A DNA stretch of 62,122 nt, the filler included, from Welwitschia mirabilis (Eukaryota), in the NCBI GenBank assembly GCA_051453625.1. It is 6 parts of one record of this genome, joined end to end, with 100 filler letters (N's around TTAATTAATTAA, not from the genome) between each part and the next. Parts side by side here need not be neighbours in the genome. Positions count along the whole stretch, not along the records: positions 15,421 to 27,430 come from JBOZIK010000001.1; 5 more parts are not named here. One strand, 5' to 3'. Both the position numbers and the translations under genes were made by a program. The notes below the pieces were generated by a model. The model made no database searches. It was not told where the DNA came from and saw only the letters and a program-made list of their open reading frames with translations. Below are positions 1 to 62,122 of this stretch, piece by piece. Within the stretch, counting starts at the first letter, position 1, and every line of letters starts with the position of its first letter.

Positions 1-310
1 GTCTGCCCAGTTTTGAGTAGGAAAATTTGCATGCAAAAGTTAGCTTCTTAACTCAACTGTGATGAGAGATTGTTATCTTATCACTCGATTCTTATGACTA
101 TTGGCATCATTGAAACCTTTTACTTACACTACTAACATACTAACTAACCAACCTATTGATTAGTAAGTATATTGACAAAGAAAAACATCTATTGTTATTT
201 AAAATGCATAATTAAGATAATGAAAACACTTCATTAATAAGCAAGATGTACATCAAGATTTATCATCATTAGTCTCCCCAAGCTCAAGGTTTTGTTAGTC
301 CCTTTACAAA
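1..310 (-). mobile_element. Polypurine tract and start of the 3' LTR of an Athila-like element; the LTR runs off the window start
   Basis: The minus strand at about 310-270 reads GGGACTAACAAAACCTTGAGCTTGGGGAGAC followed by TAATGA. This resembles the Athila pre-LTR signature (GAGGACAAGCAAA..TAAG.TTGGGGGAG then TGAT). The homologous junction recurs near 41690. Confidence 0.65.
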
Positions 311-344
311 CTAATATATACAAAAGATAAAAATGCAGAATTCA

Positions 345-3000
345 TCATTTTCCTTTTCTCCTTTTGAAAACAAAAGGGTGCTCCTCATTGGATTCTAATT
401 CCTTTATTTTCTTGGATAATTGGGTAGACTATTTTTCCTATTCCAAGCCAACTAAAATTTTTCTTTATTCCTCCTAAACAACAGGATCATTCAAATCTAT
501 GGTCTCTGTTTCCATCTGCTCTGAAGTAGCTACTTTTCTACCCTTACCTCTGCCTCATGGAGGAGCTTTGACTATTTTGACTTCCTCTCTTTCTTTTGGA
601 AGCTGAAGGGACTTTTGCTTAGGGACTTGGAGGTGAATGTTCTGGCTCTAGAGCTACCCCAACTTGTAGTCGCAATCTTGAAGTTTGCCCAAGCGAAACT
701 ATCTACATTTCAGAAGAATCTTTATCCTCTAATTTCAAAAAAATATTAGCAAAAAGTTCCTCTTAGCATAGTCATGTCCTATACAATCCAATCTTTAAAA
801 GAACATAATTGTTGAAAATCCTGAGAGGACATAACAAAAATTTTTACATCAGATTCACACTTTTCTAATATCCTGCAAAATTTGGTTGTAGTGTCATTCA
901 AAAAATTCTTGAGTTCTCTTACATAAGCTTCAGCTCTTTTCTAAATAATCTCAATCCTCAATGTTTTAATATCTCTTTTACAATTGTCAAAAATATGACT
1001 CAGCTTTGACCCTCCTCCAGAAGTTTTCTGAATACTACTTTGCAAATGTTCTTTGAATCTATCAATGAAGTTATATAACTTCTAAGGGTAGTAGTTGAGG
1101 CTACTCAACACAGCTAATTCTTTGTGTTCGAAACCAATTCATTTACCCAACTTCACTTCCATAAGACGAAGCTCATGGAGTAATCTCATATTTTCTTTTT
1201 CCAAATTCTGGATAATAAGTTGGGTAGACATAGGGCTTATTATTCTAATAGCCTTCTTTAATTCAACATGAGATTCTTTTAGAGCATTAATAATACTTAA
1301 CTTTATTCTGTCCTCCATCTCACTAGTTAGAGTTAAAGAAGTTGACGGAGTGCCCTGGATCAAACTTACTACTCTTCTGCTTTCCTCCTTTATTTCTGAT
1401 GATATTTGTTTTATTGAGGAATCATATAGAGGTTGATCAAAAGAGCTTACCTATACCATTCGATTCTTGAGAGCTTTATTTTCTTCCATTATCTGATCTA
1501 TGGCTCTATTATTTGCTTTCAAAAGGGACTGATAGTATCCCAAAAAGTTCTGGGCTTCAATCCATTATGTCTGTATTCTTGGGCCTCTGTATGGATCTTC
1601 ATAAATTTTTCATTCATTCCCTACAGGTCTGCATAGATTTTATTTGAATATTTCCTATTCAGGGGTAGAGGCCCTTCATTGGGCATAAATGTAATGAATT
1701 TTTGCTGGTGTTCCATGTATTCAGCATCATACTTCCTGCTTGAAGCCAAATTCTGCAATAAGGATACTAACATGTCTGACCTTTCCCTTGAAAGATTTTC
1801 TAATTGGTCCCTATCCTCGACAGCCATCTCCAGCTCAATAACGCGTTCATAAGCTCTTCGTAATTTTTTGCTCATATCTTTGAAAGATTTAAGAGCTAAA
1901 TATTTTCTTCCTTGTTGGTGATTTTGCGAGATAACTTTTCATTGTTTTCTTTTTCTTGATCTAAACTTTGTCTTAAGAATTCATCTTCAATTTTAGATCA
2001 CTAACTTGATTCTACAATGCTGAAACTTCCTCCTTTCTGCCTAGATAGGTTTAAATTTCATCTTTAACTGGGTTTCAAGCACTACAGAGGCTATCCATAT
2101 TGTCTTCCTCTAGTGCTTTGGAGAATTGATCAAATTGAAGTAGATGGAAAGGCAAGAGTTCTTCGAATGTGAATTGGGTTTGGTCTTGTGGTATGCTTGG
2201 GGAGGGCAGCAATGAAGGTAGACTTTGACAGGCAGAAGAGGATTCTCCTAGGTCTGGCTGAGCGGTCCTATGTCTTGGAGTTCTTAGGAGACTTAATTCC
2301 TTAACTCCAAGTAGACTTTAAATAGTTACTGTGACACAAGACTTATTTGGTTAGAATGGGACTTTATTTTTACTTAATATTCGGGCTATTAAAGAGGGAA
2401 ATCCTAGCTCTACTATGCCCGAAGCTCCAATTCCAACTTTAATCAATTTTGTAATGTGCCTTGCTAGTCCCAAAAAGATTTCTTTTGCAATATTTACATT
2501 AGTATGATTTGTCTTGTCCTTCATTGCTACTGTCATATATAAGTCGGGTAATGTGATACCTTTAGGTACTGAATTACTGGTCATGATTCTTGGAATAATA
2601 AAAAATTTTGGTTTTATGTCTTTATTCACTAGTATTCTTCTCTGTACTACCACCCTTCCCAGTAAACTTATGTTGAGATTTGTGTCTTTCTTTCTCCTAG
2701 TATCATCAATGGATTTTTCACTGGGTGGTAGATGTAACATTTCTCTGATATCTTCTTGGGTAATTACTATTCTCCTATTTTCCACAGTTGTTTCTAAGAC
2801 ATTTTTAGCATCATTTATTCTTAAATTCTTGTAAAGTTCATATACGGATTCTAAGAAAAATTAGTCGCTTAGAGTGAGCCATTCATACCACTCTAACTCG
2901 ACAATCCTCTATTTGAATTTTGTCAAGTAGGTGTTCAAAAGAACTTGTGCAAAATTCAATGAAGAAATGACCCTGTATTTTGTCAAAGTTTTGCCAGTGT
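345..3000 (-). pseudogene. Decayed long env-like (extra 3') ORF of an Athila-like retrotransposon
   Basis: ORF pieces 2351-2785, 1621-1875 and 1139-1363 share one strand. Upstream sequence translates EWYEWLTLSD*FFLESVYELYKNL, then ITQEDIREMLHLP...NIAKEIF...LGFPSLIARIL, motifs typical of Athila/SIRE env-like proteins. Coiled-coil-like segments follow, and the ORF ends just before the PPT. It contains stops and frameshifts. Confidence 0.65.
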
Positions 3001-3726
3001 TAAATTAGGTATGGAGACTATGTATAGAAGAGGAATTTTTGTAATAAACAATCTTTGGAAAATAGCTTACTAAGTAAAACTTTTCTTTCTAGAGACATAA
3101 AATGTCATTTTTACAGATTTAAAAGTATTGCATTCATTGAATTCATTCAAATCTCCATTCATGTGAAATTCAACATGCTCCAGAATGCTTAAATTAAAGT
3201 ATTAATAAGCCTAAGATTTATGCTCAAAGAAATTCTGCTATTGCTCAAAAGCTTAAATACAAGAAAGCAGTTAAGCACGACAAGGTAAAATGCAAGGTTA
3301 AAACTAGAAATTACTGACCTATTTCTCGCTTAAATAGGTACAAACTCGTACTTACTATTGTATTCAATTCACATGTACGAGGAGTAAATGAGAAATTTCA
3401 CTAGAAACAAAATAGATGCAACTGGAATTTTTTGTACTTTGCTGGTGCTAGAAAAATTTGATTTACATGTTGCTAAGGTGTAAATCAGAATAATCTGCTA
3501 AGTTGGAACTGGTATCGTAAATGCTGAGGTGGTTGAGATGATGTGATCGTCAAGAATAAAGAGGGGTCATCGAGAATGAGTTTAAGTGGAATGCTAAAGG
3601 AATGAAAAGGCACATTTAAATGGTGGTCACTCTTCACAAGACTAGGTTTAATGAGGATCGTCGAGAACTCTGACAAGGGCTGTTGAATCCATTGTGGAGC
3701 TAGTCGAAAGAGTTCGAAGGTGGTCA

Positions 3727-3768
3727 TGTATGTATGTGTGCAAGTGTGTGTGTGTGTGTGTATGTGTA
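3727..3768. repeat. Imperfect (TG)n microsatellite
   Basis: TGTATGTATGTGTGCAAGTGTGTGTGTGTGTGTGTATGTGTA is read directly. Confidence 0.85.
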
Positions 3769-4181
3769 CACACCTTTAAGGGTCATCACAACTTAGTGAA
3801 ATGTTAGACTATCTCAACCTATTGTTGGGTTCAAAGTATTTTGTACCTTAACATCATTGATAGTTTCACAAGTTTGGCATGCGTTACTACCCAATACCAA
3901 GGTGTTCCTTTAGTACACTCTCCTCTTACCAAAATAAGCTCACCAATTTGATAATACACATATAGTGCATATCTATAAAATGATTACAAAACAATTATAC
4001 TAACTATAATTAACACACTTATCAATAACATGATTAGTAAGATGACATTATCACCTCTATGTGGCAAGAGCACATCTAGTGTCTCCTACACATCCAAAGG
4101 TATTTACCAAATTCCATTTCCCATTGTATCACGTTCATCACCAATGTTTAACTTAAAGGCAGATCCCACATTAAAAGACTA

Positions 4182-4212
<31 letters not shown>
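4182..4212. repeat. (TG)n(TA)n compound microsatellite
   Basis: GTGTGTGTG followed by a TA run is read directly. Confidence 0.9.
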
Positions 4213-4705
4213 AATCAAAAGCTATTAATTGTAATTATCATTCTTTTGGTTTAATATCTTAAACTATTGTATTACATATAATTGTATTTCAATATGTATA
4301 TCATATAGCATTAATAATGCCTATTTTTTTGAACATAAGTATAATATGATAAACATATCATACATAACCTAATTTGTATAATACATCATACATTTAAATT
4401 TTAAAAATAAAACATGTTTAGGCATGAAAACGAGAACACTGTGGTAGTTTAACTAGTGGGTACTCATTGTTCATTTAGGAGGTCATGAATTAGAACCTTT
4501 GAATGTTGTGTTTGGTACACTGTGAGGCTTTAAGCATAATTAAAATTATTTAATTGAGTGGTCATAGTAGTTGTACTTTAAGGGGAAGCTACAATTACTA
4601 AAATGTTGACTTTGACATCCCTGTTGCCCTCCAATACATTTGAAGGTAATAATTAAACATGTCTACACTTTATAATATATATGTAATATTATGCATATGA
4701 GACAA

Positions 4706-5029
4706 TGACTTAGATTATGTGGCCAATAAATTTCTGGATCAACTAGAGCATAAGAAGCCCAAGAATAAGGCCCGAGATTGATGCAAGAGAATTAGAATTC
4801 TTGATAATTAAGTAGTTTCCTTTTTCTTAGGGTGTTGACATTGGATAATAATTAGTATTAATGTCTTTACTTATTTAGCAAGTACTTTAGCTTGTCTAGC
4901 AAGTCTTTAGGCCTATAAATATGCAGATGTCGTATGACTTTTCATGATCAATAAAATTACTATTAGTTGTTTCTTCTAAGTTCTCTAAGTTTCGTTATAG
5001 AAACTTTGCAATGCTTATACGCTGCGTCA
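4706..5029 (+). repeat. 5' LTR of the CRM element (324 bp)
   Basis: It starts TGACTTAGATTATGTGGCC, ends GCTGCGTCA, contains TATAAAT at about 4914, and is a direct repeat of 10890-11182. Confidence 0.93.
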
Positions 5030-5032
5030 GTT

Positions 5033-5044
5033 TGGTACCAAAGC
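5033..5044 (+). promoter_or_regulatory. Primer-binding site, tRNA-iMet type (degenerate)
   Basis: TGGTACCAAAGC compared with canonical TGGTATCAGAGC, 3 bp after the LTR end. Confidence 0.85.
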
Positions 5045-5129
5045 GGGTGGGCCAACGATGTTAAGAGTCCAATTGTAGGTAATAGTCCTCAAGGCGTTGA
5101 TCAGAGGGCTAAGGACCCAGACCATGGGA

Positions 5130-8100
5130 CGACAGTCATAGCCTTAGAGCAGTGAGTTGATCGGATTGATATCAGACTCTAGCGATTGGAGAGGCGTTTT
5201 GAAGAGTTCCTTGAGGAGGTCATAGATGGGCTAGATGCTCTGGGTGTAGGTGCCAACAGGAATAGAGATGGTGACAGGAGACGACTCAAGGACATAGTAG
5301 CTCACAAGCAACCTCTCATCAGTCCTATTCTTGGCAGATTTGAACGTGAGTCCTATTCTTGGCAAATTTAAACGTGAACAACAGGAATACGTGGAGGATT
5401 GCGATGACGAGAAGGATTATCTTGATGAACCCCTTGCGAGAAATATGGAATTCAGGTGAGATGATCATGGAGACAAGAAGCCAAGTGATTTTAAACTAAG
5501 GGTAGATATTCCTCATTTCAATGGAAATTTAAATATTAAGGAATTTCTAGATTGGGTTGTCGACATGGATAGGTTCTTTGAATATATGGAGATTCCAGAG
5601 GAGAAAAGGGTGAGATTGGTAGCTTGCAGATNNNNNNNNNNNNNNNNNNNNNNNNNNNNNNNNNNNNNNNNNNNNNNNNNNNNNNNNNNNNNNNNNNNNN
5701 NNNNNNNNNNNNNNNNNNNNNNNNNNNNNNNNNNNNNNNNNNNNNNNNNNNNNNNNNNNNNNNNNNNNNNNNNNNNNNNNNNNNNNNNNNNNNNNNNNNN
5801 NNNNNNNNNNNNNNNNNNNNNNNNNNNNNNNNNNNNNNNNNNNNNNNNNNNNNNNNNNNNNNNNNNNNNNNNNNNNNNNNNNNNNNNNNNNNNNNNNNNN
5901 NNNNNNNNNNNNNNNNNNNNNNNNNNNNNNNNNNNNNNNNNNNNNNNNNNNNNNNNNNNNNNNNNNNNNNNNNNNNNNNNNNNNNNNNNNNNNNNNNNNN
6001 NNNNNNNNNNNNNNNNNNNNNNNNNNNNNNNNNNNNNNNNNNNNNNNNAGGGTAGATATTCCTCATTTCAATGGAAATTTAAACATTAAGGAACTTCTAG
6101 ATTGGGTTGTCGAGATGGATAGGTTCTTTAAATATATGGAGATTCCAGAGGAGAAAAGGGTGAGATTGGTAGCTTGCAGATTAAAAGGAGGAGCATCAGC
6201 ATGGTGGGAACGATTGCAAACCAGGAGAACTCGAGAAGGGAAGGCACCAGTCAGGACTTGGTACAAGATGAAACAATTATTGATGTGAGATTTCCTTCCT
6301 CCTAACTATGAGCAGATTCTATCCCAGGAGTATCAGAGGTATCATCAAGGGCAGGGATCTGTCCATGACTATGCTACTGAATTTATAAGATTGGCAGAGA
6401 GGAATCATCTTAAAGAAAGTAAAGGATAATAGGTGGCCTCATATCTAGAGGGGTTGAAGCTGATGATTAGAGACAGAATTGGGGTCCAAGTGGTGAGGAC
6501 TTTATCAAAGGCACGTAACCTAGCCCTAAAGGATGAGTTAATGCTGCAAGAGAAGAACAGATCAAACTATTCTCATAGGACTTACAACGGGGATAATTAT
6601 AAGATGATAGTTAATAAGGGGAAGGCTGTGCAAGAAACTTCTACATGCGGTGAAAAGCCAAGAGATGATAAAGCAGCTAGAAAACAGAAGGTAACTGAGG
6701 TGAAGGATGCTCAAAAGGCTGCGAACCCTTATGCTATACCAACACTTTGGAAGTGCTTCAAATGTAACCAACCTGGTCATTAGTCTAGTGACTGTCCTCT
6801 TAGAAAAGTAGTCAATATGGTTGAATGAGAGGAAGAGGAGAATAATTTGATTTGTGGTCTAGATGTACAGATTAAAGACTATGATGAAGAGGAGGAAGAC
6901 GAGGTGCGAAATTATGTGGTGAGAAAGATGATGCTGACACCAAAACAACAGGATGACACCCAGCGACATCAGTTGTTCAAAACCTGATGCACTATTGCTA
7001 GCTGTCTGTTTGATGTCATTATTGACAGCGGTAGTTGTGAGAATATCATTGGCAAGGGAGCTGTGGAGAGCTTAGGGCTGGAAGTGGAGAAACATCCCAA
7101 TCCTTATGCAATTAGCTGGATCATGACAGGCAGCAAAATTAATGTGACTAAGCGCTGTAAGGTATCTTTTTNNNNNNNNNNNNNNNNNNNNNNNNNNNNN
7201 NNNNNNNNNNNNNNNNNNNNNNNNNNNNNNNNNNNNNNNNNNNNNNNNNNNNNNNNNNNNNNNNNNNNNNNNNNNNNNNNNNNNNNNNNNNNNNNNNNNN
7301 NNNNNNNNNNNNNNNNNNNNNNNNNNNNNNNNNNNNNNNNNNNNNNNNNNNNNNNNNNNNNNNNNNNNNNNNNNNNNNNNNNNNNNNNNNNNNNNNNNNN
7401 NNNNNNNNNNNNNNNNNNNNNNNNNNNNNNNNNNNNNNNNNNNNNNNNNNNNNNNNNNNNNNNNNNNNNNNNNNNNNNNNNNNNNNNNNNNNNNNNNNNN
7501 NNNNNNNNNNNNNNNNNNNNNNNNNNNNNNNNNNNNNNNNNNNNNNNNNNNNNNNNNNNNNNNNNNNNNNNNNNNNNNNNNNNNNNNNNNNNNNNNNNNN
7601 NNNNNNNNNNNNNNNNNNNNNNNNNNNNNNNNNNNNNNNNNNNNNNNNNNNNNNNNNNNNNNNNNNNNNNNNNNNNNNNNNNNNNNNNNNNNNNNNNNNN
7701 NNNNNNNNNNNNNNNNNNNNNNNNNNNNNNNNNNNNNNNNNNNNNNNNNNNNNNNNNNNNNNNNNNNNNNNNNNNNNNNNNNNNNNNNNNNNNNNNNNNN
7801 NNNNNNNNNNNNNNNNNNNNNNNNNNNNNNNNNNNNNNNNNNNNNNNNNNNNNNNNNNNNNNNNNNNNNNNNNNNNNNNNNNNNNNNNNNNNNNNNNNNN
7901 NNNNNNNNNNNNNNNNNNNNNNNNNNNNNNNNNNNNNNNNNNNNNNNNNNNNNNNNNNNNNNNNNNNNNNNNNNNNNNNNNNNNNNNNNNNNNNNNNNNN
8001 NNNNNNNNNNNNNNNNNNNNNNNNNNNNNNNNNNNNNNNNNNNNNNNNNNAGTATACTTTGGTGCCAAAGAAAGGAAGTTCCAAAACCAAAGCTTCTAAA

Positions 8101-10964
8101 GTGGAGTGGTGTACTTTCTTTACTCTTACTTACTTAGAGCCTGAAAATGAAGGCTGCTATTAAGGAGTTAAGGAGGTTCATGCCTTAATTGTGAAACATG
8201 TGTTGACGATGGAGAAGGAGGCAAAATCAGTAGACTATCCAACACTAGTAAAATAGTTACTAGAGGAGTATAGTGATGTGGTACCAGAAGAGCTACTAGG
8301 TAGATTACCACCCATGAGAGACATTCAGCACTACATTGATCTGATTCTCGATGCCAGTCTTCCAAATATGCCACATTACAGAATGAGCCCGAAGGAGAAT
8401 GAAATTCTCCGAGAACAAGTGGAAGACTTACTGCGCAAGGGGCACATACAGGAGAGTATGGGTCCATGCGCAGTCCCAGCTTTGTTAACTCCCAAGAAAG
8501 ATAGGAGCTAGCATATGTGTGTTGACAGCAGGGCGATCAACAAGATTACTGTGGGATACAAATTCCCAATACCTCGTCAAGATGATATGCTTAATGTGTT
8601 GCATGGTGTAAAGTTATTTTCTAAGATTAGCCTTCGGAGTGGTTACCATCAGATTCGCATTAGACCAGGGGATGAGTGGAAGATGGCCTTTAAGACAAAA
8701 GATGGCCTTTATGAGTGGCTAGTGATTCGGACTGACTAATGCTCCCAACACCTTCATGAGATTGATGAATCAAGTATTGAGGCCTTTCATTGGTAAGTTT
8801 GTAGTTGTGTATTTTGATGATATACTAATCTATAGTCGAATTGAAGAGGAGCATGTCTTACACCTACGTAAACTGTTAGTAGTGTTGCAGGAAAATAAAC
8901 TTTATGCTAACCTAAAGAAATGCAGTTTTATGACCTATAGGCTGCTATTCCTAGGGTATGTAGTTAGTGCAGATGACATTTAAGTGGATGAGGAGAAGAT
9001 TCAAGCTATCAGAGAATGGCCCACGCCCAAAACAGTAACTGAAGTCCAGAGTTTCCATGGACTGGCTACATTCTATAGGTGTTTTATTAAGAATTTCGGC
9101 AGCACTACAGCCCCTATCACAAAGTGCCTGAAGAAGGGAAATTTTCAATGGACCGAACAAGTAGAGGCCAGTTTTACCTTGTTGAAAGAAAAATTATATA
9201 CTACTCCTGTCTTAACACTACCAGATTCTGAGGCCTTATTTAAGGTCGAATGTGATGCTAGCAACATTGGAATTGGGGCTATTTTGTCCCAAAAGAAAAG
9301 GCCAGTGGTGTACTTTAGTGAGAAGCTTAATAATTCTAGACGCAAGTGTTCTACATATGATAAGGAGTTCTATGTTGTTGTGCATGCTTTGAAGAATTGG
9401 GAGCACTACCTCATGCAAAGAATTTGTCTTGTACTTAGACCATGATGCTCTAAACTATTTGAAAACTTAGAAGAAAATTGATAAAGGCATGCATGCTACG
9501 TGGTCCCAGTTTTTAGAGAAATTCACCTTTTATTTAAAGCACAAATCTGGTGTGCAGAATAAAGCTGCTGAAGCTTTGAGTAAGCAAGTTGAGTTATTAG
9601 TGACCATCAGCCAGGAAGTTGTTGGGTTTGAAACTGTGAAAGAATTGTATGAAACAGATGAGGATTTCAAAGATAGATGGGAGAAATGTGTCAGAAAGCA
9701 GTCTATCGATGATTTCCATGTTCATGAGGGGTTTCTGATGAAAGGAAATCAACTTTGTATCCCAAACACTTCTTTGAGAGAGAAGCTTATCAGAGATTTG
9801 CATGGTGGAGGTCATGTAGGCCACTTAGGCCGTGACAAGACATTAGTAGCTGTGGGGAAGAGATATTATTGGCCTCAAATGTAGAAAGATGTGACAAGGA
9901 TTGTGCAAAGTTGTTACATATGCCAAACAACTAAAGGACAATCTTAGAATATAGGGTTGTACATGTCATTGCCAATCCCAGAAAATATATGGGAGGATTT
10001 ATCTATGGACTTTGTCGTTGGCCTACCCAGAACACAAAGAGGTATGAATTCTATTTTTGTGGTGGTTGACAGGTTTTCCAAGATGGCACATTTCATTCCT
10101 TGCAGAAAAACCTCAGACGTTAGTGGCATAGCAAAGATGTTTTTCAGGGAGGTGGTTCGTTTGCAAGGAGTGCCTAAGTCCATTACTTCAGAGACAAACA
10201 AATTTCAGGCCCACTTTTGGAAGACCCTTTGGAAGATGTTTGACTCTTCTCTAAATTTCAGCACCACGGCCCACCCATAGACAGATGAGAAAACTAAGGC
10301 AGTCAACAAAACACTAGTAAATTTAATTCGTAGCATTTGTGGAGACCATCCAAAGTAGTGGGAGCATGCATTGGCGCAAGTAGAATTTGCATACAACAAT
10401 GCTATACATAGTGCTCCAGGGAGATTACCTTTCTCTATTGTGTATATGAAGCCACCATAGCATGCTGTTGATACCATCAAATTGGCCAAGACCCTGGATT
10501 TAGCACAGCTGCGAAAAATATGGCTGATCAATGGCAGAAAATTCAAGCTGAAGTGAGACAGAAGTTAGAGCAAGCTATGTTAAGTATAAGGCAGCTGCAG
10601 ATCAGACATAGGGAACAAACTTTCTAGGTTGGAGATCAGGTATTGGTGTTTCTGCGTAAAGGCAAACTCCTAGCAGGGACCTATTACAAGCTGTAACCTA
10701 AGAAATATGGGCCGTATCAAATTTTGCAGAAAATCAATGATAATGCTTATGTTGTGGGTTTACCAGAATCTTTGGAATATCCAAAACATTTAATGTGGCA
10801 GATATCTACTCTTATTATCCTTCTGATGAAGCTTTATACCTTGATGATTCTGTCAACTCGAGGTCGAGTTTTTCTCAAGTGGAGGGGACTGACGTGGATT
10901 ATGTGGCCAATAAATTTCTGGATCAACTAGAGCGTCAGAAGCCAAAGAACAAGGCTACGAATTG
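5130..10964 (+). pseudogene. gag-pol polyprotein pseudogene of the CRM element
   Basis: Gag reads DIPHFNG..LKGGASAWW. The zinc knuckle is CFKCNQPGH*SSDC (about 6755-6795). The protease motif IIDSGSCEN is at about 7020. RT motifs are [22 protein letters not shown] and VYFDDIL (about 8810). RNase H reads [13 protein letters not shown]. Integrase reads [21 protein letters not shown] and [12 protein letters not shown]. Many in-frame stops, frameshifts and two N gaps interrupt it. Confidence 0.93.
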
Positions 10965-11182
10965 ATGCAAGAGAATTAGAATTCTTCATACTTAAGTATT
11001 TTCCTTTTTCTTAATGTCTTTACTTATTTAGCAAGTATTTTAGCTTGTCTAACAAGTCTTTCGGCCTATAAGTATGTAGATGCCATATGACTTTTCATGA
11101 TCAATAAAATTACTATCAATTGTTTCTTCTAAGTTCTCTAAGTTTTGGTATAGAAACTTTGCAACACTTATACACTATGTTA
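10890..11182 (+). repeat. 3' LTR of the CRM element (293 bp)
   Basis: It starts TGACGTGGATTATGTGGCC after the PPT, ends TATGTTA, and is followed by the TSD GACAA. Confidence 0.93.
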
Positions 11183-12809
11183 GACAACAACGTAATAATA
11201 TAATACATATGTTTTGTATGTAGAATAATAATATAATATTAATAGATCAAAACATAACAATAAACAATTGGACTACACCTCTATAACTTATTATATGTTC
11301 ACGATATTAGTGTTGGCTACTAATTGAATAGGTTTATATTGTGTATGAGAACCCTTACTATATTTCTTCACTCATATATCTATAATAAACCCATATTGAA
11401 TTAAGTGACCCATCATAATGCTTATATCATATCTAAACCGTTGGCAGCAAATGTGAAGTATAACCAACCTATGAGGCTATGAAATTCAACCTTGATCTAT
11501 TACCTCAGCTTCATCCCTTTGTATTTTATCATCTTTACTCCACATTTATATTGTATTTCCCAATCTATTCTCCTCCTTTGCTTCCTTCCATTCCTCCCTT
11601 GTATTATCTTCCTTATTATAACCTTTTTATCATCCTAATTCTAAACGTCATATTGAAGTCTTCACCTTTATGCCATACTATTTATATATTCCCTACCCTT
11701 TTATTTTTCTATATTTGTCATACACAATGTACATTTAATTGTCACATTATTCGTTACTTGTAAACAATAGATAACTCACACATTAAAATCAAATTATTCT
11801 TAACAACACATTAACTCTCATACTCTAGCTCCTTAGTGGTTGCGCTTCTGATTGTGTGCATGTTACATCAATCTTGGATTTGTTTTATGTGGGTTGTTGT
11901 TGCCATTTCGTTCTTGGTGTGTGATCGTGACAACCAAAATAGAAGATGCAAATATAGCTCATTTCCCTAGGAAATAGACACAACCATTCAACCAAAAACG
12001 AAGTTATTTAAGTAACCATGTTCTCGTTTATTCACCTATATTATTTGTCTATCTCAGCTTTATGAAATTCTTTGTAATTATGTATTGGAGATATAAAATA
12101 TAGTTAGTTCATTATCTTAGATCGTGAGAATTTGTTATTTAAATTGGATGCTACATTTCTGGTTTACTCACAGTACAAGTCTAAGAATTTTTCAAGTAAA
12201 TGTATATGTTTCAAGTTTAGAAACACTACATTTTTTAATTTTCTTTTTTTAAATTTTAGGGAAAGTAAAACATCAGAATTCTAAGCTTTACATTTTAAGA
12301 GCTACGTAGAGATTAATAAAGGAAACATAAGCATTGGAGTATTTAGGCTGTAAAAGTTTCAGAATGATTAATTAAAAGAAGGCACCAAGAACTTCCTATA
12401 ATCAAAATCTTAAAAGTTCTTATACGGTTAAAAAAAGGTGACAAAAATGAGAGATTCATAAAAGTTTTACAAAGGGTTAACTACAGGAAGCATAAGAACT
12501 CTGCCAATAGGTTTCATAAGAAAATCAGATATCACAAAGAAACCTGCTATTCAGATTTTGACTTTTTTTGGGGGAAAACAGTTACACAGAACACATAAAT
12601 GAAACATCAAACGGCTTCACAATGTAATCAAATTGAAATGGAGAGTTTAATTTTTAATGCTTTTACTGTTTTCTCTTATCAAGAAATTCAAAGGTCATTA
12701 TAAGAGAATTGTTTAGCCCATCTTAATTAATGACAAGCACCCACACATAGCACCTTCGCCAATCCAAAAGCCTAAAGATTCATAAGCTACTGGAGTAAGT
12801 AACCTTAGT

Positions 12810-12914
12810 ACATTTACCTAAATTATAAAAGACTTCTCAGACGAGTCAACATTTACCTAAATTATAAAAGACTTCTCAGACGAGTCAATTATAAAAGACT
12901 TCTCAGACGAGTCA
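12810..12914. repeat. Perfect tandem repeat: two 39-bp units plus a 27-bp partial unit
   Basis: ACATTTACCTAAATTATAAAAGACTTCTCAGACGAGTCA occurs at 12810-12848 and 12849-12887, with a partial copy at 12888-12914. Confidence 0.92.
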
Positions 12915-13852
12915 TTCTTTCAGTGGTCGCATTCATAATCAGAAGAATCCTCACCAACGTCATACATGATTGTAAACAAGCGGATTAACTTTTATAATAT
13001 ATCATTTCTCGCATATCAATTTATGATTTCGCTTTAATGGCAATGAAGAGACTTTACGATAGCAGAAATAATAACTAAAATTTCCAGTTCGTAGTAAGAA
13101 AAGGACTGAAATCCTAACACAAGAATGCCAGAATACCGATGCAGTATTCTTTAATATTCCTCAAAATAGCCAACTCCATAACAGTAAACATTTTCATGAT
13201 AATAGCATAGGTAAGTGGAATTTTTATGCCAGACGCAACAAGATAGATAACAAAGGTTGAGGGTAAAATACAACGAAATAGCTATCGTCGTCTCAGAAAA
13301 TACAAAGCGCTTTAGAATAAAATTTTGATGAATAATAGGCAGAAGAACGAATATTTCAAGAAGAAAATAGGCAGCATGGCCATAATACTGAATAGGCGGA
13401 GAGAATTTAATCGACAGATAGACAGAAATCAGAACCACCAGATTAGGTAATCACAGGCGGTAAATAACAAATTGTGGCTGAAAATAAATACAAAAACAGG
13501 CTAAAGAGTAAAACCATAACCTCTAGATGTTAAAGCACATTAACACCTAATTACGGATGCAGATGACCCAACAAAGAAGTGAAAACCTCTGTCGACGAAA
13601 TGTCTAATATGTTCTCGAATGAAATAGTCGCGGGAAAAAAAAACGAAAAGGGGGTAGGGGGGATGGGGGACGAGATCTGATAATGCACTTAAGTAAAATT
13701 CACAAAGCTTTAAGAAAACCAAATATGTTAATGACAACACACAATCTCCAAAACAAACATAAAAGTGTGAATGCAAAATGGGTCAAAGGCCTCTACATTA
13801 TCTTAAAAGTCAAAAAAAAAGTACATCACGAATAACCCAAAGTTCAAGAACA

Positions 13853-13906
13853 GGAATTGTAATTGGTTTGAGGACAAATGGAATTGTAATTGGTTTGAGG
13901 ACAAAT
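13853..13906. repeat. Perfect 27-bp tandem duplication
   Basis: GGAATTGTAATTGGTTTGAGGACAAAT occurs twice. Confidence 0.92.
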
Positions 13907-14948
13907 GGAGAGAGTTAGCTTTCTCGAAAACTGGCTCTAGGTTTGCGCCGTTTTGCTTAAGTTAATTTCGACAAAGCCTGCAAAATGTCCACCATATATT
14001 CTACTATCTATCCAAGATGAAACCTTCACACACAGAATAATTAACAAATACCTCCATGACATTCTATAAATCAAACTTTCTCATTCTAGAGATGCGACTT
14101 CAACAAGTCAAAGGTGTTGATCTCTGGCTAAGTTCAGACATGGAAGCGGAGGATTGGGACATCTTTTTATATATTTTTTAATCGTTTTTCTCATCCATTC
14201 CTCTCACATCCCGATTCAAGTGTCTTTGCCATTTCTCTGAATTTCTCCTCCATTTCATCACATGATCCACAAGCCTCCTGGATAATCCTCCTTACAACAT
14301 TTGTGCCGCATGCAAGGGCTTTGCATGCCGCCAAATCGCCAATCTAAAAAGTCAGGAAGAAATTGAAAACCCCAAGGCTACTTCACCTTGGCTACAACAA
14401 TCCTTTATAAAATATTATTATTCTCATGTATTCCATATTTTAACTTACTTTATACTTTACCATAATCTTTATATATATACTCATCACAGTTCTTATCATC
14501 ATAACTATATATATTATTTACTACTAAACATATTGTCTGTTATATAGTTATTATTCATTGTATTATACTTTTATATGCTTACTAGTCATATTCACATATT
14601 TTGTTTCCTATCACGTTTAGTATCACATTTTTTTTATAGTTCTTTTACTTCTATATCACTTTCAGTATTACATTCTTTTTTATAGTTCTTTTACGAATTT
14701 TAGCTTTATTGTATTCACCATTTATAATCTTTATATTTATTCATTTACAACATAACACATAACTTTAAAGAGATCACAGTGTCATTGCATAACTCATGGG
14801 GCGCTATAATAAACCTACCTCTTTTTCAAGACTGACAAGGGCTTTGTAAAAGGTCTCAAGCTTGAAATTATCTCTGTGCATAATATAGTACAAAGAAAAT
14901 GAACAAAAGTGGTCTAAAAAGCCTAATCAAACTTCTCATTCAATAAGT

Positions 14949-15320
14949 TGTTGGATATGCAATCCCCATGCTCAGCCTGATAAGTAGGTAATTATAAAGG
15001 GTCCCAATTTCCACCTAAGTCATGACTTTTGGTCTGATGGTAAAGGACCCAACAATTCGTATCAGAGTCATGGCTGTTGGTTGGTCTCGGGTTTGAATCT
15101 CCTTGGTGGCTTCCCGGTTCATGTGAGCACTTGGCATGTAGATCGAGGGGCAGATTGTTAGGTATGTGGTCGCCATGCCTAGCCTGACAAGTAGGTAATT
15201 ATAAAAGGTTCCAGTTTCCACCTAAGTCATGTCTTTTGGTGTGATGATAAAAGGCCCAACAATTAGTATCAGAGCCATGGCTCTTGGCTAGTCTCGGGTT
15301 TGAGGCTCCCTGATGGCCTC
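14949..15320 (+). mobile_element. Tandem-array TRIM (terminal-repeat retrotransposon in miniature) with a 207-bp period
   Basis: 106-bp LTRs (TG...CCCAACA) lie at 14949-15054 and 15156-15261. An iMet-type PBS follows both LTRs (15057-15068 and 15264-15275). The PPT GAGGGGCAGAT precedes 15156. The second internal domain runs into the gap at 15321. Confidence 0.88.
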
Positions 15321-15420
15321 NNNNNNNNNNNNNNNNNNNNNNNNNNNNNNNNNNNNNNNNNNNNTTAATTAATTAANNNNNNNNNNNNNNNNNNNNNNNN
15401 NNNNNNNNNNNNNNNNNNNN
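15321..15420. other. Artificial assembly spacer: 44 N + TTAATTAATTAA + 44 N
   Basis: The identical 100-bp construct recurs at 27431-27530, 42924-43023, 48918-49017 and 59676-59775. The 12-mer gives stops in all six frames. Confidence 0.95.
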
Positions 15421-15779
15421 TAATTCAAGATCAACCAGTGAAATCATTATAATAAATTATTTAGGAAAATAAACAAAAGCTATAATGATTAGTTCAAATA
15501 GAAGAAGCTCAAACTCATTCTACTCTTTGACTAAACATTCAATCATAATCGTATGCCTCTAAAGTAGAGAAAGAATACCATTACCTCTCTTCGTTAATCA
15601 AAAACTCTGAGCCTTATAAATAATATTTAAAAATAAGAATCTACTTCAAACCAAGTAGACATTTAAAAAAAACAATAAAGATCATAAAGTCATATAATTT
15701 CAATCTAATGAAATTTCATCTACTTCTTAAAAGACCATCATCACTAAACTACCTTACATTTTGGTAAACATAAGACCTA

Positions 15780-16138
15780 CTAAAGTAGCTATGGCCTTTA
15801 TTAATCATGGGATTGAATTAAACATTATTAGATAATCATGTTTAGATAAGATTAATTTATAAAATCTACTAGATTCAAAGACGAGTATAACAATTAAAGA
15901 TTTCAATGATCGTGAAGATAAATCTAAGGGAACAAACACCTTACTAGTTGAGGTGGCTCAAAAAGTTAGAGATACAGAATTCCATGTGATTAACAATGTG
16001 GTCGTATTCAATTTACTTCTAGATCATCCTTGGATCATGAATACAGGGGCAATTATATCATTACCTTACCAAAAGCTCAAATTTATTGGATTAAAGATCT
16101 TAGTGCCACTAAACAAAAATCATACAGTGGCAAATGTC
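15780..16138 (+). pseudogene. Ogre/Tat-type aspartic protease remnant
   Basis: AFINHGIELNI is a decayed active-site region. FNLLLDHPWIMNTGAIISLPYQKLKF matches the Ogre/Tat pattern YNLLLGRPWIH..GA..STLHQKLKF. Confidence 0.75.
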
Positions 16139-16239
16139 NNNNNNNNNNNNNNNNNNNNNNNNNNNNNNNNNNNNNNNNNNNNNNNNNNNNNNNNNNNNNN
16201 NNNNNNNNNNNNNNNNNNNNNNNNNNNNNNNNNNNNNNC

Positions 16240-19200
16240 ATTTATTTTCAATGTGAAATTTCATTAATCTAGTTCAAGTGTCTATAATGCAATGGGAGGT
16301 TGCACAGAAAGCTCTACCTAGAAGTAGGGTTATCCATTTTGATGCTCAACCTCTAAAACAACTACATCTATGAGGTAGAAGGCTTCCTTGATCTAAATGA
16401 TCAAGTCCTTTATCATACCTAAGGGTTTTTTGATAGATGAATCAACTAATTCTAGCACAATTTCTGTAGGTTCTATTCTCTCTTCCAATCCTAAACGTTT
16501 ACANNNNNNNNNNACACTAGCTCCTATATCTATAAAGGCTTTCTTAATTTTTCAGTTCCCCTCTAATGTGATACTAACAGTTGTTGCCCCCAGATATTTA
16601 AAGTTTAGACACTTTTTAGAAATTAAATTGCTAATAGATTGAGCTAGAAAGACTTTACTAGGGATAGCTCATTTTTTTTTCTTCTTATTAGGTCTTTCCA
16701 TAGCTTAGAGTATTTGATATTTTCTTGCAAAATTTTCTAGAAAGGTAAATTAATTCTTATGTTCTATATTAAGGCTTTCAAGTGATCATCAAAGACAGGG
16801 TTTTTCTTAAGCCTATTAAGCCATGGGATAGCAGGTTTCTTTTTTATAAGGACTTTCTCTTTTTATTGCTAAGTGAAGAAGGGAAGGAATGATTTTCTAA
16901 GATTTCTATGTCTNNNNNNNNNNTTCCTCAGCATTCTTGTCGTTTTGGGAAGTTGAAGCCTCATGAGTAGGGGGAGTTATGTCATTTTCACTCTTTGTTA
17001 TTACCTTACAATCTTTTCTTACTTCGTTAGGATTTGGTAAGGGCTGAGTGATAAGGGTACCTTGTGGTTTTTAGTTGGCAAGCATGGTTTGTTGTAATAT
17101 GTTTACAAGATTTTCTATGTTTGTGTTTATATTTTCTTTGGTTTTTCTCAACTCCTCAATAGAATTCCTAAGAGGATCACTATAGTTTTGGGAGTTGCAA
17201 GGGCCTGCCATGTTATTTGATAGTTGGATTGAAAGTTTTAATGTTCAAATCTATTTCGGTAAGGTTGGGAGTTAGGATGATGTGTTTGAAAATTATTAGG
17301 TTGGTCATTTACCCTATTTTGAATGTTGTAATTTGGGACTTATCTTTGGTTATATTTTTGATTATAGCTAGAGGGTCCTTAGTTCAAAGCATGCACTTCT
17401 TCATAAATTTTCTCTTTGCATGTAGGGAATAAAAAACACTCTTTTGTAATGTGATAATTATCCTCGCATAAATCACAAGTTGAAACAACAATTTAACTTT
17501 TCTAAGTTGCCACTTTAGCATCAAGAATTATCTGGGTGTATTTCTCTAAAGTAGAAGTGAAGTCCTTAATGATGCTAGTTGGTTCATGTTCTATTTTGGT
17601 TGCAGTTTTCTCATGTTTGACTTCTTTGATATTTTTGATGATTTGGCCTACCGTTCTGTTCTCTCTAGATGAGGGTTTTGTCCAAGTTTGACTTACTTCA
17701 ACTAAATCTTCTAATATCTTTCAAGCATCTTCCAGAGTTTGGTTTAAGAGGTTTCCTCCACAAGAGAAATCTACAAGTTGCTTAGTATGACTATTTAACC
17801 CACTATAAAAATACTCTATTAATTCTAACTCAAAAAAACATCTACTGGGTTTGAGTGTAAAGCCACAAAGAATCTCTCGTAAGCAGAAGCATAGTCTTCA
17901 TTAGGAAGTTGTTGGAAGTTTTTAACTTCTTTCTTACATTTTCGAATGGTGGTTTTATTCATAAATCTTTTGATAAAGGCTTCTTGAACGTGGCTCCAAG
18001 ATTTTAGGCTCTTATAAGGGATTGTTATAAGCCAAAGTTTAGCCTTATCTTGTAATGTGATGGGAAAAATGACCATATAGGTTTTATTAGTTATGCACTT
18101 TTTACCGTTTTCAGAAGTAAGAATGAGTTGTTCAATTTCAGCGATGTGTTATAGGTAGTTTTCTTCAGGTTCTCCTCAAAAGGTAGGATAAGCATTTAGG
18201 TTTTTAAGTTCCACATCTTCACCTGGAGATAAGTTAAAAGGGTTTTGAATTTCAAGTCTTTTATTCACTATGAGATCTCTCAGAGTTGCACGAGGAGTAG
18301 GACTAATAGTTCTAATGACAGGGGTTGAATTCGGTGAGATAGGTTGTTTTTGGTGAGAGGTCAACATGGTATTAGATTTTTCAAAATTAAAATCAAACTC
18401 TTTTATAGAATTAAAATTAGAAATTTTAGGAAATTCTAAAGTTTGCATACCTCGGCTATTTTGATTTTTAATTTCAAAATTTAGCAAACCTTCTCAGATA
18501 TTTTCTACAATAAATTGCCTCTCTNNNNNNNNNNNNNNNNNNNNNNNNNNNNNNNNNNNNNNNNNNNNNNNNNNNNNNNNNNNNNNNNNNNNNNNNNNNN
18601 NNNNNNNNNNNNNNNNNNNNNNNNACTTTTTACCGTTTCCAGAAATAAGAATGAATTTTTCAATTTTAGCGATATGTTGTAGGGGGTCTTCATCAGGTTC
18701 TTCTTGAAAGATAGGATAAGCATTTAAGTTTTTAAGTTCTACATCATCGCCAGGAGGTAAGTCGAAAGGGTTTTGAATTTACGGTCTTTTATTTGCTATG
18801 AGATCTCTCAGAGTTGCACGAGGAGTAGGAGTAATAGTTCCAATTGCAAGGGTTGGATTTAGTGAGANNNNNNNNNNNNNNNNNNNNNNNNNNNNNNNNN
18901 NNNNNNNNNNNNNNNNNNNNNNNNNNNNNNNNNNNNNNNNNNNNNNNNNNNNNNNNNNNNNNNNNNNCTACATCATCGCCAGGAGGTAAGTCGAAAGGGT
19001 TTTCAATTTACGGTCTTTTATTTACTATGAGATCTCTCAGAGTTGCACGAGGAGTAGGAGTAATAGTTCCAATTGCAAGGGTTGGATTTAGTGAGATAAG
19101 TTTTTTTTGATGAGAGGTTGACATGGTATCAGATTTTTTAAAATTAAAATAAGACTATTCTACAGAATTAAAATCAGAAATTTCAGGAAATTTTAAAGTN

Positions 19201-19960
19201 NNNNNNNNNNNNNNNNNNNNNNNNNNNNNNNNNNNNNNNNNNNNNNNNNNNNNNNNNNNNNNNNNNNNNNNNNNNNNNNNNNNNNNNNNNNNNNNNNNNN
19301 NNNNNNNNNNNNNNNNNNNNNNNNNNNNNNNNNNNNNNNNNNNNNNNNNNNNNNNNNNNNNNNNNNNNNNNNNNNNNNNNNNNNNNNNNNNNNNNNNNNN
19401 NNNNNNNNNNNNNNNNNNNNNNNNNNNNNNNNNNNNNNNNNNNNNNNNNNNNNNNNNNNNNNNNNNNNNNNNNNNNNNNNNNNNNNNNNNNNNNNNNNNN
19501 NNNNNNNNNNNNNNNNNNNNNNNNNNNNNNNNNNNNNNNNNNNNNNNNNNNNNNNNNNNATGACAACTCTCGATTTCTAAGCAGCCTTCCCCAGCAACGG
19601 CGCCAATTTGTTGCGGTGCGAATTTATGTAATGTTTCACGCATTGATTTAAATCCTGTTAATTACAAATAAGATGCACAAATACAGCACACTAGTATAGT
19701 CAGAGGGTTTTGAATGTCGTAATTCCATCGAAGGCCAATAGTATGGATAATAAAGAGTTGATTTCAATAAAGAAATATGTAACCTTAATCTGCTAAATTA
19801 AACTTCAATGTATGGAACTCAAATAATGATGTAAAACTAATCTATGGAAAAAAACAGCGATGCACTTAATCTAATTAAGCTCAACCTTAATAAAGGCTGC
19901 CCTCATAATCTGGTAGATAGATCTCAATTCGACTGTAAGTTATCTATATGTGAACTCTGT
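16240..19960 (-). mobile_element. Athila-like element, 5' part (partial LTR, PBS, gag, protease), lying between the Ogre-like protease and RT
   Basis: The LTR end ...CCGCAACA is at 19609, and the PBS TGGCGCCGTTGCTGGGGA is at 19605-19588. Gag reads FPITLQDKAKLWL..SWSHVQEAFIKRF (17825-18076). The protease motif KAFIDIGASV is at about 16540. It is homologous to 49018-50250 and to the LTR near 53500-53834. Confidence 0.85.
19588..19605 (-). promoter_or_regulatory. Primer-binding site, tRNA-Asp type characteristic of Athila
   Basis: The minus strand reads TGGCGCCGTTGCTGGGGA, 3 bp from the LTR end. Confidence 0.85.
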
Positions 19961-20199
19961 TATTGCTCAACAGAAGTTATCATCCTGACTATCATGTGGA
20001 CAATGAAGTGGATGATATACTTTTCTTAATATTTAGTTAGTGTAATTGCTTTGTTGTCTACAAGAATCGTTATCTAAAATGATACTTGTCTGTATCTATA
20101 TGAAATGCTTGTGAACTATCTGATAATTTTCATCTTGTGCTCCTTGATTCTCGATTGTCATAGGAATTAAGCATTTATCTATTAGTTTATTTACAAAAC

Positions 20200-23115
20200 A
20201 ACTCAGAATACCTTATCAAATACACATAAGTTGGCATCGCAACATATGGGTTCAAAGCGAGGAATAAAAATCAATTTAGAAAAGATTAAAGCAATCGCTG
20301 GCATGCCATCATTACATAATTTGAAACAATTATGTAGTCTCCAAGGTAGACTATAAGCTATACATCAATTTATTTCAAATTTGATGGATCGATGTGAATC
20401 TTTTATGCATCTACTCAAGAAAGGTAACTAATTCAAATGGGATGAAAATTATTAACAGGCTTTTGATAAGATCTAGGAATATTTGACATCTACTTCTGTT
20501 TTAAGTTCACTTAAGCCTATCAACCCTTTTAACTTGTCTATACATCGTCATCAATTAGTGCAATGATCTTTTAATGGGATGAATTACATCGAGATAACTC
20601 AATTAACTACATCAGTAGAATCTTACACCAAAATGAGAAAAATTACACAGAACCAAAAAAGCATGTTTGAGTTTAGTCTTCACTTCATAGAAGTTTCCTA
20701 TTATATGGTGATAAATAAAATAATCATANNNNNNNNNNNNNNNNNNNNNNNNNNNNNNNNNNNNNNNNNNNNNNNNNNNNNNNNNNNNNNNNNNNNNNNN
20801 NNNNNNNNNNNNNNNNNNNNNNNNNNNNGAATTACATCGAGATAACTCAATTAACTACATCAGTAGAATCTTACATCAAAATGAGAAAAATTACACAGAA
20901 CCAAAAAAGCATGTTTGGGTTTAGTCTTCACTTCATAGAAGTTTCCCATTATATGGTGATAAATAAAATAATCATAATCAATAATCAAAATCTACTCAAA
21001 CATTTACTTGAATATTCTACTAGAAGTACTTATCTGTCAAAATGAACATCAATTCTTACTGAGTTCAACTTGGAATTTCAATCTGAANNNNNNNNNNNNN
21101 NNNNNNNNNNNNNNNNNNNNNNNNNNNNNNNNNNNNNNNNNNNNNNNNNNNNNNNNNNNNNNNNNNNNNNNNNNNNNNNNNNNNNNNAATTCTCACTGAG
21201 TTCAACTTGGAATTTCAATCTGAAAAGTCTATCAAAGGTAAATGCATAGTTGAACAAATAGCAAATCTACTAATAAAAATAGAGGGTGAAACCTTAGATG
21301 AATCTAAATAATTCCTAAATGAATAAATCCATTTCATTAAAATAAAAAAAGGCTGTGATGCATTAATGTTTTTTGTTGATGTATTAAATAGAAATGGTGG
21401 TTTTGCAGAAGTATTTTTCTTTTTGATCAAAGAAATGAGTTTACCATTTTCCTTTAAGTCGAACTTCCCTTGCACAAATAACATCACCAAATATGAAGCC
21501 TTGTCAAGAGGAATAACCATTGCCATTCAAGTTGATTTCAAGAGCTTATGCATTTTTGGTGATTCATAGTTAGTGGTTAATTAAGTGTTAGATAAATATG
21601 AAGCAAAGTCAAAAATTTTATGCCTTTACCTTGAAAAGGTAAAAGGTTTCTTTCTACATTTGATCATTGTGAGATCCTAGCCATTCTAAGAAGTGAAAAT
21701 CAATTTGCCGATTACCATACAAACATCACTTAAACTTGCTTCAAAGATCTATTATTCAAGGAATATGTCACATGTATAGATATAAATCGAAATTTTCTAG
21801 ATAAACAACTAATTATAGCTTATTTGGAATTACAACAAGATGTAGTAAACCAGTTAGTGAAGGACCCAAAAATAATCAATGGATAGTATGACACATTAGT
21901 AAATTACCTTACTAATCAAAAGATATCAGAAGATATAACTTTTATACAAAGTCAAAACTTTCATGATCAAGCTGCATGCTTCACCATGATCCAAAGCCAA
22001 CTATATAAACAATCAAATGATGATGTCTTACTCAGATGCCTAAAGTCAAGTGAAGCTACCTATGTCTTGAAAGAAACTCATGCTAGTTTATGTGGTTTAC
22101 ACCAAGGGAAAAATCATTATTAATTCATATTTTAAGATCTGGTTACTTGTGGAAAACCATGAGCCATGATCGTTTTAGAATGATAAAAGCTTATCATACT
22201 TGCCAAATCTTTTCACTCAGAATACATTAATTGCCTACTAAACTCTTTTCATCTGATTCCATTTAGATATTTAGGAAATGGGGTATGGATGTAATTGATC
22301 TAATTACACCAACTTCATCTAAACAACATGATTATGTTCTCACTATGAATAAATACTTTTCAAAGTAATACCTTTACATTAAATAACCATAAAAAAAGTC
22401 CAAAAATTCATCCTATATCACATTATTTCTAGATTCAGTAATCCTTATATCATTATTAGAAATAATGATCCATAATTCAAATATGTTGAGTTAAATTTTT
22501 TTTCAAAGTAAATTTGGAATAAAACATTCCTTTTTCACATCACGTTATCCTCAAGTAAGCGCTCAGGCTGAAGCCATAAATAAAGTAATTATAAACTACC
22601 TCAAAAAATTACTATAAAGAAATCCAAAGTCATGGCATGAAAAATTATCCCTTACCTTATGGGATTACCAAACCATGGTAAAAAGTTCCATAGGAATAAT
22701 TCCATTCTAGTTAGTTTATGTTACTGAAGTAATTTTACTAATCCAAATTCAGATTCCCACACTGAGAAATTTGGTCAAAGATCTTGAATTATCTAATGTT
22801 AAAAGAGAAACATAAATCACTCAGTTAAAAACTCTAGATGAACAAAGAATGAAAGCACTACAACATACACAACTTTATTAAAAACGAGTGAGTGACACAT
22901 ACAATAAACATGTGAACCCCTCATCTTATAACATAGGTAAACCTATTTTAAAAGTAAACTTAACTAAGAAAACCTCAAAATTTTTACCAAATTGGTTAGG
23001 ATCATTTATGGTATCATAAAAATTTAACAAAAAAACATATGAGCTTAAGGATTTAAATGACATTAAGGATAATGAACCATTTAATTCATTTTATCTTTGA
23101 CCATACTATCAGTAA
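20200..23115 (+). pseudogene. Ogre/Tat pol remnant: RT C-terminus, RNase H, additional RNase H (aRH) and integrase
   Basis: RT reads SKRGIKINLEKIKAIAGMP..LCSLQGRL..FKWDE (20235-20470). The aRH reads CTNNITKYEALSRG..LCIFGDS (21470-21569). Integrase motifs are ETHASLCGLHQG, KWGMDVID, QAEAINK and FLPNWLGSF. The region is heavily mutated. Confidence 0.87.
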
Positions 23116-24055
23116 AATCCATAATTCACATCCTTTTTGCTACATTTTCATTACACATTCTATGCATTTATTGTTACTACTTCATTTATGATAAAATGTG
23201 ATATACATTCATATAATTACTAGACATTTAGAATATCATGTTTTCATATGTTATGTAGGTTTCACATTTTCCTTATTTGCTTGAGTTTTAGAGATCATGG
23301 ATGATCATAAGCATTAGATTCTAGTAGGTTTATATCTTGGTAAATGTCCTGCACTAGTTGCACCTAGTAGACATCATCTCATTCCTTATCGAGCTTCTCT
23401 GATTGACATTCCATTTCATGAAACTCCCCTTGTAGAAGACGACAATGATGACAATAGTGTATACCATACCGATCCTTGCTATGACATCACCCATTTGTTC
23501 TCTTCTATAGTTCACACCTTTGCACAAGTAATTGTATGCTACCTTATTATGCAAAACATCAATTATTCTACTTGATAATAGTGTGTTTCACCTACTCATT
23601 CTCTTTCCTTCAATAATTAGACATGTGATTTTTAATTCCACTTTTCACTCAATCTCTCTTGAATTTTTTATTAATATTTTTTTGAATTAATTCATTTTAT
23701 TCCATTGGATGACATTTGGGTACATCTTTATAATAAGTTAACTCTTAAGTGGTGAAAGTCTTACTTTACAGAAAAGTGCATTTTAAATGACTTCATTAAT
23801 TTTTTAATTTAGATGCTAAGAAAGACTTAGTATTAATGAACAATAGCTGAGATTACATTAATGATTATCATAATAATTTTGGCATGATAGAAGTGATTGA
23901 GTAGGAAGATCCTCTTGATCAAGGAGTAAGTCTTTCCTTCATCTTTATCTAAATAACTCCTTAGTAGGGTTTCTTGGTTAAGGTCATTTCTTTATTTAAT
24001 CATCAATTTCATTTGATCCTATTCAAGTTCTCATGAAAGTAATTTTTCTACTTTG

Positions 24056-24124
24056 GGACATTTATAGTGGTAAGATTGGATTTCAGCCAATCCTAAGACA
24101 TTCATATGTCTATGACATTCAATT
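24056..24124 (+). ncRNA. Candidate structured RNA module 1 (twin hairpin) in a retrotransposon 3' UTR, copy A
   Basis: Stems are TAAGATTGG/CCAATCCTA and AGACA/TGTCT. A homologue lies at 51566-51631. Confidence 0.5.
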
Positions 24125-24696
24125 CCTAATGTTCTCTTATCTTAGTATCAATTTGTATCAAATCTAATGTTTGTTCTCAGTAGTGAATCTTACAATTTAT
24201 CATCTCAATGATCAACCAATGTTNNNNNNNNNNNNNNNNNNNNNNNNNNNNNNNNNNNNNNNNNNNNNNNNNNNNNNNNNNNNNNNNNNNNNNNNNNNNN
24301 NNNNNNNNNNNNNNNNNNNNNNNNNNNNNNNNNNNNNNNNNNNNNNNNNNNNNNNNNNNNNNNNNNNNNNNNNNNNNNNNNNNNNNNNNNNNNNNNNNNN
24401 NNNNNNNNNNNNNNNNNNNNNNNNNNNNNNNNNNNNNNNNNNNNNNNNNNNNNNNNNNNNNNNNNNNNNNNNNNNNNNNNNNNNNNNNNNNNNNNNNNNN
24501 NNNNNNNNNNNNNNNNNNNNNNNNNNNNNNNNNNNNNNNNNNNNNNNNNNNNNNNNNNNNNNNNNNNNNNNNNNNNNNNNTTACAATTTATCATCTCAAT
24601 GATCAACCAATGTTAAAAAAAAAAAAAGAAAAGAAAAAAGAGAGAATTCAAGTCAATTGGTAAAATATTAATACCATATACCAAAAGAAAAAAAAA

Positions 24697-24864
24697 TCAT
24701 GATGTCCTATCACAAGCGCATCGGGGTAAATATTCCTAAGAGGTGCCTTTGGTAGTAAGATATAATAGTTGTGGGAACTCCATTGGAGTATAAATTGGTT
24801 ATGATATATCTTTTAATTATAGATCCTTATGCTCTTGGTAGTGGTTGCACTTCCCTCATCATGA
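24697..24864 (+). ncRNA. Candidate structured RNA module 2 (multi-stem) in a retrotransposon 3' UTR, copy A
   Basis: It is closed by TCATGATG/CATCATGA and has internal complementary segments. A homologue lies at 51836-51992. Confidence 0.55.
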
Positions 24865-25611
24865 CAGATGGTTTCTTTCAAAAATTCCATTAGCTTGACT
24901 TCCTATGAATCTAAAGCTATAGCTTCAAGAGTATTCAAAACATGTTAATTATGATAGTAATTTGTTAAGGTATCACTTACTATGATAGTGGATGATTGAA
25001 TAGATTTATAGTCCTAACATCATATTGATACTTCGCAGAATGACTATAGACATTCTCATAATCATTGTCCTAATTACATGATACTTTGTGTTGTTTAGTG
25101 TTTAAGCATCATTAATGACATCAGATAGATTTATGATTCATAACAATAGAAATTTCTAGGTTGGCATTTAGAGACATTAAAATCGATCTTCTCTATATCC
25201 CTGTTTATCCATTCTCACCTATTCTTTTCTTAGCTTTCATAATTAATTACTTCAAAGTTGTGTTTCACATTTACTCTTAATTTATTTAAGGCTAATTCTA
25301 CTTTTTAGTTAATTTATCATTTTCTAATACTCAAGCCCTTTTATTTTTCATTTTATCATTTCCTATTCACTACAAAGTTATTTTAATTTACCTTCATTTC
25401 AGTTTAATTAAATGCACCCTTTTGCTTTCACTCAGTATCCTATTCATAATCTTTCACAATAATCTATGATGCATTTACCATTTCTATTGTACACACATCT
25501 GAGACTTATTCACACTGTATTTATGCCATTTATTTGAGTTACTCTTTATTATCTCAATCTTCACAATCATAGTAAGGTTAACTAATGCATGTGAAAACCC
25601 CCAAGGTGTAT

Positions 25612-27694
25612 TGTCACAACCCGTACTTGGGTTGAACTTAAGAAGCACATAAAAAAGGGTAAATTTTTTTTCCTAAATTAAACTTAAACAAAGTTAACTT
25701 ACAAGACACGATTAAATATTGCAGCAGATCAATTAGATTTAAACTGAGATAATCACATTTCAATTACCCACAGGATACACCTCAGGAGAACTATATGAGG
25801 ATAGCTCACCTGATTATNNNNNNNNNNNNNNNNNNNNNNNNNNNNNNNNNNNNNNNNNNNNNNNNNNNNNNNNNNNNNNNNNNNNNNNNNNNNNNNNNNN
25901 NNNNNNNNNNNNNNNNNAGTAATTAAAAGGGCCTCTGCCAAAGCAAATAAAGCTTCTATCTCCTGAAGCAAAGCCTCTACCAAAATAGAAGCCTCTGATG
26001 AAAAGCCTCTAAAGAAAAGCCCCATAAACTAATGCCTCCACTACCAAAGACAGGAAGAAAAGCATCTGGTTTTCAAAGATGAGGCTTAATTTAATGTATC
26101 TGCCATTTGGATTAATAAAGGCCAATAACTAGGAGATAGATTAAANNNNNNNNNNNNNNNNNNNNNNNNNNNNNNNNNNNNNNNNNNNNNNNNNNNNNNN
26201 NNNNNNNNNNNNNNNNNNNNNNNNNNNNNNNNNNNNNNNNNNNNNCCTCTGCCAAAATAGAAGCCTCTGATGAAAAGCCTCTGAAGAAAAGCCCCATAAA
26301 CTAATGCCTCCACTACCAAAGATGGGAAGAAAAGCATCTTGTTTTCAAAGATGAGGCTTAATTTAATGCATCTGCCATTTGGCCTAATAAAGGTCAATAA
26401 CTGGGAGATATATCAAGGCATTTGTTCCTTGAAAAGATGCCTTGACCTTTCTTGACCGTCCATTACTAACAGAGCAATGAATGGCTGACAGCTTGGTGAT
26501 AGAGTGGGTGAGGGCTGTGGCGAGGCTGGCAGAAGGCCATGGCGAAGATTGTATGGTGAAGATTTGCGGGAGAACCGCTGGTAAGGCGAATAGCTAGATG
26601 CATATCGTGTTGTGAATGCTGAAGGGTGCAGCCAGTTCCGTGGACGGTAGGTGGTGCTATCTGTAAGAGCGACGGAAGGCGTGGCTGTTTGCAGAAGCAT
26701 GGGAGGTGGCCTGCATATTTGTGTGTAATTTCAAAACACACTGGCACCAGGCAAAATGCAGAAGAGGAGCCAAAGCAGAGGAGAAAGACTACAGGAAAAC
26801 TGATTTAAGAACAAAGGTTTAAGAACCAACCCTGAAGCAGACAGGAACACGCGTAGACGCTGACGAAAAGAGGCTTTCTACAAGCATGACTGTGAAAGGC
26901 TAGACGCAGAAGGAGCAGAGCACTCAGTTCATGCTTTCTTCACACTTAATCGCATTGCAACTCATAGAAATCATGCCTCTAGCCATCTTCTAAGCACCAA
27001 AGCCTCTCCTGTGTGCTCTACCTGATAGGCCTCCCTTGCCTGCGTCCTCCCCGCTACCCCAAAACTTTGCATCCCCCTTTTCTCTTATGCCCATATTCAC
27101 TTTGATGCGGTTCTCACCTTGACCACCCTGCAATGCACAAAGTCCATACGGTCCTTTTTTTTTTCCCCCTGATCACATGCCCCTCCTTTTAACACTATCT
27201 TCCTGACCACTTATCTGAGCAAAATTTAATTTTAACTAGTCTTGAAATGATGATTTATTAACTCTTTCTGCTCCCTTCTCTCTACCATTAAAATCCTACT
27301 TACTTCTCCTTACATAATAATAATAATATATATATTATTTCTTTATTAATATTTATATATATAAATTGGTATATTCATTATTTGTTTTTTATATATATAT
27401 ATGTAAACTTACTATATATGCACTTATTTTNNNNNNNNNNNNNNNNNNNNNNNNNNNNNNNNNNNNNNNNNNNNTTAATTAATTAANNNNNNNNNNNNNN
27501 NNNNNNNNNNNNNNNNNNNNNNNNNNNNNNCATTATTATTTATAAATTCACTTCACTACTATTTTTCTTTTACATCCATAATTTTTTTGTCCCTTTTTAT
27601 TTAGTAATGTTTCTTGAAATATATAGACAAAATGAAATAAAAGTAATTTTAACATTAGAGATCTAATCATTGTAGTAAAATATGGAGTGTTACA
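25612..27694 (-). mobile_element. Solo LTR with Tekay-style termini, inserted in the 3' UTR of the Ogre-like element
   Basis: Termini are TGTCACAACCC...GGAGTGTTACA. The 5-bp TSD TGTAT is at 25607-25611 and 27695-27699. There is no PBS or retrotransposon coding domain inside. Orientation is inferred from the TGTAACA start. Confidence 0.82.
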
Positions 27695-27753
27695 TGTATA
27701 CCCACCTCAATTTTGTATTTTTTGATATAAGGTTCATTTACTCATCTCATGTT

Positions 27754-27768
27754 AAAAAGAGGGCAAAC
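27754..27768 (+). promoter_or_regulatory. Polypurine tract of the Ogre-like element; the 3' LTR starts at 27769
   Basis: AAAAAGAGGGCAAAC followed by TGTA matches the Ogre junction AAAGAGGGGCAAAC-TGTA. Confidence 0.75.
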
Positions 27769-29388
27769 TGTATATAGATATTTTTTTAATAGATGTCTCC
27801 TAACATTTTTTTTTTGACTTGAAAGAGATGGAAATATTCATTCATTAAATGAAATCCTTAGCTACATAAAACAATCTCTTGTATAGTTGCTAGAGTAGAA
27901 CTTGAGTAGACAAAGTTGTAGATCTAAGTAGAACTTTAGTAACAGTGCACATGAGAGCTATACTTGGTACTATTCTAGCTAACATGTCCTCCTTTAATGC
28001 TTCCCTAGCTAAGACCACAACCACATTAGTTGAGTTTGAATTCAAACCCATTAAAGTACATGAAAGTCTTAAAGCATGCTTTGATAAAAGAGTAAATAGG
28101 TTAACATCAATGAAACCTATTACATAAAAAGCTAATATTTGAAAAGCATGCATCTATATCCCCATATAACATGGGAGTTTTATTTATTTTTGAATATTCA
28201 TTCTAGGGTATAACCAGGCATAACATAACAAGGCATAACTTAGCAACCACTTTATGTATCCCAAGATATGGAGAATGTGAAAAATTCACAAGCAGTTACT
28301 GCTTGTAACAGTGAATACTTCACAACATCAATCTTGCCTTGTTAAAGAGCAAGGATTGCTATAGTCATCTCTATTATAGTCTTACCTATGGCATTTTAAT
28401 TGTCCTCCCAATGTACCTTTGGGAAGAACCTCATTCAGATCTGAAGCTAAAAATGTGGAACACCTAACTGTGCTATCCCGTAAACAAAAATACTTAAAAG
28501 AGATGATGGATCCATTTGCTTTGAGATAAATTATTTGGACAAAAATCTTTGTGCATCTTCTGTCTTAGTTGCAAGAAATATCCTGCATCATTTTGATTAA
28601 AGAATGCAGACTCTTCAGACCTTAACAAAAGAAGGGATGGTCCATTGTGGATTAAATTTGCTACAATTTACGCTACGACTTGAAATTGATGGTAAATTAT
28701 AAAGCCATCATTGACCATACCATCAACCTGACATCTATAATGACATCATTGATGATTTAGATATGAAAGTGGAATGATGTAATAATCAAAATTGGATTCA
28801 AAGATTCCTGACTTCTCAAGATGGCCATGAAAAGACAACAACTATGGGAGGAGCTTTTTCACTTCTTTCTGAGCTTTTTACTTTCAGACTTTGCTTTAGT
28901 CATTGGCATCGCATAAACTTTTTCTTTGCATAGCTTTTTCTTCTAGTCTTGCATCTTCTTAAATAGTGTAATCCTTTCTTTATTGTTTTTTTTAGGTAAG
29001 CTTTGTAATTTCATATTTCTAATGGCTATGACATTTCTGTTTAAAATCAAGAGATGAAAGAAGCCATTCAACGATCAGATTCAGAAAGTAGAGCATTGGT
29101 GGTAAAACTTGACTGTGCATAACATAATGTCAAAAATTGTTACATCCCTTATTCATCATAAAAGATAGAGCTAGTAGCATCCTAACTGTCTTTGCTATTC
29201 CACAGAACCCTCAGAAATAGGAATGGAAAAAAAAAAAATCTTGTGTTTACTTCATGTAACACTCACATGAAGAGAAACTCTCATTGGTGATAGGCAAAGT
29301 AGTTTTAATAATTAAACATAGAAGAATACTATTGGAATTTTCTTTGGGTAATGCCAATAATTTAATGTTGGTATGAAAATAAAAAAGA

Positions 29389-29546
29389 TTTATTAAGTTA
29401 GTAGAGTTAGTGGGTCAGTTACTGAAAAGAAAGAAAATAATTATTGAGTTAGTAAAGTTAGTAGGTCAGTTACTAATAAGAAGGAAAATGGTTATTAAGT
29501 TAGCAGAGTTAGTGGGTCTATTACAAAAAGAAGAAGAATTGTTATT
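29389..29546 (+). repeat. About three copies of a roughly 52-bp tandem repeat in the copia LTR (also at about 34222-34380)
   Basis: TTATTAAGTTAGTAGAGTTAGTGGGTCAGTTACTGAAAAGAA-like units recur upstream of the TATATAAG box. Confidence 0.85.
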
Positions 29547-29756
29547 TCATTTGTATGCCTATATAAGGCTCTCTAGTTGCATCAAATAAAATATGACTTC
29601 CTTTGTGTGACTTCCTTCATAGAACTCCCTTTGGAGTATCAAATTTCTATTTAGTTTTTGATCTCTTATTTTTGACATTTTGTATCAGAGCTATGGTTCT
29701 CTTTAGTAGCAATCTTTATTTGCAATAGCAAATGGAAGCTATTTTTGCAGTAACAA

Positions 29757-32700
29757 ATGGCTTCAGAGGACTCTTTTGTACAACTGGCCATTCCGCATTT
29801 CAATGGCCACTACGACCATTGGAGCATGTTNNNNNNNNNNNNNNNNNNNNNNNNNNNNNNNNNNNNNNNNNNNNNNNNNNNNNNNNNNNNNNNNNNNNNN
29901 NNNNNNNNNNNNNNNNNNNNNNNNNNNNNNTAACAAATGGCTTCAGAGGAATCTTTTGTACAACTGGCCATTCCGCATTTCAATGGCCACTACGACCATT
30001 GGAGCATGTTGATGAAGAATTTTCTACGATCGAAGGAATATTGGTCCATTATTGAATATGGAATTGGAGAACTAAAAGACAGCTCAGTTCTATTCGATAC
30101 CCAGAAAACAGCCCTTGAAGCCAGAAAGCTAATGGATCTAAAGGCCAAAAATTACTTATTTCAAGCCATTGNNNNNNNNNNNNNNNNNNNNNNNNNNNNN
30201 NNNNNNNNNNNNNNNNNNNNNNNNNNNNNNNNNNNNNNNNNNNNNNNNNNNNNNNNNNNNNNNNNNNNNNNNNNNNNNNNNNNNNNNNNNNNNNNNNNNN
30301 NNNNNNNNNNNNNNNNNNNNNNNNNNNNNNNNNNNNNNNNNNNNNNNNNNNNNNNNNNNNNNNNNNNNNNNNNNNNNNNNNNNNNNNNNNNNNNNNNNNN
30401 NNNNNNNNNNNNNNNNNNNNNNNNNNNNNNNNNNNNNNNNNNNNNNNNNNNNNNNNNNNNNNNNNNNNNNNNNNNNNNNNNNNNNNNNNNNNNNNNNNNN
30501 NNNNNNNNNNNNNNNNNNNNNNNNNNNNNNNNCAAGATTTAAAGGCTTATACTAATACACATTCCACAAATTCTAGAGGAAGGAGTAGAGGTAGAGGTAG
30601 AGGCAGAGGCAGAGGTTGAGGTCGAGGATGATAGCAGAGACGACACCAGAAATTCCAGAGACAATCAAGACAAAGGCAAAGAATAAGGTTTTGACAAATC
30701 TAAGGTAGAGTGCTTTAGATGTTATAAATTTAGCCATCATAAATCTAAGTGTTGGATTAAACTACCTAATGACAAGGAAGAAAGTTCAAATTTCATCAAA
30801 AAGAATGAAACAGAGACATTATTAATGGCTATACATGATGGGAAGGAGCTAGAATCAAGTATCTGGTATATTGACATAGGCTGTAGCAACCACATGAGTG
30901 GTAGTAAGTCTTCTTTTTCTTTTTGGATGAAGATTTCACTTCTATTGTGAGTTTTGATGATAGCTCTACTGTGAAAGTGATGGAAAAATGTGACATTAAA
31001 ATAAATACCAAGAATGACTTTATGAAAAAAAAGTTCAATGTGCTTTATGTTCCTAATTTAAAAAGTAATCTGCTAAGTGCTAGTCAGTTATAGGAAAAGT
31101 GTTATGTTATCACTATTAAGAAGGATACTTGTGAAATTTATGATCCTATTAGAGGTGCAAGTGTAGTTGTTTTGATGAATTCCAATAGATTATTTTCTTT
31201 AAAGATTAAAAGCATTTACTCTTTCTTGGTGGCTAAAGTGAAAGACCTCTCATGGTTGTGGCACCATTGCTATGTTTACTTGAGTTTCAATGGATTAAAG
31301 ACCCTTCATTAAAAGAACATGATAAATGGACTTCCTTAGGTTACTGCTCCTCCACAAGTCTATGAAGAGTGTATTGTTGGAAAAAAACCTTGCTCTCAAT
31401 TTCCAAAGGAAAGATTATGATGAGCAAAAAATGTTTTGGAGCTGGTGCATTCAATATTTATGGTCCAATACACACATCTTCTAATGGACGTAAATGATAC
31501 TTCATTATATTTATCGATGATTTTTCTAGGAAAACATGGGTTTACTTTCTACAGGAAAAATTAGAAGCTTTATCTACATTTAAAAGCTTTAAAGTTCATG
31601 CAGAAAATGAGATACGAAGGAATATTAAGACCTTCCAAACAGATCGTGGTGGTGAGTATTGCTCCAATGAATTTGAATCTTTTTCTGCAGAACATAACAT
31701 CCAAAAAGAGCTTACAATAGCATATACACCACAACAAAATGGTGTATCAGAGAGGAAAAAAATAGGACTATTCTAAACATGGTGAGAAGCTTGTTGGTGA
31801 AAGGAAAGGTTCCAAAAACATTCTAGCTAGAAGTGGTAAATTAGATCATTTATGTTTTGAATAGAAGTCCTACTTTTTCTATTTAAAATATGACACCAGA
31901 AGAAGCATGGAGCGACAAAAAACTAGTAGTGGATCACTTCAAAATTTTTGGTTGCATCACTTATAAAAAATCTCAATGACAAGGCTAAAAAATGTATCTT
32001 CCTTGGGGTAAGTAATGTATCCAAAGCATATAAGTTATTTAACCCACTAACAGAGAAGATTGTGACTAGCAGGAATGTCACTTTTGAGAGGAAAGCACTT
32101 GGGATTGGAACAAGTAGTAGCCTATACTTTTTATTTTGATAATTTAGATGAGTAGGAGAAAAATTCAGTGACTTGTGTGCCTCAAAATGCAGCTCCAACA
32201 ACCACTAAAACCTCTGCAAAGAGTGCTGGAGCCAATAAAGAAGAAGCTAATTCTCATTGACAAGTTAGAAAAAGACTAGCTTGGATGGGAGATTATGAGA
32301 TAACTAGAATTGATGATCCAATTAGTCATTTTACTTTATTTTCAGATTGTGATCCTATTACTTTTGAGAGTTCTGTTAAAGAAGAGAAATGGAGAAATGC
32401 GATGGCTAACAAAATTGTAGTGATTAAGAGAAATAATAATTTGGGAGCTTGCTGATATTCTAATGGGATATAAAATCATTGGAGTGAAATGGATCTTCAA
32501 AACAAAGCTGAAAGGGAATGGCAATGTCAACAAATACAAAGCACATCTCATTGCTAAGGAGTACAAACAAGAACATGACATCGACTACACATAAGTGTTT
32601 TCTCCAGTTACGAATCATAACATAATCAGGGTGGTGGTTGCATTAGCTACATAAAACTCTTAATCTATTTTCCACCTCGATGTCCAATCAGCATTCTTGC

Positions 32701-34040
32701 ATGGTTACTTGGAGGAATAGGTATTTATCGAATAACCCCCTAGTTATATCAAAACTGGAAGTGAGAATAAAGTATACAAACTAAAGAAGGCTCTTTATGA
32801 TCTAAAATAAGCCCCATGAGCTTGGTATAGTTACACTGAGGCTTTTTTTTTTTAAAGCTAGATTTCTGAAATATCCTTATGAGCNNNNNNNNNNNNNNNN
32901 NNNNNNNNNNNNNNNNNNNNNNNNNNNNNNNNNNNNNNNNNNNNNNNNNNNNNNNNNNNNNNNNNNNNNNNNNNNNNNNNNNNNTGGTATAGTTACACTG
33001 AGGCTTTTTTTTTTAAAGCTAGATTTCTGAAATATCCTTATGAGCATACTTTATTTGTCAAAATTGAAGATGATGGCAAAATGCTTGTTGTTTGCTTGTA
33101 TGTCTATGACATGCTATTTATTGAAAATTGTGATGCCATATTTCAAGAATTAAAGAAGTCCATGATGAATGAGTTTGAAATGTTTGATCTTGGTATGATA
33201 CATTACTTTCTTGGTATAGAAGTAATGTAATCAAGTGATGGGATTTTTATTTTTCAAAAAAAGTATGCTAGAGAAATTTCAAACAGGTTTCAGATGAAGG
33301 ATTATAATCCTACAAACACTCCAAATGAGTTAGGTTTGAAATTGTGCAAAGACCTTAAAGGAAAAAAGATTGAAAGCACTCTTTACAAACAAATTGTGGG
33401 CAGTTTGATGTATCTAACTATAATGAGACTAGATATAATGTACTCGATAAGACTCATTAGTAGATACATGGAGAATCCTATAAAAATGCATTTGTTAGCA
33501 GTCAAGAGAATCCTTCATTACTTGTAAGGAACCAAAGATTTTGGTATATTTTACAAGAAGGGTGATAAGCTTAATTTGCTTGGATTTACTGATAATGGTT
33601 ATGCAAGAGATCAAGATTATAGGAGAATTACCTCTAGTTATACTTCTATGTTTAGAACAAGTGTTATTTCATGGTTATCTAAGAAGTAACCAATCATCAC
33701 GCTGTTGAGTACTGAAGCTAAATTTATTGCTGCCACAGTTTGTTCTTATCAACTATTTAGCTAAGGAGAATCCTTTAAGAGTTACAAGTTAAACAACTAG
33801 GAGCTACAACAAGTTTTTGTGATAACAGTTCAACAATTAAGCTTTCCAAAAATCCAGTGCTACATGGCAGAAGTAAGCATATCGATGTGAAGTTCTATTT
33901 CTTGTGGGAACTTAGCAATGATGGAATAATTGATCTAAAGTTTTGCAAAAGTGAAGATCAGATTGCTGACATAATAACTAAACCATTAAAGTTGCCTATG
34001 TTTTAGAAGCTAAGGAAGTTGCTTGGAGTCTATGCACTTA
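29757..34040 (+). pseudogene. Copia gag-pol pseudogene
   Basis: Gag reads IPHFNGHYDHWSMLMKNFLRSKEYW. The protease motif WYIDIGCSNHMSG is at about 30865. Integrase reads FIDDFSRKTW, TDRGGEY and YTPQQNGVSERK. RT reads IGVKWIFKTK, LYVYDML and YKQIVGSLMYL. RNase H reads CDNSSTIKLSKNPVLHGRSKHIDVKF. Many stops are present. Confidence 0.92.
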
Positions 34041-36784
34041 ATAATCCTTATTAAACTAAATGTTTGAAAACTTTCAGTTATTTCTAAATGATGTGTGACA
34101 TAAAATTGAATAGTACACAAATCAAGGGGGTATCATTAAAATGTTATCATTAAGGGGGTAATTGTTAGAATTTTCTTTAGGTAATGCCAATAATTTAATG
34201 TTTCTATGAAAATAGAAAAGAGTTATTCAATTAGTAGAGTTAGTGGGTCAATTACTAAAAAGAAAGAAAATAGTTATTATGTTAGTAGAGTTAGTGGGTC
34301 ACTTACTGACAAGAAGGAAAATGGTTATTAAGTTAGTGAAGTTAGTGAATCTATTATAAAAAGAAGAAGAATTGTTATTTTCTTTGTATGCCTATATAAG
34401 GCTCTCTAGTTGCATCAAATAAAATATGACTCCCTTTATGGAAATCCCTTCGGAGAATCAAATTTCTATTTAGTTTTTCTCTCTTAATTTTAACAAATAC
34501 GTCAGCAAATACAGCTCATCCATCCTTGTCAATAATAATATATGCATCAAGAATTCATAGCTATCTCTAACAAGTCATACAAAAGTTGAAGTCATGTTAT
34601 TATAAGAATAAAAAAAGACTATTTTGAGATCAAGTGAATAGATGTATCTCCAAAAATAGCTTTTGCACTATAATCCCACCTTAAATTTTTTTTTATAAGA
34701 ATAGAATGTGTTTTCTTCTGCTGTCTAGATGTTAAATCTATAAAATTCAGTTCTCCCTTTGAATATTTGAAGTACCTCACAATTCAAATATATTATTATG
34801 GAGGAGAGGAACTTGCCGTCCTAGGTGGAGTCATTAAATTTTCTCTTTCTTTGAATCATTGGGGAGCCCAAGTCAAAATCTATATATGAGAACTGGAAAG
34901 GATGACCCGTTCCTATGAAACCTTCATGTTAGTTCACATTTGTAGCTATTTCTCTATTTCTAAGGGGATTGTCCACTTTTGAAGTTGAAGTTCCAGTTAA
35001 AGTATGAAGAATACAAAGAAAAGAAGCCAATAGTGCCAGCGTAGTAGGTATAGAATTAAGTTCACAAGAAATTGTGTAAAGTATAATAGTGGAGGGGATA
35101 GCAAAAAAGGGTAATCATCAGAAAACGAAATCACAGGAAAAAATGCTAACAAAAAAGACAATCTTAAAGGAAAAACATAGGGGTCATCATAGCTAAAGTG
35201 AGTAGAAAGTAGCTAGAAATGCGTTAGAGCTAGGCATTCACAAGATAAAGGAGGTAGCAAATGNNNNNNNNNNAATGGCATCAAAGAAGTGCATCAGGTC
35301 AAACAAGAACACCAAAGATAGCAAACACGTAGTGGCATCATGAAGCACACATCAGGCAAAAGCAAGAGACAACAAAATAGAAGAATGCCAGAACAAATGC
35401 TGAAATCAAAAGGAACAATGCAATACATAAGACAAGCAAAAAAACAAATGCATGTAAAACAAATACTAGTAGACAATGGGCATCAAAGAAACAACGATGA
35501 TCAATGAATAACAAAGAAATGCACACAACATAAAGACACAATCACATAAAAGAAGCAAATAAAAAAAGGCAAGTGGCATCAAAACGCTAGTCTAGCAAGA
35601 TACATCGGCAATGACAGGAGGTGTGACAGAGAGTAGAAGTAAGGCACAACAAAGATTAAAACAAAAATACAATGAAGGCAGATACAAAAAAGAGGAGGCA
35701 CATCAGAGTGATCACAGAAATGAATACATGCACAAGAGATCATTACACCAGGGAAATACTCAGAGATGGATTTTAAAGTAGTAGAAGAAGAGATTATTGA
35801 CAGTTCTTCAAGTTCTTCTTTACATTCATTTCTAATAGCAATGTTGTGTTTCTATAAATGTTCAAAGATAAAATGTATGTTACTCACTGAGTTGTAACTA
35901 TAATCCTGTGGTCTACTTTTGGGCTTTAGAATTAGAATTTAATTTTGTTTAAAATACGTATCTGTAGTTCTCTATTTCTTCACATTATAACTTGCTAATT
36001 AATATTTTTATGCATTATCCATATCTCTTCACTTCTAATTAATAATAAATTCCATTCTGTGCTTATTTTGAAGACTCATCTAAAAATGGTTTTGTCCTTG
36101 GTTGAAAGACATAACCACAAAGCATTTTATCCTGAGTAGAATTTGACAATCACTACTTTAATAATCTAAATTCTCCACCCTTTCTTTACTTGTTATTTCA
36201 TTATCTTTTATTTTCCTCGCTAAAGCAAATTACATGTGCAGTTTCCCATCCTTTAGATAATATAGCCTTAATTTTCATTATGGACAGTATTAAAGCATCT
36301 AATATGTTATAGCGATTCTCTTTTAGTTTAATAAAAACCTTGTCCACTAGATAGTTTTTAAATACTATCACGTAGCTTAAAGATGAAAAAATTTACATTT
36401 AAATTTAGAACTTTAATCAAAATTTATGTCACTATTATTTGGATAAATTCTCAAGACATTTATGATATCACATTTAGGCTAGTTATTTAAATACATATAT
36501 TTACTTATATGAGCATTTAGTAAATTTTATCCATCTTTTTACTTCATTACTTTATTTGCAAAGTTATACACAATACAAATTATACTTAATATGTTTTGAT
36601 TATAATGTGCTTTTAATAAAGTATTTCATTGTAAATTTTTTTTTAGTTTTTGAACTCCTTTCACATTTTAAGAATAGTAGAATAACACCCATCGTATTAA
36701 ACCAAATCCAAAAATCAAAGCAAAATCATAAACATAACATTATAAAAGAAAAAAAAATATTAGCAATGAAACTAACTCACATCT

Positions 36785-39700
36785 AAAGGATGACTAGATA
36801 TTGAGTTAGAATGCCATTAATAGAATTTACACCCTCTTATTATATTAGTTAGGTAATATTCTTAAACTTATCTATGTATATTTATAACAAGTTTATATCT
36901 CATCAACTATTTACAAGATATCTTTTATGTGATAAAAAACTAGGAAAAAATAGAGGACACAAACTTATGACATCGCTATTGTTTAAGGATAATACCAGAG
37001 CTCTAGGTTAACTTAAGTAATACTTAATTAGTACTAGAGATCTAGGTTAACTTAAGTAATACTTGTGTTAAGCATTTATAAATTTATAAGAATATAAATC
37101 CAATTATATCTTTAACAACCTTTCTTCTTAATAATCATAAAGTTAGTTGTAACTATCATAACATTAATTTCTAATAGCTATAAAGTTAATTATATCCCCA
37201 CTAATCTTAAACCATGAGTAAAATTAATTATATCCTTGATAATACTAGGTTCCAAGATAACTCTAATTCCTAGATAAGCATGAAGTTAATCATATCTCTT
37301 AATAGTCATGAATTTGATTATACATATAATTTGCCTACTCCCTAAATATGTACCAAATTACATTCATTGTAATTTCAATAATTAAATATTATACTAATGA
37401 TAATCTTAGCACCTTAATAGTCCTAGAAGTTTATTATATTTGAGATAGTTCTAAAGTATTCATAAAGTTAATTATAACCCCAACTCTTAAATGATCTCTA
37501 TGCTAATCATATTTATGATAATTCTAAATTCCTAAACAAACCAAGAAGGATGATGAATTCAAGTCATTAAAGAATTTATTACTTATAGCTATAGATGATA
37601 ATCACTTGGAAGGATTACAATTACCTTAATAATTTAGGATAATAACTTTATATGATTCCTTAAAGAGCTTAATCTTTTACAAGAAATAGAAATATATAAA
37701 ATAATTCCTTCTAATTAGATACGCTTGAAAATAATCAAATCTCCAACTAAGTTATTTATTATAAATTACGTGGTCACATAACTTTAAAGTAAAAACCTAT
37801 ATTCATAACTTATAAACCTTATCTATTGAAAATAAATAAAGGAGATGAACTTGATTATGTACTTTAAGTTATAAATAAAAATCAATCACCTCATAATGAT
37901 AACCATGTCCTTCCTAAGATCATAAAAATATTTCTATGTTTAACATTAAATAATATTTNNNNNNNNNNNNNNNNNNNNNNNNNNNNNNNNNNNNNNNNNN
38001 NNNNNNNNNNNNNNNNNNNNNNNNNNNNNNNNNNNNNNNNNNNNNNNNNNNNNNNNNNNNNNNNNNNNNNNNNNNNNNNNNNNNNNNNNNNNNNNNNNNN
38101 NNNNNNNNNNNNNNNNNNNNNNNNNNNNNNNNNNNNNNNNNNNNNNNNNNNNNNNNNNNNNNNNNNNNNNNNNNNNNNNNNNNNNNNNNNNNNNNNNNNN
38201 NNNNNNNNNNNNNNNNNNNNNNNNNNNNNNNNNNNNNNNNNNNNNNNNNNNNNNNNNNNNNNNNNNNNNNNNNNNNNNNNNNNNNNNNNNNNNNNNNNNN
38301 NNNNNNNNNNNNNNNNNNNNNNNNNNNNNNNNNNNNNNNNNNNNNNNNNNNNNNNNNNNNNNNNNNNNNNNNNNNNNNNNNNNNNNNNNNNNNNNNNNNN
38401 NNNNNNNNNNNNNNNNNNNNNNNNNNNNNNNNNNNNNNNNNNNNNNNNNNNNNNNNNNNNNNNNNNNNNNNNNNNNNNNNNNNNNNNNNNNNNNNNNNNN
38501 NNNNNNNNNNNNNNNNNNNNNNNNNNNNNNNNNNNNNNNNNNNNNNNNNNNNNNNNNNNNNNNNNNNNNNNNNNNNNNNNNNNNNNNNNNNNNNNNNNNN
38601 NNNNNNNNNNNNNNNNNNNNNNNNNNNNNNNNNNNNNNNNNNNNNNNNNNNNNNNNNNNNNNNNNNNNNNNNNNNNNNNNNNNNNNNNNNNNNNNNNNNN
38701 NNNNNNNNNNNNNNNNNNNNTAGTTAAACCTTGATACTAGATTAGTTGCACTAAGTAATTAACATCAAGAGAATTTACAAGAGAGTTAGTAGTCTAATGA
38801 TGGAAATCAACCCTCATTCAACCTTAATCCAGAAGCATTAACGGATACCTTCATATAGCTCCTATTATAAATACTAAATCAAGGTTAAAATCCACAAGTA
38901 AAAAATGGTATTAGTCAAATTAACAAAGTGGGTATGAGGAAATTAATTTAAACTTTTATTAAGCTAAACCCACTAAATTTTGTAGGAGGTTCAAATCCTT
39001 TGAAAATAGAAGCATAACTAAGTGATGTTGAAAAGGTTATAGGTACCTTAGGATGTGATGAATATGGAAAAGGCATATTTAGCTATTTATATGTTACAAG
39101 AAGAAGCTAAACTATGATGGAAAATAAAAATGGCCAATTTAGGAGATCTAGAACTTTTATGAAGAAAATTTGAGCATATCTTTAAGGAGATGTATATCAC
39201 CAAGTTCTACATTCACCAAAAGGTTATAAAATTCTACAATTTAAGACAAGCCCCCTAATGTAACCATAGCATCTCATAAGTACAAAGTTGTAGAGTTATT
39301 AAGNNNNNNNNNNTGCATCTAAATGAAGAAGCTAAAGCAAATCTCTTTATTGATAGTCTCCTTCCTTCTATTACTGCAAAAGCATCCTTGTTTCAACCTA
39401 AGTATCTAGTAGAGGCTATAAAAAAGGCATAGATAATAAAGTAAAATTGGTAGAGACAATCAGAAAATAAGAAGAAAATTCATTCATAGAGATACATCCT
39501 TAAGGAAAATTGATCATAAATGTCTTATTAAAATAAGAATTAAACCTTCAAAAAAATAATATAAGTCATAGTTATAGTAGATATAGGTATTTTAATCAAC
39601 CTAAGTAGGTTCAAAAGAAACTAGAATGTTTCTAGTCAAAGATATGCAAATAATCAACCTCATAGATTCAATTTCTAATAAATTCCTACTCATTTTTACT

Positions 39701-40845
39701 ATCAGAACCAATATAATAATGGAGATAGATGCTTCCAATGTAAGGNNNNNNNNNNNNNNNNNNNNNNNNNNNNNNNNNNNNNNNNNNNNNNNNNNNNNNN
39801 NNNNNNNNNNNNNNNNNNNNNNNNNNNNNNNNNNNNNNNNNNNNNNNNNNNNNNNNNNNNNNNNNNNNNNNNNNNNNNNNNNNNNNNNNNNNNNNNNNNN
39901 NNNNNNNNNNNNNNNNNNNNNNNNNNNNNNNNNNNNNNNNAGTCAAAGATATGCAAATAATCAACCTCATAGATTTAATTTCTAATAAATTCCTACTCAT
40001 TTTTACTATCAGAACTAATATAATAATGGAGATAGATGCTTCCAATGTAAGGGATATCATAAAGTAAAAGAATGTCCATTATGTAACAAAAATAGAGACC
40101 CTCCCAAATAACAACTAAAAAATCCTTAAAGACTAAAAAGCATTTTTCAATTACTAGGATAACTTTTAGAAGCAGTAGATAATTAAGGGGTACAATTTTA
40201 GATGTATGTTTTAGAAGGTAAGGCTTTACATAATAATAAAGAAGTAATTATTTTATCTGATTGTGGAGTAATTTATAGCTTCATATCTCCTAGGATTGTT
40301 ATAAAAGAAAAATTATCTTTTGCTTTAAATGAGGGATGCAATAGAGCTAGCAAATGGATCTATGTCTAAGATTAATTAGTAAGTCCAAAATTATACTCTA
40401 TTCATAATTAGAGGAGATTTTTAGATACAACCAATTGTTATTGACTCAAGAAAACATGATAATATTTTAGGTATGAATTGATTAATATAAAATTAAGCAG
40501 TTATAAATTATAAAAATCATCAAGTATAAATGATAAATGATAGTTAAAGAATAATATTTCAAAGTCTTTACAAATCAGTGGTAGAGAATTTAATTAATGC
40601 AAAACATATAAAAAGAGAAATTAAGAGGGGTTTATCAATTTATATGTTATACCTAAAACTAATTAGCTTGAAGGAAGGAAAAACTTTAGTAAAGAATATA
40701 CTAATAGTCTAAACATATCTTGATGTATTTACAATAGAATTACCAAGAATCCCACCACTTTGAAAAGTTAAGTTTTCTATTGAATTGATCCCAAGAATCC
40801 AACTGATTTCTAAGGCATCATTTAGGATGTTTCTAATAAAAGCTT
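36785..40845 (+). mobile_element. Highly decayed Tekay/Del-like Ty3/gypsy element, 5' half
   Basis: The LTR-end segment 36785-36985 is repeated at 43553-43748. The degenerate PBS TAATACCAGAGC is at 36990-37001. Gag reads FIKLNPLNFVGGSNPL..LSDVEK..LGCDE (about 38955-39065). The protease motif is LSDCGVIYSFIS (about 40255). The RT start reads YLDVFTIELPRIPP..FSIELIP..ISKASFRM and is cut at about 40845. Confidence 0.75.
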
Positions 40846-40847
40846 AT

Positions 40848-42923
40848 ATTGTAAAATAAATGCAGAAAATACTATAAAATTATGTCATAAAATGCAGAAA
40901 ATGATGATGCTATTAACCTAAAATAAGCTTAAATTATTAAATAAAAAATCAAAGGTTTACTAAAGAACTAGTTAAGATTATTAGTATTTTAAATATTTAG
41001 TTTAAAATGCATCATCACGATAGGTTTATGATGAAGTTACTTGAGCTAGTTAGTTTGATAATTGACAAGTTTATTATATACATATGTTACATCAGGAGAA
41101 ATAAAAAAAAAGTAGAAAAAACATGATATGATTTTAAATGAATGCTAAAAAATACTTATCTCTAAGCACTGTTAATTATATTGGTTTGTGTTCAGCTATA
41201 GAAACAGGAGTAAGCAGAAGATAATATTACTTTTTCAAGTATTAACACATGCATACACTGATACTCAAAATGTTAGATTTTCAACTTTATATTGAAATAC
41301 CAAAATATTACATAGAGATGTATTGATGAGTTGTGTTTTCCTTTATTAGTAACATTAAAGAAATAGAGATGCTACTACACCCTTTATAAGATGACTGGAG
41401 CTTTTCTTTCTTTGCTTTTGAGAAATAGGTTTATGGTTAAAGTTGTTGATGTATTTTCACGACCTTATCCTTGTCCCTCATCCTCATACCAGATGGCATT
41501 TTGTACCTACAACATTATGGTATATATGTACATGCTAACCTACTAATATACTAACCAACCTACTAAACAACTAGTATATTAACTTAAATGATAAAGAAAA
41601 ATATCAAATATTATCTATAACATATAATCATAAGAATGAAAACTTCTATTGAATAATTAAAATTTACATCATTTTTAATTCTCATTAGTTCCCCCAAGAT
41701 TAAGATTTTTTTAGTCCCTTAACAAACAAATGTATACAAAATAAGGGAAAGAGAGACTTATGATTTTTCTTTTCTCCTTTTGAAACAAAAGAATACTTCT
41801 CACTGGACTCTAATTCTTTTAATTTCTTGGCTAATTGGGCTAATTACTTTTCTTGTTCTAACATAGCCAAAATTTTTCTTTGTTCCTCTTATAAAGTAGG
41901 ATCATTTAAATATATAATTTTCATTTTCATTGGCTCTTTAGTTCCTATCTTTTTGCCTCTACCTCTTCCTCTTGAAGGATCCATTAGCTACTTTAACTCT
42001 CCTCTCTTTCTTTGAAAAGCTTAAGGAATTTTTATTCTAGGATTTTGAGGCACATGTTCTGATTCTGAAGTTGTCTCAGCTTGTAATCCTCTCCTTTAAG
42101 TTTGTCCTACCGAGACTATATACATTTTTGATGAATTCTTATTTTCTAATTTTGAAAAGATATCTATAAAAAGTGCCTTTTAACATAGTCATGTTTNNNN
42201 NNNNNNNNNNNNNNNNNNNNNNNNNNNNNNNNNNNNNNNNNNNNNNNNNNNNNNNNNNNNNNNNNNNNNNNNNNNNNNNNNNNNNNNNNNNNNNNNNNNN
42301 NNNNNNNNNNNNNNNNNNNNNNNNNNNNNNNNNNNNNNNNNNNNNNNNNNNNNNNNNNNNNNNNNNNNNNNNNNNNNNNNNNNNNNNNNNNNNNNNNNNN
42401 NNNNNNNNNNNNNNNNNNNNNNNNNNNNNNNNNNNNNNNNNNNNNNNNNNNNNNNNNNNNNNNNNNNNNNNNNNNNNNNNNNNNNNNNNNNNNNNNNNNN
42501 NNNNNNNNNNNNNNNNNNNNNNNNNNNNNNNNNNNNNNNNNNNNNNNNNNNNNNNNNNNNNNNNNNNNNNNNNNNNNNNNNNNNNNNNNNNNNNNNNNNN
42601 NNNNNNNNNNNNNNNNNNNNNNNNNNNNNNNNNNNNNNNCATGTTTTTCATAATTCTATCTCTAAAGGAACATAACTGATGGAAATCCTAAGAGGATACT
42701 ATAAAAAATTTTATATATGATTTGCATTCTTTTAGTATTCTACAAAACTTTGTGGCTATATCATTTAAAAAAAATTTTAATTCCCTAGTAAAAACTTCTT
42801 TTTTTTCCTATATAATTTTGATCTTCAAGGATTTAATATATCTTTTATGGTTATCAAAAATTCTACTCAGCTTTGACCACATCTCAAAAGTCTTCTGAAT
42901 GATACTTTTTAAATGCTCTTCAA
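40848..42923 (-). mobile_element. Second copy of the Athila-like env-bearing family: end of the extra ORF, PPT and 3' LTR
   Basis: Positions 41530-42923 align colinearly with about 135-1057. The PPT CTTGGGGGAAC is at about 41700-41688 on the minus strand, with a TATA-like CTTATAAAAGG at about 41390. The left boundary is approximate. Confidence 0.75.
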
Positions 42924-43552
42924 NNNNNNNNNNNNNNNNNNNNNNNNNNNNNNNNNNNNNNNNNNNNTTAATTAATTAANNNNNNNNNNNNNNNNNNNNN
43001 NNNNNNNNNNNNNNNNNNNNNNNAAAATAAAAGAATATTTCCTTTATTTATATTTTCATTATTATAATCTTAATTATAAAAATGTTCTCGTATGCTTGTT
43101 TTCTTTTTTATGATCGTTTCTATAAAATAAACCTAATGATGATTAGAATTATTATAACTACATCAATAACACATTAAATATCCACATTAGTTAGAATTAT
43201 ATCATGCATTTTAATAATATTCATTCTAATACTTGGATTTCATCACCAAGGTGGGTTACATTACATTTTTTTTATAATACCATTCTAGAAGTGGATTTGA
43301 TCACTACTCTCCTACTTCACCCATGTATGAACTTACTCTTAACTTAATATTTAGAGGCATTGACATTGTGGATTATGTTATACCATCTTAAGATGTTTTA
43401 AGAAAGTGGGGTCATTTATAAGCATGCATCCACTTCACGTACTGCCTATCACTTATACTAGGGGTATATCGAGGTGAAGTGTAAGCCTATGGAATTCAGT
43501 TCAATCATGTTCATATAGTTTAGAACTTAAAGTATAACTAATTCATATTTAG

Positions 43553-43748
43553 AAGGTAGCTAGATATTGAGTTGAAATGCCATTAATAAGAGTTACAACC
43601 TTTTATTATATTGGTTGGTATTATCCTTAAACTTATCCATTTATACTTATAACAAGTTTACATCTCCTTAACTATTCATAAGATATCTTATGTGATTAAA
43701 ACCTAACAAGAAATGGAGGATATAAACTTATGACATTGCTACTGTTCA
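43553..43748 (+). repeat. LTR-end segment homologous to 36785-36985
   Basis: Shared blocks CTAGATATTGAGTT, TTATAACAAGTTTA and AAACTTATGACAT occur in the same order. No PBS follows this copy. Confidence 0.8.
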
Positions 43749-45319
43749 TAAATAAAAATAACCTAAGAATTATTTATAGATAAATATATAATAATAATAT
43801 GATTTATTTTTCTCAAAATATAAAAATGCTAATAAAAGAATATGTAAGATTTGATCCGAGGTTCCATTATGTCTATTAGGTAATAATATTATAGAAGGAA
43901 GGAATAGGAAAGCTGGAAAAAATAGTGCTTAATTANNNNNNNNNNNNNNNNNNNNNNNNNNNNNNNNNNNNNNNNNNNNNNNNNNNNNNNNNNNNNNNNN
44001 NNNNNNNNNNNNNNNNNNNNNNNNNNNNNNNNNNNNNNNNNNNNNNNNNNNNNNNNNNNNNNNNNNNNNNNNNNNNNNNNNNNNNNNNNNNNNNNNNNNN
44101 NNNNNNNNNNNNNNNNNNNNNNNNNNNNNNNNNNNNNNNNNNNNNNNNNNNNNNNNNNNNNNNNNNNNNNNNNNNNNNNNNNNNNNNNNNNNNNNNNNNN
44201 NNNNNNNNNNNNNNNNNNNNNNNNNNNNNNNNNNNNNNNNNNNNNNNNNNNNNNNNNNNNNNNNNNNNNNNNNNNNNNNNNNNNNNNNNNNNNNNNNNNN
44301 NNNNNNNNNNNNNNNNNNNNNNNNNNNNNNNNNNNNNNNNNNNNNNNNNNNNNNNNNNNNNNNNNNNNNNNNNNNNNNNNNNNNNNNNNNNNNNNNNNNN
44401 NNNNNNNNNNNNNNNNNNNNNNNNNNNNNNNNNNNNNNNNNNNNNNNNNNNNNNNNNNNNNNNNNNNNNNNNNNNNNNNNNNNNNNNNNNNNNNNNNNNN
44501 NNNNNNNNNNNNNNNNNNNNNNNNNNNNNNNNNNNNNNNNNNNNNNNNNNNNNNNNNNNNNNNNNNNNNNNNNNNNNNNNNNNNNNNNNNNNNNNNNNNN
44601 NNNNNNNNNNNNNNNNNNNNNNNNNNNNNNNNNCTCTAAGATACTTAGCTAGATTGTGAATATCTTAAGTAAGAAAATGCTAAGGTTAAATTAATGATAA
44701 AATCCCTAAATAAGTGAATTTATTTCAAGTTTGAATGTTGAGGATTATTGAACTCAGAGGGAAGGGATGAATGAGGTCTACCAAATAAAAACTCTACTAA
44801 AAATAAATTAAAATTTACATAATAAAAAAACCTTAACATATTAACATAATTCTCCAACCTGGGTACATTTACACATACAGGGTAGCTTCCTCTCACATCT
44901 CTAGGTATCCTTAACCTATAAAATAGTGGTTTTGGAGCACTATCAAACTTACATGTAACTGAGATACTTCTCATAAGGTAGTACTCTCTTCTCCTTTGGT
45001 ATTTATAATAAACTAAAATAGAAATGTGCTCACAAGTACTTATAGAAGTGCACCCATAGAAGGATTGCCTTACTATTTAGAAATCCTACAAGAGATCTTA
45101 AGAATAAAAGTAAGATATGGATCATAATATATGTATTCAAAACTTTGATAATCCTTACAATTTAAGTGCTAATAAATAATGATATCAAAAAGATAAACAA
45201 GCCTTAAAAGATGTTACTTTGATGAATGCTTGAGTTCTTCCTTATTATTGTCACTCATGAGGGTTTTATATCAGAGTGATGTAGATATTATAAGAGCTAA
45301 TGATTTAGTAATGTATTCA

Positions 45320-45626
45320 CTATATAGTTCTAAGAGTTGGAAAGAATACCTATTATTGATATAATTTGCATATAATAATAGTTATTAAGGTTCAACTAAA
45401 ATGGATTTATTTAAAGACCTATATAATAGAAAATGTAGAGCACACACTTCATGAATAGAATCTAAAGAAAGATTAATTATAGAATAAAAAATGTTATAAG
45501 AAATAAAAATTAAAATGAGGATTATTAAGGATAGACTTAAAAAGGTTATAAATAGATAAAAAATGTATGTAGATAATCGAAGAGAAGATCTTAAATTTAT
45601 AATAAGTAATCATGTAATTCTCAAAT
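45320..45626 (+). pseudogene. Tekay-like integrase C-terminal fragment
   Basis: KMDLFKDLYNRKCRA and IIKDRLKKVINR*KMYVDNRREDLKFIISNHVILK match MAPFEALYGRKCR and IRERLK.AQ.RQKSYAD.RRRDLEF.VGDHVFLK. Confidence 0.75.
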
Positions 45627-45629
45627 GAT

Positions 45630-47090
45630 AATGAATGATGATTTCTTAATTTTTTTTTTTTATCCCATCCATTATTAGGACATTCATTTGTAACATGTCC
45701 ATATTATTTACAAGCATAGAGCTGAGTCTCCTTTTATTTCTTTTGATCTCTTCTTACCTTGAATTGACCCCTTTCAGGCCCCTTAGTTGATTTGTCATTT
45801 CTTTTTTTTTATGCAAGAATTTTTTAAATCTTCTTGCTAATGGTATAACATCATCCTCATCAAGGTTATCATCTAATTTTTCAAATTTGAAATCTTCCTG
45901 TGTACTTTTTAATGTAAGACTTTTCTTCTTATCTTTAAAGAACTTAAATTTATAAGTTTAAAGCTTACATTGCAGTTCATCTAGGCCCATCTGATTGATA
46001 TTTTTACTTTCCTTGATGGCAGTGACCTTTGGCTTAAAATGCTTTGAAAGAGATCTTAGAATTTTTCTTACCACTTTTTTTTCCTTTATCTTTTCTTCTA
46101 GGCTTATCATTAAGTTCACGATATCTATCAACCTGACAAAGAACTCCTACAGAATTTCTTCCTCCTCCATGTGAATGTCTTTAAACTTTGAGATAAGCAT
46201 CTATAATTTTGCTTGTTTTATAATGAACATCCCCTTATAAGATATTACAAGAATGTCCCAAGCTTCCTTTACATGATCACAATTTACGATCCTCTTAAAT
46301 CCTTTTGCACAAACTATATAAAAAAATAGCGTTAAAAGCATGGACATCTATAGTTGCTTTGGCCTTATTGATGGGAGTCTGTTGGTATTAAGATTTCATA
46401 ACAATCATGGTGGTATTATTACTATCAATTTTAGCTATTGTAGGAGAATCATATCTATTATAGATAACCTCTTTTATGTCTACATGAAGTGACCTAAGAA
46501 AAATTCTCATTTTTGCCTTCTAATATACAAAGTTGATTTCATTAAACATTGATGGCCTTCCAGTAGAGAGACCATCTATAGGGTTACTCATGGCTAGGGT
46601 TATAAAGTCAAGATTTATTAGGATATATAACTACCTAAACTTAGCTCTGATACCAAATGAAGGATCTATAAATCCTATAGGATGGATGAATAGGTTTTAT
46701 AAAATAAAATTTATGCCTTAAAAATTACACTAGAATATCAATACATTTGGAATAAAAATTAATTGATATTAAATGAATATGGACGAATGAAAGAGTAGGA
46801 AAATAATTGAAATAAAAGTACCAAGGAAGAGCACCAAATACAATAATTTATAGTGGTTTGGAAAAATCCCTCTACTCCATTCTCGGCTATCAACTTCAAT
46901 CCTAGGCTTATCCAAATCCTTGTTGATTTCTTTTCAAGTTTCTAGGTTAACCTACAATCTTTATAGATGAACTTTTTAAGGCTAAGTTTTAACTTTATAA
47001 AGAAAAGCTTTTAGTGAGAATAGTGGGCTTGAATGCATTAACTCTACTAGATTTGAAGTGCAGGCATAATGAGAATACACTATTTGAAGA
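45630..47090 (-). mobile_element. Sirevirus (SIRE/Maximus) fragment: LTR 3' part, PBS and gag
   Basis: The LTR ends ...GATCCTTCA at 46658, and a perfect PBS TGGTATCAGAGC is at 46655-46644. Gag starts at 46591 with MSNPIDGLSTGRPSMFNEINF, includes KILRSLSKHFKPKVTAIKE, and has a zinc-knuckle remnant YACK*YGHVTNECP at about 45720-45675. Confidence 0.85.
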
Positions 47091-47329
47091 GCAGATTATA
47101 CCTATAGGATCATATAGTGTAGTAAATTGCTTTTTGTCTAATGAATATCAATAGTAAGACATGTCATTCTCTTACTTGACACCATCTATTAAGTTTATTT
47201 TTTCTAATTTAATATACTAACATTTTCTAATATAGTAAAATATGTGCATTTCTTACAAAAAATAATGATTCTTACATATAAAATGTAATCCAATATTTCT
47301 TACCAGATTTTCTTAGATCTGATAAGTAA

Positions 47330-48917
47330 CCTATCAATTAAGTGGTCAACCAAATCCCATAGGGATCAATCAGACCTGTACAAGAAATTGTTAAATCCTT
47401 TTCTCAAGGGGTTAGCTAGATGTTTAAGGGGTTAACTAGACCTGTGCTAGAAATGTTTCATTTATTTTCATAAGGGATCGACCAGATAAAAATGCAGTCA
47501 ACAGGACTTGAACATATATAGTTAACCAGATCCTAGATGGGGTTGATCAGACTAGAAGATTTAAAGAACTCAAGTCAATTGGAATAAGATGGAGTTGATC
47601 AACTTCACTGATAACACTCAATGAAATCAACTAGATGTTTTGAGGGGTTAATTGATTATAGTAAAAATGAAATTTCTCAGTCCATTTTCTATTCATTATC
47701 TTCCTATTTTTATCCATTGAAATATTAAATTCAATGGTAAAACCCTAAAATTCATCCTTTACATAAATCACAACCATCAAAATCATTAATCACTTTTTAA
47801 CTGACCAAATCGAAAAAGCATATGGGATTTATGACATCACTTTTAAAAAATGTGGTACTATCTTTATTGTACTTCAGATCTAGTGAAGTCTGTGCATCTT
47901 AGCATACTATTAACACCAAAAAGAATTTCTATAAAGATTGAGACTAAGCCTTAAAAGTTCAATTGTAAAGGTTACAAGTTAACTTGGGAAACTTGAAAAG
48001 TAAGTAATAAGGATCTAGATCGATCTTGAGTAAAATATTATTATCAAGAGTGGAGTAGGAAATTTTCTAAACCACTATAAATCATGTATCTCATGATCTT
48101 CATCGATATTTTATAGTTTCATTTATTTTTCTTTTCAGATATTATTTGTAGATAAATCATTAGATTACTTCATATGCATAAATGTTTTTCCAGTATTTAA
48201 TATTTTATAAAGATATTTTTTTAATTTATTTCTTAATCCTATTTGCCTCACCTCCTCCTCCGAAGGCTCTAGATCCAACATTTGGTACCAAAGCAAGGTT
48301 GAGTCATTTATAGATCCTAATAGATCTTGAATCCTAAACGATGAGTAATCCTACTAATGACCTTTCTACTAAAAGACCACTCATATTCAATGGGATCAAC
48401 TATGCTTACTCGAAGGCCTAAATGAAAATATTCCTTAGATCTTTAGATGTAAACATATAGAAGGTTATCTACAATGAATATTTGTGCCCACGCTAAAACT
48501 GATAGTAATGCAACCACCATAGTTGTTGAGAAATCTTAAGACTAATGGACCCATATTAACAAAGCCAAGATAATCTTAGATGTCCATGCTTTTAATAATA
48601 TTTTTTATGTAGTTTGTATAGATGAATTTAAGAGGATTATGAACTGCAAATATGCTAAAAAGGCTTGGGATATACATAAAATCGCATACAAAGGGACATC
48701 CATTGTAAAATGAGTAAAGATTTAGATGCTTATCTCTAAGTTTGAAGATATTCACATGGAAAAAGAAGAGACTCTGCAAGAGTTCTTTGCTATATTGACA
48801 GACATATTAAACTCTATGACAAGTTTAGGTAAGAAAATGGATGAAGACAAAGTAGTACAAAAAGTTTTAAGATCTCTTTCAAAATGCTTTGAGCCAAAGG
48901 TCATAGCTATTGAGGAG
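47330..48917 (+). mobile_element. Sirevirus fragment: 5' LTR (partial), PBS and gag
   Basis: A GGGGTCGAC-like repeat array spans 47330-47660. The C-rich LTR end ...GATCCAACA is at 48280, and the PBS TGGTACCAAAGC at 48283-48294. Gag starts at 48341 with MSNPTNDLSTKRPLIFNGINYAY and includes KVLRSLSKCFEPKVIAIEE. Confidence 0.85.
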
Positions 48918-49975
48918 NNNNNNNNNNNNNNNNNNNNNNNNNNNNNNNNNNNNNNNNNNNNTTAATTAATTAANNNNNNNNNNNNNNNNNNNNNNNNNNN
49001 NNNNNNNNNNNNNNNNNTCATCAAGGAATTAAAACATGTAAAGCAACAAAAAGAGATAGAATACAACCCTATAAATTGTATAAGGGAATTTACAATAACC
49101 TTGTAGAAGTATGTAAAAATGATCTTAGATGCTAAAACCACAACTGAAAGGAATGTTGTGCCAACTTGTAATTTATGTGAGGACTACTATCATGTCACCA
49201 AAAATTGTCCTCTTTTACCAACTTATAAAGAGAAAATTTGAGAAGAAGTTTGTGCTTTTAATCAACCATTTTGAAACTTCTAAAATAAAAATTAGGCACA
49301 ACCTAGATTGAACACAAATTTCCAAAATAATCCTCAATCTTTTAGAAACCAACTTGAAAACACATATTACCAACCAAGTTCATCCAATTTTCAACATTCA
49401 AATGATCAAATTGCAAACTCTTTAGATGAAATGAAAAGAACACAAGAGGCAACAAATGTCAAAATAGATAATTTGGTGAATGTCCTTCAATAAACATTGT
49501 TAGCAAACCAACAACCTTAAGGAGCTTTCCTACACAACCTTTATTTAACCCAAATGAACTAAGAAGAAATTATAAGATTGTGACAAGAAGTGGATAAGAA
49601 ACAAACCCTTCTACATGAAAACCTTCCACCTCCTATAATAATGAAAAAGAAGAGGAAGAGACATTGAGATTTTAGATGATTACAACTTCCCTTCTCTTGG
49701 CAAGAAGAAAAATAAAAGTCCTGCCCCTTGGCTTAATAGGCTTAACAATAATTTAACTTTTAATAATCATTTAAATGCCTTAATAAAAAAACATAAGAAT
49801 AAACTTACCATTTTGGAAATTTTTACAAGAAAATCCGAGGTATTCAAAACTATGGAAAGACTTTATAAGAAGAAAACAAAAATGAGTCATTCCTATTAAG
49901 GTCTTTCTTGTCGAATCCCTCATGAATTTAGTGTTATAAAAATTACCCAAGTTTAAAGATCTAGGAGTAGTAATA

Positions 49976-50629
49976 GTGAATGTTAGTATAGAGGAAAATA
50001 AAAATATTAGAAAAGCTTTGATTGACATTGGAGCAAGTGTTAACATTATGTTGCTTTATATTTGTAAGAGGCTTGGTTTAGAGGATAGAATAGAGCCTAC
50101 CTCAATTATCCTAGAATTAGTAGATACATCAGTTAGGAAACTGTTAGGCATTATCAAAAATTTGCCAATACAAATTGAAGAGGCTTGCTACCTCATTAAT
50201 GTGATTATCATAGAAGTTAAGCATAACATAGGACATCCTTTACTTCTAGGTAGATCCTTTTATGCAACAGCCCATTGCATCATTAATACAAGAGCAGAAA
50301 CCATGAAATGTCATTTTGGAAATAAAACTTTTATGATTAGAGTCTTTGATGCAGCTAAGAAAGATTTGGATGATAATGATATAAATATTGAAGATAATGT
50401 TAAACCTACTTTATTTTTACAACATCACTCACTTAAAGAAAGAGAGTTGAAATCAAATGAGCATGTGCTTTGTGATGATCAACTTAAGAATAAAGAAGAA
50501 AAGAAACCTTTTAAGTATAAGAAGGTCCAACTTTTCAAGAAAAATCATGATGAAGATTGTCAAATTCATAAGCTAAAAATTGAAAATCATAATTTGAATT
50601 TGAAAAAAAAATGTTTCCAATGGCCATGA
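49976..50629 (+). pseudogene. Retrotransposon aspartic protease ORF remnant (Athila type)
   Basis: KALIDIGASVNIM, ILELVDTSVRKLLGII and PLLLGRSFYATAHCII are present. The upstream gag frame is broken by stops. Confidence 0.88.
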
Positions 50630-51565
50630 AGGTAATTTTCTTTATAATATTCTAAATAAAACCTTTTCTTTCCATGAAAATCTTTTACTCAAGCTATCAA
50701 TTTTCTTCCCTTTAACTTTAAAAATTTGTGCTTTGATGTGGCATCATAGAGTGCTATCCATTACTCCTCTCTTCATCCAATTGATTTTACTTTGAAATAA
50801 TTACACATCTCTTATGTTTTATCAATTAGTGAATTTTTGGTTTGGACCTTACTTCTCTAAAAAACTTGAGACCATAATAGATTCTTAATTTTCCTTTCTT
50901 TCTTTTCAATAAAAGTGNNNNNNNNNNNNNNNNNNNNNNNNNNNNNNNNNNNNNNNNNNNNNNNNNNNNNNNNNNNNNNNNNNNNNNNNNNNNNNNNNNN
51001 NNNNNNNNNNNNNNNNNTTCTTTTTAATAAAAGTGTGTTTTTAGCTTTATATTTGAATAAAAGTTTGCTTGCTTTATTATTTTCTTTTTAGTTTATAGTT
51101 TTCATGTTTTCTTTTCATTTTCTATTCTCTATTTCTATTTGCATTTTTTCTATTTTCTATTTCTACAAAAATAAATGGTTGTCTCCCCTGTCGTCCCCAT
51201 GAAAAGGTGGGTAATAGTTTATTTTTTTGATAGTTTCCTAGTTTTTCTATTAATTTTCTATGTTTTCTTTCTTTTTCTTATGTATGTCATCCTCTCTATT
51301 GTCTGGATGATGAATAGGACGATAGCCAATAAAATGTTAATTTTTATTTGCCATTATTTCAAAAAATACATTTTTATGACTGAGTTGAGATTTCCAACTT
51401 GACTACTTAACAATTATAGGAAGTAAATGGAAAAAATTGGAATTTCATGAGTGAACCATCTAAATTTTCTCTTAGCTTTTTCCTTTGAAAGATTATTATG
51501 ACATTACTTAATCAATTTTCAAACTTGACTTATGTATTTATTTCCATAACTAGTCTTTTGACTTA

Positions 51566-51631
51566 GGCATTTTAGTGGTAAGATCGGATTCACCCAATCT
51601 TAGGACATTCACAAGTCCATAAACTTCAATT
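51566..51631 (+). ncRNA. Candidate structured RNA module 1, copy B
   Basis: Stems are TAAGATCGG/CCAATCTTA and GGAC/GTCC. It is homologous to 24056-24124. Confidence 0.5.
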
Positions 51632-51835
51632 GAGGAAAGATGCTTTATTTTTATGTTTTTCGCAATGGTAAAAAGGTCTTAACTTGTTTAAAAGTGTTCT
51701 TTTCTATCTTAATATTTTGACTTTCACCTTTGTCTTTTGAAGTGTTTAGTCATGTGGAATGGTTTTCTTTAAAAAAAAAAAAAAGAGTGAATTAAGACCA
51801 TGATGTTTTATATTTTTATCTTAAAAAATTGATTA

Positions 51836-51992
51836 TCATGATGTCCCACTGCAAGTACACCAGGGCAAATATTTCTAAGAGAAGCCTTTAGCAGTGTAAT
51901 ATGGTAGCTGTGGAAACTCCATTGGGAGGTTAGTTGGTCATGTTTCATAGGTCCTTACTTCTCTAATAGTGGTTGCACTCTCCTCATCATGG
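51836..51992 (+). ncRNA. Candidate structured RNA module 2, copy B
   Basis: The closing stem is TCATGATG/CATCATGG. It is colinear with 24697-24864. Confidence 0.55.
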
Positions 51993-53849
51993 ATAATAAA
52001 ATTGTATTTAAAACTTTAAGGCTATTGGATTAGTGGTGTTCCTAGTATCATCAGAGGCATTGCTTGTTTTCTAGACTCCTAGTCTTTCCACATGATCATT
52101 TCATTTTTTGAGATTTTGGTTTTTGTTTTGAGATGATGGTAAGAAAGTTCATTTTTGAGCAATTCTTTGGTATGATCATTCATTGTTTAAAAGTATTTTA
52201 TCTAACATCATCATAATCACTACCTTATTAAATGAAATTTTTGTATATTAAATCATGTAATTTACATCAAGTGATGTTATGATTACTTTCATTGGAATTT
52301 GCTAAGTTAAAATGTTAGATTGGTGAGCTATCTTTTATTTATATTATCTTATATCCAATCTTCTTATTTTCTTTTGTGTTTTAGTTAGTTATTTCAAAGT
52401 CATTACCATATTTTCTTAGCATACTCTTCTTATTGTTCACTCTTCTTGTTAGAACATTTCCTATCTTTATATTTTTCAAATCTGACATTACTCAGCTTTG
52501 TACTTTGTTTTAGAAATTGTTCTAATTCTTACCATCTTTTACCTATCTTCTCACTCTCGTTTACCTTCTTTGTTGTATTTTCTAATACATGACGTATTGC
52601 TTTTTTTTTGGAAGGGTAGAGACCCATTTACATGGCTCATTTTTAAAAATTTTTAAAGCTTTCATGAAATAAATATTTCAAAATTACATACACATTATGC
52701 ATTACTTGTTATCTATTTATGTGATGTGTTTTTATGAGCATGTTTTATAATTTTTTAATTCTTCTTTGAAAAATAAATTTGGCTCGCAATTGTAGTTTTT
52801 TCTACCTAGTTTTTGTTAAAGACTGACAAAGGCTAAGTGGGGGACTATATTGTGCTACCAATTTATGGTTATTTGATGGGTTTTATGAGTTGTTTTGCAG
52901 GACTTTTATATAGGCTTAGATGCAATTCTGAGGATTTTGGAGATACAAGAGGAAATCTCAAAAAAGTGCAATTATTATCTAAATTTAATGCATTAAAGGC
53001 ACTTTTTGATGAACATAGCACGATAGGTAGGATGACGACTATTCAAATGGACTACTGAGTCATCACTTTCAAGATATTTTATGATGTACTATCGTCCCTT
53101 ATGTCATCTGGATGACAGCCCGAATGACACTGACATGTAACTATCACAGATAGATTCCCTCAGTCGTTTTATTTATTTTAGAGTGATTCATAAGTGTAAT
53201 TTACTACATCCACTATCTATTTTTTTCTATTGTATTTTCCTATAAATAAGTCCCCCTTTGACTCTCCTTCTTATCTTCAATGCACCAGAGATTCTTGGGA
53301 TAGGAGAACAAAGGGTGAGAGATCTATCTTAGGTATTGTAGAAAGACAAGCACTTGGTGGAGGGTTGAGTATCTTCCATTGAGACCTGGCTATTTTGTAA
53401 CCTGGATATTGTTACTCTTTAATATAAATCTTGGTTTTATTTCATGTTTGCATGTTAGGTTTTTTTTATGTCCCTTATAGCCTAATATTACCCTTGATCT
53501 GATGATAATTTCTTGGGTGATATAGATTATCAAAGGCAACCTTTATTAAGGCTGAAAACAAGTAGGGTTNNNNNNNNNNNNNNNNNNNNNNNNNNNNNNN
53601 NNNNNNNNNNNNNNNNNNNNNNNNNNNNNNNNNNNNNNNNNNNNNNNNNNNNNNNNNNNNNNNNNNNNNNNNNNNNNNNNNNNNNNNNNNNNNNNNNNNN
53701 NNNNNNNNNNNNNNNNNNNNNTTTCGAGTCACTTCCATTATACTAGTGTGATGTATTATGCATGATATCTATTTTAATTATTAACTAAAGAATCTATTTG
53801 AACATAAAAGCATGCACAAATACATACTACAACAAAGTCAATGTGTCAA

Positions 53850-54760
53850 GAATGGTCTATGGTAACCTCAGAGCTTAGAGAGCTCAGGGAAGTCAATTAG
53901 CTCCTAAGAAATTAGGATCTTGATTATTTTCTAGATATTTCTAGCTTCGCTTAACTATTTCTTGCTCGCATGTTTAATTGTAATGCATCTTATGATCATG
54001 AATCAGGAATCCTTGAAACCCTTGTTTTGGGGAAGTGGCTGAGAGTTACTACAAATCTCATTTTTGATCTAATTAATCTTCCCAAAGATGACTATGAAGA
54101 GTTTTGACTTCTTCAAGACACCATGGAAGATAAGACTGTAGTAACTAGGAAGATATGTGTTAAGATTAATTCTTGGAAGCACACCCTCTCCACTTCTTTT
54201 TTAACACCCAAGTACCACTTTCTCCATTTAATTTTCACTAATAATTTTCTACCTTTAGCTAGGTATTGGGATGAGGCCTCTAGCTACAGAGCCTATCTGA
54301 TGTATCTGATAGGGACAGAGCATTTTATTGATGCTCCTACCATCATACTAAATAATATGATCTTTCAGTTAGAGTTTCACAGGACTAGGGTCTTACCCTA
54401 CTCTGTACTTATCACAAATTTATGCCATTATCTTCACATAACCTTTCATCTAAAACTTCAAACCCTCTAACCTAAGGCACCCATGGGGTATGCAACTTTG
54501 TCTCGTATGCATATCTTTGCCGCTTCTAAGAAATACTCAAATTCACCCTCTCCAAAGGATGCCTCTCCTGATGAGAATCTTTCATATCTGAGATGGATTT
54601 ATTTTTGTACTAGAAACATGAAGAAAGCACTCATAGAAACTAGGTATGACATTGTTGATACTTCAAGCCACCATCTCAGCACATAGGGGAGGAGCTAAAG
54701 AAGATTCAGAAAAAGACTCTAAAGAGGAAGAAGAGGAGGAGGACAAGGAATTTGATTAGA
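53850..54760 (+). pseudogene. Sirevirus env-like ORF remnant
   Basis: YHFLHLIFTNNFLP..RAYLMYLI..IDAPTIILNNM..LPYSVLITNLC is followed by an acidic tail (KEEEEEEDKEFD). It lies upstream of SIRE-type PPTs. Confidence 0.75.
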
Positions 54761-54802
54761 AGTTTTAATTATATTTTTTTTCTCTTCTTTGTTATTGATG
54801 TC

Positions 54803-55347
54803 AAAAGGGGGAGAATTAGTTATTTGTTTTTGTTTGTTTACTTATGTTTTTAGATGTAGCATGCTCTTGATGAGTACTTTTATTTTTTAATATTTGCATA
54901 TGTTTAATAGAATCAACATGCACTTTGTTTTTATGTTTTAAATTATTCTCAATTGATATCTCAAATTCTTTTGTGCTTATGCAAATCATAATGTGCTTAA
55001 TATATTTTTCCAATGATGAATTTTAAAGTTTCAAATGGTTATAAATTTAAATGTTGATGTCTAATATTGAAAATAAACTCTAAAAATGTATCAACTAATC
55101 AATATGTTAATGGTTTATGTGATCACATTGTGATTTTTATAAAATTTGTGTTCTTAACCCTCCAAATATGCATCTTAAAATTGTTTCATTTTAAGCACAA
55201 ATTTGACTATTCAAAATGTCTTAATTTGGCTTCAAAAGGTGTAATATTTTGTAAAAGAATAATAGGAATTTTATGAGGGATAGTTTTTCTAAGTCCTAGA
55301 TATTTTTACAACTAAGTATTATTTGCCATCAATATCAAAGGGGAAGA
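54803..55347 (+). promoter_or_regulatory. Sirevirus multiple-PPT region
   Basis: TTGATGTCAAAAGGGGGAGAA is at about 54795-54815, and CCATCAATATCAAAGGGGAAGAT lies directly before the LTR. Confidence 0.8.
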
Positions 55348-55348
55348 T

Positions 55349-56930
55349 TGTTAGATTATGTTTTACCAATTGATGTTAAATTAATGTTTTCTATGTAGCA
55401 AATTTTATGTATCTTGTGCAGAAGATATTAATCACTTATAGGTCTAAAGATAAAATTAAAACCTTGAATTCCTAGCATTAGAAACCTGTTAAGTTCATTT
55501 ACCCTCTTAAGGAGCTAACTAGACTCTTAAAGAATCTACTATACATAAAGCAGACACTTAAAAATTGAACTGAATTTAGAGGTGTTAACTGGATTTCTGA
55601 TGGGGTCGATCAAACTTGTAACCTCAAGAGCTAATATTTCTAAATTAAATGGCAAGGAGTTAATCGATTATTTATAGGGTCAACCAAATTTTTGAACCTG
55701 ATAACAATATCCCTGAACTAAATGACAAGGGGTTGACCAGATCTATGATGGAGTCAACCAGATCTGTAAACCTGTGAATACTACTCTAAACCAAATGTCA
55801 AGGGGTCAACTTGATCATTGAAGGGGTCGACTAGAACTAAGCACTGTGCATCTGATACTTCTAAGATGATTGTCATGGGATCGACTGGACACCTAGAAGG
55901 GTTGATTGGACTTGATGTAGGAAATTAGAAAGATCTTTATTAGGACTATTAGGTGACCAAATTTAACGGTGGGTGATTGGATTAGGGTCGATCAAACCCA
56001 TATGAGATTGACCAGATATGGAGTTATAAGAAACTTGGGTGACTAAAATATTCACTCGGGTGACCTATGTAAGTCATGGCACTAGATGTGATCACCTAGA
56101 CTTTTAAGGGGTCAACCAAATGGAACAAAAATAAACTTTTCTATCATTTTATATCCATTAGGTATTTGTTAGATAGCCATTTTCTAGCCATTTATAGCCA
56201 TTGGAAGTACATTTTCAAATGTAATAAACCTTAAAAGCCTTTCAATATAAATAGCCAAGAGATAAATGACTAAAGAACCTTTTTGAACTGATGAACTAGT
56301 ACTAAAATCTTATGATATCCATTGTTAAATCTTAGCATTTGTACTCCTAATTAAGGAATATCTATTGTCTATATTATCTCTATATTTAAGGTCAGATCTA
56401 GTGCTTTATCTATTATACATCTACATAAGAAGAGCTTCATCAAATCTACTATATTAAGAATGAGTGATAACTATACATCTTAGCATCATTGCATCACTAT
56501 TTTACATTATGAAAGGTTGAGACTAAGACTTGAAAATTATGTTCAAAGGTTGAGACTAAGCCTCCAAAATTCTATTTAAAGGTTAAGACTAAGCCTAGAA
56601 AAGTCTATTTGTAAAGGTTACAGATGAACCTGAAATACCTAGTAGAGTAATGAAGATCCGGATCAAGCTTAGCAATAAGCTAATCATCGAGAGTGGAGTA
56701 GGGAGTTTTCTGAATCACTATAAATCTTGTATGCATCTATTTGGTATTTTGTATTTTTAATTCATTCATTTTTTTTTAACTTCTATTAGATTTTCTTTTC
56801 ATGAACATTTTTAATTAGTAAATTATTTTTTGTAAGTTTTTGGTAAATAGTTGGTTCATTTAAAATACTTTATCCAAATATTTTTTTAGAACCTATTTAC
56901 CCCCCAACTCTAGGATTCTCGATCCTATCA
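55349..56930 (+). mobile_element. Complete Sirevirus 3' LTR (1582 bp)
   Basis: Termini are TGTTAGA...TCCTATCA. A palindromic repeat array spans 55490-56120, TATAAATAG is at about 56246, and the C-rich end motif is TATTTACCCCCCAACTCTAGG. Confidence 0.88.
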
Positions 56931-57998
56931 CATTCATTTGTTAACTTTAAATTAGAGAAGAATTTATTTCATCATCTTTGAAAAGGCAAAAAAAAAAAAA
57001 AAGAAAGAAAACCATAAATTTTAAAAAGTTTTGATGGGTCACCTAGCTTAGAAGATAATTTTAAGTAAAAATAGTTTTTTTAAATTACTTCCTCTTTTTG
57101 TTTTATTCATTTTCTTCTTTAGTTAAATAGTTTTATTACTTGCATCAGAATTTCTACAAGTTGATTCAATTAAATAAAAGCTATATTGTTTTCATTATAT
57201 TTTATGATGCATTTCTAATTGCAATGATAAAATTTTTTAAAAAATTCAACATTATTGTTAAAACTTGAAATCATAGATGATAGATTTTACTTCTGTGCTA
57301 CTTCTCTCTAAGCTAACTTGGTCATCATACAAAGTACCATTTATCATACATTGAATATTTTAAGATAGCTTACTTGAGAAATATTTTTTATGTTCTTTTG
57401 ATTTTCATGTTATTTATTGGGATGTGTAAGTGCCAAATGGGTACACAATGTACTTACAACTGCTTTATCTCGTGCCTATAATACTTAATATTTTACTATC
57501 TAGAAAGCCACTAACGTGGATATATCATTTATATTTTTATAAGTTGGATAAATTAATATAATAGGTTCTATGAATGAAGATAATGTTGTTAATGTTCATT
57601 CTCAAATTCATTTACAAATGCCTAAGAAGCTTAGCATTATCTACTTTTTTCTGATTGATTATTCTAGTTAACATATATGTTGAGTAAGCTATAAATATAA
57701 ATCATATGCTTTTAGATGTATCCTTATTTTTTGCATGAAGTTAATATGTTTAATTATCACTTTTAAGGTTGTTCCATAAAAGCACTTTTCCTAAGTAGTA
57801 AAGAAGCATGACGTTGACTTGACATAATGTTACATGAGCATGTCTTTAATAATTAATAGTCCTACTTAAGGTTTTGATCTTTCTTTTATGGGCTTAATTT
57901 ACTTAAGCCTTGGTACGAAAACATTACATGTTTAACCATGATATTAAGATTTTATACCTAATAAAATAACTGAAATTCATATCTATATTTTAGTCTCA

Positions 57999-58158
57999 TC
58001 ATATATATATATATATATATANNNNNNNNNNNNNNNNNNNNNNNNNNNNNNNNNNNNNNNNNNNNNNNNNNNNNNNNNNNNNNNNNNNNNNNNNNNNNNN
58101 NNNNNNNNNNNNNNNNNNNNNATAAAATAACTGAAATTCATATATATATTTTAGTCTC

Positions 58159-58191
<33 letters not shown>
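57999..58191. repeat. (AT)n microsatellite assembled twice around a gap
   Basis: AT runs lie at about 57999-58021 and 58162-58191, and the same preceding ~40 bp occurs on both sides of the gap. Confidence 0.85.
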
Positions 58192-58195
<4 letters not shown>

Positions 58196-59599
58196 ATTTT
58201 ATTTACCTAAATTCTCATGAAATGTTAATTAAAAATACTTAATTTATTTAGATGCTTATAGATAATTTGTGTAATGATAGCTATAAAGAGAAGATGTTTT
58301 AGTTGATATGCATTTGGATTTAATCTACCCTTGGGAATACTTTTCAAGGACAACATTAAAAAATATTTTCTAATTATTATTCAAAGAATTTGATATGGTA
58401 AAGTACTGGCTAACTCAAAAAAAATGCTTTCACATTCAAATGCTAGATCTCTTTAATATAGGTTTGCATTAATAAATAATTACATCTAATTTTAAAAGTT
58501 CAACCTATAAGTAAGAATGTTGGATTTGAAATAGAATTCTACATTTTGAAGTCAACTAAATGATACATGCATATTAATTTAATAGTGTCTACTTTACAAG
58601 AATTTTTTATAAAATGTACACATTTATGAATAATTGAATTTCAAGGTATAGTTAGAATAATTATAAGGAAGTAAACCCTTTATCACCACATTTTAATGGA
58701 CTAATATTCAATGAACTGATTAAGCTAAGATAGCATGAGAATGAAAATGAGAATGATAAGAAGTATTTTCTAGTCTTCTAATACAAATTAATAAAAGTAC
58801 CTTATCTTATAGTTTGAAGATTTAAAATACCTCAACAAATCTATGGCACAAGAACACATTAAACCAACAAAAATTCAAAGAATTTTGTAGTAGAATTTCC
58901 ATTTTCTTTAGACTAAAAATAACTCTACAGCAACATAATCACTAGAAATCATGAATCTTGTAATAATTTAATGAATTACCATACTACACAAACCTCCATT
59001 CCAAACACATTGATAACATGTAAACATTATCATTTACATTAAGAAATCTAGGCCTTATTAGCATGTTTAATGGATTATTATAATGCTTTTATGCATTTAT
59101 TATGCTTAAGGTTATGAAAATATAGTTTTACTAATAATATTTCTTAACACGATCATTTTACATGATAGCTACATCATCTAGAGTATTATGAAAGAGGATG
59201 AAGTTGTACTAAGCATTATTAGTAGTGACACTAATTCCTAGAGTAGTAGTTTTGGTTAGTATTCATAGAATGGGTCCATCCCTACATTTCTAAACGTTTT
59301 TGACATAGTCAACTCATTCAGGATAATTCTGAAAGTATATGATACATGAAGAATCTTATGTAAGAAAACCCCCCTAAAACTAGCCCCATGACTAAAGGAC
59401 AATCCTGTACAATTTGGACATCCTAAAGAATGGTCCCATTAGGATTTTAAAATTCTAATTATAAATCCTAATTAAAAGCTCTAATTTGACCTATAAATTC
59501 CCTACTTTACTTCACTTAAAATCATCTTTAATCATATTGTAAAAGATATTATTAAAGATTTACTCATGTGTTCTTTGTAGTTCCTCCATTAAGGATGGG

Positions 59600-59675
59600 T
59601 GTTGCGGTGTGTATTTGTGCAATAGTTCACATTCAAATTCAATCCTGTTAATTATAATTAAGATGAAAAATACAA
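59600..59675 (-). mobile_element. 3' end of a third LTR of the Athila-like gag-protease family
   Basis: TGTTGCGGTGTGTATTTGTG...AATCCTGTTAATTA matches 19609-19680. No PBS is adjacent, and it is cut by the gap. Confidence 0.8.
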
Positions 59676-59775
59676 NNNNNNNNNNNNNNNNNNNNNNNNN
59701 NNNNNNNNNNNNNNNNNNNTTAATTAATTAANNNNNNNNNNNNNNNNNNNNNNNNNNNNNNNNNNNNNNNNNNNN

Positions 59776-60070
59776 AGATGGTTCTCCTAGAATTAGAAGA
59801 CAAGATGAAGCCCTCCATGTTGTGCTGAAACAGCACACTATTGTCAAACGGTGGTTTGACAAAAGGGCAACTATTGAGGGCTTTCATATCGAAAATCTAG
59901 TGATGGTAAAAGATTAAGCTACGGATAAGATTAAGAACATCAGAAATTCGCTCCCCTCTAGATGGGACCCCATCAAATCTCATCATTTGTAGGGGACCAC
60001 GACTACAAGATTGCTAATCTCCAAAGGAAAGAGCTCTCTAATTACCACCTCCACCACTACTTCAGAGCTC
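59776..60070 (+). pseudogene. Tat-like integrase C-terminus (GPY/F module)
   Basis: DEALHVVLKQHTIVKRWFDKRATIEGFHIENLVMVK is followed by KFAPL*MGPHQI. Confidence 0.72.
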
Positions 60071-60359
60071 TTTCGAGTTTCACCCAAGGGTAAAGTTCCT
60101 TTCTCTCCCTAAATATCTTGTTCATAGTAGGATAATCGTTTCAGTTCGTTTTCAAATTTCTTTCAATAGTAGAGTTAGTAAACAATAGTCAGTAGGAGTT
60201 ACTTGAAGTATAGAATTTTAAAAGGGAATGGAAAACTTTTCGTTAAGAGAAAAGGGGAATTATTACATCAAGACAGAGTGCCTTTTGACAACTTCCAGGA
60301 GGAATATAGAAGACTAAAACAAAAGAAAACTGAAATATGCAGTACAATAGAGAAGATCT

Positions 60360-62032
60360 AAGAGCTCTCATCAGAATTCTAGAAGGTATCATCCTCGTCA
60401 CTACTCAAATGGTCTTCAGAACTCTCTAGAGGAGTAAGACAGATCCTCACCTACACAAGCTCAGCTAGGATCCATTTCTTTCAACTTGCTTTCTATTAGT
60501 TTATGCAAGCTCTTTGCTACTTTTTGGTTCTTCCCTAGCTCTGCTTTTAATGTGGCAAGTTTTCGCTTAGATTTGGAGGCCTCCTCCTCCATCGTTGCAA
60601 ACCTCCTTTTGGCCTCCTTATCTTGACGCCGAGCCTTGGCCTCCTTAGCCCAAGACTCTTTCATCTCTCGCTTCTTGTCACTATCGTATTGTTGTTTTAG
60701 ATGGGATAGCGCTATCACTACATATCTGGCGACCTTAGAGGAGAACCCCTTCTCCCGAAGAGGTGGAGACCACGCTCTCCTTGAAACAAGGTAGGAAATG
60801 ATAACTATCAGAATATTACCAGAAGCCAACAAATACAAGGGAGAGAAGAAATCATATACTTACAAGAAGAAGGCGCTACATCTTGAGTAGGCTCCTCCTC
60901 TTTCAATATTACGACCTTCCCCTTACTACCCTAGCCAAACCCCCTATCACAGTGAAGGATCCCCTCCCATGCAATGATGCTAGCTCCTCCTCCCTTGCAA
61001 AGAGAAGGCTATCTTAGAAAGGGAGAAAATTAAAGAGAAAACAAAAGAGGAAGAGAGAAACACAAATATACGAAACATCTCCTCTAGTATTACCACTTCA
61101 TCATCATCCAGCAGGGCACACCATTGGGCTTCTACTTCTTTCCCTTTACTGGATGGGGCTTTGGTGGAAGGGAGATCCTTACCCTTGGATAGAAAATTTG
61201 CGATGTAAGTCTCTATTTTGTTTGCAAAGGAGTCCCACTCCTCCTTCCGATCGTCTGATGAGATATACAACTTTTCTAGTTTGATTCCCTTGTAGTACAA
61301 ACTGGCATTAAGGAAAGAATGGGAGCTCAAGGTGGCTTCCCCACCTTGGGAAGAGATAAGACGTCTGTCGTCATTACCCTACTCCTAGACCAAACTCTCA
61401 TAGCCTGGTTGTAGAAGGCTGTCACACACCTTATCTTTTCATTCTTTTGGCAATGGGTCAGGTTGGCAGACACCTTCTCCTTTACCAACTCTGTCTAGGC
61501 ATATTTGGTCACATGAGGTACTACTTCACATGTGGCGTCAAAGAATACTTGAAAGATGTGTGTTCCCTTATCAAAAAGAAACAACCTAGAATAGGCTAAG
61601 AGACACACAGATCTGACTTAAAGGAGATAGGCCAAGATTCCCTTTTCACTTTTAAGTCCCTCAATGGAAACTTCTGAGAACCTCCATTCTTCTAGTAGGT
61701 TTGAAAGATTCTTTGAAGCGATCCCCCAGATCATTTGAACATCTAGCTATTTCCCAGAAGGAAAATTAAACATCTGGTTGATATCATCCACAACCACAAG
61801 GCTGCGGATATGAAATGTATGTGGTAACCCTAAAATGTAAACGTAAGGAGACCAGCTTTTCCTTTCTACTAAATCCCAAGGGGAGACGATGTCTTCTACC
61901 TAAGTCAGAGCTAGCTTGAAGACCAGGAAGATAACCAGCTTGTATAACTAGCCCTTTGCAAGCTCTCAGCCAATGCTCTATCCTCCTGAAGGAACTAAAA
62001 GAGGGAGTAATGATCCAAAATTCCATACTTCT
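60360..62032 (-). pseudogene. Decayed antisense ORF downstream of the Tat-like integrase
   Basis: Minus-strand ORF pieces 60461-60838 (coiled-coil, KEAKARRQDKEAKRRF..), 60980-61330 and 61784-62044 lie opposite to pol. Antisense 3' ORFs are known in Tat/Retand elements. Confidence 0.55.
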
Positions 62033-62122
62033 TGTTAGGATCAAAGAAGCACCCTAGAGGGGGGTGAATAGGGTAATTTCTCTTTATTGCAAACTAAGAA
62101 TATAAATTCGAATTTGAATCTT
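62033..62122 (-). mobile_element. 3' end of a Sirevirus LTR; it continues beyond the window
   Basis: The minus strand reads CCTATTCACCCCCCTCTAGGGTGCTTCTTTGATCCTAACA, the canonical SIRE LTR terminus. No PBS follows. Confidence 0.85.

Follow-up and report, generated by a model that had tools for sequence, protein, structure and literature searches.

A segment of about 160 bp that recurs in two retrotransposon remnants of the Welwitschia mirabilis genome is read here, with a probability of roughly 70%, as the opening ~155 bp of a long terminal repeat (LTR), that is, as the 5' end of U3 right after the polypurine tract, in a very abundant Ty3/gypsy family. The family most likely belongs to the Ogre-Tat-Athila superclade and is most likely Athila-like with tRNA-Asp priming. 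The two copies of the segment (the module) would then be old, methylation-decayed members of one LTR family; they are called A and B below, and both lie in the stretch of 62,122 nucleotides of assembly GCA_051453625.1 that we analysed (the window). We favor this reading because both copies have a TG 3 bases from their start behind a purine tract, because the read depth of the module relative to internal sequence is ~2:1, and because in most reads the start of the module is abutted by purines. Read in this way, the module is an ordinary feature, which an interpretation made from the letters of the window before our analysis (the sequence-only reading) saw correctly and over-interpreted. The significance as read is that of routine repeat annotation, as it sets the boundary between polypurine tract and LTR in a family that occurs thousands of times per Gb in a plant genome of very large size.

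It should be noted that context in the window has to be treated with caution, as it crosses artificial scaffold joins. The letters at 27475-27486 are TTAATTAATTAA, a six-frame stop spacer, and the other linkers share the same N geometry (Table 1). Thus, the window consists of separate scaffolds strung together, and neighborhood across the linkers is artificial. Copy A is located on the scaffold at 15421-27430 and copy B on the scaffold at 49018-59675. At most of the 100-N gaps, the adjoining ends are 97-100% identical and represent unmerged contig overlaps; such N gaps with duplicated ends are probably spurious and their stated sizes meaningless. Since 24190-24223 is 100% identical to 24581-24614, the 357-N gap before copy A is probably spurious as well.

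Table 1. Features of the window discussed in the text, with their positions in the whole stretch.
Feature	Position	Strand	Remark
Module, copy A	24697..24864	+	Putative LTR begins at TG 24700-24701
Module, copy B	51836..51992	+	TG at 51839-51840
Purine-rich region of copy A, putative polypurine tract	24615..24696	+	Read directly
Purine run of copy B (51771-51787) and spacer before the module	51771..51835	+	Read directly
Upstream homologous block of copy A, end of internal 3' region	23992..24124	+	Aligns with 51504-51631
Upstream homologous block of copy B	51504..51631	+	Aligns with 23992-24124
Downstream homologous block of copy A, in putative LTR	25050..25399	+	Aligns with 52205-52540
Putative 3' LTR holding copy B	51839..53834	+	TG start, TATAAATA at 53241-53248, CA end at 53833-53834
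Gag-protease remnant 5' of copy B (family X)	49123..50626	+	Asp_protease E 4.6e-4, gag-asp_proteas E 3.3e-3
Minus-strand family-X element, 3' part of 5' LTR and primer site	19588..20246	-	Comparison piece
Decayed Tat-type pol fragment 5' of copy A	20438..22900	+	Pfam and PDB matches, X at stop codons
RT_RNaseH_2	20438-20539	+	Pfam E 0.014, below curated cut-off
RT_RNaseH	20551-20664	+	Pfam E 0.1, below curated cut-off
Archaeal-type RNase H (RVT_3)	21477-21644	+	E 5e-4, 20.3 bits vs cut-off 21.6
Integrase core	~22288-22660	+	11/11 PDB matches are integrases or Gag-Pol, best E 0.015
Linkers	15321-15420, 27431-27530, 42924-43023, 48918-49017, 59676-59775		44 N + 12 letters + 44 N
Duplicated gap ends (examples)	18739-18867/18968-19096, 20581-20728/20829-20976, 29751-29830/29931-30010, 39634-39745/39941-40052		

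The two copies align in one orientation with 71-77% identity. BLASTN reports 71.0% over 169 columns (E 3.8e-18), and the local alignment score of 64 compares with 9.2 +/- 1.3 for 200 dinucleotide shuffles, which bears out the earlier claim that the two segments align end to end in the same sense. A BLASTN search of the whole window returned A and B, which sit on different scaffolds, and no third copy. When aligned with MAFFT, the copies share 115 identical columns and are separated by 36 transitions, 6 transversions, and 11 gaps; 36/42 substitutions are transitions, and the differences are indeed mostly C/T or G/A, as had been stated. Read directly, TCATGATG opens both copies, while CATCATGA closes copy A and CATCATGG closes copy B, both of the CATCATG(A/G) type, just as the sequence-only reading had it. 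The resulting terminal inverted repeat of 7-8 bp bounds the module exactly where the homology between A and B breaks off. An inverted repeat at these borders is unpredicted by the LTR-start reading and counts against it. The repeat could be due to chance, as (ATG)2 and (CAT)2 are simple motifs; other possible sources are a recombination joint and the capture of a small unit. No target-site duplication was found around the modules, the flanks of A and B being different and without a repeat, and a tandem-repeat search detected no arrays at or adjoining either copy. Searches for exact patterns from two conserved blocks of the module returned 0 loci in contigs of metagenomes, viruses, and prokaryote genomes. 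Coding sequence was also considered as the identity of the module and was ruled out by stops in all six frames of both copies.

According to the sequence-only reading, most of the surrounding UTR did not obviously align. This did not hold up, as three further collinear blocks are significant with permissive scoring. The upstream blocks are identical at 100/123 ungapped columns (81%), with a score of 44 vs 17.9 +/- 2.5 for shuffles (maximum 30, z 10.6) and a BLASTN match of 72.5% over 138 (E 1e-12). The purine tracts agree at 26 of 31 positions (24626-24657 in A, 51771-51801 in B), and the downstream blocks, which start ~200 bp past the module, at 222/327 (68%), with a score of 49 vs 18.5 +/- 2.7 (maximum 28, z 11.5). 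With the spurious gap removed, the upstream block and the module are separated by ~180 bp in A and by 204 bp in B. Beyond 25400 and 52540, respectively, no A/B homology was detected (z 0.1), so the two putative LTRs share nothing past ~700 bp, and the absence of likeness beyond that point counts against the LTR-start reading. Equal conservation of the flanks had been named beforehand as a finding that would speak against a discrete module. With 120/155 ungapped columns identical, the module is no better conserved than the upstream block. It is conspicuous mainly because its equally homologous neighbors are broken up by indels and it is not, and also because subfamilies diverge just past it. 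Overall, what had been seen from the letters stands in part: the alignment, the borders, and the possibility of drawing the stems discussed below are upheld, but the unalignable surroundings are not.

The anatomy of both copies is consistent with the start of an LTR. In each, the first three bases of the module are followed by a TG (24700 in A, 51839 in B), and a purine tract precedes the module; in copy A this region includes purine runs of 32 nt (24615-24646, all purines) and 14 nt (24683-24696). The purine run directly before the TG is short in copy A and interrupted in copy B, however, which counts against the LTR reading. Past the long A-run, and ~37 nt before copy B begins, there is a 9-nt partial copy of the start of the module (CCATGATGT, 51798-51806); there is nothing similar at copy A. 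Together, the TG at the start, a putative TATA box at 53241 in the same gap-free contig as copy B, and the CA at the end have the predicted anatomy of a 3' LTR of ~2 kb, which spans the assembly gap at 53570-53721. No direct repeat of the module at both ends of one element was found within the window, and this also counts against the LTR reading. In the RNA of such an element, the module would lie in the 3' untranslated U3, and in that RNA sense it was correctly placed in a 3' UTR from the letters. RNase H would spare the purine tract as the primer of the plus strand, DNA synthesis would begin at the first bases of the module, and its terminal bases would form the end recognized by integrase. 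The module may therefore have roles in priming and integration, although in LTR elements such a role is established for the first 10-20 bases only.

To view the family beyond the two assembled copies, two raw whole-genome runs (X14 and X15, 1.94 Gb from each) were mapped to 51300-52499 at 80% likeness. In run X14, module B has the highest depth of the mapped region (7,060-8,770), followed by 7,140-7,340 at 52020-52099 and 1,600-4,300 further into the repeat; the block before the purine tract (51500-51619) reaches 3,650-4,650, and 51300-51459 further upstream only 126-1,400. The depths of run X15 are similar. The depth of the module is thus ~2x that of the adjoining internal block, as expected for LTR vs internal sequence, although the ratio could also reflect unequal divergence. 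The raw genomic reads correspond to ~4,500 copies of the module per Gb. At the left border, the best-supported loose end (1,218 and 1,352 reads in the two runs) has a consensus in which 29/30 letters are purines and which abuts 51837; the polypurine tract touches the module in most copies. Loose ends were also seen at 51992 (1,695 and 1,550 reads), while ~80% of the module depth runs on into 52020-52099, a block that is missing from copy A.

The reads also bear upon the degree of conservation. In run X14, 38,704/47,540 reads are <90% like copy B, and at 5 of the 6 best-supported difference sites within the module copy B has A/T where the reads have G/C. Two copies that are each ~13% from the commonest letters of the family would be ~75% identical to each other, so no extra constraint is needed, and decay alone would explain the level of identity between A and B. 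This ~75% compares with 70% between two gag-protease relatives.

The sequence-only reading regarded the module as a discrete structured cis-acting RNA (for packaging or export, or ribozyme- or tRNA-like) under selection in the 3' UTR, which we consider very unlikely. All four of the stems that it named can be drawn (46/48 cells pair), an 8-bp terminal inverted repeat closes both copies, and the 5-bp hairpin GUGGR/AAC/UCCAY would have one more G-C pair in most copies of the genome, where ~77% of reads have C at 51922. The RNAalifold consensus of -29.2 was reached by 0/300 full column shuffles (-17.3 +/- 3.6) and is better in the sense than in the antisense orientation (-18.95). With the closing 8-bp stem held, the shuffles gave -23.0 +/- 3.4 and 15/300 reached -29.2; the two-copy consensus fold is somewhat better than interior column shuffles, which counts against an LTR-only reading. 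The single copies, on the other hand, fold much like their shuffles: copy A at -42.7 kcal/mol (z -1.33, 16/200 shuffles fold as well) and copy B at -38.1 (z +0.15, 104/200), with minimum-energy structures that differ between the two. Among the 24 pairs proposed from the letters, 19 are invariant, 3 are wobble changes, 2 are broken, and 0 are compensatory. RNAalifold places 42 pairs with 5 double changes, a number that 21-24% of column shuffles reach or exceed, and 4 of the 5 fall in a stretch alignable in several ways. A search for a known family in Rfam 15 gave no match to the module, with nothing at gathering score across the window and nothing at E up to 10 inside either copy or anywhere in 24581-25000; the three matches in 51720-52140 are at chance level (8.7-15.3 bits) and all lie in the flanks of copy B. 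ARAGORN likewise reported 0 tRNA-like genes. A conserved cis-acting RNA is therefore not borne out, given folds that match those of shuffles, 0 of 24 compensatory pairs, no Rfam match, and a flanking block conserved as well as the module. The support for a folded RNA is limited to the inverted repeat and the 5-bp hairpin, in structure tests of two sequences that are underpowered by that number.

The same sharp borders might suggest a small MITE- or SINE-like unit that was inserted at an ancestral LTR start and then co-amplified. In the two copies, as in many reads, the borders fall at the terminal inverted repeat of 7-8 bp, the copy number of the module is very high, a T-run follows both copies on the minus strand, and a length of ~160 bp with a short terminal inverted repeat and thousands of copies is indeed reminiscent of MITEs and SINEs. 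These, however, differ from the module, which has neither a target-site duplication nor a pol III head, is fixed behind a purine tract, and has collinear flanks. The flanks of A and B are unlike and unrepeated; the left flank in most copies is the purine tract rather than random sequence; and a tRNA-like head was not found, with no ARAGORN gene and no Rfam match to tRNA, 5S, or 7SL. In addition, the neighboring blocks have 40-85% of the depth of the module and lie collinear with it in A and B alike; the module thus moves together with them. We regard an origin of this kind as highly improbable.

To place the LTR-start reading within a lineage, we inspected the context of each copy, beginning with copy B. 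Its gag-protease remnant is 68-72% identical, in inverted orientation, to 16241-16844 and 17383-17526, and no RT, RNase H, or integrase was found between its protease and the module. Of 1,159 candidates in a homology search with the protease ORF, 1 matched; it is an unnamed plant protein of 665 aa and uninformative on lineage. The minus-strand family-X element (gag at 17828-18148, protease region at 16241-16844) has an LTR that ends in CA at 19610-19609, followed by the 3-nt spacer AAT and the 18-nt primer site TGGCGCCGTTGCTGGGGA (19605-19588), which we take to be of the tRNA-Asp type. The LTR of copy B matches this LTR end at 52846-52897 (E 1.7e-7), 53524-53555 (E 1e-3), and, past the gap, 53739-53836 (E 4.6e-4). 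All three are collinear, though with weak scores (E 1e-3 to 2e-7). No primer site follows the end of the copy B repeat (...CAACA, 53834), as expected for a 3' LTR. Thus, the assignment of copy B to an Athila-like element from the letters appears roughly right, as its LTR end is homologous to one followed by a tRNA-Asp-type site. The Athila clade is also set apart by a pol without archaeal RNase H, and pol is missing from the element of copy B.

Athila-clade elements of legumes have a tRNA-Asp site a few bases past the LTR, according to passages in PMC1142308 and PMC2533021. Compared with the members of this clade (Diaspora and Calypso of soybean, Mtr60 of Medicago), the likeness lies in a purine tract that abuts a TG-starting LTR, in the ~2-kb length and CA end of the copy B LTR with a tRNA-Asp-type site in a related copy (excerpts of PMC1142308, PMC2533021), and in a nearby accessory ORF of the Transposase_32/Athila ORF-1 kind (an excerpt of PMC11728184). 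The difference is that there is no complete element here, and the element of copy B is without RT, RNase H, and integrase. ORFs matching Transposase_32 (PF20167) are present at 54108-54467 (+) and 2354-2860 (-), with E 6e-13 and 1e-5, respectively; part of PMC11728184 describes Transposase_32 as related to Athila ORF-1 and as found in the 3' accessory ORF of Athila. As the ORF at 54108-54467 is just past the LTR end of copy B, it belongs to another element. Another Athila-like LTR end is found at 59600-59674, cut by the scaffold end, with 79% identity over 78 columns to 19609-19685; no tRNA-Asp-type site was found beside it.

The context of copy A is quite different in its marks. Once the spurious gap is removed, copy A lies ~1.1 kb 3' of a decayed pol, in which the domain order is RNase H, archaeal-type RNase H, and integrase, with weak matches in decayed genes; the RVT_3 region also has a PDB match to archaeal RNase HI (E 0.03). 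Six-frame Pfam scans of long X-read stretches were blank while shorter pieces gave weak matches, so the blanks are uninformative. According to a passage of PMC6317226, Ogre/Retand elements of the Tat clade are marked by an archaeal RNase H that separates RNase H from integrase, and the order of the domains near copy A appears to be of this Tat-clade type. The statement that copy A is in an Ogre/Tat element was therefore roughly right in that it adjoins a Tat-type pol, as judged by domain order and weak matches, and this position counts against an Athila-like LTR. Excerpts of PMC7004042 and PMC6317226 describe Tat-clade elements with a hypervariable 3' UTR that contains tandem repeats and is followed by the polypurine tract and the LTR. 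The likeness to such a 3' region is that copy A lies behind RNase H, archaeal RNase H, and integrase. The differences are that the distance from pol to LTR in Retand is 2.9-6.6 kb (in part of PMC11963269) vs only ~1.1 kb for copy A, and that Ogre primes on tRNA-Arg (in passages of PMC2206039 and PMC2533021), whereas most module copies are tied to a tRNA-Asp-type LTR. Elsewhere in the window, a piece at 14439-14637 shares 63% identity with the post-integrase region by copy A (23080-23276) and is followed at 14948-15320 by a 207-bp tandem duplication, which together resemble a second Tat-type 3' UTR of the kind described in an excerpt of PMC7004042. Downstream of copy A, 26440-27200 is G+C-rich within A+T-rich sequence, with no Pfam match in the ORFs tested.

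The presence of one module behind each type of element raises the question of exchange. Such an exchange would have swapped a 3'-terminal cassette, running from the last part of the internal region through the polypurine tract to a point ~700 bp into U3, between Tat-clade and Athila-clade families by template switching or LTR swapping, and the module would be its best-kept core. In its favor, copy A follows RNase H, archaeal RNase H, and integrase on the same strand, and its upstream block shares the gap-free contig of the integrase remnant (21188-24223), while copy B is behind a gag-protease without RT or integrase between, shares its contig with Athila-like LTR pieces, and has an LTR end that resembles the tRNA-Asp-type one. 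These marks separate the two clades in the relevant passages of PMC6317226, PMC2206039, PMC2533021, and PMC1142308; recombination during reverse transcription is documented within families in an excerpt of PMC6894440, and pol-deleted non-autonomous Ogre elements in one of PMC7004042. Nevertheless, this support amounts to adjacency, in two decayed copies and with weak domain matches. The scaffold of copy A already has one non-canonical junction, inside the gap-free contig 19560-20728, where a truncated minus-strand LTR of the Athila-like kind and a plus-strand Tat RNase H truncated at its 5' end meet head-to-head; another such joint at 22.9-24.0 kb would thus be nothing unusual. The assembly also contains gaps and unmerged overlaps of contigs, and short-read contigs of repeats at thousands of copies can be chimeric. 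Copy A is also without the abundant block at 52020-52099, so it is a minority variant. Since the module copies are mostly of the copy B type and tied to a tRNA-Asp-type end, it is more likely that copy A is a fragment or derived variant of the Athila-like family behind a truncated Tat element. We therefore consider the swap of a cassette unlikely, although the inheritance or exchange between lineages that had been suggested from the letters is possible, judging from adjacency in a draft assembly.

A fuller version of the exchange, which we regard as quite unlikely, would have it produce chimeras in which a pol-less Athila-like element shares the cis signals of a Tat-type partner, with the inverted repeat serving as a joint or as an RNA/ssDNA structure. 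Partnerships between autonomous and non-autonomous LTR-retrotransposons, including LTR swapping, were reportedly described by Du et al. 2010, and Dasheng/RIRE2 and BARE-2/BARE-1 are partner pairs of this sort. The likeness is that pol-less and pol-bearing elements share the surroundings of the polypurine tract and the start of the LTR. Known partners, however, are of the same lineage and have whole LTRs in common, while here the linkage is putative, the marks are those of different clades, and the homology ends ~700 bp into the LTR. If a cassette were truly common to Tat and Athila types, the finding would matter more, as cross-clade LTR recombination is poorly documented, and so is a non-autonomous element that borrows its terminal signals from another clade.

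Further elements were also identified in the window. An inverted pair of 1 kb (46010-47062 and 47868-48916) is 70% identical, and its arms carry tRNA-Met-type primer motifs at 46644 (minus) and 48283 (plus), like facing LTR ends; the motif at 48283 was also considered as part of the element of copy B and was rejected, as a scaffold linker lies between. A small Ty3/gypsy element at 4706-11176 (+) has LTRs at 4706-5023 and 10890-11176 that are 82% identical, matches to gag, RT, RNase H, integrase, and SH3_Tf2-1, and a tRNA-Met-like primer motif at 5033. Lastly, a Ty1/copia element is located at 29332-34495 (+), with an LTR pair that is 86% identical and contains a 51-bp tandem repeat in each LTR, a primer motif at 29680, and matches to RVT_2, rve, and gag_pre-integrs.
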